Source: Candidatus Woesearchaeota archaeon
Lineage (GTDB): Archaea > Nanobdellota > Nanobdellia > Woesearchaeales > SKIA01
Length of the DNA stretch: 64,000 bases
Assembly (NCBI GenBank): GCA_043771635.1
Contig: JAYVHA010000019.1
Coordinates: forward strand, 1,248 to 65,247
Direction of reading: 5' to 3'
The number at the start of each line of letters is the position of its first letter. Within the stretch, counting starts at the first letter, position 1. Made by a program: the position numbers and the translations under genes. Positions 1-64,000 of the stretch are shown one piece after another. The notes below the pieces were generated by a model. The model was given only the letters and a program-made list of their open reading frames with translations. It did not search any database and was not told the DNA's origin.

Positions 1-123
1 TTTCGGTCTGAAGACCGGAGTAACGAGAACACTACAAGAGTTCTCGGAACAAGAAATTCGTCCAACGAATTTCCTGTATTCAACTCAAATTTTCAATAAT
101 CAAATCAACTTAGGCTTAGAAAA

Positions 124-720
124 ATGGGATTACACGAAGTAGAATCGGCAATTAAGCGTAATATAGAGGCAGCCGCTGAGCGAAAGTTAGAAATTGCGCG
201 CGCGCAGGCTGCACGTATAGTTGCAGCAGGTACAGCGCAAATGACGGCAGAGCGAGCACACTTTGATGAACAAACGCGAGAGCTTCTCGCGGCGCTTGAG
301 CGCCGAGAAACGGGACAAGCGTCCGCTCACGGAAAAACCGTTATTCTTGAAGCGCAACGCGCAGCAATCACAGATACATTTGCACACTCAAACGAGCTTT
401 TGAACAACCTTAATCCTAAGGCGCGCGCCGCACTACTTACTGAACTAATAGCGCGCGCACAACGCGAATTACCTGGGATTGCACGAATAAGAGTAAATCA
501 ACGTGACGTTGATACTGCGCGCACCTCGGCTCCGAGCGGCGTTACCATTATTGCAGATGCAAGCATTACCGCAGGCCTAATCGCAGAGGACAACGCGGGC
601 GACGTACGTAGCGAGCTCACATACGATACTATGCTCTCCGCTGTACGGGAGCGCGAGCTTCCTGTAGTAGCCCATATGTTATTCCCTGATCGCAATAAAC
701 GCGGAGTAAACGATGATTAG
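124..720 (+). CDS. atpE: A1A0 (V-type) ATP synthase subunit E
   Basis: 198 aa with a coiled-coil N-terminal half and a globular C-terminal half. It sits immediately upstream of atpC-F-A-B-D in the canonical archaeal order. The 8-nt overlap with the next gene suggests an operon. Confidence 0.7.
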   Translation: MGLHEVESAIKRNIEAAAERKLEIARAQAARIVAAGTAQMTAERAHFDEQTRELLAALERRETGQASAHGKTVILEAQRAAITDTFAHSNELLNNLNPKARAALLTELIARAQRELPGIARIRVNQRDVDTARTSAPSGVTIIADASITAGLIAEDNAGDVRSELTYDTMLSAVRERELPVVAHMLFPDRNKRGVNDD

Positions 721-1828
721 TGATGCAACAGCAACTATACTCACAAGCGACGATAAAATAAGAATAAAACTTTCACCCTATTCTTATGTAAGAACTACTG
801 TTATGTCGAGCAAGCTGCTCACACCTGAAGACTATCGTAAACTTCTCAAACTTTCAATTCCGGAAATAGTACAATATTTAGAAGAAACTTCGTACCACAC
901 AGAAATTGACGAGCTGGCTTCGACTGAGAACGGGACTGCACTTATTGAACACGCAACGCAACGAAACTTTTGGCGTACAGTAGACAAGCTTAGAAGAATA
1001 AGCGACGACACGCTCAGGTTCTTTATTGACGTGTATGTTTGGCGAAACGACATTCAAAATATTAAAACTCTACTCAGAGCCAAGCGCGGAAATGAACCAA
1101 TTAATAGAATACGAAATCTACTTTTACCAGGCACAATTTCAAAAGACGATCTTCTAGACCTATATTCAGAACCAACAGTTGAAAGAATAATTGAAGAGCT
1201 TACTCTACCGTTTCTTGATAATCCAATGGCAGTATATCGCGAAGAAGGATTGGAAGGATTAGAAACCGCAATGACAAACGGATATTTCTCTCTAACACAC
1301 AAAATAGCAAGGCGCATTCCTGATCCGGAAGACCGCTTTCGCCAATATTTACTGCTCGAAGTAGACCTACTGAATATTTTGACTGTGCTAAAGCTTAAGC
1401 GACGCGACGCATCCGCAGCAGAAGTAAAACCATTTCTTATTGACCCTTACAGCGATCTCCCTGCGGAGTCATACACGATTCGGCACCGTACCCGTAAACA
1501 GCTTTTTGCTAAACTTATTGAAGCGGACGGGATAAACGAAACACTTGAAATATTGGAAACTACGCGCTTCGCGGAAATAATAGCGCCCGGCGCTGCTGCA
1601 TACAGAGTTAGCGAGTCACTACTCGAAATGGAGCGCGAGATGCAAACCTATCTGTTGCGTCGCGCCGCCACTATTAGCCATCAACGCCCGCTGCAGCCGG
1701 ACGCTGTGCTTAGTTTCCTTTTTGCTAAAGTAATCGAAACAAGAAACATAATGGTGCTTGTTAAGGGAAAGTCACTCGACGTGTCACCTACATTTCTTGA
1801 ACAAGAATTAATTTTAAAATACTCCTAA
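713..1828 (+). CDS. atpC: A1A0 ATP synthase subunit C (V-type d-like)
   Basis: 371 aa all-helical protein between atpE and atpF. Size and position match archaeal subunit C. Confidence 0.7.
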   Translation: MISDATATILTSDDKIRIKLSPYSYVRTTVMSSKLLTPEDYRKLLKLSIPEIVQYLEETSYHTEIDELASTENGTALIEHATQRNFWRTVDKLRRISDDTLRFFIDVYVWRNDIQNIKTLLRAKRGNEPINRIRNLLLPGTISKDDLLDLYSEPTVERIIEELTLPFLDNPMAVYREEGLEGLETAMTNGYFSLTHKIARRIPDPEDRFRQYLLLEVDLLNILTVLKLKRRDASAAEVKPFLIDPYSDLPAESYTIRHRTRKQLFAKLIEADGINETLEILETTRFAEIIAPGAAAYRVSESLLEMEREMQTYLLRRAATISHQRPLQPDAVLSFLFAKVIETRNIMVLVKGKSLDVSPTFLEQELILKYS

Positions 1829-1839
1829 TACCACTCACC

Positions 1840-2271
1840 ATGACTATCTCCCCCTCGCAAGAAACGGCTGCCGCAACCTCTTTGTTAACAATAGCTGTTG
1901 CGGGATCATCAGAATTCCAAATAGGATTCGAACTCGCAGGCGTTAAACGCTTTTACACAATTGAAAACATGTCACCTGAAGAAGTATTTACTACGTTGCA
2001 GCAAGCGTCTCTAGAACAAAATATAGGAATTATAATAGTGGAAGAAGAGCGACTCACAGGAATTCCAGTAGCGGACCGAATGCTGCTTGAAAACAGCGTC
2101 AAACCAGTTATTGTTACATTACGAAAAGAGCTTGGCGAGAGCGGTATTTTACGAAGACAGATTATTAGAGCAATCGGAATTGATTTACTAGCGCCAAATC
2201 CTCATAGAGGCGGCGCAAGTCACCACACAGACACGCATCAAGAAAATAAATTAAACAAGGGGCAACTGTAA
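1840..2271 (+). CDS. atpF: A1A0 ATP synthase subunit F
   Basis: Small protein (143 aa ORF) with an IAVAG...IIVEE pattern typical of V/A-ATPase F subunits. Its stop overlaps the atpA start. Confidence 0.7.
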   Translation: MTISPSQETAAATSLLTIAVAGSSEFQIGFELAGVKRFYTIENMSPEEVFTTLQQASLEQNIGIIIVEEERLTGIPVADRMLLENSVKPVIVTLRKELGESGILRRQIIRAIGIDLLAPNPHRGGASHHTDTHQENKLNKGQL

Positions 2272-4280
2272 TGGCAACACTAGCAGCAAGTTCAAAAGAA
2301 AAATCGACCGGCACAAAAGATGCCGCAGCTACCCCTGCGTCGCGCAAAAAATTAGTTCAAACTGCAGCGACAGCCTCGGTCGCAGGCGCGAGCGCGAGCG
2401 CCAGCGCAACTGGAAAAAAAACAACTATGGCTACCTCTCAATTAAACACAACCCGTAATTCCACCGTTCGCGTCGAGTCTGTAACTGTTGAGAGCCGAAC
2501 AGCGGCAGGTAACGGCACACTTGTTCGCATTGCAGGGCCCGTAGTTGTAGCAATAGGAATAGTGCCTGCAATGTACGACCTAGTTCGCGTTGGAGACCAA
2601 GGACTTCTTGGCGAAGTAATCCAAGTTCGTGGGGACCGCGCAACCATTCAAGTTTACGAAGACACAACAGGACTGCGGCCTGGCGACCAGGTTGTTCACT
2701 ATGCAGAAAGTCTGTCAGTTGAACTTGGCCCGGGTTTACTCGGCAGCATTTATGATGGCATCCAAAGGCCACTTCCACTGCTTGAAGAACAAAGTGGCGC
2801 ATTCCTTGCACGCGGCGCAACCGCTCCTGCAATCGACCAAGAAAAAAAATGGGCGTTCACGCCAAGCGCTACAGTTGGCACTTTAGTAAAAGCGGGCCAC
2901 AGCATTGGCTTTGTGACAGAAGGTCACACTAAGCACCACATTCTAGTACCGCCAGGCAAAGATGGTGTGATTAAGCAAATTAGCGCAGGACAATATAATG
3001 TTCATGAGCCGGTTGCTACACTTGATAACGGAATAACGCTGCAAATGGCTAACCGCTGGCCGGTGCGAGTGCCGCGCCCAACTGGACGCAAGCTTCCTCC
3101 AAAAACTCCGCTCACAACTGGACAGCGCGTAATCGACGCGCTTTTTCCATTGTCAAAGGGTGGCGCTGCTGCAATCCCAGGACCATTCGGCGCGGGAAAA
3201 ACTGTAAACCAGCAGCAGCTTGCTAAGTGGTCGGACGCAGACATTATTGTGTACATTGGTTGTGGTGAGCGCGGTAACGAGATGACTGAAATTTTAACCG
3301 AATTCCCACATCTCACCGACCCGAAGACAGGCACACCACTAATGGACCGCACTGTACTTATTGCAAACACTTCGAACATGCCTGTGGCTGCGCGAGAAGC
3401 ATCAATCTATACAGGAGTCACGATTGCAGAATACTATCGCGATATGGGTTATGATGTCGCGCTTATGGCGGACTCGACAAGCCGCTGGGCCGAAGCGATG
3501 CGTGAAATTGGCTCTAGACTTGAAGAAATGCCGGGAGAAGAAGGATTCCCAGCTTACCTTGCTACTAGGCTATCGCAGTTTTATGAGCGTGCAGCGCGTG
3601 TTGAAACTGTGTCAGGCCTTAAGGGATCAGTCACAGTTATTGGCGCAGTAAGTCCACCAGGAGGCGACTTCTCAGAACCAGTTACACAGAATACTCTGCG
3701 TGTGACTAAAGCATTTTGGGCACTCGACGCTAAGCTAAGTCAGCGTAGACACTACCCTGCAATCAATTGGCTTACTAGTTACAGTTTGTACCACGACACG
3801 CTTGCGGTTTGGTATGTGCAAAATGTAGCAGAAGACTGGCAGGAGTGCGTAAGAGGACTTACAACAATACTTCAAGAGGAGGAGAAGCTACTGGAAATTG
3901 TGCAGCTTGTCGGCAACGATGCACTACCAGAGCGGCAACAAACAACACTTATGGTCGCGCGAATAATGCGAGAAGGCTTTCTGCAGCAGAACGCGTTCCA
4001 CGAAGTAGACAGCACATGTAGTTTACAAAAATGCTACCGACTAATGAAAGCAATGCTCTACTTCAATAAACTCTCAGTGCGCGCAGTGGACCAAGGCGCA
4101 CGTACAAGCGCCATAGGTAAACTAGCCTGCCGCGAGCAGCTGATTCTAGCAAAGTACGAAAAAGAGGATGAAACGTTTATCGCAAACCTAACTAAACAAA
4201 TGGACGCAGAATTCCTCAGCCTCACAAAGACAAACGCGCCGCTAGGAAGCAGCGCAACCCCAACCAGGAGCACCTCATGA
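2271..4280 (+). CDS. atpA: A1A0 ATP synthase catalytic subunit A. It has a ~75 aa low-complexity Ala/Ser/Thr/Lys-rich N-terminal extension, or the true start is an internal Met near 2427.
   Basis: Walker A GPFGAGKT. Conserved segments [26 protein letters not shown] and the non-homologous region typical of A subunits. 669 aa. Confidence 0.9.
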
Positions 4281-5827
4281 GAGAATACGCAACAGTCAGT
4301 AGAATTGAAGGACCACTCATCTTTGTTGAGCGCACACACCCAGTTGCGTACGGCGAACTTGCACAAATTCGAACACGAGACGGCTTGCGCTTAGGCCAAG
4401 TTCTAGACACAACCGACACACACGTTGTACTGCAGATTTTCGAAGGTACAAGCGGCATTGATCGAACTGCGGGAGTGCGTTTCCTTGGCAAGACAGTACA
4501 GCTCGGCGTAACTGAAGACATGCTTGGACGAGTATTAAATGGAATTGGTAAAGCAATCGACGGCGGACCAGAACCAATTCCAGAAAAGTTTGTTGACGTA
4601 CATGGCAGCGCAATCAATCCGTATAGCCGCAAACAGCCGTTCGAGCCAATTCAAACAGGCATTTCCACAATAGACGCGACTAACAGCCTACTGCGCGGAC
4701 AGAAACTGCCGATCTTTTCGGGTGCAGGCCTTCCACACAATGAATTAGCACTTCAGATTGCGCGTCAGGCAGCTGTTCCTGGTGCAACTGGAAAGTTCGC
4801 TGTAGTATTCGCCGCAATGGGCATCACAAACGAAGAAGCTCAAAAATTTCTTCAGGACTTCGAAGAAACCGGCGCTTTGAGTCGTACTGTGGTATTCCTA
4901 AACTTAGCGAACGACGCAGCGATTGAGCGTCTACTTACTCCGAGAATGGCGCTCACAGCAGCAGAGTATCTGGCGTATGAAAAGGACATGCACGTGCTAG
5001 TTATTCTGACAGACATGACTAACTATTGTGAAAGCCTGCGTGAAATTGCGGCAGCTCGTCAAGAAATTCCGGGACGCCGCGGTTACCCTGGTTACATGTA
5101 CACTGATCTGTCCACCATTTATGAGCGCGCAGGAATTCTAAAAAGTGGACCTGGAAGCGTCACTCAGATTCCAATCTTAACAATGCCGGCGGACGACATA
5201 ACGCACCCCGTACCAGACTTAACAGGCTACATTACCGAAGGACAAATTACACTCTCACGTGAACTACATCGAAAGAGTATTTACCCACCAGTCGACATTC
5301 TACCAAGTTTAAGTCGGCTTATGACCCTTCTCGGTTCTGGCGAAGGCAAAACTCGCGCAGACCACCGCAGCGTCAGCGACCAAGTGTACGCTCTATACGC
5401 GGAAGGCAAAGATTTGAGAGGCCTCGTCGCAATCGTAGGAGAAGAAGCATTAGCGGAGCGCGAGCGTAGCATTCTTCGATTTGCAGCTGCGTTTGAAGAC
5501 CGCTTCGTTCGACAGAGTAAAAGCGAGAACCGCTCATTTGCACAAACCCTGGACCGTGGCTGGCAACTTTTCGGAGGGATAGCAGAGAGTGAACTCACGC
5601 GCCTACCAGGAAAGCTACGTGAGCAATACCGCCATCTAATGCAACCGACATCAGCAGCGGCAGCTACAGCAAATAGTTCTGTGGCTGCGTCAGCTCCTGC
5701 AACGACCTCGAATAGTAGCGCGGCAACGCCTGCCACAACGCCCAAGGGTGCCGCGCACGAACATGCAAAGAAAGAGCATGAAGTGAAGACGCATGAAAAA
5801 ACTGAGGGACAAACTAAGCGTGGCTGA
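4277..5827 (+). CDS. atpB: A1A0 ATP synthase regulatory subunit B with a ~55 aa Ala/Ser/Thr-rich and His/Lys-rich C-terminal extension
   Basis: Strong similarity pattern to V/A-type B subunits ([39 protein letters not shown]). Overlaps the atpA stop (ATGA). Confidence 0.9.
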
Positions 5828-6494
5828 AAATGTTATAGCAACTCGGGCAGAGCTCATCCGAACTAAAGATCGAATTAAGCTTGCGAAGAATGGATACGGT
5901 CTTCTAAAAAAGAAGCGAGACGGCCTTATTATGGAATTTTTTGCGCTACTGGAAAAAGCCAAAACCGTGCGACAAGAGCTAGATGAACTGTACATTGAAA
6001 GCCTTGGACGAATGAATATAGCCCGAATGCTCGACGGCGACATAAGGGTACGTAGCGTTGCACTATCCGTGCACCAGCAGCCTGAAGTAACCGTTACTAG
6101 TAAGAATATTATAGGCGTTGCAGTACCAAAAATTGCCGGTACAACTCCAAGGCAATCATTTAGTTTGTATGACTCAATTGCGATCACCGAAGCCGCAGAG
6201 GGATATGAGCGCGTTATTCTCAAAGTCATTGCTGCGGCTGAACTAGAAACCGCAATTCGAAAACTACTCGCCGAAATTGAAAAAACAAAGCGGCGCGTAA
6301 ACGCACTAGAGTTTGAAATAATACCAAGGCTTCAACGAGACAAAGCCGCAATTCTACTGAGACTTGATGAAATTGAGCGCGAGACCTTCTTCCGGCTCAA
6401 ACGCAGCAAGCAACGACTTATGGCAGAAGACCATAATAGCATTAAGCCTCGAGAAGCACCTGCTCATGCAACACCAGGCATGTCGGCCGATTAA
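5793..6494 (+). CDS. atpD: A1A0 ATP synthase subunit D (central stalk)
   Basis: The motif LLKKKRDGL and a coiled-coil composition are typical of V/A-ATPase D. It follows atpB. Confidence 0.85.
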
Positions 6495-6628
6495 TTATTT
6501 AGTAAATTTTCTGTTTACAAATGCAAAATCAATACTTATTAGCTCGTACCGACGGTGCTATTTACTTCTCCGACGGTAAATTCCGAAATGATTATAAACC
6601 CCTCGTCGCAGGAATAGGCTATAACTGT

Positions 6629-6649
6629 GTAGCGACCAAAGGTTGCTAC
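6629..6649 (+). promoter_or_regulatory. Stem-loop (9-bp stem with one G.U pair, AAA loop) 17 nt upstream of the ATG at 6666
   Basis: GTAGCGACC-AAA-GGTTGCTAC as read directly. It is preceded by two direct copies of CCGACGGT at 6549 and 6570. Confidence 0.3.
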
Positions 6650-6665
6650 CGAAGGACATACGGCA

Positions 6666-6983
6666 ATGGCAGAAGTACTAGTAAAGACTGGAATTAAGCG
6701 CGAGTCAGGTTGGCTCTATTTTGTTGACAAGGCAGGCAATGCAGCACGCGTAAAGATGGCACGCAAAGGCGAGAAGACTAACAAGAAACAAGAAGTTCTC
6801 GCTAAAGCAGGCATCAAGCGTGAAAAAGGCTTCCTATACTTTATCGACAAGGCAGGAAACGTAGCACGCGCAAAGATGGCACGTGGCGGCGCAGCTAAGA
6901 AGAAGGCTCCTGCAAAAGCAGCAGCAAAGGCAGTAGTAGCTAAGAAGAAGGCTCCTGCAAAAGCAGCAGCAAAGAAGAAGTAA
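6666..6983 (+). CDS. Small basic protein with two tandem ~38-aa repeats and a Lys/Ala/Pro-rich histone H1-like tail. Candidate nucleoid-associated protein.
   Basis: The two repeats are GIKRE[SK]G[WF]LYF[VI]DKAGN[AV]AR[VA]KMAR. The C-terminal tail is AKKKAPAKAAAKAVVAKKKAPAKAAAKKK. 105 aa, pI clearly very basic. Confidence 0.5.
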   Translation: MAEVLVKTGIKRESGWLYFVDKAGNAARVKMARKGEKTNKKQEVLAKAGIKREKGFLYFIDKAGNVARAKMARGGAAKKKAPAKAAAKAVVAKKKAPAKAAAKKK

Positions 6984-7068
6984 GTTTTAATCAATTCTTT
7001 ATTTTTTTTAATTTTCTAAATCACCTTATAATTTCCGACTTTGATTTGTGAATACATATTAACGCTAA

Positions 7069-8022
7069 TTGATTTTACGTTTTATGCGTCCACGTACTAC
7101 AATAGTAATAGGTATTTGCGCTGTCGTGTTGCTTTGCGCAGCGGCAGAACTGGGAGTAATTATGCATGCTCCGCAGATAGTGCATGAGCAGGGCACGATT
7201 GAGGTAATAATGTGCCCGGAGTGCGAGAATAAATTTTTAACGCTACTCAGAGGCGGAGGCGACATTGAGTGCGCTCTCTATGATTATGGCTCCACGACCG
7301 AACAAGCACTTCGTGCCGCCCGTGCACGCGTAGTAACTGATGATAAAGATGGCGGCTCATACGGCAAACCGATAGAACAGGAGGGTCTCATGCACAATAA
7401 GTTCTGCATAGTTAACAGCTCACTCGTCGTAACCGGCAGCTATAATCCTACGGAGAATGGGGAACTTAATCGAAATAATATGTTAATAATTCTAAGTCCC
7501 ACCCTTGCAAAAAATTATGCGGCGCAGTTTGCTTCAACTGAGAGCGGGCTTATGCGAGCAAGAATTACCCCTATCGTAAATCTGAGCGGCGTTAGAGTTC
7601 AAAATGCGTTTTGCCCGAATGATGATTGTGAAGCGCAGGTAAACCAAGTTCTACTCGGTGCTAAGCGCGAAATAGTCTATATGCAGTTTGCGTTTACTAG
7701 CGAGCGCTTAACTAGAACTCTCGAGAACGCAAAAGCGCGCGGGATTAAAGTTGAAGGTATATGCGACGGAGGCCAGTGGAATACACAAGGCGGGAAATGT
7801 TCACGCTTGCAAGCCCGAAGTTGGGACTTGCCAAACATGATGCACCATAAAGTATTCATTGTAGACGGCAAAACAGTCATTACAGGGTCCTATAATCCGA
7901 CAAACTCAGGGACCTTTCGTAACAGCGAAAACATACTCGTCATTACTGATTCAGCGATAGCGGCCGAGTATAGATTAGAGTATGAAAAGGCACTAATCGA
8001 GAGTACAATTAGACGAAAATAA
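7069..8022 (+). CDS. Secreted phospholipase D-superfamily protein with two HKD motifs (PLD/Nuc-like nuclease or phospholipase)
   Basis: N-terminal hydrophobic signal/anchor (IVIGICAVVLLCAAA). Two HxK motifs, each followed by a GSYNPT segment: HNKFCIVNSSLVVTGSYNPTENG and HHKVFIVDGKTVITGSYNPTNSG. Confidence 0.7.
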   Translation: MILRFMRPRTTIVIGICAVVLLCAAAELGVIMHAPQIVHEQGTIEVIMCPECENKFLTLLRGGGDIECALYDYGSTTEQALRAARARVVTDDKDGGSYGKPIEQEGLMHNKFCIVNSSLVVTGSYNPTENGELNRNNMLIILSPTLAKNYAAQFASTESGLMRARITPIVNLSGVRVQNAFCPNDDCEAQVNQVLLGAKREIVYMQFAFTSERLTRTLENAKARGIKVEGICDGGQWNTQGGKCSRLQARSWDLPNMMHHKVFIVDGKTVITGSYNPTNSGTFRNSENILVITDSAIAAEYRLEYEKALIESTIRRK

Positions 8023-8052
8023 CGACGGCGAAATATACTGATTTAGTAAAGT

Positions 8053-8655
8053 ATGCTATACTGGTTAGCGTTATTGTTTACCACTGCAACGTCGATAAAG
8101 TTTATAAAACGCCAAAGGATTGCCGAAGTAAGCAAATTACTGCTACACCCAGACGTTTTCAAAACGCTGTGGAGGTCCCGGATGAGTATCATAGCATTCA
8201 ATTTCACAAAGATATCAGCACACCGTAAAACGCCAGGTAACCTGAAGCACCAAGTGCAGAGTAAAACTGCAGTAACAGAGGTTAAGGAAGTTTCACTCGG
8301 AAAACAAAAGGCACTCTCATTTGTCTTTGCACAGGAAGTTGCATACGAACCAGGCATGGGCACAATTTTACTCGAAGGCGACGTACTAGTCCTATCCACC
8401 GACGAAGAAGCTAAAGCAACTATCGAATCATTCCAAAAGAATAAGCGCTTCGCGGCACCACTAATGGAAAAAGTATACAACCAAATCCTTCAGCGCACAG
8501 GTATTGAAGCACTCATCCTCGCACGCGACATCGGATTGCCACCGCCAGTACAGCTTCCACGTATCACGTCAACACCTAAGGCAGCTGTACAGGAAGCTGC
8601 AGCAGCGCCAGCCGCAAAGGCTGCAATGCCCGACAACAAGGGAAAGAAGAAGTAA
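8053..8655 (+). CDS. Hypothetical protein. The likely true start is an internal Met near 8185.
   Basis: ORF only. C-terminal Ala/Lys-rich tail. No recognisable motif. Immediately upstream of cdc48. Confidence 0.3.
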   Translation: MLYWLALLFTTATSIKFIKRQRIAEVSKLLLHPDVFKTLWRSRMSIIAFNFTKISAHRKTPGNLKHQVQSKTAVTEVKEVSLGKQKALSFVFAQEVAYEPGMGTILLEGDVLVLSTDEEAKATIESFQKNKRFAAPLMEKVYNQILQRTGIEALILARDIGLPPPVQLPRITSTPKAAVQEAAAAPAAKAAMPDNKGKKK

Positions 8656-11469
8656 TTGGAACCGACCCCTGGAAGACCTATGCCGCCGCTCCGTAAAGAA
8701 ATCAAGCTAAAGGTTGCAGAGGCAATTCAAGACGATGTAAACAAAGGCATCGTAAGAATTGACTCAACCTATATGCATCAGATTGATTGTCGACCAGGCG
8801 ACATCGTGGAGATAGAAGGAGAGCGCCTTACAGTAGGCATTACTGACCGCGCATACCCAGGCGACATAGGACTCAATATTATTCGAATCGACGGACTTAT
8901 TCGTCGAAACGCAAAGACTAGCATTTCTGACTTTGTCACCGTTCGCAAAGCAGACATAAAGGAATCGAAGAAAGTAGTTATCGCTCCAGCACGCAAAGGC
9001 ATAATGATTCGAGCAAACCCAATTATTTTCAAACAAGGACTGCTTGGACGCCCAGTTGTAAAAGGCGACATAGTTTCGCTCGGTGGACAACGTCGCAGGC
9101 GCACGCCAGGCATGGGCGCAAACCCGTTTGTTAGCGAAGTATTCAACATGCTTGACGAGAACATGATTGGCTTTGGCCTTGGCGACCTAAAATTCATAGT
9201 CTCTGACGCGCTACCAAAAGGTTCAGTAATAATAACTGAGAACACCATTGTAGAATTTAATCCGGAAGCAGCAGAACTTAAGGAAGAAAAATTACCAGAA
9301 GTAGCCTACGAAGACATTGGTGGACTCGAAGAAGAAGTACGTAAAGTACGCGAAATGGTTGAGCTTCCACTCAAGCACCCAGAAATCTTCGAGCGACTCG
9401 GAATTGAGCCGCCAAAAGGCGTACTGCTACACGGACCACCAGGCACTGGTAAAACTCTACTTGCAAAAGCTGTGGCATCAGAAACAAACTCCAACTTTAT
9501 CCTAATTAACGGTCCGGAAATCATGAGTAAGTACTACGGGCAATCCGAAGAGAACTTACGAAAGAAATTCGAAGAAGCAGAGAAAAACGCGCCTTCCATC
9601 ATATTCATTGACGAAATTGACGCAATCGCGTCGAAGCGCGAAGAATCCAAAGGCGAAGTCGAGCGTCGCGTTGTTGCGCAACTACTTGCTATTATGGATG
9701 GGCTGAAGACACGTGGCAAAGTCGTTGTTATTGCAGCCACTAACATTCCTAACAGTCTTGATCCGGCGCTTCGTCGTCCCGGACGCTTCGACCGTGAAAT
9801 AGAAATTGGTGTACCGTCGAGAGCTGGTCGTCTGAACATTCTTAAGATTCATACAAGAGGCATGCCTCTATTTAGTCGCGCGCAGCCTGAAATGATTGAA
9901 CGAGTTATTCGTAATATAATTATTGATACAGAACAAAAACCAAAGGAAAGCGAATTTGCAGGAGTACTTCCAATAATTAAGAATCTTGCTTTCATTGAAC
10001 AACTAAAGAAAACACCTGAAAATATTGAAATAGGCAAAGATATCAATGTCAGCGATTATGAAAATAAGCTAAATATTGAAATTCAAACTGTTTGCAATGC
10101 TTGGAAAATCTCGAGTGAAAAAACAAGTACAATACAACAGCTAATCCGCGCAGGCACAGTAAACCACATGCTTGCACAGTTTGCCGACATCACGCACGGC
10201 TTCGTTGGCGCAGACTTAAGCTCGTTAGCAAAAGAAGCAGCGATGAACGTTATCCGACTAAAGCTGCCAGAACTAAAAGTCGCACGCGACGATGAACCAA
10301 TTCCACAGGAGTTACTTGAGAAGTTAGTAATTAGTACTGAGGACTTTAAGGAGGCACTTAAAGTCGTAAGACCTTCTGCGCTACGCGAAGTCATGATAGA
10401 AGTGCCAAACGTAACATGGCAAGACGTTGGCGGACTTGAGAAAGTAAAACAAGAGATTCGCGAAACCGTAGAGTGGCCAATCACGAACAAAGCGTCGTTT
10501 GCGCGCCTAGGTATTAAGCCTCCTAAGGGCGTGTTGCTTTATGGACCTCCAGGCACGGGTAAGACGCTACTTGCAAAAGCAGTTGCAACCGAAGCGCAAT
10601 CAAACTTTATCGTAGTCAAAGGTCCTGAACTCTTATCTAAGTGGGTTGGAGAATCAGAAAAAGCAGTGCGCAAGATATTCGAGAAAGCGCGGCAAACAGC
10701 TCCAACAATCGTGTTCTTTGACGAAATTGACTCGATGGCGCCAAAGCGCGGATTGTCGTCTGATTCCGGCGTAACAGAGCGCGTTGTAAATCAGTTATTG
10801 ACTGAGATAGACGGTTTACAAGAGCTAAATGATATTGTAATTATTGGTGCAACAAATAGACCTGACATTATGGACTCAGCACTACTTAGACCTGGTCGCT
10901 TTGATCGTATTATTCACGTTGGCGCGCCGGACATTGTATCACGGACTAGCATATTCAGCATCCACACCAGTAAAATGCCAATTAAATGGAATAGTATTCC
11001 AGGAAATGAAACGCAGTCAGAGGACGAAGAAATTGAAAAAGAGCTTAAAGGCTTACGAAAGGTTTCTAACAACCACACTGATCACGACATAAAAAAAATG
11101 GCAAGTGATGAAGCAATTCAAAGCGCTACCGCTAAATCACCAAGTGAACCGTTAGAAAATACAAATGGAATTCTAACTAATGAAGGGAAAATTACTGCGC
11201 GAGGTAGATTTCTATACCAGCTGGCTAAAAAAACTGAAGGCTACGTTGGCGCAGACATTGAATCAGTTTGCCGTGAAGCTGCAATACTAGCTCTCCGCGA
11301 GAATTCTGATGTGGAAGTTATTGAGTATAAATATTTCGTTATGGCGCTTGACAAAGTGCGCGCGTCCGTAACGAAGGAAATTGAAGAACTTTACGCAGAC
11401 ATGGAAAAGACATTCCGCTCCGCTCGCGCAAACGAAATGCGCGACAACAAACCAAGCTATTATGGCTAG
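8656..11469 (+). CDS. cdc48: Cdc48/VCP-like AAA+ ATPase (two AAA domains) with long insertions
   Basis: N-domain pattern ([23 protein letters not shown]). Two Walker A motifs [15 protein letters not shown], each with a DEID Walker B and an SRH (GATNRPD...LRPGRFDR). 937 aa against about 740 typical; two low-complexity insertions lie at roughly 9880-10200 and 10980-11220. Confidence 0.9.
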
Positions 11470-11519
11470 ACCTACGTTAAATTAATTTTTTAGAAATAAA
11501 ATAAAAAAATAAATTCTGC

Positions 11520-11984
11520 CTAAACAACTTGCGTTGGGTAAGACCACACTTCACGACCATGGCGTTGGTGTTCATGCGCGTGGTGGCTTGAGAGCTGATG
11601 CTCAATCGACTCAAAGGCATTCTGCACTGCAGTAGGCAGCGTCCAGCTAGAGCTTGCAGCATAGCGAGGTCCAGCGCTGGTTAGTAAGCCAACACTAATT
11701 TCGTAGCGCGCCATACCACCGCCTTTCCAGATTCGTTTAATTCGCACACGCGCATCTATTACATCACTTGCGATAGAGCGGATACGCATCATTTGCCTCT
11801 CCACTATCATGTGTACGTGTCGCTGCTCGCCCGCGGGCAATTCCAGTTCTGATAAGCCAACATAGTTAACCATTTTTCCGGACACCTCCATAAAAACACG
11901 TGTAAAACTAGAATAAAACTGTTCCGCATGAGTAAAATATGTCACGCGCAAATTATAACAAATAGTTACGATTTCATATGACAA
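11520..11984 (-). CDS. HPF/RaiA/YfiA-like ribosome hibernation factor homolog. The likely start is an internal Met, giving a ~117 aa product.
   Basis: The pattern MVNYVGLSELELP...VHMIVERQM...ARVRIKRIW...YEISVGL...AVQNAFESIEHQLSSHHAHEHQRH aligns by eye to the bacterial HPF beta-alpha-beta-beta-beta-alpha fold, including the C-terminal AID..KLERQLRKHK-type helix. Confidence 0.45.
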   Translation of the reverse strand: MSYEIVTICYNLRVTYFTHAEQFYSSFTRVFMEVSGKMVNYVGLSELELPAGEQRHVHMIVERQMMRIRSIASDVIDARVRIKRIWKGGGMARYEISVGLLTSAGPRYAASSSWTLPTAVQNAFESIEHQLSSHHAHEHQRHGREVWSYPTQVV

Positions 11985-12108
11985 TGGTGTGATGCTGCCT
12001 TAAACAACCTTAAAGTGCAGAATTCGCGCGTATTAAGCATCCTTTCTAAATGAACTAAATTGTACTAAAACCAAGAAACAATTTAAACGGCGCACGCAGC
12101 ACACTCTC

Positions 12109-13374
12109 ATGCAAGTCGTTCGCCTAACCACTATTCACGGCATCTATGAAGGTATACTGTTGCCAAGTCAAGGTACGAGCGCAGTTATTAAACTCCGAAA
12201 CGGATACAATGTAGGTGTAAAGCGTGCGCACATTACTAAAGAAGAAATTCTTGGCAATCGCGAGACTACAGCAAATCCGACGCCATCAATTGTGCAGAGC
12301 GACAAACCTCTCGTATCAATACTGCATCTCGGAGGCACCATTGCTGCAAAAGTAGATTACGCGACAGGCGCTACTGTCGCGCAATTTGATCCTGCAGAAC
12401 TTCTAACTATGTTTCCTGAACTACGCGATGAAGCGCGCATCGAAAGTAAACTTGTACGCAACATGCAAAGCGACCACATGCAACCAGGCCACTACAATGT
12501 TATTGCGGACGCTATTGCAGAAGAATTAAAGAAAAAACCGCACGGAATTGTTATTAGCCACGGAACAGATACCATGCAGTACACAGCTGCTGCACTATCG
12601 TTTATACTTGAAGGCTGCCCAGTACCAATAATTATTGTTGGCAGTCAGCGCTCAAGCGACCGCGGCTCCTCTGACGCTGGGATGAACTTAGTAGCAGCAG
12701 TTCATTTTATTGTAAACACGCAATGGACTGGTGTTGGCGTGTGCATGCATAAAACAAGTAACGATGACGTCTGCTGGATTATTCCTGGAACTAACGTTGG
12801 TAAAATGCATACTTCGCGACGCGATGCGTTCCGCCCGGTTAACAGTTTACAAATTGCAGACATCGACGTGCCAAGTAGAACAATCACTTACATCAATTCT
12901 CAAGTATCAAGTCCGACAGAGTTTCGTATTCGACGAGTAGACCCATCACTAAAGATTGGCCTGGTGCGCGTGCATCCAGGCATTCGACATACTGAACTAA
13001 TGTTTTACGAAGGCTATGATGGACTAGTACTGGAAGGCACTGGACTCGGTCATGCGCCAATACAACAGCTTGATGAAGAATCCGCTGAGAACACACCAAT
13101 TTGGGAATCGCTGCAACATCTTGCAAAAACAATGCCAGTTGTAATGACGTCTCAATGCATGTATGGCAGAATTAGTTTACAAGTTTATACGCCTGGCCGA
13201 CAGCTCCAGGATGCAGGGGTGCTTGGACACGACTGCGACATGCCATCATGGACGGCGTACATGAAACTACTTTGGCTTCTGTCTAACGAGCGCGACAATG
13301 TTCGAGAGTTATACAGTACAAATCTTCGTGGTGAAATAAGCGAGAGAACAGTAATGGATTCATTCTTACGTTAA
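12109..13374 (+). CDS. gatD: Glutamyl-tRNA(Gln) amidotransferase subunit D (asparaginase-like)
   Basis: The asparaginase-type motifs HLGGTIA and ISHGTDTM, at 421 aa, are typical of archaeal GatD. Confidence 0.85.
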   Translation: MQVVRLTTIHGIYEGILLPSQGTSAVIKLRNGYNVGVKRAHITKEEILGNRETTANPTPSIVQSDKPLVSILHLGGTIAAKVDYATGATVAQFDPAELLTMFPELRDEARIESKLVRNMQSDHMQPGHYNVIADAIAEELKKKPHGIVISHGTDTMQYTAAALSFILEGCPVPIIIVGSQRSSDRGSSDAGMNLVAAVHFIVNTQWTGVGVCMHKTSNDDVCWIIPGTNVGKMHTSRRDAFRPVNSLQIADIDVPSRTITYINSQVSSPTEFRIRRVDPSLKIGLVRVHPGIRHTELMFYEGYDGLVLEGTGLGHAPIQQLDEESAENTPIWESLQHLAKTMPVVMTSQCMYGRISLQVYTPGRQLQDAGVLGHDCDMPSWTAYMKLLWLLSNERDNVRELYSTNLRGEISERTVMDSFLR

Positions 13375-13392
13375 GCTAAATAAAAAAATTTA

Positions 13393-13842
13393 CTAATCTT
13401 CTTTGGGTGCTAGAATGCTTCCGCGGCATTTTGGAGAACCACATAGGCAAGCGTAAATAGTTTCGTCATCTTCTCCATCCGCGTCACGCTCATAAGCATA
13501 ATCGTAGAATAACTCTTCACCCTGCTCAATGTCGCGAATCGCGTCGATGAATACTTGTTGACCTTCGACTACAGGCTCACAGTTTGGATCGCATGAGTGA
13601 TTAATGAACTTTGCAGGATTGTCCGTGTCTTGGCCATCAATAACTACATGCTCGTCTACCGCAAACAAAAAAGTATGGTGACGTTCCATTGCTGCATCAT
13701 CATAACGTGCATCTGCTTCTTCATGCGAAATAATTTCGCCAGTGTATTCAATAATTCGCGTACCACTAGGGATTCTTTTTTTTGCAAACGCCCCCTCACC
13801 TTGGATAGGGGAATTTCGTACTTCAAACCATTGATTCATCAT
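13393..13842 (-). CDS. SET-domain protein lysine methyltransferase
   Basis: SET signatures NHSCDPN and GEELFYDY, plus a post-SET Cys cluster (CLCGSPKC). Confidence 0.8.
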   Translation of the reverse strand: MMNQWFEVRNSPIQGEGAFAKKRIPSGTRIIEYTGEIISHEEADARYDDAAMERHHTFLFAVDEHVVIDGQDTDNPAKFINHSCDPNCEPVVEGQQVFIDAIRDIEQGEELFYDYAYERDADGEDDETIYACLCGSPKCRGSILAPKED

Positions 13843-13904
13843 ACTAGCGCAAATGCTGTGTTTATAAGATTTATCGCTCCCAAAAATATTACTTACTCCA
13901 GTTT

Positions 13905-14477
13905 TTATTCATGCTTGACTACTGCATCTATTAAACGTAGCGTAAATTCAAGTACAACTACGCATGCAAAGAAAAAACTGAGTTGGGGTAGTAGAGAAGG
14001 CACCGTACTTAACTTATCCAGAAATGACGTTACGCTCACTGCCGTCATGTCGAGCAAAAATACTGCAAGCATAGACAAAGGCAACGTCTTCGCGAGTTCG
14101 GCTGAGAGTTCTTGATTAATATAAGCAGTAATACGAATTGCAGCGAGCAAAGCCATCGCAATCAAAAGTGTGGTTTCGACGGCAATTTCACCGCTTCCAT
14201 CAAAGACAAGCAAAATAACTGTAATAACTGTGCCCCACAAGAAAAATAAGAAGGGACTTAGAAACAAGTATTTTAGCGCGTACACAAAACGCCGCCAAAG
14301 CCTGAGGAGTACAGGATGTTTGGCACCAGTAAATGACGGCATGCTAAGCTCGAACAAAAGGCGCTTAGAAACATGCTTGTAAAAACTAAAAATAAAGAAG
14401 CCATATAATACGAGCCCACCGACAAACATTCCAAATTGCTCGAGCAGCGGCAGAGCGAATCCTAATTCATTGAGCAT
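13905..14477 (-). CDS. Polytopic membrane protein, hypothetical
   Basis: Multiple hydrophobic segments. No motif recognised. Confidence 0.35.
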   Translation of the reverse strand: MLNELGFALPLLEQFGMFVGGLVLYGFFIFSFYKHVSKRLLFELSMPSFTGAKHPVLLRLWRRFVYALKYLFLSPFLFFLWGTVITVILLVFDGSGEIAVETTLLIAMALLAAIRITAYINQELSAELAKTLPLSMLAVFLLDMTAVSVTSFLDKLSTVPSLLPQLSFFFACVVVLEFTLRLIDAVVKHE

Positions 14478-14562
14478 TCTTACTCGCGACCAACCCCATT
14501 CTTAAATATGCCGACGGAGGCTGCCAGGCATCTTTAAATACGCAGGCGCGAGCTCTAGTAAT

Positions 14563-16380
14563 ATGAATGATAAGCAAGTGGTGCACGAGCTCACAGCAGG
14601 TATTGAAGTCCATCAACAGCTTAGTACTAGTAAGCTGTTCTGTAGCTGTCCAAGTACCATTCGTGACGGCGCGCCGGACGTGCAAATCGAGCGACAGTTG
14701 CGCGCCGCGGCAGGTGAGTCTGGCGAGATGGATATCGCCGCAAGGCACGAACAGCACAAAGCGAAGCGCTTCAACTACCAAGGCTATCAAGACACTACGT
14801 GCCTCGTGGAACTTGATGAAGAGCCTGTAAGCGCCCCAAACGCGCAAGCAGTAGTTGTTGCGCTGCAAGTCGCACGCATGCTCTCAATGACACTAGTGGA
14901 TGAAGTGCATGTAATGCGAAAAACCGTAGTAGATGGTTCCAACACTAGTGGCTTTCAACGAACCATGCTTGTTGCTCGCGATGGCAACATTGAAGTAAAT
15001 GGCAATAAAGTTAGAATTGAGCAGCTTTGCCTTGAAGAGGACAGCTGCAAACTAGTCGAGCGCGGTGAGCGGCATGATACGTACAATCTTAGCCGCCTCG
15101 GCATTCCACTTCTAGAAATTACTACTGGACCGGACCTTCACACAGCGGAAGACGTAAAAGCGACGGCTGCGTACATCGGCATGCTCCTTCGCTCAACAGA
15201 ACAAGTAAAGCGCGGACTCGGCACAACACGTCAAGACGTAAACGTGTCCGTGCCCGGAGGCGTGCGCGTAGAAGTAAAAGGCGTGCAAGACCTTGCCAGT
15301 ATGGGCTTAATAGTTAAAAATGAAGCGCAGCGCCAGCGTATTCTCATTAATCTCGCGCTTGTTATTCCAGCGCAAGCCTACTCAGTAATTGATGTAACAA
15401 GCGCACTAAAGACGCTACCAACTGGATTCATCCGAAAGGCAATCGACTCGGGCCAGTCAGTACTAGGACTACGCCTTGCGGGTTGGAAAGAGAACTTGGC
15501 GGCAGAGCTGCAACCAGGCACTCGGCTCGGTAAAGAGCTTGCTGGATACGCTAAGGCTCATGGCTTTGGCGGACTTGTGCACAGCAGTGAAGACGCGTCT
15601 AAATACGGCTTCACGTCAGAATTAGTAATACTTCGCTCCCTACTAAACTCAGGTGACGATGACGCTTGGCTTCTGATGGTAGGCGTACCAGGCAGGCTAC
15701 TTCCCTTTTTCGACAATGTTCTAATTCCAAGACTGCACCAACTCTCAATTGGCGTGCCTGCTGAAGTGCGAAAGCCGGAAGCCGACGGCACTAACAGCTA
15801 TTTACGGCCTATGCCGGGCGCTGCGCGCATGTATCCTGAAACTGACGTCCGAGCGTTTCAACCGAAGCCGGACAGCATTGCGCTGCCAGAACTAATAACT
15901 CACAAAGCAACGCGACTTGCAAAGCAATATGGCCTACATGCAGATCTCGCCACTCAGATAAGCAAAGAAGGTTTAGGCACTATATTAGAAGGCTGGATCG
16001 CGCGATTTCCGAACATACAGCCCGGCACGCTCGCTGCCCTGCTTACGGCCAAAGAACGAGAAATCAAAACGCGCCATGGCATTGACGTAGACGTTGTACT
16101 GCTTGCCCCAGAGTTCTTACCTGCGCTCAACGCAGGCGAAATCACGCTTGCCGCAGTGGAAGACATCCTAGTGTCTCTTGCCAAGGGAGAACCGCTAGAC
16201 ATGAGTAAGTACAAAGCTGTCAGCGAGACAGAACTCTCGCTTGCAGTTTCTGCACTTATTGCAGAAAATCCTAGCGCCTCCCAAGGCGTACTAATGGGTA
16301 AAGTCATGCGACACTTTAACGGACGCGCCGACGGCAAGAAAGTGCAAGAACTAATTGCCCGCGCGGGCGTGAGACAATGA
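14563..16380 (+). CDS. gatE: Glutamyl-tRNA(Gln) amidotransferase subunit E
   Basis: N-terminal GIEVHQQL...KLFCSCPS is typical of the GatE/GatB family. 605 aa with a C-terminal GatB/YqeY-like tail. Confidence 0.85.
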   Translation: MNDKQVVHELTAGIEVHQQLSTSKLFCSCPSTIRDGAPDVQIERQLRAAAGESGEMDIAARHEQHKAKRFNYQGYQDTTCLVELDEEPVSAPNAQAVVVALQVARMLSMTLVDEVHVMRKTVVDGSNTSGFQRTMLVARDGNIEVNGNKVRIEQLCLEEDSCKLVERGERHDTYNLSRLGIPLLEITTGPDLHTAEDVKATAAYIGMLLRSTEQVKRGLGTTRQDVNVSVPGGVRVEVKGVQDLASMGLIVKNEAQRQRILINLALVIPAQAYSVIDVTSALKTLPTGFIRKAIDSGQSVLGLRLAGWKENLAAELQPGTRLGKELAGYAKAHGFGGLVHSSEDASKYGFTSELVILRSLLNSGDDDAWLLMVGVPGRLLPFFDNVLIPRLHQLSIGVPAEVRKPEADGTNSYLRPMPGAARMYPETDVRAFQPKPDSIALPELITHKATRLAKQYGLHADLATQISKEGLGTILEGWIARFPNIQPGTLAALLTAKEREIKTRHGIDVDVVLLAPEFLPALNAGEITLAAVEDILVSLAKGEPLDMSKYKAVSETELSLAVSALIAENPSASQGVLMGKVMRHFNGRADGKKVQELIARAGVRQ

Positions 16381-16871
16381 ACGAGTTTTTTTGGTTCTTT
16401 ATGTTTTTCACACCAGCATACGTTGCGAATATGCTCCCTCCATTTTTTCGCAAACTACCCTTTGGCTACCCAATTGATAGCGGAAGAACTTGGCACGGAC
16501 AACCGCTCCTTGGAAAGAACAAGACTTGGCGTGGCCTCGTCTTAGGTACAATCGGCGGAGGCCTCGTAGGATGGCTCCTACAGTCTCTTGGCCTACCATT
16601 TGTGTGGTGGTGGGGTTTCGTCCTTGGTTTCGCAGCGCTTGCAGGTGACGCGCTTAAGAGCCTTGTAAAACGGCAAATAGGAATTAAGCCAGGCGGGCGC
16701 TGGATGCCGTTCGATCAGCTTGACTTTCTAATTATGGCCTGGCTGGTCAGCTTTGCGTTTGTACGTTTTTCATGGCTCACTACGCTGCTCGGGTTCAGCA
16801 TAGTGTTTGTGTGTACAATTGGCGTGCAAATTCTTGGCGGCATGACTGGCGTCAAAGCAGACAAACTGTAA
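16377..16871 (+). CDS. carS: CDP-archaeol synthase (CarS)
   Basis: 164 aa polytopic membrane protein with the GKNKTWRG motif of the CarS/DUF46 family. 4-nt overlap with gatE. Confidence 0.7.
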   Translation: MNEFFWFFMFFTPAYVANMLPPFFRKLPFGYPIDSGRTWHGQPLLGKNKTWRGLVLGTIGGGLVGWLLQSLGLPFVWWWGFVLGFAALAGDALKSLVKRQIGIKPGGRWMPFDQLDFLIMAWLVSFAFVRFSWLTTLLGFSIVFVCTIGVQILGGMTGVKADKL

Positions 16872-16932
16872 GCACAGTCAAAACGGTTCTTTTTTATAAT
16901 AAGCCCGAGCAGTTGTATATATTGATCAAGCG

Positions 16933-17214
16933 GTGTGGTATCTCCTTGCAGGTACGCGAGGAGGGGAAACACGCGCACGAATTATCTATGCGATAAGACA
17001 TCGGCCAGCAAATGCAAATCAACTAGCTAAGCAACTGTCCCTTGATTACAAAACCATGCAGCACCACTTGGCACTTCTACTTGAACATAATATTCTCAGT
17101 ACACAGGGACGCTACGGCGCAGTATACTTCATTACACAACGTATGCAAGCATCATGGCTGGGCTACCAAGAAATTTGGGAGCAATTTGGGAGACAACCCG
17201 GAAAACATACATAA
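16933..17214 (+). CDS. ArsR/SmtB-type winged-helix transcriptional regulator
   Basis: The segment NQLAKQLSLDYKTMQHHLALLLEHNIL matches the ArsR HTH recognition helix pattern (..S.HL..L...G). Confidence 0.55.
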   Translation: MWYLLAGTRGGETRARIIYAIRHRPANANQLAKQLSLDYKTMQHHLALLLEHNILSTQGRYGAVYFITQRMQASWLGYQEIWEQFGRQPGKHT

Positions 17215-17242
17215 GGATAAACGACTCTAGAGGGGAAAACAA

Positions 17243-17515
17243 ATGATAACATCAATGATTGTAAGTGGAATAAACGTAATACTACTTCTACTACTTGTAG
17301 GAATATTTACTCGCAGCGTTGTGCGTATGCCAACTAAGTTTACTATAGGACTGCTCGCATGCGTAGCACTACTATTAGTACAGAATATTGTTACGCTTTA
17401 CTACGCAATTACAATGATGCCGCTATTCGTTGCTGAACTTGAAGGATTTTTCTTTGCCTATCAAATACTGCAGCTTGCATCATTCGCATCTCTAACATAC
17501 AGCAGCACTAGATAA
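17243..17515 (+). CDS. Small membrane protein, hypothetical
   Basis: 90 aa with two or three hydrophobic helices. Confidence 0.3.
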   Translation: MITSMIVSGINVILLLLLVGIFTRSVVRMPTKFTIGLLACVALLLVQNIVTLYYAITMMPLFVAELEGFFFAYQILQLASFASLTYSSTR

Positions 17516-17544
17516 TATTGATGTAACAAGTAAACGAGTAGATT

Positions 17545-18135
17545 ATGAAAAATACAAAACACAATACTAGCCGCAGGAATTGGGCAAAAATCCTCAGTTG
17601 GAGTAGACTAGTTCTCATTATCCCAATTAGTATTCTTATTGTCATGCAGCAATTCACTGCTGCAGCAGTGCTTGTACTGCTCGCTGCAGTCACAGACTTC
17701 TTTGATGGAGTTGTTGCTCGGACTACAAACACGCAGACGGCCTATGGCTCAAGTTTAGACGGACTCGTAGATCTAGTATTTGCGATTACAACAGTCGCGT
17801 GGGTGTGGATCGCATATCCTGAGACACTAGTGTTTTGACCATATGTGCTTACCATAGTCGGAAGTCTAGTATTGCTTAACATCGTAACTTTAGTTCAGGG
17901 AGAAGGCGCTCCAACGCTCCATCTTTGGACTGGTAAAGTCGCGATGACGACTGTATTCATACTTTTTCCATTACTTACAGTGGGAGTCGGCGTCTGGTAT
18001 ATACACCTGGTCGGCGCTCTTTGCATTTTAACGCAACTCGAGTCGCTCGCCTACATCGCTCTTGGAGAGCGAAATCCGAATGGACGCAGCATAATACTTG
18101 CCTACTTGGAACGCCGTAGAAACAGTAAATACTAA
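17545..18135 (+). pseudogene. CDP-alcohol phosphatidyltransferase interrupted by an in-frame TGA at 17836-17838. Either a pseudogene, a sequencing error or a read-through site.
   Basis: The family motif D-x2-DG-x2-AR-x8-G-x3-D-x3-D is present (DFFDGVVARTTNTQTAYGSSLDGLVD). ORFs 17545-17838 and 17845-18135 are in the same frame, separated by a single TGA followed by C. The combined length of ~195 aa matches the family. Confidence 0.65.
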
Positions 18136-18146
18136 TTGGAGACACT

Positions 18147-19367
18147 ATGACAACAAATAATACTCATAATAAATCAACCACACTATGTTTAGTATTACTA
18201 TGTGCAGTTGTACTAACCGCGTGCGCTGCCCCGACAGTAAATCCTGTTATTGAATCAGCAACGGAAAAACAAGAATTAACAGAACCTGTAGTAACAACAG
18301 AAGTTGAAACACCAAGCAAACAAAGCGAATCATCAGAAAATATATTGACAGATAAACAATTAGAGAATAAATTAGTAGATGAAATGGAAATTGAAACTTC
18401 TGCTGTGGAAGCTAAAAGCATCTCTGCCGATTACATATCACGCCCCAAAGCAGAATGGCGTACGCTATTAACTCCACAGCAATATGATATACTGTGGGAG
18501 AAAGGCACTGAGCGCGCATTCAGTGGAGAACATAAAACTCCGAGCGTCAGCGGAACATATGTAACTGCGGGCTGCCGCATTCCTGTGTTTCATACAGACG
18601 CACAGTTTGATAGCGGCACCGGTTGGCCGAGCTTTTTTGAGCTACTACAAACTAAAAATATAATTCTTGAAGAAGACAACACGTTATTTTCAACGCGTAC
18701 GGAAGTACTCTCTGCATGTGGTGAACATCTAGGGCACGTCTTTGACGACGGACCGGAACCAACAGGTAAGCGTTATTGCATCAATAGTGTTGCATTAATT
18801 TTCGTTCCTGATAACGCAAACGCAGAAATTAGGGCGCCGCAGCATGAACTTGCTACATTCGCCGGCGGCTGCTTCTGGTGCATGGAATCGCCATTCGAAA
18901 AACTCCCCGGAGTAAATACTGTTATTTCTGGATATGTGGGCGGCACAGAAATTTCACCTACATATGAAGAAGTTTCGTCAGGAGCCACGAAGCATATTGA
19001 ATCAGTACAAATAACATTTAATCCGAGTATAATTTCATATGAACAGTTACTTGACGTATACTGGAGACAAATTAATCCGACAGACTCAGGCGGACAGTTT
19101 GTTGACCGCGGGTACCAGTACACTTCAGCAATTTTTGTACACGACGAGGCTCAAGCAGCCGCAGCTAGAAAATCACTTCAAGCAATTGACAAAAGCGGCG
19201 TCTTTGGCGCACCAATTGTTACGCCAATCACAGACTATACTTCCTTTTACCCTGCCGAAGACTATCATCAAGATTACTATAAAACTAACCCACTAAAGTA
19301 TAACTTCTATCGATCACGGTCTGGTCGAGACGCATACTTGGATAGCATATGGGGAAATGAAAAATGA
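18147..19367 (+). CDS. msrAB: Lipoprotein-type secreted MsrB-MsrA fusion (peptide methionine sulfoxide reductase B and A)
   Basis: Signal peptide with lipobox LTAC. MsrB motifs GWPSF and HLGHVFDDGP...RYCINS. MsrA motif GCFWC. 406 aa. Confidence 0.85.
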   Translation: MTTNNTHNKSTTLCLVLLCAVVLTACAAPTVNPVIESATEKQELTEPVVTTEVETPSKQSESSENILTDKQLENKLVDEMEIETSAVEAKSISADYISRPKAEWRTLLTPQQYDILWEKGTERAFSGEHKTPSVSGTYVTAGCRIPVFHTDAQFDSGTGWPSFFELLQTKNIILEEDNTLFSTRTEVLSACGEHLGHVFDDGPEPTGKRYCINSVALIFVPDNANAEIRAPQHELATFAGGCFWCMESPFEKLPGVNTVISGYVGGTEISPTYEEVSSGATKHIESVQITFNPSIISYEQLLDVYWRQINPTDSGGQFVDRGYQYTSAIFVHDEAQAAAARKSLQAIDKSGVFGAPIVTPITDYTSFYPAEDYHQDYYKTNPLKYNFYRSRSGRDAYLDSIWGNEK

Positions 19368-20790
19368 ACGCAAAGCATTATGACGTTATTGTTATTGGTG
19401 GAGGGGCTGGCGGCCTCGTCACGGCAGTAGGATGTAACAGTCTAGGGTTTCACGTAGCAATAATTGACAAAGCGCCCCTCGGAGGAGACTGCCTCCATAC
19501 AGGGTGCGTCCCAAGCAAAACGCTCATCAAAAGTGCTAAAATTGCCCATGCGCTCGCAACGCGAAACAGTACGGGATTGACGCCGAATTAAAACCAATTG
19601 AATTCAGTAAGGTCGCGGCGCGTATTCGAGCAGTAATTGAAGAAATAGGCATGCATGACAGTCCACAGAGATTTCAATCACTTGGAATTGACGTATATTT
19701 TGGCAAACCTATTTTTACTAACAAAGAAACTTTATCAGTCACAACTATCGATGGTGAAAATTTATTTACCGCGTCACGGTTTGTTATCACTACTGGCAGC
19801 CGCGCAGCAATACCGGATGTACAGGGACTCTCAGAAATTCCATATTTGACTAATCATAATATATTTTCGCTTGACGAACTTCCAACGCGAATTGTGATTC
19901 TCGGCGCAGGTCCAATTGGCATTGAACTCGGTCAAGCAATGCAACGCTTAGGTTCCGCAGTGACAGTCCTCAATGTAGGAAACCAAATTCTATTTCGAGA
20001 AGACGCGCAAGTTACCGCACAACTTGAATCTCAACTTAATGAAGAAGGCATGCAAATAGTGCATGAAGCGAAAACTACACTCGTTACTTCTACTGAAGTT
20101 ACAGTAACAACCCCTACAAAAACTCTAAAAATTCCGTTCGACAAATTACTGGTTGCCGCAGGTAGAAAACCAAACGTGGAAGGGCTAGGTCTTGAAGCTG
20201 CGGGCGTAGCGTATTCTACAAAAGGAATTACCGTAAATAAATATTTACAGACAACCAATAAGCGCATATATGCAGTCGGCGACATAGTAGGACCTTACCA
20301 ATTTACACATATGGCTGAGTATCAAGCCGGCGTAGTTGTTTGGAACATAAGTGTACCGTGGCGCAAAGCAGTTGACTATCGCGTCGTACCTTGGGTTACA
20401 TACACAGATCCGGAACTTGCACGCGCCGGTATAAGTGAAGCCGAAGCAATTGCCGAGCGAATCCCGCACAAAGTTTTCACCGTGAACAGTAGCGCAATTG
20501 ACCGCGCAGTTACAGACGGATATAAGCACGGCACAATTAGACTTATTTTAAGTCCTAAAGGTAAAATTTTGGGCGCGTGTGCGCTCCTTCCAAATGCAGG
20601 CGAAGTACTCCAAGAGTATGTTCTCGCAATGCAAGCGAATGTTTCCATTCGCACCCTTGGTGGAACAGTTCACCCGTACCCAACGGTCGCGCAGGCGAAT
20701 CGACGCGTTGCAAACCAATACCTCAGCGCGAAGTTTTTAACACCGCGGACAAAACAAATTGTGCAATTTCTTGCACGCTTTCGACGATGA
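19364..20790 (+). pseudogene. Pyridine nucleotide-disulfide oxidoreductase (DLD/MerA-like flavoprotein) carrying a -1 frameshift near 19555-19567
   Basis: The N-terminal ORF (19364-19591) has the FAD GxGxxG motif and the redox-active GGDCLHTGCVPSK. Homology continues in another frame (KQYGID...) into ORF 19651-20790. The junction lies in the cgcaacgcgaaacag sequence. Confidence 0.7.
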
Positions 20791-21443
20791 CACGGACTTC
20801 CTTTAGAAAACTAATAATCGGGACGATAATTATTATTTGCATAATTATACTAGTGCGCGCGACGGGCATTGCAGACGGGACCAGCATAGATACTGTGCGA
20901 GATGCTGTTGCTAAACTAGGCCCGCTAGGACCTATAGTATTTGTACTGCTATATATCATGGCCACAGTGCTGTTTCTTCCGGCGTCTCCTCTTAGCATTC
21001 TAGCAGGTACACTTTTCGGATTAGGATTTGGAACTTTATTAGTAGTTATTGGGGCAACAATCGGCGCCACTATAGCGTTTTTTATTGCGCGCCTACTGGG
21101 CGAGAGCACAGTTAGCCGCTGGATAAAACATTCTTTCCCCAAAATTGACACATATAACGAACGACTTGCGGCAAACGGATTTCACGCAGTAGCATTTCTA
21201 CGCCTAGTACCGCTCTTTCCGTTCAATGGTTTAAACTTCGCTCTCGGACTAACCAAAGTGAAACCTCGCGAGTATATTCTTGGCACTCTGATCGGAATTA
21301 TTCCTGGAACTTTCGCGTTCGTATATCTTGGCGCTTCCCTCGCAGCACTAAATCCAGTACATATCGCCCTCGCTATTACGGCGTTCATTGCTATTCTGCT
21401 AATTGGTCCAATCTACAATAAATACGGGGCAAAGCATAAGTAA
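20787..21443 (+). CDS. TVP38/TMEM64 (DedA-related, SNARE-associated) family membrane protein
   Basis: Hydrophobic profile and the PASPLSILAGTLFG...GATIGATIAFFIAR pattern. The ATG at 20787 overlaps the upstream stop. Confidence 0.65.
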   Translation: MTRTSFRKLIIGTIIIICIIILVRATGIADGTSIDTVRDAVAKLGPLGPIVFVLLYIMATVLFLPASPLSILAGTLFGLGFGTLLVVIGATIGATIAFFIARLLGESTVSRWIKHSFPKIDTYNERLAANGFHAVAFLRLVPLFPFNGLNFALGLTKVKPREYILGTLIGIIPGTFAFVYLGASLAALNPVHIALAITAFIAILLIGPIYNKYGAKHK

Positions 21444-21536
21444 AATTCTCAGTGATAATTTAGGTTCCGCAGCGCTAAGAGTTTCAGACCTTTCAGCAAG
21501 TTAATTCGCTGACAAGACTAAAGACTATCATTTAAT

Positions 21537-22583
21537 TTATCTTTTGGTGGCATTCAAAAAAGTACCGAGTGCCCACGCAAAGTTTGTTTCGCTGCGATAA
21601 AACCAGCGCTTAACAGGCGCATCGCGTTCATAGACTTCAAACACGCCACCATGCTGCCTCACAATTTTTTCAAACGCGCGGGTGCGACGCTTGGCTTCGG
21701 CCGGGTTCCCAATTACATTATAGGCTTGAATTTCTATACCGACTAGCCAACTCCACTCCATGCTCGCATGATAGTCAGAGAGACCAATAAAGAAAAATGG
21801 AATGAATACTTCACGCAACGTTGGTTTGAAAAATCCCGCGGGCGGACAAATACTTTTTCGCTTTGCTATTCGAGGAAGAATCTTTTTCGCTTGTTCGCGT
21901 GTTGCGACGCCCCATAATATTGCAAGTAAATTACCTGCAGTCATTAACTCAGCACGTTTACCGTCCATGAAATGGTCGGTTCGCCACCAGGATTGCAGAC
22001 GAGCACGCGTTCGCACTGCACGTTTATTAGCGCTAGCGTCACTAAAGAGTGTTGCAGCTGCGCGATGCGCTGCGAATAAACAGACGTTTGTGTAAAGACG
22101 CGCGCCTGCTACTTTGATTGAATCTTCCCAGCAAGCACAGGGCCCTTGCTCTATCAATCCATTCCTTTCATGGTCAATTATCCACGCATAGACTTCACCC
22201 AGTCTGCGGCGATCAATCAGTTTGGAAGTATCTCGCTCATACGCTGCCGCAACAATCAGCAGCAACATGTTACCATCTATGGAGTCATTCTTTCCTTTAT
22301 CTTGAGCGTGAATTGCACCAGTTCTGGTTGGTAAACCGAAGTAACGCGCGACTTCACTCCGCGCACCGATGCGGAGCGGCACATGACCGTCGTCACGCAA
22401 GTTTGCTAAAAAGTGTTCAAGCGTTTTGCGTACTTGTTCATAATCGCCAATTGCGAGCGCACCAAAGCACGCAAATAAACTGTCTCGCGCCCAGTAGTCT
22501 TTGAAATGCGTAGCGCCTGCATAAATGCCATTTGGACCGTACTGTTTTCGAAAATTACTTTCTAGTGAAGCCATGGGATGCAA
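21537..22583 (-). CDS. (alpha/alpha)6-barrel glycoside hydrolase, glycogen-debranching-enzyme C-terminal-like
   Basis: The segment YWARDSLFACFGALAIGDYEQVRKTLEHF resembles the GDE_C / GH63-like N-terminal helices. 348 aa. Confidence 0.45.
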   Translation of the reverse strand: MHPMASLESNFRKQYGPNGIYAGATHFKDYWARDSLFACFGALAIGDYEQVRKTLEHFLANLRDDGHVPLRIGARSEVARYFGLPTRTGAIHAQDKGKNDSIDGNMLLLIVAAAYERDTSKLIDRRRLGEVYAWIIDHERNGLIEQGPCACWEDSIKVAGARLYTNVCLFAAHRAAATLFSDASANKRAVRTRARLQSWWRTDHFMDGKRAELMTAGNLLAILWGVATREQAKKILPRIAKRKSICPPAGFFKPTLREVFIPFFFIGLSDYHASMEWSWLVGIEIQAYNVIGNPAEAKRRTRAFEKIVRQHGGVFEVYERDAPVKRWFYRSETNFAWALGTFLNATKR

Positions 22584-23526
22584 GTATGATAAAGCCTACA
22601 AGCGATATAATAATATCGCGAGCGCGAATTAGAAGTGCTAGTAGTAAGCCTCCGACGGGATTGAAGCCAATAATAGTAAATGCAGTTGTTTGCGACGTCT
22701 CAAGCGTACCTAGCGCAAGCGGAATCGGAAGCAAGTATGCTAGCCCGACGAACGAGTAAACAATAAACACCCCCCAAAGTGGCGCATTAAACCCCAGCAC
22801 TTGTAGTGCTGCTGAATATTCAACTAGACTTACGAGCCAAGCTAAAGCGCTTACTAGAGTTGCAAGCAGGAACGCACGTGGACGCGCGCGATAGAATGCC
22901 ATTGTTTCATTTTCAAAACGCTTTGCAGCCGCAATAGTTTTTTTATTTTTAGAAAAACGCTTCATTAATGTGGTTATTACATGCTTACCTTTTGCAAAAC
23001 CTATAGCGACGACGGCAGCAAAAAATAGACAAATGGATGAAATTATTAGCAGTGGAACGCTTGCGCTCGCAGGAAGTTCACCATGGAAGGATAACCAAAA
23101 CACGCCAAGAAAAAATAGAACTGAAAAAGTTTGCACTTCAACAGCACGGTCTAAAACAACAGTTGAGAGCGCATGACTAAAAGTAGTTCGCTTGCGTCCA
23201 GTCTGATGTCTTGTTAACAGTCCTGCGGCGACTGCGTCACCGCCAACTCTAGGGCCAGGTGTAACGAAACTCACTGCTGTTCTTGAAAGTTGGTAACTGA
23301 ATAAACGATAATATGAAACATCCACTCCACTCGCAATCACAATAATTTGCCAACGTAAAACTAGTAAAGAAATAATTATTGCGGTTGCCGCTAAGTAAAG
23401 CGTAATATATTCTGGATTACTATTTTGTAGTGTTGAAGCTGCGTCAGACCAATTTGTTGTCCATAGGACTGGAATAAACAGCGCCAGCCCGATTGCTACC
23501 GATAGCCACAGCAATATAGGCTTCAT
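22555..23526 (-). CDS. Polytopic membrane protein of the lysylphosphatidylglycerol-synthase TM-region / flippase-like (UPF0104) type
   Basis: About 8 TM helices, with the GDAVAAGLLTRHQTG loop pattern of that family. Confidence 0.45.
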   Translation of the reverse strand: MKPILLWLSVAIGLALFIPVLWTTNWSDAASTLQNSNPEYITLYLAATAIIISLLVLRWQIIVIASGVDVSYYRLFSYQLSRTAVSFVTPGPRVGGDAVAAGLLTRHQTGRKRTTFSHALSTVVLDRAVEVQTFSVLFFLGVFWLSFHGELPASASVPLLIISSICLFFAAVVAIGFAKGKHVITTLMKRFSKNKKTIAAAKRFENETMAFYRARPRAFLLATLVSALAWLVSLVEYSAALQVLGFNAPLWGVFIVYSFVGLAYLLPIPLALGTLETSQTTAFTIIGFNPVGGLLLALLIRARDIIISLVGFIILASHGFTRK

Positions 23527-23601
23527 ATACAGACATCGACGGAATGGTATTTAAATGTGCAGGAGCTTCCTTATATATGCTCATTCGTGAGCAGGAAATA
23601 A

Positions 23602-23676
23602 GCACCTGTAGCTCAGCCTGGATAGAGCGTAGCACTCCTAATGCTAAGGTCCGGGGTTCAAATCCTCGCAGGTGCG
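23602..23676 (+). tRNA. tRNA-Arg (anticodon CCT)
   Basis: Folded by hand into a cloverleaf. Acceptor GCACCTG/CAGGTGC. D-stem GCTC/GAGC. Anticodon stem TAGCA/TGCTA with loop CTCCTAA. T-arm CGGGG-TTCAAAT-CCTCG. Confidence 0.85.
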
Positions 23677-23682
23677 TAAGAA

Positions 23683-23728
23683 CCTGCGAGTTCAAAAATG
23701 ATAACGTTTTTGTAAACTCGCAGGCGCG
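23683..23728 (+). repeat. 10-bp perfect inverted repeat (CCTGCGAGTT...AACTCGCAGG) plus a 12-nt near-copy of the tRNA-Arg 3' end (CTCGCAGGCGCG)
   Basis: Read directly. It starts 7 nt after the tRNA, and the inner sequence contains a GTTCAAA T-loop-like segment. Confidence 0.4.
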
Positions 23729-23828
23729 TTTAGCTGCAGATACGGAATTTATGATTCCGTTTACTCATAGCTAGGCAAAATATTTTATCTAAATTATTAA
23801 AGGAATTATGAAAACAAAATAAAAAATA

Positions 23829-24308
23829 CTAGCGCTTAACACTAAGTATTGCAATTAAGAATGCAATTGCCATCAAGACAATACTTACAACAGACAGCCA
23901 TAGTCCTGCAACGTAAGCAAGTCCTACCGCAATAAAGCCCCATAGGCCAGCGCGGCGATAAATTAACAACATAGTTAACGCGGTAAGAACAATTGGACCG
24001 TACAAAAATGCGAGTTCAATCCAAGATTCATAACCAGTTTGCACACTTAAGATTAGATTTTCTAATTGCGCGCGCACCCACGAGCCAGGATTGAAGCCAA
24101 GGTTAGTCCATAGCCCAGACAGAAAGCCAAAACCGATTACAGCAGAGCGAATGAACCGCAGTCGTGCGTTCGAGCGCTGCGCTCTAAAAAAATCAGTCAT
24201 CATTCGCTCTCTACGAGACATAGTGATGCCTCCTGCAACGCGCTTCGTAGTCTTCCGCGCCGCCAACAAGTACAAGCGGCGCATCGGCAGACGCAGGCTT
24301 GCCATCAA
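23829..24308 (-). CDS. Membrane protein, hypothetical
   Basis: 159 aa with 3-4 hydrophobic helices. Overlaps the tdk end. Confidence 0.3.
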   Translation of the reverse strand: MMASLRLPMRRLYLLAARKTTKRVAGGITMSRRERMMTDFFRAQRSNARLRFIRSAVIGFGFLSGLWTNLGFNPGSWVRAQLENLILSVQTGYESWIELAFLYGPIVLTALTMLLIYRRAGLWGFIAVGLAYVAGLWLSVVSIVLMAIAFLIAILSVKR

Positions 24309-24804
24309 CTAAGCGCTGAGTCATGTCAGCGTCAGAGCCACAAATAATTCCCTCCTCATCTTTGTGAGTGCAAATTGCGCGCAGCGTTGTAATTACTGCA
24401 TGCGGCATTAGGTCTCCAATGTGCAAGTTACTACCGCGGAATCTAAATGGCTCTCCGCGAAAGTCCGTTGCAAGCGCTGAAGCAATAACAGTGCGACCGC
24501 GACGTACTTGCTCCAAGCAAAATCCTATTATTGCTGCGTCAAAAAATTGTAATTCGTCAATTGCGATAATATCAGGATCATTTAGAAATAGCATTAATTC
24601 GCGAGTATCAGCTACTGGCACTGCTTCAACACCGATGCGGTCGTGTGAAACAACTGCATTAGCGTCATAGCGATCGTCAATTACTGGCTTAAACAATTGC
24701 ACACGGCGCCCTGCAATAACTTCGCGGCGCACGCGCCGTTGCAGCTCTGCCGTCTTGCCTGCGTACATACACCCCACGATGATTTGGAGTTCTCCCATAC
24801 CCAC
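24211..24804 (-). CDS. tdk: Thymidine kinase (TK1 type)
   Basis: P-loop GCMYAGKTAELQRR, IIAIDELQFF, and the zinc-ribbon lasso with C..C and CRRHH at the C-terminus. Confidence 0.85.
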   Translation of the reverse strand: MGMGELQIIVGCMYAGKTAELQRRVRREVIAGRRVQLFKPVIDDRYDANAVVSHDRIGVEAVPVADTRELMLFLNDPDIIAIDELQFFDAAIIGFCLEQVRRGRTVIASALATDFRGEPFRFRGSNLHIGDLMPHAVITTLRAICTHKDEEGIICGSDADMTQRLVDGKPASADAPLVLVGGAEDYEARCRRHHYVS

Positions 24805-25116
24805 ATTATTAGGAATTCATCTAGTTTTAAAGTATGCGGGTGAAGTATATAAACAAACTAAGAATCGTCACGTTATGTATACGCCACGCAATCAAAAAGA
24901 TGAATTAGACTCATCCTGGAATCAAGTTAGCAGCTATGAAGCGCTGCATGCAGCTAGACCGACAGCTTCACCTGGTGCTGCCAATAGAGCACACGACCAA
25001 CCAGCAAGCTTATCCACCATCGCCCGCCGAATTGCTACTGGAGAGTATACCCTAACGGATAGACTCAGCCCAGCATTTCGCGCAAAAACCGGAGTTGACG
25101 GTAAAGCTATTCTTGA

Positions 25117-25992
25117 GTGGTATATGCGTTGCAAATAAAATCAAGTCCTGAGGACTTTCTCGTACGAGAGTTCTATGTTCCAAAGTTTGCAGCAGGCAAT
25201 TACGCATTATACTCGCTTCGCAAGGAGCGTTGGAATACTGAAGACGTTTTGCAAGAACTGTCGCGCTTAATGCAAGTGCCGCGCAAAGCGCTTGCGTCTT
25301 GCGGCAATAAGGACCGTCAGGCAATCACGGAACAGTACATTACAGCGCATAAGGGAGCACCACGAAGCTATTTTGGCAAGGATTTCTCATTGACATACCT
25401 AGGGCAAATGCAAGAAGCACTGCACCTCGGCGCCCACGAGCGGAATATTTTTACTATAACTTTACGAGGACTTAAACCGGACTGTAAAGTATTAACGAGC
25501 AAGGTTCGCAACACTTTTGGAGAGCAGCGCTTCGGGCAAGGTAATGAAATAGTTGGATTTCACTTATTACGAAAAGACTACCGCGCAGCTGCAGAGGCGC
25601 TTAAACTTACGTTTACAAATGATCCGATAACTGCGCTGCGCACTGTGCCAAAACAACTTCTTACCTTGTACTTGCACGCTGCGCAAAGCATGCTCTGGAA
25701 TGAGCGTGTGAAAACACTTGCACCGACAGTCACCAGCTATCTTCTGCCAGGCTACGGCGAACCTCTGGATGATGAAATGCTTGCGCTCCTATCAACGCAG
25801 AGCCTTGAGGAAGATTGCTTCATTAATCGTTCGATGCACGAATTGTCTCTTGAAGGTGGAGCGCGCCAAGTCTATCAAGATGTGCAGGATTTTTCGGCAT
25901 CCACGGTCAAGGACGGAGTTATGATTCTTCAGTTTAGTTTACCGCCAAGCCAGTATGCTACAGAAACAGTTCGGCAGAAAATTTCAGAATAA
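25117..25992 (+). CDS. truD: tRNA pseudouridine synthase TruD/Pus7 family (short form)
   Basis: N-terminal PEDFLVRE, the catalytic GNKDRQAIT motif, and FGEQRFG. Confidence 0.7.
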   Translation: MVYALQIKSSPEDFLVREFYVPKFAAGNYALYSLRKERWNTEDVLQELSRLMQVPRKALASCGNKDRQAITEQYITAHKGAPRSYFGKDFSLTYLGQMQEALHLGAHERNIFTITLRGLKPDCKVLTSKVRNTFGEQRFGQGNEIVGFHLLRKDYRAAAEALKLTFTNDPITALRTVPKQLLTLYLHAAQSMLWNERVKTLAPTVTSYLLPGYGEPLDDEMLALLSTQSLEEDCFINRSMHELSLEGGARQVYQDVQDFSASTVKDGVMILQFSLPPSQYATETVRQKISE

Positions 25993-25994
25993 AA

Positions 25995-26576
25995 CTAAAT
26001 ATTTAGCTTAGCGCAGATTTCGTCAAAGACAATTGGAATTGCTTTACCGCCATCGACTTCGACCAGTTTTCCCTGTGCGCGATAGTAATTTAGAATGCCA
26101 TCCGCGTCTGCTCGGTACTGAGCGATGCGGTTAGTTATTGCGTCAGGCGTGTCGTCAGCTCTTCCGCGAGCAAGTGCACGCCGCATAGCTTCTTCCTTGT
26201 CGAGGTCAATGTACAGTACGGAGTCAACGTTCTCAATAGTATCGAGTAAACGTGCTTGCGCAATTGTACGTGGATAACCATCAAGAATTACGCGAGGCGG
26301 CAGGTGGCGCTTCAAAATTGTAGTCATTTCCGTGTCTGACAAATATTGTCCACTTTCAATGGTGGCTTTAATGCGCTTACCTTCGTCGGACGGCTCCGAC
26401 GCTATGGCTCGAAGCACTTCTCCTGTTGATAAGTGCGGAATCGACAGTTTACGACTTAGTAAACCACCCTGGGTTCCTTTACCGCTTCCTTGAATGCCGT
26501 AGAGAACAATGAACATAGTGCTTTCTAGAGATTGAGGGTTTATATTCGTAGTGGCGGAATAAATCATAGAATACAA
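25995..26576 (-). CDS. adk: Adenylate kinase (short, bacterial-type). The likely start is the internal Met near 26519.
   Basis: GIQGSGKGTQ P-loop, STGEVLRA, DGYPRT. Confidence 0.85.
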   Translation of the reverse strand: MYSMIYSATTNINPQSLESTMFIVLYGIQGSGKGTQGGLLSRKLSIPHLSTGEVLRAIASEPSDEGKRIKATIESGQYLSDTEMTTILKRHLPPRVILDGYPRTIAQARLLDTIENVDSVLYIDLDKEEAMRRALARGRADDTPDAITNRIAQYRADADGILNYYRAQGKLVEVDGGKAIPIVFDEICAKLNI

Positions 26577-26582
26577 CAGTTT

Positions 26583-27011
26583 CTAACCCATATAGGACAA
26601 GTCGGACGCGCCTTGGCGATGACCGTTGTAGGCAGCCTTAGTTTTCTCAATTATTATTTGAAGTTCGCGCACAAACATAGGCCACTCTTTATATAAACGC
26701 ATAATTAATACCAAGTCTTGCTCGGGAGTGGAGACCAGTTCTGCCATCAAGCAATCCTTCTCTAGTAACATAAACCTGTCATGAAGCTTATGAATATGCT
26801 CGCGCTCTTTTTCGGTTAATACTCCGGCTTCTGCTAGCGAGATTATTCCTTCGGGCCAAATCAGTTGAGCGAGCAGCTCACAAAATGAGGCAAGCTTTTC
26901 GTGCAGTGCCAGCCGTACAGTGACGGTTGATACTTGATCTTCTAGCTCTACCCATTGTGGAAGCAGAGGCAGTTTGTGCTCAGCGCAGAATGCTTCAACC
27001 GTGACTTTCAT
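26583..27011 (-). CDS. Hypothetical protein
   Basis: 142 aa, helical, no motif recognised. Co-oriented with adk. Confidence 0.3.
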   Translation of the reverse strand: MKVTVEAFCAEHKLPLLPQWVELEDQVSTVTVRLALHEKLASFCELLAQLIWPEGIISLAEAGVLTEKEREHIHKLHDRFMLLEKDCLMAELVSTPEQDLVLIMRLYKEWPMFVRELQIIIEKTKAAYNGHRQGASDLSYMG

Positions 27012-27153
27012 AGGCTAAGGCGCGACCGCCAGTTTTAAAGCATGTCGGTTGCTCAACTGGTAGCACTTAGCAGCGAAGTATTGCGCTCGGCCAAAACATG
27101 CTCTTTCATGGAGCAATATAAACAAGACACAATTAAGTTATAAACGCAGCGAC

Positions 27154-28443
27154 ATGCGCCTGATCATGCTCGAGAAACTCGTTGAAAAGTTGCCCGCGTT
27201 GCAGAATACTGGATATCTGCTTATATTCGTTGCAGCCATATTAGAATCTCTACCTGCAATTGGTTTATTGGTTCCAGGGCAAACAATTCTGGTCCTCGGA
27301 GGATTCCTGTCGTCTAGCGGAGTTATGCACTGGTGGCTCGTCGCACTAATTGCAACTGCAGGCGCAATTATAGGCGACTCACTCGCATACTGGCTAGGAC
27401 GACGCTACAAACTCAAGTTCTTAGGTAAACACGAGCAAATGCTAAGCGACGTCGTCTCTCTTCTACATTCACACCCATTCAAGACACTGGTACTTGGACG
27501 CTTTAACTCGCTCACACGCTCATTCGCACCTTATGCTGCAGGCGCAAGTCAAGTCAGCGTACGTAAATTCATGATTGCAAACATTGTTGGAGGCGCTTTA
27601 TGGGCGTTTACTTGGACTGGCGTGGGAATACTTCTAGGTGCAGGCTTCGGATACGTGTCCAATATACTTGAAACAACAGTTCTAGTTGCAGTAGTGCTGG
27701 CAGCAGGATTATTCTTTTTGTTCAGGTATTTACGCCGCAAGTATGGACTCGGTCATGTAGCATTTGTACTGGCAACACTAAGCGCTCTTACCATTATTGC
27801 GTTCGCAATGCTAGTTTCAGGCCTCAATAGTCCGTACGTACAGTCGATTGATACCTTGGGACAAACTATCACTCTTCCCCTGAGCGCAACAATTCTTACT
27901 GCAGCAGCATTAGTTCTTACTTCGCTTATTCATCCTCTAACCCTTTCATTCATTATAGTAGTTTTTTCCACCGGACTAATGCTTGTTCGGCGGCGCGAAG
28001 CCGCAGGACTGTTTATAGTCGCAGTGGGAGGAGCCATAATCATTGCATTTATGGTCAAAAGTATAGTTTTACGTGTGCGCCCACCGTCTGCCATGCTGTG
28101 GAATGCAACAATCGGTAGCAACGGCTTTGGATCATGGAGTTTTCCAAGTGGTCACGCGCTGATAGCTGTAACAGTATTCGGGTCAATAGCACTTACAGTT
28201 CGACGTTTCGCGAGCAAGCATTTTATGTTAACAAGTACATGCCTGGTTTTGGCAATTGGAGTAAGCCTAAGCCGCGTGTTACTTGGCGTTCACTGGCTCT
28301 CAGACGTGCTTGCAGGCGCCACCCTGGGGCTATTCTGGATCTCGCTAGTCTATCTAATTAACGAGGCGGCACGAGCGCGTGGAGCTGCTGTGCGCGCTGG
28401 CAAGCGAGTGAATCCGCGTAAAAAAGAAATAAGCGCGCGCTGA
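27154..28443 (+). CDS. Membrane protein fusion of an N-terminal DedA-like domain and a C-terminal PAP2 (type 2 phosphatidic acid phosphatase) domain
   Basis: DedA pattern LLVPGQTILVLGGFL. PAP2 motifs KxxxxxxRP (RVRPP), PSGH (FPSGHA) and SRxxxxxHxxxD (SRVLLGVHWLSD). Confidence 0.7.
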   Translation: MRLIMLEKLVEKLPALQNTGYLLIFVAAILESLPAIGLLVPGQTILVLGGFLSSSGVMHWWLVALIATAGAIIGDSLAYWLGRRYKLKFLGKHEQMLSDVVSLLHSHPFKTLVLGRFNSLTRSFAPYAAGASQVSVRKFMIANIVGGALWAFTWTGVGILLGAGFGYVSNILETTVLVAVVLAAGLFFLFRYLRRKYGLGHVAFVLATLSALTIIAFAMLVSGLNSPYVQSIDTLGQTITLPLSATILTAAALVLTSLIHPLTLSFIIVVFSTGLMLVRRREAAGLFIVAVGGAIIIAFMVKSIVLRVRPPSAMLWNATIGSNGFGSWSFPSGHALIAVTVFGSIALTVRRFASKHFMLTSTCLVLAIGVSLSRVLLGVHWLSDVLAGATLGLFWISLVYLINEAARARGAAVRAGKRVNPRKKEISAR

Positions 28444-29183
28444 TATGCACTTGAATTAATTATGAAACGATGATCTGCTTTAGGAATAATAACTAGCCGT
28501 TTCGGTCCTTTAATTAATTTAAATGCGTCGCGTGCGCACTGCACTGGCACAGCTTCGTCGCGCTCACCATGTATTACAAGCGCAGGTTTGCGAAGTTTCT
28601 TAAGCGTTTTTTCCAAAGGTAACGTAAAAAATTCATCGTAAAACTTCTTACTAATGCGCTCGCGCTTAGCACTCCAGTTCATTGGGTAGAGCGTATGCGT
28701 GTGGCCCGTTAACCAAAGCTCACGCACTTGCTTATCCGTAAAATCAAGATGCGCTCCTCTGTCGAGGAAACCCTGTCCACTGCTCAAAATAACTGCATCT
28801 ACGCGCCTATCTTGAGCTGCAAATGGCACTGTTAAGGCGCCAGTAGAATGCCCTAAAAGTACAAGACGCTCATACTGAACATGCGCACTTAGAAATCTAA
28901 TAGCAGCCCTTAGGTCTCGCACGTCGCCCGACATTAGACGCTCCTCGTGTGTGCCGTCACTCGCTCCGCAACCAGTGAAGTCAAAGCGCATCACTAAAAA
29001 ACCTGCGCGCGACAGGGCAAGCGAACGTCTGTGCGTGCCACCGCTGCTGTCGCCAGGAAAGCCATGCGCCATAATTACTGCCGTTGTAAAACGCTTAGGC
29101 GTATAAACAACGCCTCGGAGCTGATGAGAGCCCCCATTCGGGAATGAAATTGGCAATTGAGTTATTGAATTTATTCTTGCCAT
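28350..29183 (-). CDS. Alpha/beta hydrolase (GxSxG). The start is set at the Met of MARINS.
   Basis: The nucleophile elbow GHSTG, and Asp/His downstream (HGERDEAV, ADHRF). Confidence 0.65.
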   Translation of the reverse strand: MARINSITQLPISFPNGGSHQLRGVVYTPKRFTTAVIMAHGFPGDSSGGTHRRSLALSRAGFLVMRFDFTGCGASDGTHEERLMSGDVRDLRAAIRFLSAHVQYERLVLLGHSTGALTVPFAAQDRRVDAVILSSGQGFLDRGAHLDFTDKQVRELWLTGHTHTLYPMNWSAKRERISKKFYDEFFTLPLEKTLKKLRKPALVIHGERDEAVPVQCARDAFKLIKGPKRLVIIPKADHRFIINSSAYQRALISFLRGFTRLPARTAAPRARAASLIR

Positions 29184-29196
29184 ATTTTGAGCTCTC

Positions 29197-29544
29197 CTAT
29201 ACCCTCTCACTCCACCGTAGCCAGCCAAGCGCAGCGACTGCAACAAGAACTACAAGCGGGATTAATACCGTGGCGCCGCCGTCGTGAATTAGTAAAGTAA
29301 TAATTGCGGCAGCGAGCAATGCTCCTAAGAGGCCAACACCGACTAGCGTCGTTGTAGGAATTATTATGAGCACCGCACCAATAACTTCAATTAGTGAAGT
29401 AAACTGGTGCCAGCCGGCGGGATACCCCCAGACTACAAATTGTGCCGCATACCCAGGGTCTCTGTAATGGATGAAACCAAAATAGAAAAATGCTACCGCC
29501 ACAATAAACCTAAGTACCCACGCAACCAGTAGACTCGCACGCAT
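29197..29544 (-). CDS. DoxX-family small membrane protein
   Basis: 115 aa with 3-4 TM helices in a DoxX-like arrangement. Confidence 0.5.
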   Translation of the reverse strand: MRASLLVAWVLRFIVAVAFFYFGFIHYRDPGYAAQFVVWGYPAGWHQFTSLIEVIGAVLIIIPTTTLVGVGLLGALLAAAIITLLIHDGGATVLIPLVVLVAVAALGWLRWSERV

Positions 29545-29707
29545 AAAACTAGAATATTAGTAGCGCTAATAAAAATGCTATGTTTAAGTTCAAATAAAAC
29601 ATTTCTTCTAATCTGTAGCCTAGTAAAATACTCAAATATACCTAACTATGAGACAATAACAGTATATTACAGTTTTACAAATTAGCGTAGCGCGCACACA
29701 ACTAACA

Positions 29708-29779
29708 AGCCTCCACTGGGATTTGAACCCAGAACCTTCAGTTTACAAAACTGACGCACCACCGTTGTGCTATAGAGGC
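29708..29779 (-). tRNA. tRNA-Thr (anticodon TGT)
   Basis: Hand fold of the reverse complement. Acceptor GCCTCTA/TGGAGGC (one G.U pair). D-stem GCAC/GTGC. Anticodon stem TCAGT/ACTGA with loop TTTGTAA. T-arm CTGGG-TTCAAAT-CCCAG. Confidence 0.8.
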
Positions 29780-29851
29780 AGCGTGAGAGGTATATTCAGG
29801 TTTATAAGCGTTTATTCGCTAGAACAGGCAATAGGCGCATATAGTGTTAAT

Positions 29852-30298
29852 TTAAGGCAGCAAATAAATGCCGCTAGCAACCACAAACCCTAGTAGTGCA
29901 CCAATAGTAACCTGGGCTGGGGTGTGGCCTAGCACGGTACGCGCTTTTTCGTGTATATTTAGCTTACTTGATAGTACATTCAGTATACGAGCTTGCTCTC
30001 CTACCGAGGCTCGCACACCGAAACTGTCGCGGATTACAATTAATGCGAAAATTACTGAGAGAAAGAACACAGCTGACACGCCAGTTTCTAAGCCAATAGC
30101 AACCGATAGCGCTACAACAATAGAACTGTGGCTGCTCGGCATGCCTCCAGTTTCCCAAAGTGGTCCCGCGCTCCACCGGCCACTTTCATACCGGTGCGTT
30201 AATAGTTTTACAAAATGAGTAATTATGTAAGTGAAAGTGAGCGTCCAAAAGATTCTACTTTCTAGTATCTCAAAAATAAACGCCAAGATAGGTAACAT
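29852..30298 (-). CDS. Divergent PAP2 / acid phosphatase-vanadium haloperoxidase-related membrane protein (DUF212 type)
   Basis: The GGMPSSHS motif, 148 aa, 4 TM helices. Confidence 0.6.
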   Translation of the reverse strand: MLPILAFIFEILESRIFWTLTFTYIITHFVKLLTHRYESGRWSAGPLWETGGMPSSHSSIVVALSVAIGLETGVSAVFFLSVIFALIVIRDSFGVRASVGEQARILNVLSSKLNIHEKARTVLGHTPAQVTIGALLGFVVASGIYLLP

Positions 30299-30391
30299 AC
30301 TATATGACGCTAATTGCTATTCTTAAACGTTCCGCGTAAAATTTACGAATTATCTGCACTAACTAATATCTACATTCTGAGAATACCTAAT

Positions 30392-31369
30392 TTAAGGTAG
30401 TAAACGGAATCGTGTATTAAGTAATCCCCACTCAACAAACAGCAGAGCTATAGCAATCAACAGCATGGCGCTGGAGAGGTCTATTGGGACATATGCACTC
30501 TCACGCGCACCTATCACTTGCTCAAACGCCGCCTTTAATGTTACAGGATCATGCGCCCACGCATAGGTACCACCAGTGTTTGCTGCGATGGTGCGCAAAT
30601 TCTCTTCGTCATACATCACCACCTTTGCCTCTAGACCAGGCACAAACGAACCTAAACGCTCACTGCCCACTCCTATAGTGTGAATTACGACGCCGCGCTG
30701 ACGTGCATAACTAATTGCTTGCGGGATTGGATTGTCGTCATACAGTGAGAGTGCTGAAACTCCGTCAGTTAGAAGCACCATGGCGCGGCCGCTTCGTTTG
30801 TCTGCGAGTAGGTTCGTGCCCGTTACTATCGCAGCGGCAATGTCGCTTCCTCCAAGCGGCTTGAGCGCGACACTCGCGAGCGCTTTACGAACTAGAGCGT
30901 CGTCTGAAGTTGGCACCTGTAATACTTCGGGCAAACCAGAATATTGGATTAAGCCAACTTCCGTACGCGAATCAATTTGATCCAAAAACGTGCCCGCCGC
31001 TATACGTGCTGCCGCAAGGCGTGTACCATTCATGTCATTAATTGACATGCTTGCACTCGAGTCAATAAGAATAACAACATCGTTTTGAGCGCGCGTACCT
31101 ATGTGCCACAGAGTTGTGCCAGCGGCTGCAAAAATAAGTGAGACAATAATAATAAGGCGTAAAACAAGAAGCCCAAGATTTTTTGTAAGTAATCGCTTTC
31201 CTGTAACGCGCTCAATAGTAGTAAAATTTCCAAAAATTATTGCGCGATGCCGCGCGTGTCTCATAAAATACAAATGTGTAAAAATTAGAAGGGGAACTGC
31301 AAACAACAACCATAACGCCACCGGTTGCGCAATCGTAAAATAGAACGAAGCCATTATACTCGCCACCAA
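30392..31369 (-). CDS. BatA-like von Willebrand factor A domain membrane protein
   Basis: Two N-terminal TM helices, then a VWA domain with MIDAS DSSASMS ... LLTDG. Confidence 0.75.
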   Translation of the reverse strand: MVASIMASFYFTIAQPVALWLLFAVPLLIFTHLYFMRHARHRAIIFGNFTTIERVTGKRLLTKNLGLLVLRLIIIVSLIFAAAGTTLWHIGTRAQNDVVILIDSSASMSINDMNGTRLAAARIAAGTFLDQIDSRTEVGLIQYSGLPEVLQVPTSDDALVRKALASVALKPLGGSDIAAAIVTGTNLLADKRSGRAMVLLTDGVSALSLYDDNPIPQAISYARQRGVVIHTIGVGSERLGSFVPGLEAKVVMYDEENLRTIAANTGGTYAWAHDPVTLKAAFEQVIGARESAYVPIDLSSAMLLIAIALLFVEWGLLNTRFRLLP

Positions 31370-32253
31370 CGCCTTTTTCGCTGCACGAATGCTTGCCGCA
31401 CAATATCTTTGTATGGACTTGATGTTTCAAGCATAATTAAGTCTGCACCTGCCGAACGAACTAAAGCTGAAATACGCTCCTCCTCAGCAGCTACAAAAGC
31501 AGCATACGGCTGAGCGTAATCTGCAGCGTCAACAACGAGTTTTTGACCTGTAGTCGGATCTTCTAGTACGAATTCACCATGCGCCGGTAGACGCCTGTCT
31601 CGAGGGTCTCGCACAACTATCAATATTAAATCATGTTTAGTTGCCATGACTTTCAAATTATGTTCCCAAGCTGCATCGAAACCAACGGCATCCGTAATCA
31701 ACATAATAAGTCCTGGCGTTGGCATAACTGCAAGAAGCTGCCTGGTTGAATGAGCAATGTCTTTGACACCACCATAGTGCGCTATATCCAAAATTTGGCG
31801 TGTAATCTGGTGGTGATAAGCAACACCATTTCCAAGCGGCATAAACCGCGTTACGTGGTCGCTCCAAAGTGCTAAGGAAACGTTTTCTCCCATGTGAAGC
31901 GCCGCAAAGGCAAGTGAGCTCGCTACTTCCGCTGCATACTCAGACTTTACTTTATCAGTTGTGCCGCATAACATCGTGTCAGAGACATCGAGAAACATGT
32001 ATACGTTTAGATTCTTCTCTTCTTGTAGCTCTTTTATTACTAGGCGTCTACTTCGCAAACTAGCCTTCCAGTCAATAAGACTAGCATCGTCACCAGTAGT
32101 ATATTGACGATAACCTGCGAACTCTATTCCGTGTCCACGCATACGACTTATCCACTCACCTGAAATCATTGCGGAGAGCACTTGCTGCTTTGCTTCAATT
32201 TCAAGATCTCGAATCTTTGGCAGCAGGTCCGCACGAAATGAGCGCGGCTTCAT
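31354..32253 (-). CDS. DUF58 protein (MoxR-associated, VWA-like)
   Basis: The DUF58 signature YRQYTTGDDASLIDWKASLRS...FLDVSDTM. Confidence 0.75.
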   Translation of the reverse strand: MKPRSFRADLLPKIRDLEIEAKQQVLSAMISGEWISRMRGHGIEFAGYRQYTTGDDASLIDWKASLRSRRLVIKELQEEKNLNVYMFLDVSDTMLCGTTDKVKSEYAAEVASSLAFAALHMGENVSLALWSDHVTRFMPLGNGVAYHHQITRQILDIAHYGGVKDIAHSTRQLLAVMPTPGLIMLITDAVGFDAAWEHNLKVMATKHDLILIVVRDPRDRRLPAHGEFVLEDPTTGQKLVVDAADYAQPYAAFVAAEEERISALVRSAGADLIMLETSSPYKDIVRQAFVQRKRRWWRV

Positions 32254-32260
32254 TGTGTTT

Positions 32261-33370
32261 TCACCGCTCGGCGACTGGCACTTTGGCGAGAAGCTCGTCG
32301 ATGATTTGATCTGCGCTTACGCCTTCCGCCTGTCCTTCATAACTTAAAATTAGACGGTGACGAAGTACATCGTGCGCCTTTTGTTTTACGTCTTCAGGCG
32401 TAACATAAGTGCGGCCGGAAACTAGCGCACGAGCTTTAGCCGCAATAAATAAACTAATTGTGGAACGTGGGGAGCCTCCGTAAGCAATATACTTTGCCCG
32501 TGTGAGCTTATATTGATCAGGATGTCGCGTTGCATCAACAATTCGTACTATGTATCGCTCAACTTTAGGATCCAAATAAACGTTGCGTACATCCTGCTGA
32601 ATTGCAACTATCATACGCGGGTCCAAAATAGGTTTTAAGTCATAATCCTCAAAGCGACGCGTAGTCATATTCTTATGCATTACTTCAATTTCCTCCTCAG
32701 GAGGCAAGTAGCCCATTACTACTTTGAATAAAAAGCGGTCAACTTGCGCTTCAGGCAACGGGTAAGTACCAATATTTTCTACAGGGTTCTGTGTTGCCAT
32801 TACGAAAAAAGGTTGTGGAAGCGGGAATGTTTGGTTTCCAATAGTTACTTGCTTCTCCTGCATTGATTCAAGAAGTGCTGACTGAACCTTCGGCGGCGCA
32901 CGGTTTATTTCGTCAGCAAGTACGAAATTCGCAAAAATTGGACCTTTAATTGTGTAAAAGCCTTTACCTTCTTCGTACGTAGTAATACCAACGATGTCTG
33001 TCGGAAGAAGGTCAGGAGTAAACTGAATACGCTTGAAGTCACAACCCGTCACACGTGCAAGTGAGCGAACAGTAAGCGTTTTTGCAATGCCTGGCAAACC
33101 CTCGACAAGTACGTGTCCGTTTGCCACAAGGGCTTCAATAAGATTAGTTATAACTACTTGTTGCCCTACAATAATCTTGGAGAGTTCTTCACGTACAAGC
33201 GCAATGCGCTGCTGATACACAGCAACGCGCGCAATAAAAGCAGGGTCTTGAGCATTTATAGCTTCTTGACCTAAGGGGGTTAGTGGTAAACTCTGCGCAA
33301 TAGAAGTTACCAACGCACTTGCGGATACACTATTCTGCATTGAAGGCGGTAGTGCTGCGGTTGGTGACAC
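32261..33370 (-). CDS. moxR: MoxR-family AAA+ ATPase
   Basis: Walker A in GHVLVEGLPGIAKT, plus TPDLLPTDIVG. Confidence 0.9.
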   Translation of the reverse strand: MSPTAALPPSMQNSVSASALVTSIAQSLPLTPLGQEAINAQDPAFIARVAVYQQRIALVREELSKIIVGQQVVITNLIEALVANGHVLVEGLPGIAKTLTVRSLARVTGCDFKRIQFTPDLLPTDIVGITTYEEGKGFYTIKGPIFANFVLADEINRAPPKVQSALLESMQEKQVTIGNQTFPLPQPFFVMATQNPVENIGTYPLPEAQVDRFLFKVVMGYLPPEEEIEVMHKNMTTRRFEDYDLKPILDPRMIVAIQQDVRNVYLDPKVERYIVRIVDATRHPDQYKLTRAKYIAYGGSPRSTISLFIAAKARALVSGRTYVTPEDVKQKAHDVLRHRLILSYEGQAEGVSADQIIDELLAKVPVAER

Positions 33371-33485
33371 ACTCTAAAACGCATAGCTGCTCTTTTAAAT
33401 GCTGCTGTTCACTCTCACGTAGATACGTTTAGAGCTCGGAACTAGTGAACTTGGCAGAATATTTATAACGGGCTGACTCAATTTA

Positions 33486-34064
33486 TTGTACATGAGTACC
33501 AGTGATCCTGTACGCGCACATCAAGATGCGATGCTAGCACTACAGCACGAGTTCGATCGTAAAATCACATATCACCGACAGAAAGCATATCATGATCCTG
33601 CCGAGATTTACTGGCTAGCGCACGAATTTCTTACAGCAATATTGCAGAGAGCGGAACGCCACCATACAGAAGAAGAACTTGGAGCTATGCTAACTCAACT
33701 TAAGCACGATTTTATTTCCCTGCCCCCCGAACTAATCGAAGCGTGGCGCATATTTCTAGGTCAGCTCGCATACGCCCAGTACGGTGGTTACACAACTGAA
33801 ACACGCCACGTACAACTGTTACTCGACCAATGCGCACTGCTAATTGAAGAAACCCTTCGCGAAGTAGTAACTGCGCCAGACGAACTTACCAAACAACTAC
33901 AAGCCCTGAAGGTGCTCGTGCATAATGGCGAACTAGGACGCGCCGAACACCAATACCGTACAATCATTCAAGCCTATGAACGTCTTCCGGATGAACGCAA
34001 GCAAGCACACTATCATAGAGTAGCTAGCGCGTTTCAGACTATATCCGCTGCACGTAGCGCATAA
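33486..34064 (+). CDS. Hypothetical helical protein
   Basis: 192 aa, His/Gln-rich, no motif. Divergent from the moxR operon. Confidence 0.3.
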   Translation: MYMSTSDPVRAHQDAMLALQHEFDRKITYHRQKAYHDPAEIYWLAHEFLTAILQRAERHHTEEELGAMLTQLKHDFISLPPELIEAWRIFLGQLAYAQYGGYTTETRHVQLLLDQCALLIEETLREVVTAPDELTKQLQALKVLVHNGELGRAEHQYRTIIQAYERLPDERKQAHYHRVASAFQTISAARSA

Positions 34065-34131
34065 AAATTAAAATATATAATTCACTAAAATAATTGTAAG
34101 ATTCAATCCTCCTTCCGTAAAGAATTAAAAA

Positions 34132-37100
34132 TTATTTCTGCCTCGCATAAAATATTACTAGCGTTGCCCCGATAACAATTAGTGCAATTAGTAAACCACC
34201 AAGCGCCCAGTTTAGCGTACTCCAAGCTGCAAGTCCTTCAATTCCCGCAGGTTGTTGTAACTCCTGCCTACGTATAGTTTTTAGATACGCGCAGCCGTCA
34301 GTTGCAGCTTCTAGTAGCTCGGCAGCGCGCATATTGTCCCCACTAGCAATTGCGACTTCTGCTTGATCAACAAGTTCGGCAAGTTCTCCACACACAGGGT
34401 CTTGTGAGAGCAAGTCGCGAGCACTCGTAACTTTGGTGTTTACTGCGTCACCAGTGCTGGTGCGCTCTAAGCTGTTAAGAAATAATACAGCACTATCATT
34501 GAAACTCGGCTCTCCGACAACTGCAGTCACTATAATTTCAAATGTACCGCCGAGCTTATAATTCTTAATTGCGAGCGACGTGTTAAACGTCTCATCGGGC
34601 GCAAGCTCTTTTACAGTATTAGTAATAAACCCGAGTTCTACTTCAGCCTCAGATGTTGCAGTCAAGTCAATATCCTTAAGGGTCAAGTTTCCAGTATTCA
34701 CTAGTGCAATTGGAACGATAACAGTTGCATTTTCATACACTGTAAGCGGCTTCGGCACAATCAAGTTTATTGCGTATGGCTGGGGCCTTGGAATTGGCTT
34801 AATTACAACAGCACCGCCACCACCACCACCACCACCACCACCGCCAGAACTTGAACTCGAACTACTCGAGCTCTCCTCTTCTTCAGGATTATAGAAAATA
34901 GTGTAAGTAATAATATTGGAATAAAGACTGTAAGCACTATCCGCAGTAGTGGCGAGGTAAGTAAATGTAATACTGCCTGATGACGCAGGAGTTATTGTAA
35001 CGTCAGAGTCTACAAATGCTGCAGTAAAATATGCATTCGCTGATACAGAGTATACTAGCGTATTAATTTCGCTTCCATCAATAGCCAAGTTAGAGTCAAG
35101 ATCGTCATCAGGATCAATTATACTAAGTTCGTTGTTTAGTAGCGTAGTATCGTTAATTGTCCGGTTTCCGAGATTAGAAACGAGTATTGGGGCGCGTTTC
35201 ACGTTACGGACTGTGGTATTCCACATGAATGAATCATTAGCTAAAAGATTGTCTTCGACAACAGCCATTATTTCGTGTACACCTGCATCGAAGAAATCAA
35301 AACTTGCGGAATAGGCCGGGTTTGATGCAGATGGCGACGCAACAAGCATACCGTTCGAATAATATTTTACGGTCATGTTAGCAAGCACACTATCAGGATC
35401 TGTGAATGAAATATTGTAAACAACTGTAGTGTTTTCAGAGGCATTAATGAGCGTTATTGCGTTACTTGTAGTAACTATTGTGTTGTTTACTTGCGCCGAG
35501 CCATTGAGATAAGGACGAGCACCTGTAATAACAGGCGGAGCTGAACCGTTGACCACGGCGAACGTTACATTTTGACTCGTAAATGCTCCTAGCGCGTCCG
35601 TCACAGCGATATTAACTTCGTACGAGCCAATGTCTGCAAGTACAGGCGTAAATTGAATACGGCCTGTGTAAGCGTTTAATAGAGTAATATTGAAAAGGCC
35701 AGTATTTGGTCCAGCTATATCCGCTGTGAAGTTTATTGTGTCACCAATATTACGCTGATCAACATCAGTCATAATTACGTCCCAAGTTTTGCTTACATCT
35801 ATCACCACAGGCGCAGAAAGTGTAAGTACATTCGTGATATTGTCTCGGTTACTGTCAAAGAATGGCGCATCATTAGTATTGTTTACTTGAAGTGTGAAAA
35901 TCTGGGAATCACTAGCTCCCCATCGATCAGTTACAGTCAGTAGCAGAGAATAGTTCGATACCTCATTATTTGCATAGGTGTGATTCAACCTGCTAGTATT
36001 CACAGATAGCCAAGTTACATCAGCTAGCGAATCATTGAAAGAGAAAGTGAGATTTTCACCCGCATCATCATCAAGCGCCGCTAATTCGATCGTACAAGGC
36101 AGATCTTCTGCGCACGTCCTATTAGTTATCGGCACTAACACCGGCGCGGCGTTAGCATATACCGTAATGTTAAGTGTGCGCGTTACTGAAGCTAACGCGA
36201 TGTCTTGTGCAGTTATGCCGACTAATCGCCTCCCAACATCCCCAGCACCGGGTGTCGCCGTAATTAGGCCGCTGCTCGCTCCGACAGTGAATAGCGAATC
36301 ATTACTCGTGAAGGTTAGTGTATCACCCGCATAGGTTAGTTCGTCAACATCACTCGCATTTACAACATATGCGAATGCAATATCTTGCGCAGCACTTAAA
36401 GCACTAGCATTTTTTTGGCCTAAATAGTTCGGAGACTCAGCACTTATTTCAGCTATAATAGGGACATCGTTTGTGTTAGTAAGATTGAATGTTATATTAT
36501 AGCTAGTGGTGGAGCGGAAGACACCTGCTGCTGTATAGTCGGAGACAGAAAGCCTTACAGATCTACAAATGATATGATTATTCGTTAGAGTTACGTTTAT
36601 GATTCCGATAGCGCCAGTACTACTGTTCGAAGTAGTATTGACAGACCAAGGGTTCGTTATTGAGCAACCTGGACTGGCTACAGAAAAGAATAACTGATCC
36701 GCAGGATTAGTATCGTTTGCCAGTATAATATACTCGAATAAGGTACCTTGTGTACCATTTACTGCCGGAGTAGACGTGAATACAGAGGCATTGTTCGGCT
36801 CAGTAACTAGCACAGTAAATGTAGTAGTTGCATTCTTCATAGGGTTTGACGCTTGCCAAGCAACAATACTTACATTGTACAACCCAGCGTCGAGGCTAGT
36901 TGGATAACCTAGTGCGAAAGATACGTTCGCACTAAAATTACTCGTAGGCAACAGCGTTAAAGTTCCGTTTGATGTTATAGTGAAATTTAAAGGATCACTC
37001 TCTTCGTCTGAAGCAGTTATAGATAGACTGAAACCTTGTCCGGAAGTGACGTTTTGATTTCCAGGACTTATAATAATTGGAATGTCATCGAATTCAACGA

Positions 37101-37797
37101 CTTCATATACTATGTTCGAGCCACCATAAGTTTCACCATCAAACGCCAGAATCGCCATGGTGTGATTACCAACCTTACTTGCAGTAGGAGTTGCTGATAT
37201 ATCCCCATCATTGTCTATTGTAAATAATGAAGTGCCATTGTACAGGCTACTATTAAGATCACTTGATAAAAATAGCAGAATAGTGTCACCATCGGCGTCA
37301 GTTGCAGTAGCAGTAGCCGAATAAGTCTGGTCTTCAGTTAAAGACTGCAAGGTTGTAGGGAACGTAATTACGGGCGGAGAGTTAGAAATCAAGACTGCAG
37401 TGGCATTTTGCGCAACTGAAGCAGTAATATTAGACACTGTAGCCTCGCAGCGCCAATATTCACCTTTAGATGTACTTATAGGTTCTATTGAACCATTTAC
37501 TCCTGTGGCCGTTGCTACACCATTAGTGAGAGGCAGTGTTTCAGTGTCGCCAATCCAAAGTAAGTTATTCTGATACCACGAAATATTTGCAGTTAAGGTA
37601 CCATTTCCAGTTGCATTCACGATACAAGCCAATGTGCTGGCGGTGCCTGGCGAGGCAGGAGTAACACTTACGCTAACGATATTTAACGCGCGTACTTCTG
37701 GCATAAATAGCACAACACTTAGCGTAATTAAAAGTAAAGTTAACACAGTTTGCGAAGCAAAAGCTTCTCCGCTTGTACCAGTCTGCTTAGAAGTCAT
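34132..37797 (-). CDS. Giant (1221 aa) cell-surface glycoprotein with Ig-like/cadherin-like beta-sandwich repeats, a poly-Ser/Gly linker and a C-terminal TM anchor
   Basis: N-terminal signal/anchor. More than 50 N-x-S/T sequons. An S9G12 linker at 34800-34870. C-terminal hydrophobic helix followed by a basic tail (YARQK). Confidence 0.7.
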   Translation of the reverse strand: MTSKQTGTSGEAFASQTVLTLLLITLSVVLFMPEVRALNIVSVSVTPASPGTASTLACIVNATGNGTLTANISWYQNNLLWIGDTETLPLTNGVATATGVNGSIEPISTSKGEYWRCEATVSNITASVAQNATAVLISNSPPVITFPTTLQSLTEDQTYSATATATDADGDTILLFLSSDLNSSLYNGTSLFTIDNDGDISATPTASKVGNHTMAILAFDGETYGGSNIVYEVVEFDDIPIIISPGNQNVTSGQGFSLSITASDEESDPLNFTITSNGTLTLLPTSNFSANVSFALGYPTSLDAGLYNVSIVAWQASNPMKNATTTFTVLVTEPNNASVFTSTPAVNGTQGTLFEYIILANDTNPADQLFFSVASPGCSITNPWSVNTTSNSSTGAIGIINVTLTNNHIICRSVRLSVSDYTAAGVFRSTTSYNITFNLTNTNDVPIIAEISAESPNYLGQKNASALSAAQDIAFAYVVNASDVDELTYAGDTLTFTSNDSLFTVGASSGLITATPGAGDVGRRLVGITAQDIALASVTRTLNITVYANAAPVLVPITNRTCAEDLPCTIELAALDDDAGENLTFSFNDSLADVTWLSVNTSRLNHTYANNEVSNYSLLLTVTDRWGASDSQIFTLQVNNTNDAPFFDSNRDNITNVLTLSAPVVIDVSKTWDVIMTDVDQRNIGDTINFTADIAGPNTGLFNITLLNAYTGRIQFTPVLADIGSYEVNIAVTDALGAFTSQNVTFAVVNGSAPPVITGARPYLNGSAQVNNTIVTTSNAITLINASENTTVVYNISFTDPDSVLANMTVKYYSNGMLVASPSASNPAYSASFDFFDAGVHEIMAVVEDNLLANDSFMWNTTVRNVKRAPILVSNLGNRTINDTTLLNNELSIIDPDDDLDSNLAIDGSEINTLVYSVSANAYFTAAFVDSDVTITPASSGSITFTYLATTADSAYSLYSNIITYTIFYNPEEEESSSSSSSSSGGGGGGGGGGGAVVIKPIPRPQPYAINLIVPKPLTVYENATVIVPIALVNTGNLTLKDIDLTATSEAEVELGFITNTVKELAPDETFNTSLAIKNYKLGGTFEIIVTAVVGEPSFNDSAVLFLNSLERTSTGDAVNTKVTSARDLLSQDPVCGELAELVDQAEVAIASGDNMRAAELLEAATDGCAYLKTIRRQELQQPAGIEGLAAWSTLNWALGGLLIALIVIGATLVIFYARQK

Positions 37798-37919
37798 GCG
37801 CGCACCCGCTTTTCTAATAGCTCATTAACTACTTGCTGAATCGTTTTAGATTCTTTAACGGCCTTTAGCTTTAATTTGGTATGCAACTCTAACGGGAGAT
37901 CCACGTTGATATTAGTCAT
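37794..37919 (-). CDS. Unannotated 41-aa ribbon-helix-helix (CopG/Arc-like) protein, translationally coupled (ATGA) to the giant surface-protein gene
   Basis: Translates as MTNINVDLPLELHTKLKLKAVKESKTIQQVVNELLEKRVRA, a typical RHH beta-strand plus two helices. Its stop overlaps the downstream ATG. It lies below the 60-aa ORF cutoff. Confidence 0.45.
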   Translation of the reverse strand: MTNINVDLPLELHTKLKLKAVKESKTIQQVVNELLEKRVRA

Positions 37920-38259
37920 ATCCCCTGCTCCAATTCCTCAATTAAGAATGCCCTTAGAGACTTCCCTTTACTAACTGCTGCTAGCTTGCAGCGCTTATGT
38001 AGCGCAGGCGGAAGCTCAATATTTATTCTAGTCACAAATAACTACTGATAAAGCCATTTATATAGGTTTGTATACTTAACAAATTAAATATAGTTAATTA
38101 ATTTATACACTTTATATAAATATATAAAATACCATAACTACACTACACAACATAACCTACGTAAGTAATGTAAGTTACATAAATATACTAAATTATACGA
38201 TTCCCGCCAGTTCTAAACCTAAAGAACTAAGACTAGAATTATTTGTTTCGAAACACATT
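37920..38259 (-). promoter_or_regulatory. AT-rich 340-bp intergenic region with multiple TATA-like elements. Putative promoter for the RHH and giant-gene unit.
   Basis: Sequences such as TTAATTAATTTATACACTTTATATAAATATATAAAATA. No ORF. Confidence 0.4.
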
Positions 38260-40434
38260 CTAAGGTTTCTTACTGCCTAGGCCAAGTCTAAGCTCATCAT
38301 AAACACGTGCAAGGTCATCATAAATTTCGCGCTGCTCCGCTAAAGTTGCTTTTGCGTACCATGATTCAAGCACTTGATAGAGCGCTTGGGCGAGCTCCTC
38401 TTTGTTGAACTGGATTGCGAGGTGCAATTGGTTAAGAAGCAAATAACCACGATCAAGCGCAGGAGTCTCTGCAGGAATGTCGCGTAGTTGCAAGTCCTGG
38501 TCTCGAGCACGTAAATCATCAACTGTGAGCACCGCTGTTTGATATACTAGTTCTCGCGTTTCTTGAATTAGAGAACGCAGTACAAGTTCATTCACTGGCA
38601 CGCCCGCAAATTCTAGAACATTTATACGGATAAAGAACTTTCGAAGTATCCGGGCTAAAAGCGGGTTCAAGCGATTAACATTTACCGCTTTAACTAATTC
38701 TTCATTTGTGAACTCGAACTCGAGTCCGAGTGACGCTTTGAAGTAGTCACGTATAATTCGCGCAAGCTCTTCTTGACTACGAATAATAGTCTGCGTACCG
38801 AGCCGCGCCTCTAACTCTGCAAGGCGACGAATAATTTCCTCCTTTGTTGCTGCAGCTAGCAGTATCTTTCTGTTGGTTCGTTGATGGCGTAGTAAAAATG
38901 CCATCAGAGCGCTTGCAATCTGACGTTTGAGAATTATTGCGAGTAAGAAAGCAACGGCTAGCGCTATTCCGCCGATGAGTAGCGCAGTAAACCAAGGGAA
39001 ACCTGCCGCAGGGAACTGCTCTTCAACGCAAGCCGCACAGAAAAGTCCACCGCAATCAATTTGCTCTTCCCCACCATTTCTTATTCCGTCGGAACAACTT
39101 GTACAAGGAGCGCAATCAGGCCCTCCACAGTCAAGCCCTTTTTCTTCACCATCCATTTTTCTGTTTGAACAAGTGTTGCACTGCTCGCAGAACGGACCGC
39201 CACAATCCACACCTTCTTCAAAACCATTTTGGATACCATCAGTGCACAATGTACAAGCAGAGCATACTGCGCCACCGCAGTCAACACCCGTTTCATCTTG
39301 ATTCAGTATACCGTCTGCACAGTTAGGCACGTACCCGCATGGGCGAACTTCCGTGCGCGTAACAGAGCCAGGACACTGCTTAGTATCAATACAAGAGCGC
39401 CAGGAAAAGCCCGCACGGTACTCATCAATACTAGGCGACGCACCAGGTGCAGGAGTGTATAATATATCCCCCCGCACACCTGTAATCACTATGTTTGCTG
39501 GATTTGCAGGCGAAACTCGAACGCTGCGCGCTACTTGACAAGCGCTCCAATCATAACAGAAGTAGTTCTCAAAACAAACAGGGTTTGTTGAAGTGCGTGA
39601 GGCGCCACCACCGCCACCAGCTCCACCACCACCGCCTCCACCACCGCCGCTTGAGGACGAGCTAGAGGAACCACCAGAACTGCCTGACGACGGCGGCGGA
39701 CAAGTTACGTTTAACTTTACAGTATTACTTATTGCACTTAGATTAGTCGGATCTGTTGCATTGAATACAACGCTTTCTACACCGCACCAACCGGACGCAG
39801 GTGTAAGCGTTACTTCTCCAGCAGTGAAAGCAATACCAATATTAGAATTACCAGTCACAGAGTATGCTAAAATATCAGCATTCGGATCAATAAAATAATT
39901 ATCGAGATCAAACGCTACAAGCACAGTTCCATACTGCCAGGTTTGATTTGGAATATTTTGTGCGAGAAACGGAGTATTCAAATTTTGGGAAATGGTGAAT
40001 GTATTCAAGTTTGTAGTTATAGCGTTTGTACAGCCCGAACCATCGTCCACAGTAAGTAAAAGAGTGTAAGTGCCAATCTGAGATGAATTTGGCGTAAACG
40101 CAAATGTATGAGTTGAGCTGGAGAATAACGCGAGTCCCGTAGCTGGACCGGATAGCGCAGCAGATGAGAAAGCAAAACTTACTTGGACTGGATCAGAGGC
40201 AGTCATTGTGCATGAGTAAGGAGTATCCACATAGGCGTTCATAGTACAAGAAGATAGGTTTAGCGTCGGCGGCGTGTTTACACAAATAGTCAATTGCCCA
40301 TTAGATGTAACTCTACCAGTAGTAGACGCATCACGTACTAGGATATACGCATTCTGCGCCAAGACTAGAACAACAAGAATAAGGAATGCAATCCACAAAT
40401 ACTTTGGATGCTTACGCACGGAGCACCACCTCAC
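38260..40434 (-). CDS. Single-pass surface protein. From N- to C-terminus: glycosylated ectodomain, poly-Ser/Gly linker, 4 Cys-rich 25-aa repeats, TM helix, ~230-aa cytoplasmic helical tail.
   Basis: Signal peptide. Linker SSGGSSSSSSSGGGGGGGGGAGGGGG. Repeat consensus C-x-DG-x2-N-x2-E-x-G-x-DCGG-x2-C-x2-C, four copies. TM segment FPWFTALLIGGIALAVAFLLAIIL. Confidence 0.65.
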   Translation of the reverse strand: MRWCSVRKHPKYLWIAFLILVVLVLAQNAYILVRDASTTGRVTSNGQLTICVNTPPTLNLSSCTMNAYVDTPYSCTMTASDPVQVSFAFSSAALSGPATGLALFSSSTHTFAFTPNSSQIGTYTLLLTVDDGSGCTNAITTNLNTFTISQNLNTPFLAQNIPNQTWQYGTVLVAFDLDNYFIDPNADILAYSVTGNSNIGIAFTAGEVTLTPASGWCGVESVVFNATDPTNLSAISNTVKLNVTCPPPSSGSSGGSSSSSSSGGGGGGGGGAGGGGGASRTSTNPVCFENYFCYDWSACQVARSVRVSPANPANIVITGVRGDILYTPAPGASPSIDEYRAGFSWRSCIDTKQCPGSVTRTEVRPCGYVPNCADGILNQDETGVDCGGAVCSACTLCTDGIQNGFEEGVDCGGPFCEQCNTCSNRKMDGEEKGLDCGGPDCAPCTSCSDGIRNGGEEQIDCGGLFCAACVEEQFPAAGFPWFTALLIGGIALAVAFLLAIILKRQIASALMAFLLRHQRTNRKILLAAATKEEIIRRLAELEARLGTQTIIRSQEELARIIRDYFKASLGLEFEFTNEELVKAVNVNRLNPLLARILRKFFIRINVLEFAGVPVNELVLRSLIQETRELVYQTAVLTVDDLRARDQDLQLRDIPAETPALDRGYLLLNQLHLAIQFNKEELAQALYQVLESWYAKATLAEQREIYDDLARVYDELRLGLGSKKP

Positions 40435-40852
40435 GTGTAAAGTCTACATCCCAATGCCCGAGAAACGCCAAAGCATCAAGTTCACGATCCATCGGCACAA
40501 AAAATGCAGGTCTACCCAGCTTTTGTCCACCCCATTCGGGCAACAAACCTATGCGACCTTGCACTCCCATTAACGCGTGGCTAAACACCTTCTTCCGACC
40601 AGGGTTCAAACGAGCAAGTAAATAAGTGATTAGCGACCAGCTCCCGACCCCAGCCATTTTTCTGTATGATTGCCCATATCGATGCGAGTAGCCCCGCTCT
40701 AAAAACTCTCGCACGCGCGTATGAAGCTGTGATGCAGGCAGACTAATGCAACCTGGCACCCGCGTGGCACCCGCAGTAATAGCGAAATGAGTCTCACCAA
40801 CAGTAACTATGTCGATGACGTCAACCTGCTTCAGTAAACCACTGAATTGCAC
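40412..40852 (-). CDS. Hypothetical protein with Cys...His-x-Asp residues, possibly a papain-fold/transglutaminase-like cysteine peptidase
   Basis: ORF of 146 aa with a conserved-looking VPGCISLP and C-terminal GHWDVDF. The assignment is speculative. Confidence 0.25.
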   Translation of the reverse strand: MQFSGLLKQVDVIDIVTVGETHFAITAGATRVPGCISLPASQLHTRVREFLERGYSHRYGQSYRKMAGVGSWSLITYLLARLNPGRKKVFSHALMGVQGRIGLLPEWGGQKLGRPAFFVPMDRELDALAFLGHWDVDFTREVVLRA

Positions 40853-40983
40853 AATACTCGCAGCTTCGCGACCTTTTTATTAGTATCGAATACGCAAAAG
40901 AGATTGACAAGAAGTTACCCACTTTAAAGCTGAAAAATATCAACTATTTACGATAAAGTGATTAAACAAGTTATTAGGATAAT

Positions 40984-41418
40984 TCATTTATTAGGCGAAT
41001 AAGGCACTACATACAAAGTACCCTGGTAAGTGCCAAGCGGAGCATCGAGCGACGGACGCAAACTAATGTTTACCTCAGCAGGTAAAGTAGTAATACTGGG
41101 CTGTATTATGATCCACTCACTTCCTTTACCTCTTGCTAACACAAGTACTTGACGCTTGGCTTGCGCTTCTTGCGTCATGCTGCCAATGCCCGCCTCGACT
41201 TGCAAAGTACGCCAAGAGGCTCCTCCAGGACCTAGCTGACCAAGCCTAAATACATCTTTTCTAGTATCGACACCTGGTACGTCCGCAATTACAAATAGAT
41301 AGGGTATAGACTGAGTTCCGTCAGGAAATTTTTCATTACTTGCAGTCAAGATATACACGGAGGCAGCACTTATAGCACCAACAAAAAGAACTAGAAAAAT
41401 AACAGAGATCAAACGCAT
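40984..41418 (-). CDS. Small secreted protein
   Basis: N-terminal signal peptide (MRLISVIFLVLFVGAISAAS), 144 aa. Confidence 0.4.
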   Translation of the reverse strand: MRLISVIFLVLFVGAISAASVYILTASNEKFPDGTQSIPYLFVIADVPGVDTRKDVFRLGQLGPGGASWRTLQVEAGIGSMTQEAQAKRQVLVLARGKGSEWIIIQPSITTLPAEVNISLRPSLDAPLGTYQGTLYVVPYSPNK

Positions 41419-41422
41419 AATA

Positions 41423-42841
41423 TCATTTCCTCGTGCTTTGGGGACTTGGCTGTGGTGGCGCCCGAGGACTGTCAGGAATTACAGCGTTTGGCGCAGGCGA
41501 GGCAGACTTAGTAGTTTCAGTGTCTGAACCTGGACCCCCGCCTTCATCTTTGCGCCTATGGTAGCGCGAGATTGCAAACAAGATTACCGACGCAACTAGA
41601 ATTATTGCGATTATACCAACAATCAAGTCAGCAGCTGAGAGTTCAACTACAGAGTCCGCTCCAGCAGGAGCTTCATAAGTTGGCGGCTTAGGCGTTTCAT
41701 TAAACACAGCAATCGGCAACAACGCAGTTTTAGAGCCGCCAGGGAAATAAACTGTAACCGTTGCTAATGCCTGCCCTGGCAGTATAGAACGATCAGTTTC
41801 CCAGAAATTAGTCATAGCGCCAGGTTGAAACGGGTCAATAGCAATTGAAGGTGTCGTACTTGGAGTTGCTCCGAGAACTACAGTAGAGTAAACATTATCA
41901 AGACGTTGATTCCACAAACTCTCCACGTGCACAGTGTAGCGGTTTACAGGCTTATCCAAATAGAGCGGTCCTTCTAGTGCAACAATATCTACATCTTGAG
42001 TGCCTACTGCAAACGAACCATTTGATTCGGCAATAAGATTGTTGTATTCTAGTTTCGCCTGCAACTGATATTTACCTGGCGAATACCCGCTTGATGGAAT
42101 TAATTTGGTGAAATCCTTATTACTACTTCCCGCTATTTCCATCCCATCAAAAGTAAACACATCTTGTAACTCTCCTGCAGCACTTACAATGCGAACTGTT
42201 GCCCGCCCAGAAGTAATAGCCTCTGCACCAAGATTATTTACAAGTAATTTTAGCTGAGTATTCTGTCCTTGAGGAACACTAGGCGCACCAGCAGTAAGCT
42301 CAGCATATTGACCAGGGTATGGTTTCCAAAGAATTATTCTATACCCAACTTCAGTTCTAACTGCGAATGTACCGCCAGTGTCGTCCGGAGCACGTTCTGC
42401 AAAAAATACAAAAGTTGTATGAAAACCAGGAGTTGCAAGTTCTGCAGGGGCTACAAATGCTAACGGAACTGACGCGGTACCACGAGCAGGAATTCGAATA
42501 GGTTGCTTTACCGCAACGGAATTTTTTAATACACCTTCAACACGAACATCAACATCTACAGGCCCATCATTATTGTTAATTAGAGTAACAGTTAAGTCAC
42601 TGCGCTGATTAGGTTCAAAAGTAACATCGACGCGAGGGGGACTCACACCCATAGCCAGTACAGTAGGAAGCGAAGCGATCATGCTCAAAAGCAGCAAAGA
42701 ATAAACTAAGACCTTTGACGAGCTAACCAATTTTGTATTCGCTCTTGTCATGTTTGAAAAAAGCACATCATCGTTTAAAACGGTATTCTTATTACTATTA
42801 GGTTTAGCAATAAATAATAAATTTCTTGGAAGTAGGCTCAC
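41423..42841 (-). CDS. Surface protein with beta-sandwich (CARDB/DUF11-like) repeats and a C-terminal TM anchor with a ~50-aa cytoplasmic tail
   Basis: Signal peptide (likely start at the Met near 42751). C-terminal IVGIIAIILVASVILFAI followed by RYHRRKDEGGG. Confidence 0.5.
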   Translation of the reverse strand: MSLLPRNLLFIAKPNSNKNTVLNDDVLFSNMTRANTKLVSSSKVLVYSLLLLSMIASLPTVLAMGVSPPRVDVTFEPNQRSDLTVTLINNNDGPVDVDVRVEGVLKNSVAVKQPIRIPARGTASVPLAFVAPAELATPGFHTTFVFFAERAPDDTGGTFAVRTEVGYRIILWKPYPGQYAELTAGAPSVPQGQNTQLKLLVNNLGAEAITSGRATVRIVSAAGELQDVFTFDGMEIAGSSNKDFTKLIPSSGYSPGKYQLQAKLEYNNLIAESNGSFAVGTQDVDIVALEGPLYLDKPVNRYTVHVESLWNQRLDNVYSTVVLGATPSTTPSIAIDPFQPGAMTNFWETDRSILPGQALATVTVYFPGGSKTALLPIAVFNETPKPPTYEAPAGADSVVELSAADLIVGIIAIILVASVILFAISRYHRRKDEGGGPGSDTETTKSASPAPNAVIPDSPRAPPQPSPQSTRK

Positions 42842-42853
42842 TTCTCACTCACC

Positions 42854-43462
42854 TTAGATTGCAGAGAAGGTGAGAGTTGAGATGCCAGTGCAACCACCAG
42901 AGAAGCCTACAGCGTCTTGCGGTATAGTTACATTAACATACAACTGAAATGCTCCGGAAGTTGGCACGATTTGCGGACAAGCAAGGCGAGTTGTGCTGTC
43001 TAAGGTAGTCCACGAACTTACGTTTGTACCGTTGCAGCTAGTCGTTATGAACTGAAGTGTAGGGTTTGTGCCACCGATTAAGGTCGCAGCACTGCAACTG
43101 CTTGTTACGTTTACGGACGCGTTAACATTGCCTACATTTTGTACTCTAATAAACCGAGGCGTTACGTTATCACCAGTGCAATTCGCGCCAAACACTCCGT
43201 CACATGCAACTGCATCGTTTGTTGCACAAGTATAATTTGTACCTGATCTAGGAGTACAAGTTCCGAATGCAAGAGTCTTGTTTCCAGCATCTACTTGAAT
43301 GTTAAGTGCACTTGCAACAGTAAGTGACACGTTACCCGTGTCTGTTGTTGCGCGACCTGTAAGACCAGGCAATGCGTCGATACGGATTAAAAAAGATGCG
43401 GAAACTACTAAGAGTGCACCAATTACTAACATTGCTAATGCACTGTTTGAAAGTTCGCTCAT
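42854..43462 (-). CDS. Pilin-like or adhesin-like secreted glycoprotein, paralog 1
   Basis: N-terminal hydrophobic anchor MSELSNSALAMLVIGALLVV. Many NxS/T sequons. About 76% identical (151/199 aligned positions) to the adjacent paralog. Confidence 0.5.
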   Translation of the reverse strand: MSELSNSALAMLVIGALLVVSASFLIRIDALPGLTGRATTDTGNVSLTVASALNIQVDAGNKTLAFGTCTPRSGTNYTCATNDAVACDGVFGANCTGDNVTPRFIRVQNVGNVNASVNVTSSCSAATLIGGTNPTLQFITTSCNGTNVSSWTTLDSTTRLACPQIVPTSGAFQLYVNVTIPQDAVGFSGGCTGISTLTFSAI

Positions 43463-43483
43463 GGTATGTATCCTCTTGTAATT

Positions 43484-44101
43484 CTATATTGCTGTGAAGG
43501 TTAACGTTGACGTTCCTGTACAACCACCCGAGGAGCCTACTGCGTCCTGCGGGATTGTAACGTTCGAAAATAGTCTGAATGCTCCAGAAGTCGGCGCAAT
43601 TCTTGCACAAGCAAGAGTGGTTGTTGTACCTAGCGTAGTCCAAGTTGTAACGTTGGTCGCATTGCATTCAGTAGTCTGGAATTGAAGTTGAGGATTAGTT
43701 CCGCCAATTAAGGTTGCTGCAGTACAGGAGCTTGTTACGTTGACTGAGGCGTTGACGTTACCGACATTAACTACGCGGATGAATCGAATGCTTCCATTAT
43801 CACCAGTGCAGTTTGCACCAAACACTGCGTCACATGCAACTGCATCGTTTGAGGCGCAAGTATAGTTAGAGCCTGCACGAGGAGTACAAGTACCAAAGGC
43901 GATAGTGCTGTTACCTGGGTCTACTTGGATGTTAAGTGCGCTTGCGATAGACAACGAAACGTTTCCAGTATCAGAAGTTGCCCTCCCGGTAAGTCCGAAT
44001 GTTGTTCCATCACTATTGATAGTATACACCGTTGTGCCAACAGTAACAACCAGAGCGGCAAAAACGAGAAGTGCGAGAGTACTATTGGAAATTTCTGCCA
44101 T
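43484..44101 (-). CDS. Pilin-like or adhesin-like secreted glycoprotein, paralog 2
   Basis: MAEISNSTLALLVFAALVVTV anchor. Conserved GLTGRAT(S/T)DTGNVSL and CTPR(A/S)G(S/T)NYTCA(S/T)NDAVACD blocks. Confidence 0.5.
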   Translation of the reverse strand: MAEISNSTLALLVFAALVVTVGTTVYTINSDGTTFGLTGRATSDTGNVSLSIASALNIQVDPGNSTIAFGTCTPRAGSNYTCASNDAVACDAVFGANCTGDNGSIRFIRVVNVGNVNASVNVTSSCTAATLIGGTNPQLQFQTTECNATNVTTWTTLGTTTTLACARIAPTSGAFRLFSNVTIPQDAVGSSGGCTGTSTLTFTAI

Positions 44102-44103
44102 TG

Positions 44104-44316
44104 CTATTGTCCACCGGGAACGTTTAACTGTAAAGTGCCATCGACACCAGCGCGTTCACCAACTTGTAAATTAACTGTGCTATCTGCCACGCTTTGCGCG
44201 GGAGACGCAGACCTAGGGAGAGAATCATGCGCCATGAGCGAATACGTTCCGAAACCGCTTACTGCGATAACAAGAACAAGGAGAATCGCGACGACATTGC
44301 GGGAAACCTCAACCAT
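44104..44316 (-). CDS. 70-aa protein with an N-terminal hydrophobic anchor (pilin-like class III signal candidate)
   Basis: MVEVSRNVVAILLVLVIAVSGFG. The start lies 3 nt after the upstream stop. Confidence 0.35.
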   Translation of the reverse strand: MVEVSRNVVAILLVLVIAVSGFGTYSLMAHDSLPRSASPAQSVADSTVNLQVGERAGVDGTLQLNVPGGQ

Positions 44317-44435
44317 TGAATAGTTTCCAGTTTAGCCAGTTTATAAAAGTTTCTAAATAAAGTGACTCGAACAAGGAGTGACAAATTAAGATTTGAAAAA
44401 TGGTTTTAAGATATAAAGATAATTTCTAAAATATT

Positions 44436-44828
44436 TTATTGTACGGGCGCAGGCACAGTGAAGTTAGCAGGCCTCGTTAATACTTCTTGAACACAGGCGA
44501 CTTCTTCGCATTGTGATGCTACAAAAGTAAGGTTGATGAATGAAAGCGGCACAGGAGTAACAGTACCCTCGATGTTTACTGAACACGAGCGGTTTTCTGC
44601 ACTGTCACCTGCGGCGACTGAGGCGCAATTCTTCGCAACCCAAGCAACTGGATCAACATATTTTCCACAAACTACTCGACTACACTCCCATTTATTGTTG
44701 GCGCTATCTGCACCAGCAATTTTAGCATCCCTACTTGACATGCTGAACGCAGTGAATGCGAGTGCAACTGCGAGAATTGCAATAAGTATGTACATAGTCA
44801 CGAAATGAGAGGATTTATTGCGTTCCAT
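44436..44828 (-). CDS. 130-aa secreted or anchored protein
   Basis: A charged N-terminus followed by a hydrophobic helix (MERNKSSHFVTMYILIAILAVALAF), then Cys-containing segments. Confidence 0.35.
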   Translation of the reverse strand: MERNKSSHFVTMYILIAILAVALAFTAFSMSSRDAKIAGADSANNKWECSRVVCGKYVDPVAWVAKNCASVAAGDSAENRSCSVNIEGTVTPVPLSFINLTFVASQCEEVACVQEVLTRPANFTVPAPVQ

Positions 44829-44829
44829 G

Positions 44830-46047
44830 TTAATTCCTATCCTTGCGAGTGTAGAATCGGTATATAAAATATGCTGCTAATATAGTAAGTAGAATTACCA
44901 GCACAATAGTAAATGCTCTGTTTGATGTAGCGCCTGGTTGAACCTCTACTGGACGTTCAATCGAATCTACACCTAGAATGATAGGGCGGGTTTCTTCTGA
45001 TACTTTATCTGCATAAATTAGCTTGGCTCTTAAAACCGCAGGACCAGCAGTAGCGCTTTTTGTCTCTAGAAACCCTGTAAAACGACCCTCGGCTAGAGGC
45101 ATAATTGTTTGTGAGGCGGAAGTTGCAGTACCTATAGTACTATTCTGCTCTAAAATAAACATAGCCTGTACTGGCAGCGGCGCACCCCACTCGTTTAATA
45201 CATCCACAGAAACGCGAAATGGATCACCCAGTCTAAATTCACCAAAATTAATTCCTAGTATTTTAACATTAAGCGCACCAACAATAATTTCGCTTGTTAC
45301 GCGTAGTTCTGTGGAACCATACGGAACTGACGCGACCGCAGTATACACACCAACAGCGCGAGGATTCCAAGATGCAACTAGATCGCGACTTTCACCTGGT
45401 AAAATTGTTACTTGAGCAAATTCCTGTCGTACCCCATCAAGCAAGATGGAAGATTGGGTGCTAATTGATTGAGTACCAACATTAAGTAAGTGTAGCGTGA
45501 TTAGTACTTCGCTCCCAACTATCCCGCTTGAACTCAGGAGCTCTCCAGTCAGAAACGCACCTTCTTTCGCTGTTTGAACTCGGATAACGTGCATAACCGC
45601 AGATGAAGCAGCCACTGTACCTGCACCAACTGCGCGCGACTCGAATAAAATGCCCGACTCGGAAGTACCAGGCACCGTGTTAGCAGGCAGACGTATTTGC
45701 ACTGGAATTGCACGTGATTCACCGGGCGAAATAACTACTGAAGGGGGCACATCAAGAGCGCCGCCAATAGCTAAAGCGCCTGTCGGCGAAATAGTAATTT
45801 CGAGAGCAGACGACTCATCGTTTCTGACTAATACATCATAGCGTACGACTTCGTTTGCACTGAAAGCTATTGTTTTACTTGCAGGACTTGCTGTGAGGGC
45901 AGACGCTGCACTAAGTGAACTTACAACCAAGATAACTAATAACATAACTAACTTAGCTCGAGAATTGGAATAATTCATTCTAAACTCGCTCCTAGAACAG
46001 TCAAGGTAGTATTTTTTGCACCTTGAGTCTCGCCTTGTGGAACCCAT
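44830..46047 (-). CDS. Surface protein with a beta-sandwich domain and a C-terminal TM anchor. The likely start is the Met near 45978.
   Basis: Signal peptide MNYSNSRAKLVMLLVILVVSSLSAASA. C-terminal FTIVLVILLTILAAYFIY followed by RFYTRKDRN. Confidence 0.5.
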   Translation of the reverse strand: MGSTRRDSRCKKYYLDCSRSEFRMNYSNSRAKLVMLLVILVVSSLSAASALTASPASKTIAFSANEVVRYDVLVRNDESSALEITISPTGALAIGGALDVPPSVVISPGESRAIPVQIRLPANTVPGTSESGILFESRAVGAGTVAASSAVMHVIRVQTAKEGAFLTGELLSSSGIVGSEVLITLHLLNVGTQSISTQSSILLDGVRQEFAQVTILPGESRDLVASWNPRAVGVYTAVASVPYGSTELRVTSEIIVGALNVKILGINFGEFRLGDPFRVSVDVLNEWGAPLPVQAMFILEQNSTIGTATSASQTIMPLAEGRFTGFLETKSATAGPAVLRAKLIYADKVSEETRPIILGVDSIERPVEVQPGATSNRAFTIVLVILLTILAAYFIYRFYTRKDRN

Positions 46048-47198
46048 ACTTTAAGTTCGAATTCGCGAAGCGCTCCGAGCGTTAGGTTACTTGTCAAACT
46101 AGTGTATCCGCTGGTTACGTTTATCCACGCGCTGCTATTTTCATCAGCATACTGGAAATAACTCGTGCTAAGGGCTTGGCTCACCCATAATGCAGCGTTT
46201 GCTTTGGCAGACGTAAGTACATCAACATTACCCGAGTTATTGTATACAAGAGGAGCAGGCGAGCTCGATAAAGTATCATTAGTACGGTTGGCTGTTGGGT
46301 CACTCGGAACAAGCGAGCCGAAATCAGTTGCGCCAGTGGTAAAGGTTATTCCAACGACACTTGGTATGCTAAAGTTAAATTGCGTTGCGTACGCACTGCA
46401 AGTATTACTTGTGTCGCAAGCGCGCACAGTCCAATTATACGCGCGGTCAACGCACAACTTGTCAATGCTCAAGTAGTATGCGGAACTACTGTTCTTTAGT
46501 GGAATAGCTGCGCATCCGCTTGGACTAGTAATATTCCACTGGTAAGTTACCGCATCACCATCAGGATCAGAGACATTTGTCCAGTTGAACGTCGGATAAC
46601 GTGATGAAACTGTGTAGTTATTATTTAGCGGGATTAGGAGCGTTGGTACTGACGGAGCGCTGTTTGATACGCTACCGCACACCTTTCGCGTGTACGCGTC
46701 ACAATCTCCAATATGGGCGTTTGTACTGTTACTGCCTTCAGCAGTGTTCGCGAGCGAGAGCATGCAACCGTATCCTGTCGAGCAAGCCGTATTGTTATAC
46801 TGAATCGACACAGTAGCTAGAGCTGCGGAAAAACACATACTAGTATTGTAGGTACTTTCGTTTGCTTGTTGTGCATGTGCATTGTCAGTGTCGGCAAGGC
46901 GCAGCCAAGTAGTCGCCGCGCCACCGCACGAAGTATTAAACGCACTTACTGCTACTGTAGTTGAATTGCAACATAAACTGTTCGCATATGTACCAACAGA
47001 AACATTTTGTCCGTGCGAATTATTCCATCCGCCAGTATCATTCGCCACACCTAGAAGTTTAATGGTGCTTGCACCACAAGAGCTACTCGCTACAAAGCTG
47101 CAGTTCAAATAACCGAGCGCGCTCGGTACGCTAGACAACAACAGCAAGGTTGCTACAACAAGTATACCTATCGGCCACATGCTAGCGGCAGAGTTCAT
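45975..47198 (-). CDS. Secreted Cys-rich, heavily N-glycosylated protein with a PTFNWTNVSDPDGDAVTYQW Ig/FN3-like repeat
   Basis: Signal peptide MWPIGILVVATLLLLSSVPSALG. About 40 NxS/T sequons. Many Cys residues. Confidence 0.5.
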   Translation of the reverse strand: MNSAASMWPIGILVVATLLLLSSVPSALGYLNCSFVASSSCGASTIKLLGVANDTGGWNNSHGQNVSVGTYANSLCCNSTTVAVSAFNTSCGGAATTWLRLADTDNAHAQQANESTYNTSMCFSAALATVSIQYNNTACSTGYGCMLSLANTAEGSNSTNAHIGDCDAYTRKVCGSVSNSAPSVPTLLIPLNNNYTVSSRYPTFNWTNVSDPDGDAVTYQWNITSPSGCAAIPLKNSSSAYYLSIDKLCVDRAYNWTVRACDTSNTCSAYATQFNFSIPSVVGITFTTGATDFGSLVPSDPTANRTNDTLSSSPAPLVYNNSGNVDVLTSAKANAALWVSQALSTSYFQYADENSSAWINVTSGYTSLTSNLTLGALREFELKVWVPQGETQGAKNTTLTVLGASLE

Positions 47199-48871
47199 TG
47201 CAGCGTTGCTCCACTAAGGAAACTGCCGGCAAGAAGTACGTCTCCTACTTGCGTTATTACGGCAGCATCAGTACCAGCTGCCGTGCGTATAACAAAGTCT
47301 CCACTTGTAGTTCGCTGCGGCGTTGTTCGCGCAGTTAACTTTCCTGCTGAGCGAAGTGCACCTTGTTCGTCGATTGATAGTGTGACAATTCCAGCACCGT
47401 CTTTTATGAGCCAGCCGCTCACTCCAGGTGTCGTACTAAATGTAGCGGCGCCGGTAACAACCATGGTCCCATATTTGTCAATTGCAGCTGCTGCACTGCC
47501 GTCTGCAGCTTCCACAACAAAGCGCCCACGACCACTGCGCAATAGCCACGCTGCACCTTGAGTGCCAGCTATGCATACACTATCAGTATATTCTGCGCCT
47601 GGCTGGTAAACAGTGCCATCTGCGACGCAGGCTGCTTGTGACGCAGCGCAGATTCCTCCTGTTAGTTCACCGTGGTACTGGCTTGTTAGACAAACGCCAC
47701 TTCCACACTGCGATCCTAAAGTACATGCCGCGCCGAGCGCAACTGTAACGCCAGGAATTACTTCCGGAGTATCTGGAACAGGAGCGGGTACAACTGGAAT
47801 TACAACAGGGGGCGCAACAGGCGGCACCGCAGTTATGGTAGTATTATTTGATTCATTTGTGCTATTAGTTGTTGCAACAATAGGAGGCGCAGGTGTAACG
47901 GGTGGCGTCACAACTGGTGGAGTCGTTACTGGATCAACTATTTCGTTGCTTGATGAATTAGTCTCGTTCGATGAATTAGTCTCAGTTGTTTCATTTTCAA
48001 GAGCGTGAGAAATTGGTTCTCCCCGCGTGCCGTATACAACGCGTTCAATGTAGAACTCTACAGCACCGCTCAGTTCAATATCTAGCGCCGCGCTTGCATT
48101 GAGCCCGGGCAGAGAGCAGGTTTCGACGCAAGCATTTAGAAATGCCACAGACTCGTCAGATTGCGCATTCGGCGCAGTTTCTGTGACTTCAGGAGTGTCA
48201 GTTTGTGGCGACGCAGGCAATGTTACTGCTCCAGGTTCACTTGGAGACAGCGTTTCAATTACAGTATCATCAGTAGTCACTCTTCCAGTTAGTCCGCTTG
48301 CACCCTCTTTCTCACTGTCGTATGATGCCACGAGCAACCGAGCATCCCCTAAACGCAAATATACTTTCGCCACCCCATCTCCGCTTGCAGTACCGTCGAT
48401 TCGCAACGACGAGAGAGGATCAGTAATTGAAAGTGGAACCGTTTCACTGCCAGTATAAACGCTGTCAAGTGGCAGCGCATAGAACGATTCATCTTGGCCA
48501 AAAGTGAACAAACCCGTTATAGCTCCAAAGTTTAATGCGATTAAAGCAGCAAACACAATTACAATTGCAAAAGGTACTGCTTTTCGGAGTCTAGGGTGTG
48601 ACGGCGGCTGCGCAGCAAGCATTGCCTCAGTACTTGCAAGATGCTCGTTCAAATCACGGATGACGTCTTTAGGATCTTTACCCGCGTACTCCCGCGCAAC
48701 GATCTGCTTCGCCATTTCAGGCGTTAATTTACCAGACGCTACTTCGCGATCAATTTCAGCTGTAAATTCGTTTACTGCGTCACGCTCTTTCTCGAACTTC
48801 TCGATAAGTTTTTCGAGTTCAGCTCTCATAAGCGCACCACTTTCTTTATAGCACGTTGATACGTGGTCCAA
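47195..48871 (-). CDS. Type II membrane protein: ~95-aa cytoplasmic coiled-coil N-terminus, one TM helix, Pro/Val/Thr-rich stalk, Cys/Gly-rich C-terminal ectodomain
   Basis: TM segment AVPFAIVIVFAALIALNFGAITGLF. The stalk has PPVVTPPVTPAPPIV...PPVAPPVVIPVVPAPVPDTPEV. 4-nt overlap with the downstream gene. Confidence 0.5.
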   Translation of the reverse strand: MDHVSTCYKESGALMRAELEKLIEKFEKERDAVNEFTAEIDREVASGKLTPEMAKQIVAREYAGKDPKDVIRDLNEHLASTEAMLAAQPPSHPRLRKAVPFAIVIVFAALIALNFGAITGLFTFGQDESFYALPLDSVYTGSETVPLSITDPLSSLRIDGTASGDGVAKVYLRLGDARLLVASYDSEKEGASGLTGRVTTDDTVIETLSPSEPGAVTLPASPQTDTPEVTETAPNAQSDESVAFLNACVETCSLPGLNASAALDIELSGAVEFYIERVVYGTRGEPISHALENETTETNSSNETNSSSNEIVDPVTTPPVVTPPVTPAPPIVATTNSTNESNNTTITAVPPVAPPVVIPVVPAPVPDTPEVIPGVTVALGAACTLGSQCGSGVCLTSQYHGELTGGICAASQAACVADGTVYQPGAEYTDSVCIAGTQGAAWLLRSGRGRFVVEAADGSAAAAIDKYGTMVVTGAATFSTTPGVSGWLIKDGAGIVTLSIDEQGALRSAGKLTARTTPQRTTSGDFVIRTAAGTDAAVITQVGDVLLAGSFLSGATLQ

Positions 48872-49116
48872 ACAGTGCGATCATCACGCTGCAGCATCAC
48901 AGCAATCTGACTATAAGTCAAACTATGCTCTTCTTTTAGATAACGGACTATTGCTTCAAGTGCAGAGAGTTCTCTGTCCTTCAGAACTTCGATTGGGATA
49001 GCTATCGGTAACGCTCGAATGTCTATAACATGAGTTTTACGATTAATGACCATCCTTACCCTGTGAGTACCCACACTGTAAGTAATTAAAAAGGTGATTG
49101 TTGGAGTTGATAACAA
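48826..49116 (-). CDS. Small HTH transcriptional regulator (sigma-70 region-4 / LuxR-like helix-turn-helix) at the head of the surface-protein operon
   Basis: LSALEAIVRYLKEEHSLTYSQIAVMLQRDDRTVWTTYQRAIKK fits the region-4 HTH pattern. The likely start is the internal Met at 49053. Confidence 0.45.
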   Translation of the reverse strand: MLSTPTITFLITYSVGTHRVRMVINRKTHVIDIRALPIAIPIEVLKDRELSALEAIVRYLKEEHSLTYSQIAVMLQRDDRTVWTTYQRAIKKVVRL

Positions 49117-49189
49117 ATAATTATTACAATAATTAGGACTATTTACAAACGCATACTTAGATAGGCTGATTTTAGAAGTGAATTTAGAC

Positions 49190-49261
49190 CGTCCCCTGCC
49201 GGGATCGAACCGGCGACCTTTCGATTAACAGTCGAACGCTCTACCGCTGAGCTAAGGGGAC
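49190..49261 (-). tRNA. tRNA-Asn (anticodon GTT)
   Basis: Hand fold. Acceptor GTCCCCT/AGGGGAC. D-stem GCTC/GAGC. Anticodon stem TTCGA/TCGAA with loop CTGTTAA. T-arm GCCGG-TTCGATC-CCGGC. Confidence 0.85.
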
Positions 49262-49264
49262 TGA

Positions 49265-49338
49265 TGGACCCTCGGTGATTTGAACACCGGACCTCTCGAT
49301 TATCAGTCGAGTGCTCTACCAGGCTAAGCTAAGGGACC
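49265..49338 (-). tRNA. tRNA-Ile (anticodon GAT)
   Basis: Hand fold. D-stem GCTT/GAGC. Anticodon stem CTCGA/TCGAG with loop CTGATAA. T-arm CGGTG-TTCAAAT-CACCG. The acceptor has one T.T mismatch at 3-70 as read. Confidence 0.7.
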
Positions 49339-49482
49339 TTAATGCGATGGATTAAAAGGGCGTTTATAAGGATTTCCCAGTTGTAGCGCTATTTGAGCTT
49401 ATTGCAAGAACTCCAAAATAAGCCAGTTTTGACAAGTCAAACGGCCGTCGAGCATAAATACCCTCTAATTTATTGACCTATA

Positions 49483-51111
49483 ATGACTAAACATGTGGGC
49501 GCCGCCGCCGATGCATTTACTGATGCAACGGATTATGTGGTGAAAGCAGAGGCCCCAGTGCCTATTACAGCTAGCAAGCAAAATATTGCTGCTAAGCCTG
49601 CAGTCAAGAAGCGCGCTCAACGCACAACTCCTCCTGGCGAGGTAGATGCGCCTGTAAAGAAACCACGAGCAAGGGCGCCAAAAACAGATCCTATTAGCAT
49701 CATGGTTCGTGAAACTGAGGACGCAGGCAAGCAAACCTTGGTGTTCGTGAACGCGAAGCGCTCCGCAGAATCCGTTGCTGAGGATCTTGCACAGGCACGT
49801 GAAGCGAGGCACCCTCTAATTGCAAAAAAAATACTACGCGCACTTAGCAGCCCTACTACCCAGTGTCGAAGGTTAGCATTTTGCGTTGAGCGCGGCACAG
49901 CATTCCACCATTCAGGACTGTCGTCAGCGCAGCGGCGTATCGTTGAAGAAGAATTTCTTTCTGGGAACTTGACTGCTATTTGCGCAACTCCGACTTTAGC
50001 TGCGGGAGTGAATGTTCCAGCGTTTCGCGTAATTATTCGCGATTTGCACAGATTCGAAGGGTACATGACAGAAATTCCTGTCCTCGAGTACAGGCAAATG
50101 ATTGGGCGAGCAGGACGCCCGGACTTTCACGACGATTACGGCGAAGCAATAACAATTGCAAAGTCACCCGGCGACGGCGCGTGGATTGAAGACAGATATT
50201 GGAACGGAACTCCTGAACCTATCTACAGTAAGTTGTCAAACTTACCTGCGCTGCGCATGGCAGTCCTATCACTATATGCAACGCGCTTTGTTCGCTCGCG
50301 CGAAGAACTATTTGTGTTCTTTTCTAAAACATTCTTTGCGCATCAATACGGGAACATAACTAAACTTGAAGAGAAACTTATTGATGTTGAAATTCAATTG
50401 ACTGGCTGGGGATTCTTGTCCTCGGTTGGTGGCGCTGCGAGCGCAACGCCAATGGGTCGCCGCGTTTCCATGCTGTATATCGATCCATTAAGCGCGAGCA
50501 TACTTATTGCTGGTATTGAAAGCAAAAAACCGCGAACGGACGCTGCCATAGCGCATTTGCTCTGCTCCTGTATTGAACTGCGGCCGCTGCTTCGCTTGAA
50601 AACAAGCGACTTCGTGTCGGCAGACGCAGCAATTGACACGCTGCTGCCAGAGCCGTCAATGTTCTCTGCTGAGTACGAAGAATTCTTACAAGCTGCAAAG
50701 ACATCAGCCATGCTCGGCAAATGGATGGACGAAGCGCCTGAGGAGACTATTTTAGCAGAGTATGGCGTTAGGCCGGGCGAACTCAAAGCTAAGTTAGATA
50801 CAGCTGACTGGCTACTTTATGGTATGAGTGAACTAGCGCAGTTACTTGGCGCAGAACGGCGCGAATTTATACGCGCACGCATCCGTATGAAACACGGCGT
50901 CAAAGCTGAGCTCGTGCCACTGCTGCGCATGCGCGGAATAGGTAGGGTTCGCGCTCGCGCACTATTCAACAATGGCTTGACTTCTTTGCAACTTATTAAC
51001 GCCGCGCCGGAAACTAAGCTTGCTGCGCTGCTTGGTGTGAAAGTTGCGGCGCGCGTTAAAGAGCAATTAGCTGGCGGCGGATTGCCGTCAAAACAAAGAG
51101 AAAAAAGATAG
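49483..51111 (+). CDS. Hel308/Ski2-like helicase C-terminal portion (RecA2, winged-helix, ratchet and HhH domains) lacking the N-terminal RecA1/Walker domain, with a ~80-aa basic low-complexity N-terminus
   Basis: The segment TLAAGVNVPAFRVIIRDL resembles helicase motifs IV-V, and the motif VI-like QMIGRAGRPDFHDDYGEA is present. No Walker A/DEAH is found anywhere in the ORF. The C-terminal HhH-like segment is LLRMRGIGRVRARALFNNGLTSL. Confidence 0.7.
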   Translation: MTKHVGAAADAFTDATDYVVKAEAPVPITASKQNIAAKPAVKKRAQRTTPPGEVDAPVKKPRARAPKTDPISIMVRETEDAGKQTLVFVNAKRSAESVAEDLAQAREARHPLIAKKILRALSSPTTQCRRLAFCVERGTAFHHSGLSSAQRRIVEEEFLSGNLTAICATPTLAAGVNVPAFRVIIRDLHRFEGYMTEIPVLEYRQMIGRAGRPDFHDDYGEAITIAKSPGDGAWIEDRYWNGTPEPIYSKLSNLPALRMAVLSLYATRFVRSREELFVFFSKTFFAHQYGNITKLEEKLIDVEIQLTGWGFLSSVGGAASATPMGRRVSMLYIDPLSASILIAGIESKKPRTDAAIAHLLCSCIELRPLLRLKTSDFVSADAAIDTLLPEPSMFSAEYEEFLQAAKTSAMLGKWMDEAPEETILAEYGVRPGELKAKLDTADWLLYGMSELAQLLGAERREFIRARIRMKHGVKAELVPLLRMRGIGRVRARALFNNGLTSLQLINAAPETKLAALLGVKVAARVKEQLAGGGLPSKQREKR

Positions 51112-51143
51112 AAAAAATAATTTTAGCTTGTGCCTTCAATAGT

Positions 51144-51629
51144 TCACTTAACGCGCATGCATTGAATTGCAGCCTCGATTGTGTATCCGTATTGCTTAGA
51201 TTCTACGTCTGGAACAGCGTAACAACCTCCGCCAACAATACCAGCCTTAACTGCTTCAGGTCCGAAGTAAGACCTCTTTAGAGGAGTTATCTTACCAAAC
51301 TCAGGGGCATTGCCGTACGCAATGCAATCCGTTTCTAGAAGTATATCATTACTCTTAGTACAAAATAAGTCTACAGATTTTTGCAGTGAGTCGTCGTCAT
51401 ACGCCGAAGCAGGTATATTTAGTGAACTGCGCAATACATAAACTGATGACTGCTGTGGCGCTCGCATTGCTTCACCCCCAATAGTATTGGAAACAGAATC
51501 AATACCAACAGGCACATAGACACTCGATGGCGCGCTGCCACGACCCATCCAAGTCATCGTAACGATAGAGACAACTGCAACGATTGCGACAAGCGCAATC
51601 AACCATTGATTAGAATTAGAATTCTCCAT
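51144..51629 (-). CDS. Small secreted or anchored protein, hypothetical
   Basis: N-terminal anchor WLIALVAIVAVVSIVTM. Cys residues near the C-terminus. Confidence 0.4.
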   Translation of the reverse strand: MENSNSNQWLIALVAIVAVVSIVTMTWMGRGSAPSSVYVPVGIDSVSNTIGGEAMRAPQQSSVYVLRSSLNIPASAYDDDSLQKSVDLFCTKSNDILLETDCIAYGNAPEFGKITPLKRSYFGPEAVKAGIVGGGCYAVPDVESKQYGYTIEAAIQCMRVK

Positions 51630-51640
51630 ATGTCTTTTCT

Positions 51641-51649
51641 GGGGGGGGG
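51641..51649 (+). repeat. G9/C9 homopolymer tract between a TATA-like box and the start codon of the 51144-51629 gene
   Basis: Read directly. The minus strand reads GTTTATATTTT-CCCCCCCCC-AGAAAAGACAT-ATG. Confidence 0.6.
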
Positions 51650-51837
51650 AAAATATAAACCTTGCTTTTTATCAGTGGCCACGAAAAAAGCGTTCGCACT
51701 ACATACAGTAGCATTGCCTAAAAAAAACCTAGTAAAGTATAAATACTACGCCAAGGTAGAGGCGCCAACGTTCGTTGAGCTTGCAATAGCAGGCGCCTCG
51801 GGGGAATAAACATGCAACACCATACCATGGGTGAAGA

Positions 51838-51960
51838 TGACGCAGACTAGTGGGATGACGACGACAGTGACGACGATAGTCTTGACGACTTTGATGACGG
51901 CGACGATGGCGACAGCGACGAATTTGACGATAAAGGCGACAACGACAACGAATCTTAAGC
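51838..51960 (+). repeat. Low-complexity GAC/GAY-rich repeat segment with ambiguous coding. It reads as an acidic D-rich peptide with an internal TAG, a Thr-rich frame, or a Val-rich antisense ORF.
   Basis: The repeated unit gacgacga / gacggcgac is visible. Three frames give homopolymeric-like peptides. Confidence 0.4.
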
Positions 51961-52068
51961 CATAAGTCAATTTTTTGAAATTATTTCTATAGATTTTAGA
52001 TCTGCAGGTATCAAACAATATACTTCACTAGACACCAAACATATAAACTACAAATACAGCTTTACACG

Positions 52069-53049
52069 ATGGAATTAACAGAAAGCGAAATCGCTGCTGT
52101 TCTAAGAAATTATGCTATCGGCGAGTTTCAATCGCTCAGTAAGATTTCTAGAGGGTACATAAATTACAATTGGTTAATCAAAACCCGTACAGGAAGTTAT
52201 GTACTTAGAGCCGCTCCTACGTATCGCACGAAAAAAGAACTTTCCTTTGAGCATTTATTCCTGTTAGCACTCGAGGGCAAGTTTCCGTATGGGATTCCAC
52301 TTCCGATTGAAACTGTTAGTAACACCACGCTTTGTAATTTCAAGGGGCACCTATTTTGGCTTTACAAATACATCCCAGGCGAAGTAATCAAACAAACAAC
52401 GAACCAACAAGTCAAACAAGTAGCGCAAATGATGGCAAGTATGCATACAGCCTCTGAGAACATGAAAATAAAAGACAGTAAGAAGTGGCCTCATGCACTA
52501 AATAAACGTAGCCTTTTACTAGACCTTACAGTCTTGCAACAACGCCTTCGCCGTAAGCACACAATTACTGCTAATTATTTCAAAGAACATTTAGCAGAAA
52601 TTAAGGATTGCATACTTGCAGTAGACCCACACGGTTACTCCGACCTTAAGCGCTTCCCAATACACGCAGATGTTTACAATCCTAATTTAGTTTTTGCAAA
52701 TAACAAGCTTGTTGCAGTTATTGACTTTGATAATTGCCACGTCGACACTGCAATCCACGACATAGGTTGTTATTTACATTCATCTTGTAGAAAAGGGTAT
52801 AAATTAGATCTAGAAAAGGCGAAAATGTTCTTGAAGGAATATCGTAAACTCAGGCCGATAAGTCGACAGGAAGTTCGTTATCTAGCTGACATCGCGATTA
52901 TGGGCTATGCAGGATCATTTTATTTCTATTCACAAGCTAGCGAAACAGGTTCAAAAGAGGCTAAACTTTTGGCTATGCTGAAGCGAAGCAAACTTGCAAC
53001 GGTTTGGTGCGCGCAGAACAGAACACAAATTCATGCCGCACTAGTATAA
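52069..53049 (+). CDS. Aminoglycoside phosphotransferase / homoserine kinase II-family kinase (protein-kinase-like fold)
   Basis: Brenner motif HADVYNPNLVF and AVIDFDNC (the DFG-equivalent). 326 aa. Confidence 0.6.
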   Translation: MELTESEIAAVLRNYAIGEFQSLSKISRGYINYNWLIKTRTGSYVLRAAPTYRTKKELSFEHLFLLALEGKFPYGIPLPIETVSNTTLCNFKGHLFWLYKYIPGEVIKQTTNQQVKQVAQMMASMHTASENMKIKDSKKWPHALNKRSLLLDLTVLQQRLRRKHTITANYFKEHLAEIKDCILAVDPHGYSDLKRFPIHADVYNPNLVFANNKLVAVIDFDNCHVDTAIHDIGCYLHSSCRKGYKLDLEKAKMFLKEYRKLRPISRQEVRYLADIAIMGYAGSFYFYSQASETGSKEAKLLAMLKRSKLATVWCAQNRTQIHAALV

Positions 53050-53073
53050 CTCACAGCAAACTATCAATAAGTT

Positions 53074-55326
53074 TTAACTGCCTTCTTCTTCTTTACCTTC
53101 GGTTACTGCACGGCTAACTTCAACATATCTGCACTTTGGATAGCTCGAGCAGCCCCAGAATGAACCGTAAAAGCTGTTCCGCTGCGCTAGCGGCTTGTTA
53201 CATTTAGGACACGTCTTTGACGCAGGCTCTTCCGGCTTTGGCTTGCCAGGACAAAGTGGATTTACACAATACTCGCGACTACCAAGCTTTAGTAGCGGAT
53301 ACTGATCATGTGGGCACGTCTTGCCAATTGCACGTAGTAATCCTTTTTGTGGTACACTGAAAGTAGTAGTGCATTTTGGATAGTTTGAGCAACCGACAAA
53401 GCGTCCGAACTTACCCTGTCGCAGTTGTAATGTGCCCCCGCAAATGTCAGGACCTAAGTTTGAGCGCTTGTCTTGCGCCGTTCGCTCCGCATCTTTTAGT
53501 ACAGCGCCAATTTCTTTCTCATGCACTTTGAAATGCGCAAGTACTTTGAGAAGATGCGCTTTCGCATGCGCAAGCACTTCTTCGGGTTTTGCACTGCCTA
53601 AGCGGATACTTTCAATTTCTTCTTCAATGTCGCGCGTAAGTTGTTCGTCAGTTATCTCAGGTACATACTTGTCAAGCGTCCCAATGGTTACTAGACCTAA
53701 CTCGCTCGCCGTAATCGATTGCTCATCCACATAACCACGGTCATATAAGTTCTGTACAATATCAGCGCGCGTTGCTTTCGTGCCGAGCCCACGCTTCTCA
53801 AGTTCTTTGATAATAGACGCAGGAGTATAACGGCGCGGCGGCTGAGTCATTTTCTTTTCAATCCCAACTTCTCCCGGCACTTTTGCACCGATTGTAATCG
53901 TAGGAAGAATTTCTTCTTCCAACTTTACGTGTCGACCATATATAGCGTGCCAACCCGGCTCAATTGTGTGAGTACCTCGCGCAACAAAAGATCCCGCGCC
54001 CTTTGCAATTGTTACTGTTTGTGTTTCACGAATGGCAGGATCACCAAACGTAGCGAGAAATCTTCTCACTATAAGATCGTAGACAGCAGCAGTGCGACCA
54101 ACAAGATTTTTTGGTGCGACGCCAGTTGGGAAAATTGCGGGGTGCGCTGGGTCAGTTTTAGGACCGTTATTCGGTTTCAAATCTTTGCGCTTGCTTAGCA
54201 TTGCGGCAATTTCTTTGTACGCAGGTTGCTTGCTAATTTCTTTGATAATTGCAGGTAAACCTAGTTCAGGCGGGAGAACCTGGCTGCTAGTACGAGGATA
54301 GCTCGTGTAGCCACCAGTGTACAGGTCTTGCGCAACGCGCATAGTTTCCTTAGGGTTTATACGCAAGCTTCGGTACGCTTCAGTTTGCAAGGTAGTCAGG
54401 TCAAACGGAAATGGAGGTGCGGCCGATGTGCGCTTTGCATCTACTGCGCTGACCGCTGCCTGACCTTTGGAAGCTGCTTGATATGCCTCTGCAGTAGCTT
54501 GTGCGTCAAACGGATTCTTGATGCAGGCAGCATCGATTTCTACTGAACCAATTTTAGTTGGAAGCGAGAGTTCCCAGTAAGGCACCGGGATGAACGCCTT
54601 GATTTCTTTTTCCTTCTCTACAATAATTTTTAGTGCAGGGCCTTGCACTCGCCCGCTTGATAAAATCTTAAAACCACCTGTGGTCTTAACGGCGAGTGTA
54701 AGCGCACGACTTAGGTTAATACCATAGTACCAATCAAGTTCGTGACGCGTTTTACCGGCCATTGCTTGACCCCAGTTGATAGTATTTGCCTTTTGGTTAT
54801 AGCTGATTCGAAGTTCGTTTTCTGTAAGTGTACTGTACTTCATTCGGTTTGCGTCAGGCCGTTTACAAGCGAAGGCGAGTACAGTGTATCCAATTACTTC
54901 TCCTTCAATATCATAGTCTGTTGCGATAGTAATAACGCTCGCGTGCTTTGCTAGTTTTTCGATCACACGGATGTAAGCGTCAGCACCACTCTTTTCTAGT
55001 GAGTTCCACTTAATATCAAAAACAGGGTAAGTCCAGCCTTTCTTCTCCTTCTTATCCTCAACGACACCATACAAATGGCCTACTGCGCTCGCGACCACAA
55101 TGTCTTTGTCACCGTGCGTGAGCTCCCACCAAGTAACTTTTCCTTGCATTTGCTTGATGGGTTTACTGTTTGATAGGCTCTCCGCTATCTTCTTTGCGCT
55201 GCTAGGTTTTTCAGTAATAATTAATTCATACTTTCCAGCGGCAGCGCTACGCGCTCCTTCCGTCGCTGCGCTAGGCTTATTAGTTTTCTTTATTACGACT
55301 TTTTTTGCAGCCTTAGCGAGCGCCAT
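53074..55326 (-). CDS. topA: DNA topoisomerase type IA (archaeal TopA / Topo III-like) with C-terminal zinc ribbons
   Basis: Toprim at the N-terminus (ELIITEKPSSAKKIAESL). Type IA core. Three C4 zinc-ribbon motifs (e.g. CPKCNKP...CSSYPKC) at the C-terminus. Confidence 0.9.
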   Translation of the reverse strand: MALAKAAKKVVIKKTNKPSAATEGARSAAAGKYELIITEKPSSAKKIAESLSNSKPIKQMQGKVTWWELTHGDKDIVVASAVGHLYGVVEDKKEKKGWTYPVFDIKWNSLEKSGADAYIRVIEKLAKHASVITIATDYDIEGEVIGYTVLAFACKRPDANRMKYSTLTENELRISYNQKANTINWGQAMAGKTRHELDWYYGINLSRALTLAVKTTGGFKILSSGRVQGPALKIIVEKEKEIKAFIPVPYWELSLPTKIGSVEIDAACIKNPFDAQATAEAYQAASKGQAAVSAVDAKRTSAAPPFPFDLTTLQTEAYRSLRINPKETMRVAQDLYTGGYTSYPRTSSQVLPPELGLPAIIKEISKQPAYKEIAAMLSKRKDLKPNNGPKTDPAHPAIFPTGVAPKNLVGRTAAVYDLIVRRFLATFGDPAIRETQTVTIAKGAGSFVARGTHTIEPGWHAIYGRHVKLEEEILPTITIGAKVPGEVGIEKKMTQPPRRYTPASIIKELEKRGLGTKATRADIVQNLYDRGYVDEQSITASELGLVTIGTLDKYVPEITDEQLTRDIEEEIESIRLGSAKPEEVLAHAKAHLLKVLAHFKVHEKEIGAVLKDAERTAQDKRSNLGPDICGGTLQLRQGKFGRFVGCSNYPKCTTTFSVPQKGLLRAIGKTCPHDQYPLLKLGSREYCVNPLCPGKPKPEEPASKTCPKCNKPLAQRNSFYGSFWGCSSYPKCRYVEVSRAVTEGKEEEGS

Positions 55327-55511
55327 ATATAGATAGGCGCCCTGTTCTCCTTAATATTCCTTGCCGTAGTTTAGCCGAAAATATTTTTGGTGCAAAAAAA
55401 AGATACTTGTACCCGCAATGCAATCAGAATGTGCGTTAATTACGATAGTGAAAGCAAAATTATCCTTGAAAGGAAGAAAAAAAATAAAATATTTTCGAGA
55501 CTTATCTATAC

Positions 55512-55826
55512 CTATGCAGTATGGATGCGGTGGCCAAATTCCCAAAATAGGAAGGACCATAGTAGCATCAAAATTGCAATAACTGGAAAGAATGCGTCGC
55601 TATTCTTGAATGCGCTTAGATTTCCAAGAGCATTAAGAGTGTAGTACGCAGCAAACGCTATTGATACTAGGAACAATGCGTACATTATGTGACTGAACGC
55701 TTTGTGGTGGTCCTGTAGTTCCTTGCGCGCAGTTAGAGCCGGCGCTGGTGCAGGTGTAATGATTGTTTCTTTGCGTGGCATTGGAGCCTGCGCTTTAGTA
55801 ACCTTAGTTGTAGTCTTCTTCGCCAT
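55512..55826 (-). CDS. Small membrane protein, hypothetical
   Basis: 104 aa with a basic N-terminus and two TM helices. Confidence 0.3.
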   Translation of the reverse strand: MAKKTTTKVTKAQAPMPRKETIITPAPAPALTARKELQDHHKAFSHIMYALFLVSIAFAAYYTLNALGNLSAFKNSDAFFPVIAILMLLWSFLFWEFGHRIHTA

Positions 55827-55906
55827 GCGAGAGAATCACCCCTGATTCTATAACATACCTTAACTAGACATTTATAAATTTACTTTGCTGCGCCATAGTG
55901 ACATAA

Positions 55907-56260
55907 ATGACTATTAACCTACCAAATTCACCACCCATGCCTACGCAGAGCATCGCAGAGCAAGCCCAAACCGTAGTTAAGCTGTTCAACTCCATTGTTG
56001 GAAGTCATCGTAGACTCACGCAAACAGCCCTCGAGTCCCTTGAGCACGGAGACGCTGTCAACATAATTAGTGGCACCGCAGAGCGCCCAGTAATCGAAAT
56101 AACTCTGCAGCGCGAAGGCACACAAATAATCGCCACAGTTCGTTCTGACCAGACTCTACCGCCGAGAATGCGTGCTCAAGCTCAAGCAATGGTAGAGCGG
56201 TTTCTTCTAGAAAATAGGAAAACGTGGAACGCTGAATCTCAAATCAGCATCCCGAAGTAG
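55907..56260 (+). CDS. Hypothetical protein
   Basis: ORF only, 117 aa. Confidence 0.25.
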   Translation: MTINLPNSPPMPTQSIAEQAQTVVKLFNSIVGSHRRLTQTALESLEHGDAVNIISGTAERPVIEITLQREGTQIIATVRSDQTLPPRMRAQAQAMVERFLLENRKTWNAESQISIPK

Positions 56261-56350
56261 CTTTCTATCGTAGCCGCCTAAAGTAACATCAATAAGGCCG
56301 CAGACCTTTGATGCGAAACAGTTAAAACTACAAACCAGATATCTATTAAC

Positions 56351-57091
56351 ATGGTTGCGAGAATTGCGATTGAGCACCAGCGCAAGCCGCTTGTGGTTGT
56401 CTCGGATATCTCTGGCGCAATTCCGGAACAGTATCAATCGCTATCACTTTCGCCTCAGCAGGTACAATATGCGCACGAGGTACTCTCAGAGCTCGAGTCG
56501 GTACACGAGCTCCTAGTAAGGGAATCATATGCTGCGGGGATCGCACCAGCTGTATCCAAACTCATAATTGATGTGCACGAAAATATTGATAGCCCAAAAC
56601 TGTTTCTTGAGCAACTCGGAGACTTAATTATTCTTGATAACTCGCAACTTCCAGAAAGAGAGGAGAACTTTCGAATCGAAGAGTTCTATATCGAATATCA
56701 CGCAGCACTACGCCGCATATTGTATGCGACGCAAGAGCGTTTCGGGCGCGCATACTTAGTGTACTGCAAAAAAATTCCTCGATTCTATAAAGAACAGGAA
56801 GTACCGTATGACATTGGAATCGTAACGCAGAATGGTTTCACTTTTGCTGCAGATATTGCGGCGCACATAGACTACAAAGTGCAGCAAAATCCAGGAACAT
56901 TCTATTATGATGTTTTACATGGTCCGCTACAAGACTGCTTTGAACATGGAAAAGTAACCGCAGTTGCGCTCCTAATCAACGAAAAACTACTGCGTAGCCA
57001 GGCAATGAAAGAGCAACTAGCACTTGACCTTGCAACAGCCATTAGTCTTGCCCTCCCGCAAGTAGTAACGGATTATCGACGGAACCTTTAA
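56351..57091 (+). CDS. Hypothetical protein
   Basis: ORF only, 246 aa. Upstream of the GH15 gene. Confidence 0.3.
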   Translation: MVARIAIEHQRKPLVVVSDISGAIPEQYQSLSLSPQQVQYAHEVLSELESVHELLVRESYAAGIAPAVSKLIIDVHENIDSPKLFLEQLGDLIILDNSQLPEREENFRIEEFYIEYHAALRRILYATQERFGRAYLVYCKKIPRFYKEQEVPYDIGIVTQNGFTFAADIAAHIDYKVQQNPGTFYYDVLHGPLQDCFEHGKVTAVALLINEKLLRSQAMKEQLALDLATAISLALPQVVTDYRRNL

Positions 57092-57116
57092 GTATCGTCT
57101 TTGGGCCAAAGAGAGT

Positions 57117-59000
57117 ATGCGTCCTGTTGTTCTTAGTAATCAACGTCTTCTAGTAAACCTCGATGACCGCGGTTTTATGCGCGACTTATATTACAAACGC
57201 GTCGGACAAGAGAATCACGTGCTTGGCAGACCACACCGCATCGCAGTGTGGGCAGAAAACCATCTAGAGTGGCTTGATTCGCCTGGCTGGCGCGTTACCA
57301 TGCATGCAGATAGTTCGCTTGCAACAACAACAGTGATGCGCAACGACACGCGGGACTTAACAATCACATTTTATGATATAGTGCTAAAACACGAAGATGT
57401 TTTCATGCGGCGCATCACAGCAAACCGCGACATTCGCCTTTTTGTATATCATTACTTTTTTCTTTACGGGGACGGCATTGGCGACACCGCAGGCTATGAT
57501 CCGATCAGAAATATCCTATTTCATTACAAGCGCAAGCGTTACTTTGGAATAGCTGCATTAGTCGGCGATCAAAATGTGCTAAGTGATTACACCGTGGGCG
57601 TGCCGCATGACGGCCAAGAAGCATGGCAGGGCGCAGTGACTGGCGTTCTTGCCAAAAATGCAATCACGCAAGGCAATGTAGATAGTTGCATCGCGTTTAA
57701 TGTTCTTTCAGGACAGACAGTAGACTACACAATCTCCTGCGCGTTTGGTTTCACTGCAATGCGTACACTCTCTGAGCGCATTCGAACCAGCGACCGAACT
57801 GCGCTAGTCGCTGGAACAACTGAGGAAGAGCGAGTGTACTCGCAAGAACCAGAATCATTTGCTTCGCTTCCTGCAACGTGGCGCCGCCTATACCGGCAAA
57901 GTCTACTTCTTGTACGCGCTCATCAAGACACAGGCGGCGCAATTGTCGCGGGCGCTGACAGCGAGAACATGCTGTTCAATCGCGACACTTATACTTACGC
58001 GTGGGGCCGCGACAATGCAATAATTGCGCACGCAATGGATCGCGCAGGAAAACATGAAATTACCCGCGCATACTTTGAATTTATGCGCCCAATTATCGAG
58101 CCTGAAGGTTTCTACATGCACAAGCACCATCCCGACGGAAGCCTTGGTAGCAGCTGGCAAGCTTGGGTGCGTGACGGCAACCCCTATTTGCCAATTCAAG
58201 AAGATGAAACCGCGTTGCAATTATGGGCGCTAAAAGCCCACCATGACGCGGCTGGTGACGACTATGTTAATGGTAGGTACCATGACTGGGTCGCGCCGAT
58301 GATTGATTTTCTTATTTCACACGTGCGCGACGACATAGCACTTCCGAAAGACTCTTGGGACTTGTGGGAGGAGCGGCAAGGAATTCACACATGGACTGTT
58401 GCAAGCGTTATTGCAGGACTGCATGCTGGCGCGTTTTTTGCAGACTTGCATGATGATATCAAGCGCTCGACTGGAGCCCGTAACCTTGCTCAGCGCCTCA
58501 CTGAAAGTATGCTTACAACTCTTACTAGTCGTGAAGATGGACGCTTTATTCGCCGCCTCACACATGACTTACACCCAGACCTAACAATTGATGCCGCAGA
58601 TCTAGCACCATATCTTGTAGGAATACTACCGCCCGAGCATCCCTTGGTCGTTGGAACTGTAAAAGCAATAGAAAAGCATCTTACAACGCCTGACGGCGGC
58701 ATTGCACGCTACCAAGGCGATTATTTTCATAGAAAGACCGAGGACTGCGCCGGCAATCCATGGACATTTTGTGCATTGTGGCTTGCAAATTGGCATGTAA
58801 CACAAGGAAACTGGCAGCGCGCAGACGAACTTATCGAGTGGGTTGTTCGCCATGCCGTTGGCGCGAACTTACTCGGCGAGCAAATGCACCCGCATACTGG
58901 CGAGCCACTCGCAGTGTGTCCCCTAACTTGGGCGCACGCGCAGTTCATTGATACAATGCACACATACGTTGAAGAGCGCGCGCGCCAAGTACAGAAATGA
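57117..59000 (+). CDS. GH15-family glycoside hydrolase (glucoamylase / glucodextranase / archaeal trehalase-like)
   Basis: An N-terminal beta-sandwich plus an (alpha/alpha)6 domain, with the catalytic-region motifs WGRDNA and DLWEER typical of GH15. Confidence 0.75.
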   Translation: MRPVVLSNQRLLVNLDDRGFMRDLYYKRVGQENHVLGRPHRIAVWAENHLEWLDSPGWRVTMHADSSLATTTVMRNDTRDLTITFYDIVLKHEDVFMRRITANRDIRLFVYHYFFLYGDGIGDTAGYDPIRNILFHYKRKRYFGIAALVGDQNVLSDYTVGVPHDGQEAWQGAVTGVLAKNAITQGNVDSCIAFNVLSGQTVDYTISCAFGFTAMRTLSERIRTSDRTALVAGTTEEERVYSQEPESFASLPATWRRLYRQSLLLVRAHQDTGGAIVAGADSENMLFNRDTYTYAWGRDNAIIAHAMDRAGKHEITRAYFEFMRPIIEPEGFYMHKHHPDGSLGSSWQAWVRDGNPYLPIQEDETALQLWALKAHHDAAGDDYVNGRYHDWVAPMIDFLISHVRDDIALPKDSWDLWEERQGIHTWTVASVIAGLHAGAFFADLHDDIKRSTGARNLAQRLTESMLTTLTSREDGRFIRRLTHDLHPDLTIDAADLAPYLVGILPPEHPLVVGTVKAIEKHLTTPDGGIARYQGDYFHRKTEDCAGNPWTFCALWLANWHVTQGNWQRADELIEWVVRHAVGANLLGEQMHPHTGEPLAVCPLTWAHAQFIDTMHTYVEERARQVQK

Positions 59001-59848
59001 AAAAGTATATCGGAATTGACTTAGGCGGAACTAAGATAGAAGCAATTCGGTTCAATGGCAAGAAAGTAGAAGCAACATGTCGAGTCGCCACTAAGTCTGA
59101 AGCCGGATACAAACAAGTTCTTGCAAATATTGTCACAGCAGCAGCATCTGTGCGCACACCCGATGTTTGTGCTGTCGGACTTGCCATTCCAGGAATAGTA
59201 CACATTGACAGAATCATAGGCTCTGGAGTCTTGGGTTCGATTCTTAACGGCAAAAAAGTTGCAGGTGACCTAAGTAAGATACTGAAACTTCCAGTTGTAA
59301 TGCAAAACGATGCAAAGCTGTTTGCACTTGCTGAATGGCAAATAGGCGCCGCCAAAGGCAAGAGGCACGTTGTAGGCCTCATCATCGGCACTGGAGTTGG
59401 CGCAGGAATAATTATTGACGGGAACTTATTGCATGGAGCAGTAGGTGCCGCAGGCGAAGTCGGCGAAGCGCCATACCGTGAGAGCACATACGAGCACTAC
59501 GTAGCAGGACCCGCGTATTACTCTATGTACCACGAAGCAGGCGGCAAGGAAAATAATATTTCTACCAAAGAAATAATGACGCGGCCGCGCCCAGATAAAG
59601 CAATAAGCGCGGCGCGAGAGCAAACTCTTGATGCAACGGCGCATCTTTTAGCCACAATTATTAGCGCATACAATCCTGAAGTTATTGTTATCGGCGGCGG
59701 CGTATCGCTATCCTTGGACATTAAGCGCCTAAAAGAGCGAACAAAACAATATACGTTTCCCGCACTATTCAGAAGCTGTAAGATTGTTCGCCATAAAATC
59801 TCAGATTCTGCCGGCGCAATTGGCGCTGCAATGCTTGCGCACGAGTAG
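58997..59848 (+). CDS. ROK-family sugar kinase (glucokinase-like)
   Basis: N-terminal IGIDLGGTK. The ROK signature GTGVGAGIIIDGNLLHGAVGAAGEVG. 4-nt overlap with the GH15 gene. Confidence 0.8.
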   Translation: MKKYIGIDLGGTKIEAIRFNGKKVEATCRVATKSEAGYKQVLANIVTAAASVRTPDVCAVGLAIPGIVHIDRIIGSGVLGSILNGKKVAGDLSKILKLPVVMQNDAKLFALAEWQIGAAKGKRHVVGLIIGTGVGAGIIIDGNLLHGAVGAAGEVGEAPYRESTYEHYVAGPAYYSMYHEAGGKENNISTKEIMTRPRPDKAISAAREQTLDATAHLLATIISAYNPEVIVIGGGVSLSLDIKRLKERTKQYTFPALFRSCKIVRHKISDSAGAIGAAMLAHE

Positions 59849-59960
59849 AAATAACTTATTTCTAGGCAAATCGAATTGACAACGCGTTGTTAATGCAATA
59901 GACAATAGTAGAATTGAGAAAGAAGAAAAAAAAGATGAAAAAGATAGCAGCCTAGGGAGC

Positions 59961-60332
59961 TTAATCGCGAGCGAGCGCGAAAACTGCCTTAATTGCAACG
60001 ACTACTGTTGCCGGAACAAACAGAGTCATTAGGTTTGTGAATGCACTCACAAGCCAGCCACCGAAAAATCCGCCAAGCGTCGAGAACGAGCTTACAGCTG
60101 CCGTACTTACGAAAACGAGAATCGCTGACGTAATTAGGAACTGGTGCGTTTCGCTGCCGGAGACGTTAAGCCAACCAACTGCAATACCGATGATTACAAG
60201 TGCTATTGCAAGCCACTGGTCCACTGCTGGGCCAACGCTTACGAAGCCAAGTAGAAGTGCTACGATTACACCGATGGTGAATGCCCAACTACCTACCATA
60301 TTTGAAGATTTCTTTGCCATTGTATTATTCAC
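59961..60332 (-). CDS. Small membrane protein, hypothetical
   Basis: 123 aa with 4 TM helices. Confidence 0.3.
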   Translation of the reverse strand: MNNTMAKKSSNMVGSWAFTIGVIVALLLGFVSVGPAVDQWLAIALVIIGIAVGWLNVSGSETHQFLITSAILVFVSTAAVSSFSTLGGFFGGWLVSAFTNLMTLFVPATVVVAIKAVFALARD

Positions 60333-60541
60333 CCCCTAGTGAATTGTGATATGGGAGAGGAGGGTGTTTTTATACTTATCGTGGCCATGTAACAGGGACA
60401 AATAACGAATTAGTGATAAAAAGTTAGTCCGACAATATACCATGAATTCGAGTTTAAGTTATTTCTTCGACGACAAAATATATCATCACTATTCGCAAGT
60501 GGTGCTTTTAGTCTTAAATAATCCACAAGTAATCAAAACTC

Positions 60542-61456
60542 ATGTTAGTTACTACTGACGCAATGCTCAAAGCTGCGCAAAAAGGCGGTTACGCCGTTGG
60601 CCACTTCAATACAAGCGACCTTGAGTTCACTCAAGCAATTATTGAGGCAGCAACCGAGCTGAAAAGCCCAGTTATTATTGCGACCAGCGTTAAAGCGCTT
60701 GAATTCGCCGGCACCTCAAACATCGCTGCAATAGTGCGAAAGCTTGCCGACGAGGCAGCGGTGCCTATTGCCCTGCACCTAGACCACGGACCAAATCTGA
60801 AATGGGTAGAAGAATGCCTAGAAAACGGCTACACCTCAATCATGCTAGATGCGTCCAGCAAGCCATACGAAGAAAATGTTGCGCTCACGAAGTTCGCAGT
60901 GGAACTTGCAGCCATCAAAGGCGTACCTGTTGAAGCCGAGCTCGGTGTGCTCAAAGGCGTTGAAGATGATGTGCAAGCAGCCGAGCACATCTATACAGAC
61001 CCTGCAGTTGCAGCCCGCTTCGTCGCAGAGACAGGCTGCAAGTCGCTTGCCGTAGCAATAGGCACAAGCCACGGCGCATACAAGTTTCACGGGTCAGCGC
61101 ACCTAGACCTTGATCGCCTGGCGGCAATCCGAAAAGTAGTCCACATACCACTTGTACTTCATGGCGCAAGCGCAGTGCCACAAGAGCTACTCGTCACAGC
61201 CAATCAGTACGGCGGAAAAATTATGGACGCACAAGGCGTACCTGCAGAAGCTATACGCGCCGCAATCGAGCGCGGTATTTGTAAGGTAAATACAGATACG
61301 GATGTGCGGCTCGCGTTTACTGCAGCGGCGAGAAAGTTCTATGCAGATCATCCAGCAGACTTTGATCCGCGCTCGCTACTCGCAGTTACGCGCGCAGCAG
61401 TCAAAGCTATGGTGGCAGACCGCATTAGATTGTTTGGAAGCGACGGCAAAGCATGA
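60542..61456 (+). CDS. fba: Class II fructose-bisphosphate aldolase (FbaA/KbaY/GatY family)
   Basis: GGYAVGHFN, the metal-binding HLDHG, and TSHGAYKF. Confidence 0.85.
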   Translation: MLVTTDAMLKAAQKGGYAVGHFNTSDLEFTQAIIEAATELKSPVIIATSVKALEFAGTSNIAAIVRKLADEAAVPIALHLDHGPNLKWVEECLENGYTSIMLDASSKPYEENVALTKFAVELAAIKGVPVEAELGVLKGVEDDVQAAEHIYTDPAVAARFVAETGCKSLAVAIGTSHGAYKFHGSAHLDLDRLAAIRKVVHIPLVLHGASAVPQELLVTANQYGGKIMDAQGVPAEAIRAAIERGICKVNTDTDVRLAFTAAARKFYADHPADFDPRSLLAVTRAAVKAMVADRIRLFGSDGKA

Positions 61457-62637
61457 AAACGCTCCCACATATGACAAGCACAATATTAGTTCTTAATGCG
61501 GGCTCGAGCTCTCTAAAGTATAAATTATTTCAGGGCGAAACAGAACTACTTGCAGGTATGATTGACAGTATTGGACATAATGGCACTAGTTCAGTGCGCA
61601 CCAACGAGATAACACGTAGTTCTGCGCGTAGCACGCCGAATCATGATGACGCGATAGCTGCAGCACTAGCTACAGTGCAAGAAATATTTCCGCATGAACA
61701 AATAGACTATGTAGCGCACCGCGTTGTTCACGGCGGAGAGAATTTTACGCACCACACCGTAATTAACAAAGATATTGAGGAAGGCATACAAGAACTTGCC
61801 AAACTCGCACCACTTCATAACCCTGCGAATTTAGCAGGAATTAAAGCAGCACGCGCAGCATTACCTGATGCTACTCACATCGCATGTTTCGACACAGCGT
61901 TTCACCACACCATTCCAAAGTTCGCGTTTTTGTACGGCCTTCCTTATGCACTCTACACAGATTATGGAATTCGAAAATATGGCTTTCACGGTCTCTCTCA
62001 CGAGTACTGCGCGCAGCGAGCGTATGAAATAACCCACCATAGCGACCGCATAATTACTTGTCACCTGGGTGCAGGCAGCTCTATTTGCGCAGTACATAAT
62101 GGTCGTAGCCACGATACAACAATGGGCTTTACACCACTTGACGGATTACTAATGGCAACACGAGCAGGGGAGCTCGACCCAGACATTCCACTCTACCTTA
62201 TGGAGACACACAATTTAACTTCGCAGCAAGTTCGTAACCTTCTCAACAATGAATCAGGACTTAAAGGCCTCACTGGCAGCGGAGACTTACGCGAGGTTAA
62301 GAGACGATCGGACGCCGGCGAGAGTATGGCACAAACAGCAATAGAAATGATGTGCTACCGAATTGCGCTAAATATTGGTTCATACCACATCACGCTTGGC
62401 GGCGTGCGCGCAATCACGTTTACCGGGGGCATAGGCGAAAATGCAAGCTTCATACGCTCGCGCGTTTGTTCGCTACTTGCGCCACTCGGCGTCGTTATTG
62501 ATGACGCTGCGAATGCGCGCGGACACGACAAGATTAGTACCAGTCACTCCGCCGTTTCAGTTCATGTTATTCCTGCGAATGAAGAACTGCACATGGCACG
62601 CATCGTTCTTGCTGGACGATTTACCAATTATTCTTAG
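61453..62637 (+). CDS. ackA: Acetate kinase
   Basis: ILVLNAGSSSLKY, HRVVHGG, GFHGLSHEY. 4-nt overlap with fba. Confidence 0.85.
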   Translation: MKTLPHMTSTILVLNAGSSSLKYKLFQGETELLAGMIDSIGHNGTSSVRTNEITRSSARSTPNHDDAIAAALATVQEIFPHEQIDYVAHRVVHGGENFTHHTVINKDIEEGIQELAKLAPLHNPANLAGIKAARAALPDATHIACFDTAFHHTIPKFAFLYGLPYALYTDYGIRKYGFHGLSHEYCAQRAYEITHHSDRIITCHLGAGSSICAVHNGRSHDTTMGFTPLDGLLMATRAGELDPDIPLYLMETHNLTSQQVRNLLNNESGLKGLTGSGDLREVKRRSDAGESMAQTAIEMMCYRIALNIGSYHITLGGVRAITFTGGIGENASFIRSRVCSLLAPLGVVIDDAANARGHDKISTSHSAVSVHVIPANEELHMARIVLAGRFTNYS

Positions 62638-62710
62638 AGAGTTTTGACGACGAGGAATTCTGGAACTGACAGGCGCAAATAATATAAATCCCTGTCGGGT
62701 AACCGATATT

Positions 62711-63028
62711 ATGGTAACTGCAGTCACGAGCGAAACATTTTCCACCGAAGTAACTAAGGCAAAGGGCATTGTTGTAGCGGACTTTTGGGCAGAGTGGTGC
62801 GGACCCTGCAAGATGTATGGACCGAAGTTCGTAAAATTCGCGGAGGCGAACGCAACCCGCGCCAAGTTCGTGAAAGTAAATGTTGAAGACGCTGAGCAAA
62901 TTGCATCGCAATTCGGCGTGCAAAGCATCCCAACCACAATTTTCTTTAAAGATGGCAAAGAAATACTACGCGAGACCGGCATTCTCTCCGAGCAATATCT
63001 TGACGACGCAATTAAGAGCTTACACTAG
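62711..63028 (+). CDS. trxA: Thioredoxin
   Basis: WAEWCGPCK active site, 105 aa. Confidence 0.85.
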   Translation: MVTAVTSETFSTEVTKAKGIVVADFWAEWCGPCKMYGPKFVKFAEANATRAKFVKVNVEDAEQIASQFGVQSIPTTIFFKDGKEILRETGILSEQYLDDAIKSLH

Positions 63029-63079
63029 ATATTCCAACTCTAAGCTTTAGCAACTCTAAGCTCTTACATTTTTTTGGCA

Positions 63080-63913
63080 CTAGCAATATTTTTGTAGTTT
63101 ACCAGAATATAAGTTATGAACATTGTGTGCGAACGGTAAGCGCGCCGAATTGTAAACGGGTACTACTGACGAAATTCCTGTGTAGGAATTATAATTCTCA
63201 ATAACACGAATAATATCTTTGCAGTTATTGACCTCAAGATTCGCGTTACTAAATTCGCCGAATGGTAGGTCGGTGCTGTATCGAGCTAATAAGTACTGAG
63301 TTAAGCGTGCATCGGCTAGAACAGTGCCAGCGATTACGTCAGGATCGCGCTCAGTATGCTCAACGCCGAGTGCCACCCAATCCATACGAGAACCGTCAGT
63401 TCTACGGCCACGCGAGAGTACAAGTGGCGGGCGCACAATTCGGCGAGTTTGTCTGCCTTTAGTTTGTACGGATGCTCTAGATATTCCAAATTGACCTAAT
63501 TGAAGATGCTGTACGGCTGCTTGGTAATGGCCTATTACAGCCGTGTCTCCGAGCGCGTACATCGCTTGCAGTTCATCAATAAGCCAAGCATTACTTTCCT
63601 CTTGTGCAGCAGTTAATCCCTTAGCACTCATACCTTCATTTTCAATATTAATGGCAGAACGCGCAATATTATGGTCGCCGTTCCAAACGCTAGCACCAAG
63701 TCCATCACTACTTACACTTAGAGGAAGTAACTGATAAATCACTCCATTAAGAGTGACCGCAAAATGAGCATTAGCATTTAGTAGCATCTTTCCCATACTG
63801 CCACACATAGAGCCCTCCATGGTATGCTCTACAATAACTTTTGGAGCATCTAATGCGCCTAAGAATTTTCGCTTATTTTTTAGTAGCGACTCGTAACCAT
63901 CCGCAGGCATCAA
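63080..63913 (-). CDS. Amidase_2 (N-acetylmuramoyl-L-alanine amidase / PGRP-like) domain protein
   Basis: The N-terminal VIVEHTMEGS...WNGDHNIARSAINIENEG resembles Amidase_2 zinc-site segments. The C-terminal half is unassigned. Confidence 0.45.
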   Translation of the reverse strand: MMPADGYESLLKNKRKFLGALDAPKVIVEHTMEGSMCGSMGKMLLNANAHFAVTLNGVIYQLLPLSVSSDGLGASVWNGDHNIARSAINIENEGMSAKGLTAAQEESNAWLIDELQAMYALGDTAVIGHYQAAVQHLQLGQFGISRASVQTKGRQTRRIVRPPLVLSRGRRTDGSRMDWVALGVEHTERDPDVIAGTVLADARLTQYLLARYSTDLPFGEFSNANLEVNNCKDIIRVIENYNSYTGISSVVPVYNSARLPFAHNVHNLYSGKLQKYC

Positions 63914-64000
63914 AAAGTTAGTACGAATACGACCAACAGTAGTATTATCAGTTTCAGTATCTAATTCGCGTTGACACCAGCCTCTAATTTCATTTACCTC

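Follow-up and report, generated by a model that had tools for sequence, protein, structure and literature searches.

The DNA-binding surface of the chromatin proteins Sul7d (Sso7d/Sac7d) and Cren7 is a three-stranded sheet that carries aromatic or hydrophobic side chains together with basic ones. These proteins of about 7-8 kDa have stand-alone genes, an all-beta structure and a strongly basic character. CspA is another all-beta protein of ~70 aa, highly conserved and monocistronic, with aromatic and basic residues on neighbouring strands and a D-x-x-G-type turn. Recurrent basic tails are a pattern known from H1, Hc1 and actinobacterial HU, and long Lys/Arg-rich tails are more usual on DNA-condensing proteins. 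To our knowledge, the chromatin of DPANN archaea and of phyla such as Omnitrophota and Marinimicrobia is essentially unstudied.

A 64-kb stretch of DNA from a Candidatus Woesearchaeota archaeon (the window) contains a gene for a 105-aa basic protein, whose 75-aa core resembles Sul7d and Cren7 in size, basicity, predicted all-beta character and stand-alone gene, and resembles CspA in size, predicted all-beta character, conservation, gene arrangement and hairpin motifs. The reading that we tentatively favour is a stand-alone cytoplasmic protein that binds nucleic acids without sequence specificity, likeliest a DNA-architectural (nucleoid-associated) protein with an undescribed fold.

Gene and locus organisation

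The gene, the parts of its product and the flanking elements are positioned in the window as follows.

6549-6556 and 6570-6577, + strand: CCGACGGT in two direct copies at a spacing of 21 nt
6592-6598, + strand: TTATAAA, TATA-box-like
6629-6649, + strand: stem-loop GUAGCGACC-AAA-GGUUGCUAC
6666-6983, + strand: coding sequence of the 105-aa basic protein, from an ATG start to a TAA stop (6981-6983, included)
6672-6770, + strand: repeat unit 1 (aa 3-35)
6792-6890, + strand: repeat unit 2 (aa 43-75)
6891-6980, + strand: Lys/Ala/Pro-rich tail (aa 76-105), AAKKKAPAKAAAKAVVAKKKAPAKAAAKKK
7002-7009, + strand: run of eight T residues, 19 nt past the stop codon

Homologues and dN/dS ratios show that the coding sequence at 6666-6983 is a real gene under strong purifying selection. 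The closest relative (locus L086) encodes a protein of 95% identity and differs by 32.5 synonymous and 5.5 non-synonymous differences, a dN/dS of ~0.02; in other pairs dN/dS is 0.05-0.14, with dS saturated. Two further reading frames were rejected as genes. Alignment of the + strand ORF 6521-6697 to L086 has gaps that are not multiples of three, and the antisense ORF 6716-6994 merely shadows the coding strand, which is of low complexity. The 105-aa protein has a pI of 10.7 (10.4 for the 75-aa core, with 19 Lys and Arg vs. seven Asp and Glu) and is devoid of Cys, His and any N-terminal extension.

Genes for the A-type ATPase subunits E, C, A, B and D lie 5' of the gene, with a spacer of 171 nt after atpD. 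On the 3' side follow a gene for a PLD-like protein, a 200-aa ORF and a gene whose product resembles, by its sequence, a CDC48-type AAA ATPase. The TTATAAA box forms a block conserved with the related loci L086 and L087 in an otherwise diverged spacer and is probably an archaeal promoter element. The T8 run, which has a T7 run as counterpart at the equivalent place in L086 and L087, is probably an archaeal oligo-T terminator. The length of the spacer, the conserved box and the conserved T-run together indicate that the gene appears to be its own transcription unit. In L086 and L087 the flanking genes are on the opposite strand.

Two PLD-like (PLDc_2) stretches occur in the product of the gene directly 3' (7069-8022, + strand), which also seems to have a hydrophobic N-terminal segment; it may be a phospholipase, a Nuc-like nuclease or a cardiolipin synthase. 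Next comes the 200-aa ORF (8053-8655, + strand), followed by the probable gene of the CDC48-type ATPase. Pfam gave no match for this ORF, whose product has a K/A/P-rich C-terminal tail (TPKAAVQEAAAAPAAKAAMPDNKGKKK).

The two CCGACGGT copies just 5' of the TATA-like box are preserved in L086 and L087 despite the divergence of the spacer around them, and they may form an operator for some regulator. As a protein of two tandem units could read direct repeats, the 105-aa protein might itself be a sequence-specific transcription regulator, possibly autoregulatory through short direct repeats such as this pair. This possibility is highly improbable. The CCGACGGT pair is known from the close lineage only. 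The window has no copies beyond these two, and two or more copies occur in 21 of 100 shuffles, so their number is not significant. A spacing of 21 bp is wide for a protein of 75 aa, which moreover has no helix-turn-helix or other known regulator domain. Upstream regions are unrelated among the family members (80 loci), and a near-identical protein across phyla and domains with such unrelated upstream regions argues against a specific operator. The preferred reading remains that of a sequence-non-specific binder.

The initial annotation had placed a stem-loop 17 nt upstream of the start. The stem-loop is present, with nine base pairs including one G-U pair and a loop of AAA, and 16 nt separate its end from the ATG. 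It is significant in a frame of 49 nt (z = -2.6) but not in one of 91 nt (z = -0.74). In L086 the equivalent position is taken by a hairpin whose sequence differs. As a family-wide feature the 5' hairpin was rejected, with a mean z-score of -0.55 over 80 upstream regions, and it is confined to the closest relatives. Most homologues have strong Shine-Dalgarno sequences, e.g. GGAGGTG.

Family distribution and conservation

Searches with the core retrieved 387 proteins of 65-95% identity from Woese-, Aenigm-, Micr-, Nano- and Altiarchaeota, which are mostly 76-82 aa long and, where named, are all "hypothetical". A profile search of 1.84 billion cluster representatives (50% clusters) yielded 1,232 matches at E <= 1e-3 and 416 at E <= 1e-10, and a profile made from bacterial members yielded at least 7,954 clusters at 90% identity. 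More than 522 loci in more than 520 species genomes were found in a scan of the GTDB species genomes. The initial annotation had suggested a survey of the repeat across archaeal MAGs; the family is not archaea-specific, as bacteria account for ~40% of the best 80 GTDB loci (L006-L085).

The bacterial carriers belong to Myxococcota/Deltaproteobacteria, Marinimicrobia/Fidelibacterota, Omnitrophota, Elusimicrobia/Endomicrobia, Bdellovibrionota, Ignavibacteria, Nitrospirae, Spirochaetales and Babeliaceae (Dependentiae); L018, L022, L061, L066, L076 and L083 are examples. Their loci are on genuine bacterial contigs rather than mis-binned DNA, as indicated by an upstream GC content of 63-73% at several of them, by contigs of up to 1.1 Mb that carry some members, and by neighbours that include ORFs whose N-terminal sequences resemble, by eye, glutathione synthetase and class A penicillin-binding protein. 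The bacterial proteins are 50-65% identical to the archaeal protein, which points to inter-domain transfer under very strong constraint. Across the DPANN phyla the identity is 72-79%. The ATPase B subunit encoded in the window reaches no more than 70-72% identity with proteins named Candidatus Woesearchaeota or Nanoarchaeota, a match that assigns the window to a Woesearchaeota-like DPANN archaeon. By this comparison, the small protein is among the most constrained proteins in these genomes.

Some genomes have two paralogous copies, such as one Myxococcota MAG (L022 and L025) and one archaeal MAG (P0061 and P0062). Other copy numbers of the unit also occur: P0418 (108 aa) has three units and P0122 (354 aa), a soluble protein, has several, while in P0121 (886 aa), a membrane protein, at least six units come after a hydrophobic stretch. 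P0135 and P0138 are further multi-repeat or membrane-anchored relatives. The Pfam entry PF27482.1 is precomputed on the three-repeat protein P0418 and on no other family member among those listed.

Fusions to other domains were seen once each, with ParB_N (P0267), ASCH (P0198), zinc ribbons together with GAF and RING (P0173), DoxX, OmpA, nitroreductase, SHOCT and membrane proteins, and some of them may be gene-calling artefacts. Being heterogeneous and of one occurrence each, the fusion partners were rejected as a functional clue. A mobile-element origin was also rejected, as tblastn gave no matches in GenBank phages or PLSDB plasmids. Homologues of 39-53% identity are present on six of 2.9 million IMG/VR contigs (L091-L096), which are predicted to be viral and one of which is 430 kb long.

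A conserved operon partner was likewise rejected. Clustering of the neighbours at ~80 loci showed synteny within clades only and no partner common to all; for example, the gshB-like and class A penicillin-binding protein-like ORFs (N-terminal sequences) adjoin the gene in the high-GC bacterial loci. In L001 and L088 the gene is in a region that also carries mutL and TFIIB, with seryl-tRNA synthetase nearby, and in L002 it is near Trm56 and eIF-1A.

The vicinity of eIF-1A, Trm56 and seryl-tRNA synthetase at these loci fits an alternative in which the protein binds RNA, as a cold-shock-like RNA chaperone or a ribosome or translation factor whose aromatic/basic beta surfaces contact single-stranded RNA or rRNA. 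The cross-domain conservation would suit a target that varies as little as the ribosome or RNA does, and ASCH, with which one member is fused, is a putative RNA-binding domain. However, the 80 loci show no conserved linkage to ribosomal or translation genes, and the patchy phyletic distribution is unlike that of a core ribosomal protein. An RNA binder is thus an unlikely explanation, and the structural comparisons below bear on it further. A binder of DNA is the preferred form of the nucleic-acid-binding reading.

Internal repeats and predicted structure

The initial annotation described a small basic protein with two repeats of 38 aa. The two repeats are clear; their period, however, is 40 aa (120 nt). 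Each unit consists of a strand, a G-I-K-R-E-x-G loop and a beta hairpin (WLYFV-DKAGN-AARVK in unit 1), and unit 2 is identical to unit 1 at 25 of 33 positions. The repeat is also visible in the DNA, over 93 nt with 74% identity and a spacing of 120 nt. The best self-match of 30 aa has 23 identities, compared with a maximum of 12 in shuffled sequences (n = 500). The motif G-I-K-R-E-x-G-[WF]-L-Y-F-[VI]-D-K-A-G-N-[AV]-A-R-x-K-M-A-R is present exactly as it had been written down.

A profile of the core was made from 170 homologues, with positions counted from the Gly that opens G-[YWF]-L-Y-F. The conservation of the main positions in the two halves is as follows.

Position 0, Gly: half 1, 100%; half 2, 100%
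Position +1, aromatic: half 1, 100%; half 2, 100%
Position +2, Leu: half 1, 99%; half 2, 95%
Position +3, Tyr: half 1, 100%; half 2, 100%
Position +9, Gly: half 1, 99%; half 2, 97%
Position +13, Arg: half 1, 89%; half 2, 78%
Position +16, Met: half 1, 95%; half 2, 92%
Position +18, Arg: half 1, 95%; half 2, 86%

Between different proteins of this set of 170, non-corresponding halves have a mean identity (0.56) close to that of corresponding halves (0.58). Together with the matching profiles of the halves, this suggests that the core comprises two functionally equivalent units or surfaces.

The AlphaFold2 model of the core, built with 113 sequences, has a pLDDT of 90.5 and a pTM of 0.75 and shows six strands and no helix. 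The strands comprise residues 3-6, 16-20 and 26-30 in unit 1, with a pLDDT above 90, and residues 42-46, 56-60 and 66-70 in unit 2. The prediction of six strands and no helix agrees with the beta-hairpin character proposed for the repeat in the initial annotation. Strand positions and ordinary hairpin geometry would direct Leu17, Phe19, Ala27, Val29 and Met31 inward and leave Trp16, Tyr18, Val20, Ala26, Arg28 and Lys30 on an exposed aromatic/basic face.

Foldseek comparisons of two AlphaFold2 models with the PDB, and of the first model with BFVD, gave no match with E < 0.5 (best PDB E = 0.66; best query-normalised TM 0.33). The core is thus predicted with confidence as an all-beta structure without a known structural relative. 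A vague resemblance to SH3-like archaeal chromatin proteins had also been proposed, which the comparisons do not bear out, with nothing below E = 0.6 in Foldseek and a best TM of 0.33. Entries for Sul7d, Cren7 or SH3 are absent among the best 50 Foldseek PDB matches listed for both models, none of which has E <= 0.001. Searches of the window by tblastn with Sso7d and Cren7 queries gave no match at E <= 1, and neither family appears in the Pfam scan at E <= 10.

Scans against Pfam, NCBIfam, PHROGs and PADLOC revealed nothing significant for the 105-aa protein. Single-sequence and profile searches of the PDB sequences gave only sub-threshold matches to hairpin repeats, namely LRP6 YWTD blades (E = 0.18), a choline-binding protein (E = 0.34) and DUF5050 (E = 0.12), and a full-text search of the literature found no description of the family. 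The repeat, which could not be assigned before, matched no known family in profile, sequence or structure searches either, and no known non-DNA-binding family turned up in Pfam, NCBIfam, PHROG, PADLOC or the PDB. For a small, basic, beta-rich protein that matches no known family, a candidate nucleic-acid-binding protein stays the best reading.

The sub-threshold matches all belong to hairpin-repeat families, and one repeat of the model superposes weakly on a WW domain (Nedd4L WW3; TM 0.52 normalised to the 37-residue target; E = 5.4). The core shares with WW, choline-binding, YWTD and WG modules a three-stranded antiparallel meander of ~35 aa and an aromatic-Y-F-x-D-x-x-G hairpin. The unit could therefore be a hairpin-repeat module in the style of these families that recognises a non-nucleic-acid ligand or a protein partner, its basicity being incidental, and the multi-repeat or membrane-anchored relatives (P0121, P0122, P0135 and P0138) would fit such a role. 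However, all the matches are far below significance, and the signature of the WW domain, a Trp pair about 20-22 aa apart and a Pro, is absent here, as is a Pfam match. WW, choline-binding and YWTD modules bind peptides or choline or form propellers and are not strongly basic, whereas this core has a pI of 10.4 and Lys/Arg-rich tails were gained independently many times. In addition, signal peptides and transmembrane segments are absent from the two-repeat proteins. Such a ligand module is accordingly a rather remote prospect, and nucleic-acid binding is the preferred function of the core.

The similarity of the core to CspA, with a comparable size, a predicted all-beta fold, a stand-alone gene and aromatic/basic motifs on adjacent strands, is a point in favour of an RNA binder. 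However, the core bears no similarity to the cold-shock domain (CSD) in sequence or structure: Pfam gave no CSD match, no CSD entry stands among the best 50 Foldseek matches listed for both models, and the best match to a ribosomal protein has E = 1.2 (6skf_BG). When the window was searched with CspA by tblastn, the sole result was a chance match of 13 aa at another place.

A zinc ribbon, which has two knuckles with four Cys or His metal ligands in all, was considered because many homologues contain CxCG and NCAC motifs. It was rejected, as the protein of the window is free of Cys and His; the Cys positions of the homologues are variable and interchange with Ala, Val, Thr and Ser. No homologues of histone, Alba, HU, Sul7d, Cren7 or CspA were detected within the 64-kb window, a result that says little, as the window is only one part of the genome.

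The C-terminal tail

The tail is disordered in the full-length AlphaFold2 model (pLDDT < 50). Its 30 residues (aa 76-105) include 12 Lys and no acidic residues, with a pI of 11.0. The DNA of the tail contains an exact direct repeat of 37 nt with a spacing of 45 nt (6893-6929 and 6938-6974), which evidently stems from a recent tandem duplication of 15 codons (45 nt). The tail is shorter in the closest relatives, and in 209 two-repeat proteins its median length is 4 aa, typically RGRKKK. As most members end in only 3-6 basic residues, the long H1-like tail is a lineage-specific add-on and not intrinsic to the family. The tail that the initial annotation took for a classic H1/Hc1-type DNA-binding tail is present at aa 76-105; as evidence for DNA binding it is weakened by the median family tail of 4 aa.

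The low-complexity termini of other proteins in the same genome also make the tail weaker evidence than its appearance suggests: AtpA at the N-terminus, AtpB at the C-terminus, the product of ORF 8053-8655 and topoisomerase I have such extensions, and the lineage seems prone to them. The extension of AtpA (atpA, 2271-4280) is rich in Ser, Thr and Ala. That of AtpB (atpB, 4277-5827) is rich in Ala, Ser, Thr and Lys and missing from close homologues of 454-468 aa. Topoisomerase I (53077-55326, - strand), with Toprim, Topoisom_bac and two Zn_ribbon_Top1 domains, has a K/A-rich N-terminal tail (beginning MALAKAAKKVVIKKTNKPSAA) that is similar in composition to the tail of the 105-aa protein.

Long low-complexity tails rich in Lys and Arg, of 12-83 aa, nevertheless recur in the family, at 26 of the 80 species loci (10 of 46 archaeal and 16 of 34 bacterial). 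Their repeat units, such as KKKAVKRK, KKTTKRK and TARRKPARRK, follow lineage and GC content; low-GC archaea have KKKAxKRK, for example, and Myxococcota of high GC have TARRKPARRK. These differences point to many independent acquisitions. The recurrence of such tails is the strongest argument, though an indirect one, that the core acts on a polyanion. It also counts against an RNA binder, as long Lys/Arg-rich tails are more typical of proteins that condense DNA.

Proposed function

In size, charge and conservation the 105-aa protein agrees with the nucleoid-associated proteins, a functional class of small, basic proteins that are widely conserved within lineages, abundant and of low specificity in DNA binding. 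Its charge and conservation, the equivalent repeats, the confident model, the recurrent tails and the stand-alone gene favour a nucleic-acid binder, as do the single ParB_N and ASCH fusions and the lack of matches to any non-nucleic-acid-binding family in the searches described. The heterogeneity of the fusions, the short tails of most members and the similarities to hairpin repeats that do not act on nucleic acids speak against it. Binding to nucleic acids, a preference for DNA over RNA and a high abundance of the protein are what we infer on balance.

A possible mechanism can be outlined from the predicted fold. The 75-aa core would consist of two three-stranded, WW-like beta meanders that are nearly identical and together form a pseudo-dimer. 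Within each unit, alternate residues of the hairpin G-[YWF]-L-Y-F-[VI]-D-K-x-G-N-x-A-R-x-K-M would point to opposite faces, so that Leu, Phe, Ala, Val and Met form a hydrophobic core between the two sheets while the +1 aromatic residue, the invariant Tyr, an Arg that is nearly invariant and a Lys make up an exposed aromatic/basic surface. The conserved G-[IV]-K-R-E loop would add further positive charge. The two surfaces of a molecule might then contact the nucleic-acid backbone and the groove or bases in the manner of the beta-sheets of Sul7d/Cren7 or cold-shock proteins, and in this lineage the disordered 30-aa K/A/P tail would contribute H1-like electrostatic binding.

A more far-reaching and doubtful proposal is that the family is a major chromatin protein that has so far been overlooked, that its pseudo-dimer of WW-like beta meanders is a new fold for binding DNA, and that horizontal transfer has spread it among DPANN archaea and several phyla of bacteria, namely Omnitrophota, Elusimicrobia, Marinimicrobia, Myxococcota, Bdellovibrionota and Dependentiae. 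Many of these phyla are small-celled, episymbiotic or predatory.

If the tentatively favoured nucleic-acid-binding function is right, the family represents a new and very common structural class of small nucleic-acid-binding protein. The 75-aa core, conserved beyond AtpB, is a concrete and easily expressed candidate. Even without DNA binding, the family is a large orphan group under strong constraint whose fold is predicted with confidence, and it merits a family definition.

Comparison with known systems

The tail of the 105-aa protein matches the tails of the H1 C-terminal domain, Hc1, actinobacterial HU and AlgP in composition, being disordered, rich in Lys, Ala and Pro and containing AKKKAPAKAAAK twice. 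This likeness is compositional only, is limited to aa 76-105 and carries no evidence of homology; the conserved core is unrelated. Pfam and NCBIfam gave no match to linker-histone or Hc1 domains, and the model, having no helices, has no H1 winged-helix domain.

The comparison with CspA extends to the hairpin motifs but not to the architecture. CspA is a five-stranded OB-like barrel with the RNP1/RNP2 motifs of the cold-shock domain and is acidic to neutral, whereas the core described here is predicted to have six strands in two repeats and has a pI of 10.4.

Sul7d and Cren7 provide the best functional analogy, and one that would be functional at best. They are five-stranded SH3-like barrels from Crenarchaeota, whereas the present core is modelled as a tandem duplication of a three-stranded unit (2 x 3 strands) and its family occurs in DPANN archaea and several bacterial phyla. 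Should the chromatin-protein proposal prove true, the family would rank with Alba, HU and the recently found bacterial histones as a nucleoid protein that spans both domains.

Follow-up and report, generated by a model that had tools for sequence, protein, structure and literature searches.

The 724-residue open reading frame at 38260..40434 (minus strand, from GTG 40434) of the window, the whole 64,000-nucleotide stretch of DNA analysed here, encodes a surface protein in which an N-terminal anchor is followed by two Ig/cadherin-like domains, a Ser/Gly linker and a Cys module, and then by four 25-residue Cys-rich units (aa 372-471), a transmembrane (TM) helix (aa 481-503) and a 221-residue tail. 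Its ectodomain faces outwards and its tail the cytoplasm, it belongs to a family with the same TM-plus-tail module, and its gene lies in a conserved cluster. The protein, from a DPANN (Woesearchaeota-like) archaeon, may well be an adhesin-like single-pass membrane protein that has its ectodomain out and its C-terminus in, and is best explained as a stalked receptor whose tail would dock cytoplasmic partners.

DPANN archaea live attached to other cells. To our knowledge, little has been established about the molecules by which this contact is made and controlled, or about the substrates of most MoxR/VWA systems. The present analysis defines a conserved cluster of about ten genes in which surface proteins are tied to a MoxR-DUF58-VWA module, a concrete candidate client for MoxR/VWA systems. 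It also defines a confidently modelled cytoplasmic domain family with tethered and free forms and no counterpart in Pfam, PDB or BFVD, and a Cys-rich repeat that is widespread in Bacteroidota and DPANN and unnamed in curated databases.

Ectodomain and DCGG repeat

The likely true start is GTG 40419 (residue 6), giving a protein of 719 aa, because GAGGTGGT lies upstream of it and the homologue P0125 begins at the equivalent residue. A hydropathy scan identified only two strong hydrophobic segments, aa 13-34 and aa 481-503, the second being a membrane-spanning helix after the N-terminal anchor, in agreement with the earlier note, which had described a surface protein with a single TM helix. The former (40333..40398; this and all following features of the protein are on the minus strand) has R/K before it and is a signal peptide or signal anchor. 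The latter (38926..38994) is the TM helix, assigned from hydropathy, charge and the AF2 model; it is followed by KRQ...RHQRTNRK, and the modelled helix through the membrane segment spans aa 480 to 521.

Pfam Big_9 (PF17963) matched two stretches of the protein (E 9.8e-10, 39.6 bits against a gathering cut-off of 23.6), as did the NCBIfam tandem-95 repeat. Ig-like domain 1 (Big_9/cadherin-like) covers aa 53-144 (40003..40278). The second Big_9 stretch corresponds to Ig-like domain 2, about aa 150-245 (39700..39987), which has a Big_9 match at the equivalent place of P0125 and is 45-51% identical to four of five compared homologues and 29% identical to P0128. Binding of these domains to a host cell or any ligand is assumed only from the type of domain. 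A low-complexity Ser/Gly linker (aa 248-278; 39601..39693), the sole DNA tandem repeat within the gene, is followed by the Cys module (aa 285-371; 39322..39582) with the pattern C-x5-C-x5-C ... C-x5-C ... C and an AF2 pLDDT of about 50-78. Comparison with relatives identified it as their C-x2-W-x-C-x2-W-x2-C...R-x-C-x-D-x-N-x-C module, split here by an insert of about 45 aa. When the whole protein and, separately, its repeat block, Cys module and tail were searched against Pfam, NCBIfam and PDB sequences, just the Ig-type matches and noise from the Gly/Ser linker were returned, and Foldseek found no match for the ectodomain model in PDB.

The Cys-rich units occupy 39022..39321, with boundaries at 39247-39321, 39172-39246, 39097-39171 and 39022-39096. 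The regular expression matched exactly four tandem units (aa 372-394, 397-419, 422-444 and 447-469) with a period of 25, four cysteines each and the motif C-x-DG-x2-N-x2-E-x3-DCGG-x2-C-x2-C; even a single motif match was found in 0/20000 shuffled proteins. Ten residues separate the last repeat from the TM helix, and the description of four juxtamembrane 4-Cys repeats thus held. The units are 40-60% identical to one another at the protein level and were modelled with pLDDT 80-86. The region contains no DNA-level tandem repeat, and the duplication is therefore old.

The earlier note had assigned the repeat to no known family and had suggested a search of relatives. The former statement was borne out by family searches in Pfam and NCBIfam, by a profile run against PDB sequences and by Foldseek. 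More than 660 proteins were found to carry the repeat (660 relatives at E≤1e-3, mostly from Bacteroidota and DPANN). The repeat is thus without a curated family but not peculiar to this protein, being a widespread unnamed module. The target has it in the tandem form C-x-[DN]-G-x2-[ND]-x2-E-x3-DCGG-x(1-2)-C-x2-C that defines the repeat; the family consensus was built from 346 units. Most carriers are small Bacteroidota proteins. Those numbered P0005-P0124 are about 320 aa long, and their 4-7 repeats are 45-60% identical over the repeat block and stand after an N-terminal signal peptide and before unrelated C-terminal domains, e.g. DUF6252 or Fib_succ_major; unlike the target, they lack the TM-plus-tail module.

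It is very improbable that the units are a known Cys-rich module (TNFR, EGF, furin-like, dockerin, disintegrin, thrombospondin type 3 or Myxococcus Cys-rich) and the protein an ordinary member of such a family. In its favour, C-x-DG-x2-N-x2-E-x3-DC seems to resemble two known motifs: DG-x2-D-x2-D, which binds Ca2+ in thrombospondin type 3 repeats, and CGNG-x2-E-x-GEECD, which occurs in disintegrin and Myxococcus repeats. However, the isolated 102-aa repeat region had no match in Pfam and NCBIfam at E≤10, a 58-sequence repeat profile retrieved no Cys-rich protein from all PDB sequences, and Foldseek found no match for the repeat-bearing model; none of the candidates named was matched in the family and PDB-profile searches. 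Moreover, precomputed Pfam domains are absent from most of the 120 repeat proteins listed, and the rest carry other, non-repeat families. Thrombospondin type 3, LDL-receptor class A, the disintegrin N-terminal loop and Myxococcus TIGR02232/DUF4215 are likewise short disulfide-rich units, and Ca2+-binding Cys-rich repeats share with the DCGG units conserved D, N and E beside Cys, a tandem arrangement and use as extracellular spacers. The DCGG unit differs by its own signature, DCGG-x2-C-x2-C with four Cys in 23 residues, and by having no profile or fold match to them. From the conserved C, D, N and E positions we infer that the units may be disulfide-stapled, possibly Ca2+-binding, spacer modules. 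Literature searches on the DCGG motif and on DPANN Cys-rich surface proteins found nothing relevant.

The TM-plus-tail family

The tail (aa 504-724; 38263..38925) was predicted by AlphaFold2 to be a compact all-alpha domain of about 10 helices with a mean pLDDT of 91.8 and a pTM of 0.83. The 15 residues before the TM helix contain no K/R, versus five in the 22 residues after it. The target ectodomain has 29 cysteines and six N-x-S/T sequons and the tail none of either; among 49 family members, ectodomain and tail have 4.99 versus 0.25 Cys and 2.85 versus 0.35 sequons per 100 aa. The tail is therefore cytoplasmic on the distribution of charge, Cys and sequons, and both its location and its helical nature agree with the initial reading of the DNA.

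A family profile built from the window protein and three homologues retrieved proteins P0125-P0232 with the TM-then-tail layout, and an exhaustive profile search yielded 112 cluster representatives, 38 of them at E≤1e-10. In nearly all full-length members the tail occupies the C-terminus, beginning about 20-30 aa past the TM helix. Three features were used to define the family: an all-alpha domain of about 210 aa at the C-terminus, a distance of 20-30 aa between it and a preceding TM helix, and the motif EFT(Y/N)EEL. The target has these features and matches the 38-sequence profile, in which it is itself included, at E 4e-82. The ectodomains contain 0-4 DCGG units and 1-2 Cys modules, and in some an alpha/beta-hydrolase replaces the Ig domains; what stays constant across the family is therefore the TM helix together with the tail. 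The large cytoplasmic tail, which had been considered unusual, is indeed present, yet it is a conserved module defining a whole family rather than an oddity of one archaeal protein. The family is unnamed and its cytoplasmic domain uncatalogued. Its named relatives come from Woesearchaeota or Nanoarchaeota MAGs, and an exact-sequence search of public assemblies for the target protein itself gave no match. Related loci were found by a genome scan with the EFTYEE-group alignment, and a scan with close-relative patterns gave 0 relatives. P0003 and P0001 had the appearance of stand-alone tails. At locus L001, however, the frame upstream encodes the same Cys module together with a TM helix and four DCGG units, and at least P0003 is therefore a gene-calling truncation.

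The tail had no match in Pfam, NCBIfam or PDB, none of 38 plus 7 tails had a Pfam match, and every Foldseek match of the tail model in PDB and BFVD had E≥1 and TM<0.5. Five polar residues are near-invariant (R562, E608, E625, T633 and Y686), and the motif of the domain is EFT(Y/N)EEL. These five residues, together with weak profile matches of tail positions 173-227 to DnaJ J-domain helices (E 0.011 to 2.8) and a partial Foldseek overlap with HEPN-type proteins (TM ≤0.49 on the target, about 118 columns), could hint at an unrecognised enzyme or chaperone-type domain, e.g. J-like or HEPN-like, acting on cytoplasmic substrates. We consider this improbable, as the Pfam searches were empty, all structural matches had E≥1 and probability <0.3, HLAIQFNKEE stands where a J domain needs HPD, and the tail has no conserved R-x4-6-H. 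As specific identities, the J domain was rejected since the best match (E 0.011) aligned helix III alone and lacked HPD, and HEPN since no His or R-x4-6-H is conserved and Foldseek probabilities reached at most 0.28 with E≥3.5. TPR was also rejected (TPR_7 at E 0.18 in one tail, below cut-off); two soluble paralogues of the tail had TPR matches at E 7e-4 to 4e-3, below gathering.

Helical domains of MoxR operons were compared with the tail as well. DUF4381, a bacterial single-TM helical protein encoded between DUF58 and BatA, has no detectable homology to the tail (hhalign probability 1.7% over 16 columns, a weak test because the DUF4381 profile comprised four sequences). The tail was also likened to DUF4129, which we take to be a helical domain in TgpA-type proteins of MoxR-DUF58 operons; DUF4129 (PF13559) was not among the matches listed for the window tail or for seven diverse tails at E≤5. 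Plasmid records of Tsukamurella, Nonomuraea and Cupriavidus contain MoxR-DUF58-VWA operons without DUF4129.

Gene cluster and possible roles of the tail

Directly downstream of the target, in the window and in 23 of the 23 related loci with room, lies the gene of a giant Ig/PKD surface protein (34132..37797, minus strand; ORF and Pfam) of 1221 aa with a Ser/Gly linker, a C-terminal TM helix and almost no tail. Between it and moxR, on the opposite strand (33486..34064, plus), is the gene for a 192-aa soluble, TM-less paralogue of the tail, an arrangement found in 17 related loci and the window. The paralogue was recognised by hmmsearch with the tail profile (E about 1e-10 to 3e-9), and hhalign related the soluble family to the tail family at 99.6% probability (E 3.6e-24, 186 columns). 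Pfam identified the following minus-strand genes as a MoxR AAA+ ATPase (AAA_3; 32261-33370), a DUF58 protein (31354-32253) and a BatA-type TM-VWA protein (BatA_N+VWA; 30392-31369). The MoxR-DUF58-VWA module adjoins the cluster in 14 loci. Loci L007 and L028 contain the target and giant Ig genes but no MoxR or paralogue within at least 6 kb downstream; coupling of target and MoxR is therefore not obligatory. Upstream on the minus strand, a conserved small ORF of 146 aa (40412..40852), for which no family match was found, overlaps the target start. It is followed by a CARDB-domain membrane protein of 472 aa (41423..42841), a conserved cluster member by domain scan and related loci, and by two tandem paralogous Cys-rich N-anchored proteins of 202 and 205 aa (42854..44101); relatives of the 202-aa protein recur at the cluster start in 14 related loci.

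According to our preferred model, the two Ig/cadherin-like domains would sit outside the cell on their flexible Ser/Gly linker, kept at a distance from the membrane by a cysteine-rich stalk in which one Cys module is joined to four DCGG repeats; inside the cell, the TM helix leads straight into a compact all-alpha domain of 220 aa. The protein would work jointly with the giant Ig/PKD protein encoded alongside, and its tail would be a docking domain for the soluble paralogue, which is encoded in the cluster and shares its fold, and would reach, through this paralogue or directly, the cytoplasmic MoxR/DUF58 machinery. Assembly or activity of the surface adhesion complex would thereby be coupled to a cytoplasmic AAA+ chaperone. 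The earlier note had proposed signalling across the membrane or anchoring to an intracellular partner. Such a partner is plausible because the conserved cluster also codes for a TM-less tail paralogue and a MoxR AAA+ ATPase; signalling or anchoring itself we infer. We suggest with considerable reserve that tail and paralogue might form a previously undescribed DPANN transmembrane device linking a MoxR AAA+/DUF58/VWA machine, located in or at the membrane, to a two-subunit Ig-type surface adhesin. If true, this would mean ATP-driven assembly or 'inside-out' control of the episymbionts' host-attachment apparatus by a coupling device built with two new domain families, namely the fold of the tail and the DCGG repeat of the stalk.

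Information might also flow inwards: contact of the Ig/stalk region with a ligand or host surface would alter the tail, which would hold or release the soluble paralogue as a cytoplasmic effector, by a logic comparable to that of a membrane-tethered anti-sigma factor and its partner. Tethered and free versions of one domain in the same cluster would suit such a receptor, as would the divergent transcription of the soluble gene from moxR and the C-terminal subdomain repeated up to four times in longer soluble paralogues, as expected of an interaction module. We nonetheless find it doubtful, given that no DNA-binding, kinase, cyclase or other output domain was detected in the tail or paralogue, and nothing in the data tells signalling apart from static docking. 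A similarly unlikely reading is that the tail serves purely as a sub-membrane scaffold that homo-oligomerises or binds lipid or cytoskeleton, fixing an S-layer-like or adhesin array without a functional MoxR link. The two loci without a nearby MoxR module and the long helix that in the model leads from the membrane to a compact bundle are consistent with a scaffold. The giant Ig partner has almost no tail, and one anchoring subunit per pair would therefore make sense. Against it, MoxR-DUF58-VWA and the soluble paralogue adjoin in most loci with enough flank, and the near-invariant polar residues of the tail suggest a specific binding or catalytic site.

In archaeal operons, MoxR/vWA pairs recur beside surface and membrane proteins of Ig-like type, and a role in the assembly or regulation of surface complexes has been predicted for them (PMC5898192, PMC4858521). 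Makarova, Galperin and Koonin (2015) predicted an archaeal secretion or membrane-remodelling system around arCOG01314 in which, as in the window, several Ig-like proteins, membrane-bound or secreted, are encoded together with a vWA protein and a MoxR/COG0714 ATPase (PMC5898192). In contrast to that system, no DUF4350/arCOG01314-type protein was found among the cluster ORFs scanned, and the TM-plus-tail family, the soluble paralogue and the DCGG repeat lie outside its description (PMC5898192). With Bat-type operons (Bacteroides aerotolerance BatA-E; Borrelia BB0170-0176), the window shares the core of MoxR, DUF58 and BatA_N+VWA in canonical order, a core also present in the bacterial examples retrieved. 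It differs in having a single VWA gene, with no BatB, BatC, BatD, BatE, TPR protein or DUF4381 gene seen in the part of the cluster examined, and in the genes that accompany its MoxR module, which encode Ig/CARDB surface proteins and proteins of the tail family. The outline of the target, with an Ig/cadherin-like ectodomain, a Cys-rich membrane-proximal stalk and one TM helix, is also that of eukaryotic cadherins and integrin beta subunits, which it further resembles in a cytoplasmic domain that putatively binds soluble partners and in its pairing with another large surface subunit. The likeness is purely one of analogy, with no sequence or fold relationship. Elsewhere, the window encodes an A-type ATPase, GatD/E and CDC48, marking it as archaeal DNA, and the Rfam annotation of the window consists of four tRNAs only.

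Architecture and topology of the surface protein

The ORF at 38260-40434 (-) is real and encodes, within a MoxR/vWA-linked gene cluster, an archaeal surface protein of the Ig type with 724 residues; what is new about this protein is that it is built from two modules described in no curated resource. A second GTG at 40419 (residue 6) is more likely to be the start than the annotated GTG at 40434, which would probably shorten the product to 719 aa, because a Shine-Dalgarno-like GAGGTGGT lies just upstream of GTG 40419 and P0125, the closest full-length homologue, starts at the equivalent residue. The annotated start places the gene 23 nt into the upstream ORF (overlap 40412-40434); initiation at 40419 leaves an 8-nt overlap with the stop of that ORF, which suggests translational coupling of the two genes.

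A basic n-region with a hydrophobic segment (aa 13-34) is followed by two Ig-like domains, which a Ser/Gly linker (aa 248-278) joins to a Cys-containing module (aa 285-371); after this come four 25-aa units (aa 372-471), a strongly hydrophobic helix (aa 481-503) and a C-terminal tail of 221 residues. The Ig-like region matched Pfam Big_9 in two stretches (39.6 bits against a cut-off of 23.6), with weaker matches to Cadherin_5, PKD and He_PIG, and NCBIfam tandem-95, also in two stretches. Both the four juxtamembrane 4-Cys units and the single transmembrane (TM) helix claimed in the earlier note were thus located. Each unit reads C-x-DG-x2-N-x2-E-x3-DCGG-x2-C-x2-C (the DCGG unit); this is not a chance pattern, because 0 of 20000 shuffles of the protein gave even one match. 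The units share 40-60% identity, a search for a DNA-level tandem repeat in the array found none, and the divergent third unit (CSNRKMDG...) best matches the third unit of the orthologue at related locus L001, with the third unit of P0125 tied best among the units of that protein. These sequence features argue that the array is old and largely conserved position by position. In comparison with five full-length homologues, conservation is most even in the DCGG block (50-62% identity); for the tail, identity runs from 28 to 58%.

Lys and Arg are absent from the 15 residues preceding the TM helix and number five in the 22 that follow it. The ectodomain carries 29 Cys and six N-x-S/T sequons, the tail neither; across 49 full-length relatives, ectodomain versus tail densities per 100 aa are 4.99 versus 0.25 for Cys and 2.85 versus 0.35 for sequons. 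Such a distribution would be expected of a cytoplasmic tail, and on it the tail is assigned to the cytoplasm and the ectodomain to the outside. An AlphaFold2 model of aa 474-724, built with a 38-sequence alignment, has a mean pLDDT of 91.8 and a pTM of 0.83; a helix of ~42 residues runs on from the membrane and is followed by a compact bundle of nine more helices. The helical cytoplasmic tail of ~230 residues that had been proposed is borne out by this model and by the residue pattern. In the DCGG block pLDDT is 80-86 and every unit forms a single small beta-bridge; the Cys module preceding it was modeled with lower confidence than the block.

The repeat and tail families

Profile searches with the repeat region and the tail, as the earlier note had advised, returned no curated family for either, in agreement with the note, which could not assign the repeat to a known family. 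Pfam and NCBIfam at E<=10 gave no family for the isolated repeat block, Cys module or tail; a repeat-block profile retrieved no Cys-rich protein from PDB sequences, and phmmer matches of the whole protein to PDB sequences were confined to Gly/Ser linkers. Foldseek with repeat-region and tail models against PDB, and with the tail also against BFVD, yielded nothing with E<1. Literature searches for the DCGG unit motif found nothing.

The wider search for the repeat, also advised, used aa 285-482 as query and recovered 660 proteins at E<=1e-3, which align with the repeat half of the query only. The majority are ~320 aa long with 4-7 units; named sources are Flavobacteriales or other Bacteroidota, with one from Nanobdellota. 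Taken over 346 units, the consensus reads C-[TYS]-D-G-[IL]-x-N-[GNQ]-x-E-x-G-[IV]-D-C-G-G-x2-C-x-[PA]-C. In the ~320-aa proteins the repeats lie between a signal peptide and unrelated domains, an arrangement that fits a generic extracellular spacer. A Ca2+ site is plausible because D3, N7, E10 and D14 of the unit are conserved, by analogy with the thrombospondin type 3 and LDL-A modules.

A word-indexed search with the tail found only four relatives (60-78% identity), including P0002, which has the same DCGG-TM-tail layout. Another of the four, P0003, looked like a stand-alone tail but is a truncated gene call, the frame upstream of it in L001 encoding the Cys module, four DCGG units and the TM helix. 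A tail profile of four sequences, run exhaustively with HMMER, identified 112 cluster representatives at E<=1e-3, 38 of them at E<=1e-10. The tail had been called unusual for an archaeal surface protein; it indeed belongs to no Pfam or NCBIfam family, but it defines a family of its own with these 112 representatives. In nearly all full-length members (580-1200 aa) the tail domain is C-terminal and starts ~20-30 residues past the TM helix, upstream of which lie an N-terminal anchor, Ig-like domains, 1-2 Cys modules (C-x2-W-x-C-x2-W-x2-C...R-x-C-x-D-x-N-x-C) and 0-4 DCGG units. In P0131 and P0140 an alpha/beta-hydrolase ectodomain (Abhydrolase_6 / DUF7379) replaces the Ig domains; thus the tail carries differing extracellular 'cargo'. 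Near-invariant in the tail are R562, E608, E625, T633 and Y686, and its hallmark motif is EFT(Y/N)EEL. The architecture and topology of the protein, its two uncatalogued modules and its conserved family are thereby established, and in its structural part the interpretation in the earlier note is sound.

J-domain and HEPN identities for the tail were rejected. Among PDB sequences the tail profile gave only weak J-domain similarity (best E 0.011), confined to a single helix pair, and the tail lacks the HPD motif that defines J domains. The best partial Foldseek overlaps, with TM below 0.5, were with helical proteins of the HEPN and TPR types, and no R-x4-6-H is conserved in the family, as a HEPN assignment would need. 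A possible resemblance to DUF4129 gained no support; PF13559 was not among the matches listed for 38 tails, nor for seven diverse tails at E<=5.

A conserved gene cluster contains a free copy of the tail domain

Scanning GTDB species genomes gave 26 loci, and context was compared by tblastn and blastp of the window neighbours against related loci. One gene order, that of the window, is kept across them; the window genes are all on the (-) strand except a soluble paralogue of the tail. The cluster opens with two tandem paralogous Cys-rich proteins bearing an N-terminal hydrophobic anchor (43484-44101 and 42854-43462), neither with a Pfam match; relatives of the 202-aa Cys-rich protein recur at the cluster start in 14 related loci. 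Next come a CARDB membrane protein (41423-42841) and two small ORFs, the first signal-bearing (40984-41418) and the second conserved and directly upstream of the surface protein gene (40412-40852). The second is 146 aa in the window and ~187 aa in relatives (L012-L021) and has no family match; its motif, LLTYDLKTLxHSxKxLFGYALKGRxGxxGFL...GRNNVLIP, we take to be reminiscent of Cas2/PaaX-C-like folds.

Then come the surface protein gene and, directly after it in all 23 loci with room, the gene for a giant Ig/PKD protein (34132-37797). The giant protein has a poly-Ser/poly-Gly linker of the same kind as the surface protein and a C-terminal TM helix with almost no tail; its best-conserved part is membrane-proximal (aa 912-1187, 33-36% identity across loci) and ends in the TM helix and only ~6 cytoplasmic residues. 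MoxR (32261-33370), DUF58 (31354-32253) and a BatA-type TM-VWA protein (30392-31369) complete the order; this trio adjoins the cluster in 14 loci, but in L007 and L028 it is missing over 6 kb or more.

Between the giant Ig gene and moxR, 33486-34064 (+) encodes a TM-less 192-aa protein that, besides the surface protein, is the sole tail-profile match in the window (E ~1e-10 among 16 cluster ORFs, 3e-9 among all 461 window ORFs). In 17 related loci this position is taken by TM-less proteins (157-758 aa) that carry the tail domain; in the longer ones the C-terminal subdomain occurs in up to four copies, with TPR models matching it below threshold only. By hhalign, an alignment of ten paralogues and that of the tails are homologous across 186 columns (probability 99.6%, E 3.6e-24), and the EFTYEEL motif is common to both. 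The conserved cluster thus contains a free copy of the tail domain.

Window genes include archaeal A-type ATP synthase A and B, GatD/GatE, CDC48 and an archaeal Hel308-type helicase. Named loci among the 26 are mostly Candidatus Woesearchaeota or Nanoarchaeota MAGs, and one NCBI tail-family member is labelled Nanoarchaeota. Eleven record titles name Methanosarcinales, several in the form 'uncultured Methanosarcinales archaeon' (binchicken assemblies), and that of L023 reads 'Alphaproteobacteria bacterium'; for MAGs with this DPANN-type cluster, such titles probably reflect wrong labels or contaminated bins. Upstream of the cluster, 44830-48871 (-) holds three large ORFs (405, 407 and 558 aa) with no Pfam match at E<=0.001 beyond a weak FixG_C Ig-like one; a relative of one lies at the edge of locus L016, and the surface-protein region may extend to them.

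Relation to MoxR systems and proposed role

MoxR-DUF58-VWA is the core of Bat-type operons. In the bacterial examples compared, DUF4381, a single-TM helical protein, lies between DUF58 and BatA; reading the tail as a fused DUF4381 is not supported, because the hhalign probability was 1.7% against a thin four-sequence DUF4381 profile. Archaeal operons in which a MoxR ATPase is combined with vWA proteins and with Ig-like proteins of the membrane or S-layer are predicted to encode a secretion or remodelling complex, MoxR/vWA being noted as likely modulators of surface structures (Makarova and colleagues; PMC5898192, PMC4858521). The window cluster fits this theme and adds the tail family and soluble paralogue; the arCOG01314/DUF4350 component is not among the cluster ORFs scanned.

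We propose that the Ig domains would bind a ligand or host surface, held on a rigid, disulfide-stapled stalk that the Cys module and DCGG units may form, and that the giant Ig protein, which is tail-less, might be the partner of this surface protein. The tail would dock the soluble paralogue and/or the MoxR/DUF58 machinery, coupling assembly or activity of the surface complex to a cytoplasmic AAA+ chaperone. The surface protein could instead be a receptor that sequesters the paralogue, or the tail could be a passive sub-membrane anchor. That the tail is an unrecognised enzyme is less likely. Were the coupling of tail, paralogue and MoxR true, the wider significance would be greater.

Elsewhere in the window, 18147-19367 (+) encodes a fused MsrB/MsrA methionine sulfoxide reductase with an N-terminal extension of ~100 aa, adjoined by an FAD-dependent disulfide oxidoreductase at 19651-20790.

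Follow-up and report, generated by a model that had tools for sequence, protein, structure and literature searches.

Two neighboring genes on the minus strand of the window (the whole 64,000-nucleotide stretch of archaeal DNA analyzed here) encode paralogous proteins of 205 and 202 amino acids that we interpret, with confidence falling slightly short of even, as the repeating subunits of a new donor-strand-type extracellular surface fiber of archaea. Donor-strand complementation is used by chaperone-usher pili, TasA fibers, and the archaeal threads, bundling pili, cannulae, and Tat-fimbriae. The predicted fold of the two proteins most resembles that of pilus subunits that polymerize through a strand lent to the next subunit, and the fiber reading further draws on a conserved yet unpacked N-terminal strand, an N-terminal domain shared with a small partner protein, the recurrence of a post-helix motif, and conserved synteny. 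Both proteins are very probably subunits that carry N-glycans and disulfides and are secreted or exposed at the surface, and they may be called "pilin-like" in a broad sense. Their family belongs to Woesearchaeota-like DPANN archaea, in which the fiber system would plausibly serve adhesion.

Organization and history of the subunit gene pair

An ORF check of the window confirmed reading frames of 202, 205, 70, and 130 amino acids, all on the minus strand:

43484–44101, minus strand: 205-aa subunit, whose N-terminus is the more canonical of the two (ORF, BLASTP, MAFFT, AF2, family alignment); residues 1–30 form the conserved N-tail and hydrophobic helix, residues 31–37 a variable linker
43931–43990, minus strand: residues 38–57 of the 205-aa subunit, L-T-G-R-A motif and conserved, unstructured N-terminal strand
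43487–43930, minus strand: residues 58–205 of the 205-aa subunit, predicted beta-sandwich
42854–43462, minus strand: 202-aa paralogous subunit with divergent helix and linker (ORF, BLASTP, dN/dS)
about 43301–43360, minus strand: LTGRA motif and strand of the 202-aa subunit
44104–44316, minus strand: 70-aa small protein with the subunit-type N-tail and helix (MVEVSRNVVAILLVLVIAVSGFGT), then the short strand motifs STVNLQV and GTLQLNV (profile search, homolog inspection)
44317–44435, minus strand: 119-nt intergenic region with TATA-like CTTTTATAAA (read directly from the sequence)
44436–44828, minus strand: 130-aa protein whose 6-Cys extracellular domain follows an N-terminal transmembrane segment (ORF, synteny)

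The intergenic gaps in the subunit gene run measure 2, 21, and 12 nt, and Shine–Dalgarno-like GGTGG/AGAGGA elements can be read upstream of its genes. The TATA-like element sits about 25–33 nt upstream of the 70-aa start codon and, from its position, may act as an internal promoter for the 70–205–202 unit. A sigma-70 promoter and terminator scan gave nothing above shuffled sequences, and a sigma-70 model is not meaningful for an archaeon.

The two subunits are 73% identical by BLASTP (E 7e-97) and 74% identical by MAFFT, rising to 80% between the mature domains, in good agreement with the ~76% reported for this tandem pair in the initial annotation. That annotation also took the duplication to be recent and under diversifying selection, and on both counts the substitution rates (dN = 0.22, dS = 2.3, omega ~0.09) speak against it: because dS is saturated and dN/dS is this low, the duplication is old, neither recent nor diversifying. 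The helix of the 202-aa copy is fast-diverging, with a dN of 0.55 over the first 40 codons. An assembly artifact, the caveat first attached to the duplication, is ruled out, as the 70–205–202 order is present on nine independent contigs from ENA, Logan, and NCBI assemblies. Paired subunit genes were also recovered from the majority of related genomes, even from a very distant genome with 31% GC, which further counts against a recent duplication. Paired paralogous subunits at one locus resemble the major/minor pilin pairs of archaeal threads (PMC9715654) and the major/minor pilins of Tafi (PMC12337348).

Surface features and family of the subunits

Both subunits begin with a short polar N-terminus (MAEISNST and MSELSNSA), each followed by a hydrophobic helix of ~20 residues, and AF2 predicts helix at residues 6–30. 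Each carries eight cysteines at the same aligned positions. NxS/T sequons number 11 and 10 in the two proteins; the mature parts hold 10 against 3.7–4.0 expected (20,000 shuffles, P ≤ 0.001), and sequon density reaches 5–6 per 100 aa, against 0.57 for seven cytoplasmic proteins encoded in the window. The polar N-terminus with its helix, the shared cysteines, and the abundance of sequons had all been read from the sequence at the outset and were upheld here. The sequon enrichment matches the heavy glycosylation of archaeal threads (PMC9715654).

At 50% identity, the subunit family falls into at least 1,526 clusters, of which 835 reach E ≤ 1e-10, and it has no name in Pfam, NCBIfam, or the PDB. 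When the two subunits, sets of 32 and 65 family members, and the operon neighbors were scanned against Pfam and NCBIfam, no match to the subunits passed the threshold. Searches of the PDB by sequence and by profile yielded chance matches only (7kmx, E 0.66; 7s8u, E 0.0075) and no fiber subunit; in particular, none of 8aur, 7uii, 7ueg, and 7pnb was found by PDB profile searches with the subunit family, and PF12389 was unmatched by family members in hmmscan. An hhalign comparison of the family with a 30-sequence TasA alignment gave a probability of 0.9%, with weak alignment confined to the signal/strand region; a relationship to the TasA family was therefore dropped, and homology to TasA is not claimed. 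A family-pattern scan over one genome per GTDB species gave no confirmed relative, and we therefore regard the lineage as poorly represented there.

Comparison with type IV pilins

The initial annotation likened the pair to archaeal type IV pilins. Spelled out, this reading would make them subunits of the type IV pilin kind whose class III signal peptide is non-canonical and is cleaved after E-I-S-N-[KR]-[TAG] by a divergent prepilin peptidase, with the retained helices forming the core of a pilus or pseudopilus and the 70-aa protein serving as a minor pilin. The strongest likeness is that a short N-tail and a hydrophobic segment that is the most conserved part of the protein are common to the major and small proteins of one operon (profile match to the small protein at E 1.7e-5), a hallmark of pilin sets. 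A beta-sandwich head and N-glycosylation are likewise found in archaeal pilins, matching the glycosylated, beta-rich head proposed here. Across 178 family representatives, the would-be −2 column holds K/R in 70%, and the 14% of members with G or A at −1 (e.g., SNKALA, SNKGLA, SNRGLA) fit a FlaFind-type pattern.

The same alignment, however, leaves 86% of the family without G/A at the prepilin −1 position, where the residues are T (61%), A (11%), S (8%), V (5%), I (4%), and G (3%). In the window proteins, the would-be sites read S-T and S-A, each before L and without K/R, so that the canonical [KR][GA] site is missing, as was originally noted. The Pilin_N, Class_IIIsignal, and Arch_flagellin models were unmatched even at permissive thresholds: by the window proteins at E ≤ 1 in the Pfam scan, by 32 family members at E ≤ 10, and by 65 family members at E ≤ 1. 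Instead of the lollipop fold, in which a long alpha-1 is continuous with and packed on the head, the AF2 model and alignment place a flexible coil of 27 residues (pLDDT 53–59; indels of 0–10 residues) between the helix and the beta-domain, and no archaeal pilin or archaellin structure appeared in the top 50 of either Foldseek PDB search. No pilus ATPase (PilB/ArlI), PilC/ArlJ-like platform protein, or prepilin peptidase was found among the ~50 ORFs scanned in the window, nor were their Pfam families present on the genes listed for related loci. The fast divergence of the helix in the second copy adds to this case. With the −1 column, the family models, the flexible linker, and the machinery all pointing the other way, we consider a type IV pilin identity quite improbable.

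Predicted fold and the N-terminal strand

AF2 modeled the subunit with good confidence (pLDDT 84.2 at full length; pLDDT 88.6 and pTM 0.82 for the mature part) as a beta-sandwich preceded by an unstructured N-terminal strand, T-G-x-V-x-L-x-I. Of the choice first posed for structure prediction, a pilin fold or a beta-sandwich adhesin, the prediction favors a beta-sandwich, but one of the donor-strand pilus subunit kind. Donor-strand fiber subunits made up nearly all PDB matches in both Foldseek searches; in one of the two, ~34 of the top 36 matches were donor-strand-complemented fiber subunits, namely CfaB, FimG/FimA, Csu, CupB6, TLP-1a, CanA, the Saci_0406 thread, PapE/PapA, AbpA, and CS17. 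The best superposition was with the Pyrodictium cannula subunit 9h8b (probability 1.00, TM 0.58, rmsd 5.2 Å, E 6e-3), while the lowest E-values belonged to bacterial chaperone-usher pilins. Hyper2, TasA (8aur), and the thread (7pnb) were also among the matches; 9bab (TM 0.51, E > 1e-3) was a weak match, as were 7uii, 8aur, 7pnb, and 7ueg (E 0.025–0.064). No PDB match reached E ≤ 1e-3 (the best were 3.9e-3 and 4.5e-3), TM-scores mostly fell between 0.3 and 0.5, and the viral Foldseek library was uninformative for the subunit.

The 20 residues that follow T-G-x-A are unstructured in both AF2 models (pLDDT 53–74), yet at 2.22 bits per column they are more conserved than the sandwich (1.71). Within the family, G39 is conserved at 98%, G46 at 93%, and T38 at 88%, and positions 48, 50, and 52 are alternating hydrophobic residues. 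A segment that is conserved yet unpacked in the modeled monomer looks like a donor strand. The near-invariant [ILV]-T-G-x-A motif in turn looks like a processing site: the −3/−1 rule fits at two positions, although the n-region is acidic, the helix conserved, and the c-region long.

A small protein with the subunit-type helix

The initial annotation also proposed that the 70-aa and 130-aa neighbors share the N-terminal architecture of the subunits. For the 70-aa protein this is borne out: a profile of family residues 2–28 matched it at E 1.7e-5 among 1,365 ORFs, and the same profile also matches its counterparts in four other genomes. The 130-aa protein, although conserved in the operon, was unmatched by this profile and has only a generic N-terminal transmembrane segment, so that for it the description is only loosely true.

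Homologs of the 70-aa protein carry two G-x-V-x-L-x-[IV] strands. A profile of the 18-residue strand motif was significant for the subunits only, with E 0.3–6 (best 0.3) for the small proteins; the strand similarity between small protein and subunits therefore rests on pattern inspection of 20 sequences. On these features, we propose that the 70-aa protein is a membrane anchor or donor-strand adaptor. An N-terminal 42-residue profile searched against 5.8 billion proteins returned one 51-aa match and 20 small proteins of 68–84 aa, and this short, low-powered query gave no sign that other passenger domains use the signal as a general sorting tag. Surprisingly, the matches listed in that search did not include the subunits.

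A conserved operon of surface and membrane proteins

The subunit genes lie in an operon of ~12 genes that encodes almost wholly surface and membrane proteins and whose synteny is kept across genomes from 31% to 61% GC. Its remaining members in the window are as follows:

47195–48871, minus strand: 558-aa protein, first gene of the cluster; cytoplasmic coiled-coil N-terminus, transmembrane helix followed by AITGLFTF, and a second motif, GLTGRVTTDD, at residue 195
45975–47198, minus strand: 407-aa secreted, Cys-rich protein with 24 sequons, conserved in the cluster
44830–46047, minus strand: ~371–405-aa protein with signal peptide, Ig-like domains, and C-terminal transmembrane anchor
41423–42841, minus strand: 472-aa protein with signal peptide, Ig-like domains (CARDB, E 2.9e-5), and C-terminal transmembrane anchor with Pro-rich tail
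40984–41418, minus strand: 144-aa protein carrying one Ig-like domain behind an N-terminal transmembrane or signal segment
40412–40852, minus strand: 146-aa ORF, conserved small cytoplasmic protein
38260–40434, minus strand: 724-aa protein; an N-terminal transmembrane helix leads into STTGRVTSNGQLTICVNTPP (the subunit-type post-helix motif), after which come a Big_9 Ig domain, a G/S tract, and four DCGGxxC repeats; another transmembrane segment and a helical tail on the cytoplasmic side complete the protein
34132–37797, minus strand: 1221-aa surface protein; Big_9 and PKD domains, 54 sequons

The Ig-like assignment of the ~371–405-aa protein stems from sub-threshold FixG_C, CARDB, and choice-of-anchor D matches, and this protein is a distant paralog of the 472-aa protein, whose gene lies directly downstream of those for the subunits in all related loci inspected. 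Four of the five related operons read at sequence level contain the 146-aa protein; neither it nor the 472-aa protein had a match in PDB sequence searches. The 1221-aa gene is the last conserved member of the cluster, before a MoxR operon. An ortholog of the 144-aa protein gave sub-threshold PapD-like (PF14874, E 0.017) and ASH (E 0.11) matches, which are only a hint; none of the operon proteins scanned matched PapD_N, PapD_C, or Usher, and no signal peptidase, chaperone, or usher homolog was found within the 64-kb window.

Several operon proteins share the post-helix motif of the subunits. Among the 51 genes of the window, 8 of the 10 matches to T-G-x-(A/V/F)-(T/S/V) fall in four operon proteins, each of which has one such match directly behind a transmembrane helix. 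In orthologs, the motif or an S-G variant of it again follows the helix.

A proposed assembly pathway and a membrane-anchored alternative

On the fiber reading, the N-tail and hydrophobic helix would place the subunit precursor in the membrane with its C-terminal part outside. The subunit would be released at [ILV]-T-G-x-A, after the variable linker, where signal-peptidase-I-compatible sites follow G39 or A41, and its domain would be N-glycosylated and disulfide-bonded. The freed strand, T-G-x-V-x-L-x-I, would then enter the beta-sandwich of a neighboring subunit to build the fiber. The 70-aa protein would keep its helix, because it has no T-G-x-A motif, and with its two copies of the strand motif could tether or nucleate the fiber at the membrane. 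The 558-aa and 724-aa proteins, which bear the same post-helix motif, might join the structure as its base or adhesin, and the C-anchored Ig-domain proteins (405, 472, and 144 aa) might act as an assembly platform or as chaperones.

Certain observations sit uneasily with this pathway. AF2 left the N-terminal strand outside any groove, and the 8–13 residues between the helix and the putative cleavage point make a long spacing for signal peptidase I. At the position of A41, the 558-aa and 724-aa proteins have V or F. The weakness of the structural matches, the lack of a sequence link to known fiber families in the searches above, the non-significant strand-profile scores of the small proteins, and the absence of a signal peptidase, chaperone, or usher homolog from the window also weigh against the fiber reading. 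Conservation is highest in the N-tail (2.50 bits per column) and helix (2.35), compared with 1.71 for the sandwich head; having these as the most conserved part of the protein would be unusual for a cleaved Sec signal and fits better with a retained membrane helix. The subunits could accordingly be read as non-fiber, membrane-anchored surface glycoproteins, in which an uncleaved signal-anchor helix holds the sandwich on a flexible stalk as part of a surface complex (a coat, an S-layer-associated module, or an adhesion/contact complex) with the operon's membrane proteins as partners. Conserved polar or small residues within the helix (S20, G23, T24 in the family alignment) would suggest specific helix–helix contacts in the membrane, the subunit-type helix also occurs in the small protein, and several bitopic operon proteins (558, 724, and 146 aa) have cytoplasmic domains, as would be expected of a fixed trans-membrane complex. 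The fiber-subunit structural matches are, moreover, individually weak, and no S24 or S26 peptidase domain (SipW-like signal peptidase) was found in the operon or the window. With respect to the TasA superfamily, in which linkage to a dedicated signal peptidase I is frequent, this lack is not decisive, because CanX loci are likewise without one (10.1101/2024.12.30.630787). What an anchored glycoprotein leaves unexplained is why a segment disordered in the monomer should be conserved, why the strand motif occurs on a 70-aa protein without a globular domain, and why the structural neighbors are near-exclusively strand-exchange subunits and not generic Ig domains; the near-invariant [ILV]-T-G-x-A, with its look of a processing site, also counts against it. 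We rate this alternative as rather unlikely.

Relationship to known donor-strand systems

The closest parallels to the proposed fiber are the TasA-superfamily filaments of archaea, i.e., the Pyrodictium cannulae (CanX/CanA, Hyper2), Pyrobaculum AbpA, AbpX, and the Sulfolobus Saci_0406 thread. They share a subunit size of ~150–200 residues, the order (predicted for the subunits here) of N-terminal helix, extended N-terminal tail, and beta-sandwich or jelly-roll head, and heavy N-glycosylation (probable for the subunits described here); Saci_0405/0406 are likewise two paralogous subunits side by side, and this group supplies some of the best structural matches (9h8b, 9bab, 7uii, 7pnb, 7ueg, 8aur). 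In contrast, neither PF12389, the PDB HMM search, nor hhalign (0.9%) detected sequence or profile similarity; the N-helix and tail are strongly conserved here and common to the 70-aa partner, unlike ordinary Sec signals; the locus has a different accessory gene set and no adjacent signal peptidase I; and the host is a DPANN archaeon rather than a member of Thermoproteota or Bacillota.

Chaperone-usher pilins (FimA/FimG, PapA/PapE, CfaB, CS17/CS20, Csu, CupB6) resemble the predicted subunits in their Ig-like fold, in the conserved C-terminal strand that ends it, in an N-terminal extension where a conserved Gly is accompanied by hydrophobic residues at alternating positions, and in the presence of the same extension motif on several different proteins of the operon. 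They differ in that TM-scores are 0.3–0.5 with an identity of 10–16%, and in that the scanned operon proteins gave no match to a PapD or usher family; an usher would not be expected, since the organism, an archaeon, is not known to have an outer membrane.

The haloarchaeal Tat-fimbriae (TafA/TafE loci; PMC12337348, PMC11821415) follow a similar locus plan, with duplicated major/minor pilins, assembly by strand donation, and a single locus in which proposed tip and membrane-anchor proteins cluster with a regulator. However, the subunits here have no twin-arginine motif, a TafD-like signal peptidase and DUF5305 protein were not found in the operon, and no Tafi structure is among the structural matches listed.

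Implications for DPANN archaea

DPANN archaea are thought to live attached to other cells, and to our knowledge the molecules that mediate this contact remain mostly unknown. Archaeal donor-strand filaments (threads, bundling pili, cannulae, and Tat-fimbriae) have reportedly been solved only since 2022, and all solved examples that we know of come from Thermoproteota or haloarchaea; in the literature searched, we found no description of such filaments in DPANN archaea. Since the family is large and unnamed and its operon is a conserved, multi-gene surface cluster, it may mark a previously undescribed archaeal filament system.

A further step, which we regard as doubtful, would be to see here a fourth, DPANN-specific donor-strand filament class after the thread/ABP, cannula, and Tafi classes, with its own signals, anchor, and Ig set, serving as a host or surface attachment organelle. 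Such a class would be defined by a sorting signal, [DE]-I-S-N-[KR]-T plus the conserved helix, and a release motif, [ILV]-T-G-x-A; by a 70-aa membrane protein consisting of only a helix and two donor strands, as anchor or nucleator; and by dedicated Ig-domain membrane proteins that stand in for a chaperone, usher, or SipW. Its fiber would be the means by which Woesearchaeota-like episymbionts hold host cells or surfaces.

Should the fiber model be wrong, the family would still be a widespread, conserved surface glycoprotein module deserving a name. If it is true, the operon would provide a defined candidate attachment apparatus of Woesearchaeota-like archaea, together with a new sorting/processing signal and a minimal "helix plus donor strands" anchor protein.

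A conserved surface-protein operon encoding a putative subunit pair

The two paralogous putative surface subunits, of 205 and 202 aa, belong to a co-directional minus-strand cluster that starts at 48871 and reaches 38260 at least, probably 34132:

47195-48871, minus: 558 aa; cytoplasmic coiled coil, one transmembrane helix, extracellular part; T-G-x-[AVF]-[TSV] at residues 119 and 195
45975-47198, minus: 407 aa; secreted, rich in Cys and sequons
44830-46047, minus: 405 aa; Ig-like domains and C-terminal anchor
44436-44828, minus: 130 aa
44104-44316, minus: 70 aa
43484-44101, minus: 205 aa; T-G-x-[AVF]-[TSV] at residue 38
42854-43462, minus: 202 aa; T-G-x-[AVF]-[TSV] at residue 35
41423-42841, minus: 472 aa; Ig-like/CARDB and C-terminal anchor; distant paralogue of the 405-aa protein
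40984-41418, minus: 144 aa; single Ig domain
40412-40852, minus: 146 aa; cytoplasmic
38260-40434, minus: 724 aa; Big_9, Cys repeats, second transmembrane segment, cytoplasmic tail; T-G-x-[AVF]-[TSV] at residue 39
34132-37797, minus: 1221 aa; Big_9 and PKD; probable end of the cluster

This gene order is conserved in relatives of 31% to 61% GC, and its core persists even beside a family member scoring only E 4e-29 against the family profile. Nine contigs, drawn from assemblies in ENA, Logan and NCBI, show the 70-205-202 arrangement; the duplication is thus present in independent assemblies, and an assembly artefact is ruled out. These three ORFs are spaced by 2-21 nt and preceded by Shine-Dalgarno-like sequences. 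The sole sizeable intergenic space in the upstream half of the cluster is a 119-nt gap (44317-44435, minus), where a TATA-like CTTTTATAAA, some 25-33 nt ahead of the start codon for the 70-aa protein, may act as an internal promoter boosting subunit expression. Taken as longest ORFs, the genes for the 405-aa and 407-aa proteins share 73 nt; because gene calls in other assemblies begin the former later (371 or 382 aa), its true start probably lies downstream of 46047.

The 724-aa protein, whose N-terminal layout is common to orthologues on three related contigs (L003, L087 and L088), combines an extended poly-Gly/Ser tract with four Cys-rich 'DCGG-x-x-C' repeats in tandem; beyond these lie its second transmembrane helix and a helical tail of 220 residues in the cytoplasm. 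The small cytoplasmic protein at 40412-40852 (minus) has counterparts at L087 7997-8512, L088 4076-4525 and L003 12549-12848; of five related operons read at sequence level, four contain it. It has the core motif F-[ST]-H-[AS]-L-x-G ... W-[GN]-G-x-K-[VL]-G and no Pfam, NCBIfam or PDB match, and may act in the system either as a regulator or as a partner on the cytoplasmic side. In a distant operon on contig L090, Ig-plus-anchor (8678-9805) and single-Ig (9816-10223) proteins correspond to those at 41423-42841 and 40984-41418; their sub-threshold matches, at E 4.6e-4 for the WxL-interacting-protein domain WxLIP_HBD and at E 0.017-0.11 for PapD-like and ASH domains, hint at a relationship with Gram-positive cell-surface-complex proteins or chaperone-like Ig domains.

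A MoxR (AAA_3)-DUF58-VWA/BatA operon (30392-33370, minus) adjoins the cluster, and since a MoxR gene also follows it in three related contigs, a functional link is suggested. Directly upstream of the first gene, on the same strand, lie tRNA-Asn(GTT) and tRNA-Ile(GAT) (49190-49338, minus). Elsewhere, gene content marks the window as archaeal, with CDP-archaeol synthase, GatD/GatE, CDC48, an A-type ATPase, a type IA topoisomerase and a helicase with archaeal helicase domain 4; the nearest relatives of the ATPase B subunit come from Woesearchaeota and Nanoarchaeota MAGs (69-70% identity). With moderate confidence, we assign the host to the Woesearchaeota-like DPANN archaea. The catalytic A subunit (2271-4280, plus) is unusually long at 669 aa, and a SET-domain protein (E 1.5e-25) is encoded at 13393-13842 (minus). 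This archaeal genome also carries an N-acetylmuramoyl-L-alanine amidase, a peptidoglycan hydrolase (63080-63913, minus; Amidase_2, E 2e-9), which is of interest if the organism interacts with bacteria.

Purifying selection on an old duplication

The 205-aa and 202-aa proteins are tandem homologues, as initially annotated, with a measured identity of 73% (E 7e-97) rather than ~76%; their predicted mature domains are 80% identical. The conserved cysteines and sequon richness noted earlier were both borne out: each subunit has eight equivalently placed Cys and 10-11 NxS/T sequons, with 10 in the mature part against 3.7-4.0 expected from composition-preserving shuffles (P <= 0.001) and a density about tenfold that of the window's cytoplasmic proteins.

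The proposal of a recent duplication under diversifying selection did not hold. With dN = 0.22, a saturated dS of 2.3 and omega ~0.09, the comparison indicates that the pair is old and evolves under purifying selection. The first 40 codons hold most of the divergence, with dN at 0.55 and nucleotide identity at 0.49. Most relatives carry a pair and one genome a single copy, the small gene standing either ahead of the pair or between both copies. In the mature-domain tree, copies group by genome in six of seven pair-carrying genomes, and the N-terminal region of one copy is closer across genomes than to its own partner, a combination that would fit concerted evolution or repeated duplication but not recent diversification.

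A large, unnamed family with a conserved N-terminus

A word-indexed search recovered only 34 relatives; when 1.84 billion representatives were searched exhaustively with a profile, the count rose to 1,526 clusters at E <= 1e-3, of which 835 reach E <= 1e-10. The 150 top-ranked entries listed almost all have lengths of 180-250 aa, and in nearly every case the match is full-length. Pfam and NCBIfam scans gave no assignment above threshold, PDB sequence searches no meaningful match, and full-text literature searches no description of the family, whose sole named member is a 'hypothetical protein [Candidatus Woesearchaeota archaeon]'.

Across 178 representatives, the tail M-A-[ED]-I-S-N-[KR]-T-L-A (N6 94% conserved; mean 2.50 bits/column) precedes a conserved hydrophobic helix approximating LLLVAAIVVSLGGT (2.35) and a poorly conserved, indel-containing linker (1.11). 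Next come a near-invariant [ILV]-T-G-x-A (T 88%, G 98%, A 83%) and T-S-D-T-G-x-V-x-L-x-I (G46 93%), together averaging 2.22, and a beta-rich domain (1.71).

The N-terminus extends beyond the subunits. Among 1,365 ORFs, a profile of subunit residues 2-28 matched the window's 70-aa protein (E 1.7e-5), confirming its suspected likeness, and, in four other genomes, the corresponding proteins; one more counterpart reached only E 0.078, and nothing further matched. Twenty aligned small-protein homologues display helix, linker, G-x-V-x-L-x-[IV], P-rich turn and a second G-x-V-x-L-x-[IV], so that on pattern inspection the small protein appears to bear the subunits' N-terminal strand pattern twice, without globular domain; this likeness rests on inspection because the strand-motif profile of the subunits gave no significant match to small proteins. 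Of the ten occurrences of T-G-x-[AVF]-[TSV] across the 51 genes of the window, eight are in four operon proteins, each with one copy soon after its first transmembrane helix. This post-helix motif, or an S-G variant, recurs in orthologues; it could be a processing site common to these proteins, or a shared donor strand could begin there.

Predicted fold and a tentative donor-strand fibre model

With the family alignment, AF2 modeled the full protein at pLDDT 84.2 as a helix (6-30), a coil (31-57; pLDDT 53-59) and a beta-sandwich; started at T38, the model reached pLDDT 88.6 and pTM 0.82, its initial 20 residues unstructured. Foldseek against PDB returned nothing at E <= 1e-3, and a viral library added nothing. 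The sub-threshold lists were strikingly uniform (CFA/I CfaB, FimG/FimA, CS17/CS20, Csu, CupB6, PapA/PapE), donor-strand-complemented fibre subunits making up ~34 of the 36 first matches in one. They also included Pyrodictium/Hyperthermus cannula subunits (9h8b, probability 1.0, TM 0.58, rmsd 5.2 A; 9bab; 7uii), the TasA fibre 8aur, Sulfolobus thread 7pnb, Pyrobaculum bundling pilus 7ueg and the environmental TLP-1a fibril, a donor-strand-exchange tube (PMC11494351).

These results bear on the original type IV pilin reading. The N-terminal helix is present in the model, and its conservation across major and small proteins is real; the other four of five defining features failed, no archaeal type IV pilin or archaellin appears among the PDB matches listed, and the 64 kb window encodes neither a pilus ATPase nor a platform protein or prepilin peptidase. 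We consider this reading improbable. A signal peptidase gene is also absent from the window. The conserved, shared helix is the chief point left unexplained if it is taken as a mere cleaved signal, whatever the model. The main rival, a non-polymerising, helix-anchored surface complex, is less doubtful but still unlikely.

A donor-strand fibre accounts for more of the evidence, and we tentatively favor it because the fold neighbors are mostly donor-strand fibre subunits; the N-terminal strand is conserved yet unpacked, with alternating hydrophobics and a conserved Gly; the strand motif recurs on several operon proteins and a helix-plus-strands mini-protein; a glycosylation signature is present; and the paralogues are paired, as in threads and Tafi (PMC9715654, PMC12337348). 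Known archaeal donor-strand classes comprise threads/ABP, cannulae and Tafi (10.1101/2024.12.30.630787; PMC9715654; PMC12337348), and full-text searches found no paper on such filaments in DPANN archaea. Since hhalign against TasA gave 0.9% and all structural scores are sub-threshold, we propose that the family probably works like donor-strand fibres and claim no membership in the TasA superfamily. Subunits would be exported with the predicted topology, glycosylated, cleaved at T-G-x-A and joined by strand exchange; the 70-aa protein may serve as anchor, the Ig-domain proteins would have roles in the same system, and its function may be adhesive.

Follow-up and report, generated by a model that had tools for sequence, protein, structure and literature searches.

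A Hel308-family gene without the RecA1 lobe beside a tRNA-Ile/tRNA-Asn pair in a Woesearchaeota genome: probable C-terminal half of a helicase encoded by two genes

Genes and features of the locus

The stretch of DNA analysed here, termed the window, comprises 64,000 nucleotides of contig JAYVHA010000019.1 from a Candidatus Woesearchaeota archaeon. It contains a helicase-like open reading frame (ORF) of 542 codons, transcribed divergently from a pair of tRNA genes (Table 1). The distance of 145 bp between tRNA-Ile and the ATG of the helicase gene agrees with a preliminary description of the locus, while the start coordinate of 49190 given there is that of the tRNAs and the ORF itself starts at 49483.

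Two TATA-like boxes, both kept in the related locus L098, are present in the divergent intergenic region and are putative promoters of the tRNA operon and the helicase gene, respectively. The spacing of the second box supports the ATG at 49483 as the likely translation start. A divergent tRNA-Ile(GAT) upstream of Hel308 genes of this short form recurs in distant lineages, and this recurrent linkage suggests that the breakpoint is old or that a promoter is shared. The tRNA adjacency is kept well beyond the genome of the window; it is an old feature of the locus and not a recent scar.

Table 1. Coordinates of the helicase gene, its predicted domains and the neighbouring tRNA genes in the window
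Feature	Position	Strand	Evidence or remark
Probable C-half gene of a split Hel308, 542 aa	49483..51111	+	ATG start; domain, PDB and AlphaFold matches
Basic Ala/Pro-rich tail, predicted disordered, residues 1-65	49483..49677	+	pLDDT <50; pI 10.1
RecA2 lobe minus its first strand(s), residues 66-235	49678..50187	+	Pfam, PDB alignment, motifs
Winged-helix domain 3, residues 245-291	50215..50355	+	Weak Pfam HTH_61; aligned to Hel308 domain 3 (2p6r, Foldseek)
Ratchet domain 4, residues 356-472	50548..50898	+	PF21280 Helicase_dom4_arc, E 7e-24
Helix-hairpin-helix domain 5, residues 480-529	50920..51069	+	PF14520 HHH_5, E 7e-5
tRNA-Asn(GTT)	49190..49261	-	3 nt downstream of tRNA-Ile; pairing kept within the clade of the window
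tRNA-Ile(GAT)	49265..49338	-	Divergent from the helicase gene; linkage kept across lineages
Divergent intergenic region	49339..49482	.	Two TATA-like boxes, read from the sequence
TATA-like box of the tRNA operon, TTTATAA (putative)	49363-49369		25-31 nt from the 5' end of tRNA-Ile
TATA-like box of the helicase gene, CATAAATA (putative)	49453-49460		23-30 nt ahead of the ATG

Domain content of the helicase gene

The assignment of the ORF to domains 2-5 of Hel308, a DNA-repair helicase of the Ski2-like superfamily 2 type, made earlier by pattern, is confirmed by Pfam, NCBIfam, PDB and Foldseek comparisons. The homologous part of Hel308 runs from about residue 227 of that protein to its C-terminus. 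The closest structure is that of Archaeoglobus fulgidus Hel308 (2p6r), with which residues 83-530 of the ORF align over chain residues 243-683 (E 2e-85, ~39% identity). The AlphaFold model is confident over residues 66-532 and also returns 2p6r as its top Foldseek match (E 9e-33). Pfam places Helicase_C at residues 131-213, and motifs IV (LVFVNAKR, from residue 86), IVa (FHHSGL, 141), V (TPTLAAGVN, 169) and VI (QMIGRAGRP, 205) are all intact.

The RecA1 lobe is missing, as had been reported: motif and Pfam searches of the whole ORF found no Walker A, no DExH/DEAD motif and no PF00270 match. RecA2 itself lacks its first ~16-20 residues. Against the Hel308 equivalog models of NCBIfam, only model positions ~230-704 are covered, and neither whole-protein cut-off is reached (402 bits against 887 for PRK02362; 273 bits against 1200 for NF040935). 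The shortfall from the 887-bit cut-off arises because one third of the model is absent.

Upstream of the homologous region lies a tail of 65 residues, of which 22 are Ala or Pro. The basic low-complexity N-terminus noted previously is indeed basic, with a pI of 10.1, but the non-homologous part is ~65 aa long and not ~80 aa. In the alignments this tail is partly common to the closest relative (P0002) only and is lacking in the other C-halves, most of which have a leader of no more than 20 aa; by this comparison it is a lineage-specific addition. Pfam reported no intein domain in the low-complexity, disordered leader.

The short form as a conserved family

The 542-aa protein belongs to a populous family of Hel308 proteins of the same short form, here called C-halves. 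Of 5040 matches at E<=1e-10, 119 of the best 120 are 464-550 aa long and devoid of PF00270. Translation of raw metagenome DNA gives the same picture, with 476-553 aa in 23 of 25 complete C-half ORFs. The present protein starts in the same loop as its homologues, at Hel308 position ~220-230, and 55 C-halves show no variation in motifs IVa, V and VI.

Comparison of the locus in relatives at 63-70% identity, which had been proposed as a check, reveals that the short gene and its downstream synteny are retained, and two of these relatives also have the tRNA pair. The short gene is also found where the upstream genes of a relative differ. Orthologues L098 and L099 share 67-70% amino acid identity with the window's protein, have no stop codons, and give dN of 0.26-0.31 with saturated dS; the gene is under purifying selection. 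A conserved short family, which the preliminary description had set against its reading of the locus, is thus what was found, and it agrees with the split-gene alternative of that description instead of speaking against it.

A matching family of RecA1 proteins

A stand-alone RecA1 family matches the missing part and is as abundant as the C-halves. A Hel308 N-terminus has 3546 matches, and among the best 120 of these, 107 are 200-235 aa in length. All of the best 120 matches of a second N-half profile search are 219-274 aa long, and of the 50 complete N-half ORFs from raw metagenome DNA, 49 have 216-247 aa. Motifs I, II and III and an RPV.L..G tail are invariant or nearly so in these N-halves. 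The source labels are alike for N-halves and C-halves, namely Woesearchaeota, Nanoarchaeota and Nanoarchaeia.

The two families abut. N-halves end in the motif ...WRPVKLxKGVYxxGEIEF, where C-halves start, and in an alignment to the full-length protein P0080 the ends of the former and the starts of the latter meet in one loop with no overlap and no gap. N-half P0232 aligns with residues 4-218 of 2p6r and with residues 17-213 of Pyrococcus furiosus Hjm (PfuHjm), and the alignment of the C-half with 2p6r begins at residue 227/243. In PfuHjm, domain 1 comprises residues 1-197 and domain 2 residues 198-399 (PMC2636818); these limits and the position of the junction place the cut inside RecA2. The earlier suggestion of a split gene with RecA1 encoded elsewhere is therefore supported at the family level, by a widespread short form and a stand-alone RecA1 family that abuts it.

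Intein-mediated trans-splicing, as in the split PolB of Nanoarchaeum equitans, was considered as a way of joining the halves and rejected: N-halves stop 0-5 residues past the homologous region, and the leaders of C-halves are mostly short.

Genomic distribution of the two halves

The two genes are found apart. A metagenome scan, in which the query joined the halves in reversed order, yielded 80 loci, with an N-half alone in 52, a C-half alone in 27 and an unsplit gene in one; both halves within 10 kb were observed in 0 of the 80. The N-half has a neighbourhood of its own that is kept in three genomes, with S27e, eIF2alpha, Nop10, PAC2 and enolase on one side and FtsY, prefoldin and PRPP synthase on the other.

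Proteins of this neighbourhood do not occur in the window. No RecA1 half was detected in the window, searched by tblastn with the N-terminus of a full-length homologue, or in 10 kb on either side, searched with consensuses of the N- and C-halves (84 kb in all, ~1/4 of the contig). NCBI accession blocks gave no same-genome pair for the present split site. A genome-collection scan with a chimeric N+C alignment listed at least 80 loci and favoured unsplit genes, which match both parts; it turned up unsplit relatives and a split gene of another kind (L036, discussed below) and, among the loci listed, no same-genome pair of the present split. A GC-richer lineage of N-halves was examined as the source of the clade's partner by amino acid composition (GARP/FYMINK ratio) and rejected, as it belongs to other organisms. 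A map of residue-type substitutions was too diffuse for designing a better N-half query.

We also note that a neighbour-joining tree, which is crude, places the clade of the window outside a group of mainstream split genes and some unsplit genes. Either this clade may have split its gene independently, or composition may have distorted the tree.

Proposed two-gene Hel308

Taken together, the window's ORF is likely to supply the C-terminal subunit of a Hel308 whose two polypeptides come from separate genes, and the genome of the window would be expected to hold the N-half too. An ancestral gene of ~700 aa would have been split in Woesearchaeota/Nanoarchaeia some 16-20 residues into RecA2. The resulting ~220-aa gene would encode RecA1 with motifs I-III and the first strand and hairpin of RecA2, and the 460-550-aa gene the remaining RecA2 (motifs IV, IVa, V and VI), the winged helix, the ratchet and the helix-hairpin-helix domain. 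The halves may associate non-covalently, in which case the tail of the N-half could complete the RecA2 sheet and so anchor them together. The ATPase site would form between the P-loop of RecA1 and the motif VI arginines of the C-half, and the assembled complex would act as an ordinary 3'-5' Hel308 translocase/annealase. The two genes would be unlinked, the N-half in a housekeeping cluster and the C-half beside a divergent tRNA-Ile(GAT); in some lineages, among which spacers of only 55-62 bp occur, the C-half and tRNA-Ile probably share one bidirectional TATA element.

If so, thousands of Woesearchaeota/Nanoarchaeia entries annotated as 'hypothetical', 'helicase-related protein' or 'DEAD/DEAH box helicase' would represent the two subunits of one Hel308. 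The enzyme would be a natural superfamily 2 motor with its RecA lobes on different polypeptides, apparently joined by a donated beta-strand, and would, as it stands, allow the ATP-dependent translocase to be studied apart from the annealing function.

Alternative explanations

A further reading takes the split as a conserved regulatory design and no neutral by-product of genome erosion. On its own the C-half would anneal or bind DNA independently of ATP and, together with the N-half, it would be an ATP-driven translocase, so that RecA1 would switch the C-module between modes; its promoter would be shared with tRNA-Ile, and a single ancient fission at tRNA-Ile would parallel the sRNA-flanked split genes of N. 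equitans. A fragment of Hel308 domains 4-5 is reportedly a hyperactive annealase. We regard this reading as rather unlikely.

The C-half may instead be a stand-alone protein, whose RecA1 partner has been lost in the clade and which binds or anneals DNA independently of ATP through domains 3-5 and the basic tail. This is consistent with the failure to find an N-half in the 84 kb, with the missing of the window's N-half among the best 120 of either set of N-half matches, and with the basic disordered tail that the clade has gained. The search, however, covered roughly one quarter of the contig and only a minor fraction of the genome, the matches inspected are the best 120 of thousands, and N-halves elsewhere are always unlinked to C-halves. 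Moreover, despite saturated dS the clade has kept motifs IV, IVa, V and VI intact, among them arginines of motif VI that make sense only opposite a P-loop. A solitary C-half is accordingly improbable.

Truncation by insertion of the neighbouring surface island had also been proposed; in this view a full-length Hel308 was cut short recently, when the surface-protein island (about 38260-49116) inserted at the tRNA pair. The DNA left of the tRNAs does differ from relative to relative and codes for surface proteins of Ig-like and CARDB type. The island has no integrase or recombinase, the major ORFs at 32264-49116 showing only Ig-like, CARDB, HTH and MoxR domains in Pfam, and its GC content is ordinary. 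Direct repeats of the tRNA 3' ends, suggested as a sign of insertion, were sought in the window and did not exceed chance: the best partial matches are 8-15 nt (E>=0.78), with the window's own tRNAs as the only exceptions (Ile and Asn with each other; tRNA-Ile with tRNA-Arg at 23647-23664). For lack of an integrase and of a tRNA-derived repeat in the window, the tRNA pair is rejected as an integration site. There is no RecA1 remnant upstream. Relatives at 63-70% identity whose left flanks differ, and thousands of more distant genomes, share this short gene and its start region. Recent truncation is thus very improbable.

Decay of a Hel308 pseudogene, likewise raised before, could account for the absent ATPase lobe and for scores under the whole-protein cut-offs of NCBIfam; it is hardly credible for 542 intact codons with invariant catalytic motifs, a dN of ~0.3 to two orthologues against saturated dS, and a confident model over residues 66-532. 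An error of assembly or gene calling in a contiguous, full-length gene is conceivable in a metagenome assembly, where tRNA genes are possible chimera points, but is highly implausible, as the identical ORF (and protein) recurs in identical context on nine contigs assembled independently in ENA and Logan, among them ENA ERZ27314288 k141_1606389 of 321,264 bp, with the window at roughly 110,378-174,378, and one of 213 kb, L098 and L099 keep the tRNA pair, the promoter-like elements and the start region, and stop-to-stop ORF lengths in 75 other loci fall into the same two size classes.

Comparison with other Hel308 proteins and split genes

The two-gene Hel308 proposed here resembles the archaeal Hel308/Hjm proteins of known structure (2P6R; P. 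furiosus, 2ZJ2; Sulfolobus solfataricus, 2VA8) in the sequence and predicted fold of domains 2-5. There, one polypeptide includes RecA1 and the first RecA2 strand(s), whereas the window's ORF is without both, has a 65-aa disordered basic N-terminus, and is probably one of two unlinked genes. Hel308 is unsplit in related DPANN metagenome-assembled genomes (L016/L169, L017, L021; P0080), where one ORF of 699-732 aa follows the order of N-half and then C-half, with 50-60% identity across the two. No tRNA occurs anywhere in the unsplit loci L016 and L017.

Split genes are known in nanosized archaea, and the present Hel308 split appears to be undescribed; the literature searched contained no description of a split Hel308 in DPANN archaea. 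In Nanoarchaeota, the 'large helicase-related protein' Lhr is split as NEQ003/NEQ409 in N. equitans and at a different site in Nst1 (PMC3655853), reverse gyrase of N. equitans is split as NEQ434/NEQ318 (PMC4117796), and C/D box sRNAs lie at split-gene borders in this organism (PMC3491384). The likeness lies in three points: a nucleic-acid enzyme of a nanosized DPANN host is encoded as two unlinked ORFs that jointly cover the full length, small RNA genes stand at the borders (C/D box sRNAs there, tRNA-Ile at the C-half here), and one helicase has different split sites by lineage. In contrast to those cases, the protein here is Hel308 and belongs to Woesearchaeota-type lineages, which are known from metagenome assemblies. 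Here the motor itself is cut, between its RecA lobes, so that the ATPase site would have to be assembled in trans. This arrangement is kept across thousands of database sequences, while the Nanoarchaeota splits are those of one or two genomes. It offers a well-populated case for how and why nanosized archaea fragment genes.

A different split of the same enzyme was encountered at locus L036 of the complete Woesearchaeota chromosome CP070803.1, in which Hel308 is retained as two ORFs of 371 and 345 aa, separated by 2.4 kb that hold four unrelated genes. Unlike at the window, tRNA-Ile is absent upstream and a tRNA is located downstream, and the cut falls directly after motif VI (GRAGRP). Under a single phylum label, then, one enzyme has two or more split sites, and at one of these breakpoints the link to a tRNA gene extends over distant lineages.

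Domain Organization of the Short Helicase

The 542-residue protein encoded beside the tRNA pair was described in the preliminary description as domains 2-5 of Hel308 devoid of Walker A and the RecA1 region, and every line of evidence agrees with this assignment. In addition to the Pfam matches (see table), the protein covers only model positions ~230-704 of the NCBIfam Hel308 equivalogs, and its scores stay under the whole-protein cut-offs, as one third of each model finds no counterpart in it. Residues 83-530 align with chain residues 243-683 of A. fulgidus Hel308 (2p6r, E 2e-85). The motif scan detected neither Walker A nor DExH/DEAD patterns in the protein and found motifs IV, IVa, V and VI all intact. 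The AlphaFold model, computed with 55 homologues as input, shows residues 66-532 with confidence and leaves residues 1-65 disordered, and its top structural match is again 2p6r (E 9e-33). The basic, non-homologous N-terminal tail noted before is present, although it spans ~65 rather than ~80 residues. The distance between the ORF and the tRNA-Ile/tRNA-Asn pair was confirmed with ARAGORN and Rfam.

Features of the helicase locus in window coordinates (domains in residues of the 542-aa protein)
Feature	Position	Strand	Remarks
Small HTH protein	48826-49116	-	weak Sigma70_r4_2 match
tRNA-Asn(GTT)	49190-49261	-	ARAGORN and Rfam
tRNA-Ile(GAT)	49265-49338	-	ARAGORN and Rfam; 145 bp from ORF start
TATA-like box TTTATAA	49363-49369		conserved in L098 (clade relative)
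TATA-like box CATAAATA	49453-49460		conserved in L098
Hel308 C-half ORF, 542 aa	49483-51111	+	ORF call; ATG start
Helicase_C	residues 131-213		Pfam
Archaeal helicase domain 4	residues 356-472		Pfam, E 7e-24
HhH	residues 480-529		Pfam

The N-Terminal Half and the Site of Fission

Among the best 120 database matches to the C-terminal part (C-half), 119 are proteins of 464-550 aa without a DEAD domain, labelled Woesearchaeota, Nanoarchaeota or Nanoarchaeia; the sole full-length protein is P0080 (731 aa). The first 249 residues of P0080, used as the query for the missing part, matched 3546 proteins, and 107 of the best 120 are 200-235 aa long, carry only a DEAD/ResIII domain, and bear the same taxon labels as the C-halves. 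A second search with a profile of this N-half returned proteins of 219-274 aa for all of the best 120 matches. In three genomes inspected (GCA_016187465.1, GCA_016185945.1 and GCA_964628525.1), the N-half gene is free-standing in one common housekeeping neighbourhood: S27e, eIF2alpha, Nop10, PAC2 and enolase precede it, a convergent FtsY gene, prefoldin and PRPP synthase follow downstream, and no C-half lies within 10 kb of it.

Alignment of the concatenated halves with full-length P0080 reveals that the N-half ends with …WRPVKLxKGVYxxGEIEF and the C-half picks up in the following loop; the two neither overlap nor leave any residue out. The proposal of a split gene with RecA1 encoded elsewhere is thus supported at the level of the family, where a free-standing RecA1 family with a complementary junction exists. 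The N-half protein P0232 aligns with residues 4-218 of 2p6r and 17-213 of P. furiosus Hjm, in which domain 1 comprises residues 1-197 and domain 2 residues 198-399 (PMC2636818), and the alignment of the window protein to 2p6r begins at residue 227/243. These limits place the cut 16-20 residues inside RecA2, leaving the first RecA2 strand and hairpin on the N-half. In this N-half tail, R203, P204, L207 and G210 are invariant and W202 and V205 nearly so. Such conservation equals that of the catalytic motifs and would be difficult to account for if the tail did not dock onto a RecA2 partner. We also note P0161 (JGI, 255 aa, 1.3-kb contig), an N-half-like protein with a highly charged C-terminal tail of 35 aa (…EERRKPGRKTRRHREAEDHA); either a full-length gene with a frameshift or a variant of the N-half may account for it.

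Metagenome DNA was scanned with a query that carried the two parts in reversed order and thereby gave unsplit genes no scoring advantage. The 80 loci comprise 52 with the N-half only, 27 with the C-half only and one unsplit gene, and at none do an N-half and a C-half lie within 10 kb of each other. With lengths counted from the first ATG to the stop (the medians are slightly greater from stop to stop), 49 of 50 complete N-half ORFs fall at 216-247 aa, and 23 of 25 complete C-half ORFs at 476-553 aa.

The search for a stand-alone RecA1 ORF, suggested earlier, had a divided outcome: such proteins form a family in the databases, but no N-half is present in the window or its two 10-kb flanks. The matches listed in a profile scan of the genome collection are unsplit Hel308 genes, and pairing of N- and C-halves by accession block or composition yielded no pair. 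From the matching distributions and the complementary junction, we infer that the two halves separated at this site co-occur in one genome. Split information-processing genes, such as those of reverse gyrase and Lhr, are a known trait of nanosized archaea, and the position of the Lhr split differs between N. equitans and Nst1 (PMC3655853; PMC4117796; PMC6349945). Our literature search found no published description of a split Hel308 in DPANN archaea.

Proposed Mode of Action

The two halves most likely form a non-covalent heterodimer, in which the N-half tail would complete the RecA2 sheet, RecA1 would bind ATP, and the motif VI arginines of the window protein would sense it; ssDNA would then be handled by the WH-ratchet-HhH module as in Hel308. 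Nothing points to a split intein: the N-halves stop where the homology ends, and the leaders of the C-halves are either short or disordered. The main competing explanation, that the window's clade has lost the N-half and the C-half alone serves as an annealer, draws on the hyperactive annealase activity of a domain 4-5 fragment (unpublished data cited in a review, PMC13623763), but the motifs of the ATPase cleft are invariant in the C-halves, and we consider it improbable.

Conservation of the Short Gene

The window's own clade consists of nine proteins with 63-69% identity. Comparison of the locus with related genomes, as advised earlier, established that the short gene and its downstream neighbours are common to relatives and that the left flank is variable. 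Wherever context is visible, the gene limits are those of the window, followed by a small ORF and a convergent topoisomerase IA and, where contigs extend, by FGase, ROK and FBP aldolase. The topoisomerase IA of the window (53074-55326, minus strand) carries C-terminal zinc ribbons, and its neighbourhood is kept in each of the four clade relatives inspected. Just right of the window, this archaeal contig carries a DNA gyrase B gene of bacterial type (L013, 20064-21185).

L098 and L099, the two orthologues with DNA available, share 67-70% amino-acid identity with the window gene at dN of 0.26-0.31 and saturated synonymous sites, and no ORF is interrupted. These data exclude both the decaying pseudogene considered earlier and a truncation private to the window's genome. 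An assembly artefact is likewise excluded, because nine contigs, drawn from independent assemblies of ENA and Logan, carry identical copies of the gene and its flanks. The window gene is an ordinary member of a very large, seemingly undescribed family.

Linkage to tRNA Genes and the Left Flank

The spacer between tRNA-Ile and tRNA-Asn is only 3 nt (49261-49265), and the two, lying on one strand, presumably form one transcript. The same pair, with identical orientation and spacer, lies upstream of the C-half in L098 and L099. Outside the window's clade, six of 26 loci, all from lineages far from it, have a divergent tRNA-Ile(GAT) no more than 1 kb upstream of the C-half: L116, L119, L123 and L124 at 55-62 bp, and also L100 and L151, with distances ranging up to ~450 bp. 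Any tRNA within 600 bp was observed at only two of 52 N-half-only loci. The linkage is too widespread to have arisen by chance, and the simplest reading is that the C-half locus had it ancestrally; the original rearrangement would have involved either a breakpoint at tRNA-Ile or capture of its promoter. On a Woesearchaeota contig (L004, 16225-16316), ARAGORN reports a 92-nt "tRNA-Stop" with anticodon tta, which may be a false prediction or a tRNA that contains an intron.

In L116 (~5062-5118) and L123 (~9936-9996), a single A/T-rich element, GGTTTTTTAAA, lies ~28-32 nt from each of the two start points, the tRNA 5' end and the ATG, which suggests that one bidirectional promoter serves both genes and that the mRNA is leaderless. 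The 144-nt spacer of the window contains two TATA-like boxes, the second of which supports ATG 49483 as the genuine start codon, so that the basic tail would be translated.

To the left, a run of ~11 ORFs (34132-48871, minus strand) encodes putative Ig-like and CARDB surface proteins with Big_9, PKD and CARDB domains, many N-x-S/T sequons and Pro/Thr-rich coding repeats. It includes a paralogous pair (42854-43462 and 43484-44101) sharing a 300-nt repeat of 72% identity, and the equivalent flank differs in each relative. The small HTH gene is placed between these genes and the tRNA pair; its association with surface genes recurs in the relative P0009, and L017 has a homologue 9.7 kb upstream of its unsplit helicase. 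Truncation by insertion of this surface island, suggested previously, is rejected: the surface and HTH ORFs include no integrase, GC content is ordinary, and the search for direct repeats of the tRNA ends detected no part of either tRNA above chance elsewhere in the window. The left flank is a variable surface-protein region beside tRNA genes, and it did not create the short helicase gene.

Other Forms of Hel308

Unsplit Hel308 genes encoding 699-732 aa, 52-65% identical to the split consensus, occur in Woesearchaeota-labelled MAGs (L016/L169, L017 and L021; 10001-12100 in L016), so that the label does not guarantee a split gene. In a crude neighbour-joining tree, the GC-richer clade of the window falls outside a group of mainstream split and some unsplit genes, with unsplit genes nested between that clade and the mainstream split genes. 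A single fission is favoured by the common cut site and by the linkage to tRNA-Ile, but not settled by the crude tree.

A Hel308 cut at a different site is found in a complete Woesearchaeota chromosome (L036, CP070803.1, 9986-14584). The first ORF (371 aa) meets its stop codon directly after motif VI (GRAGRP), and the second (345 aa) encodes the rest. Four unrelated genes, two of them on the opposite strand, separate the ORFs, with membrane-protein and PHP-like assignments judged by eye. A tRNA-Pro begins at the stop codon of the second ORF.
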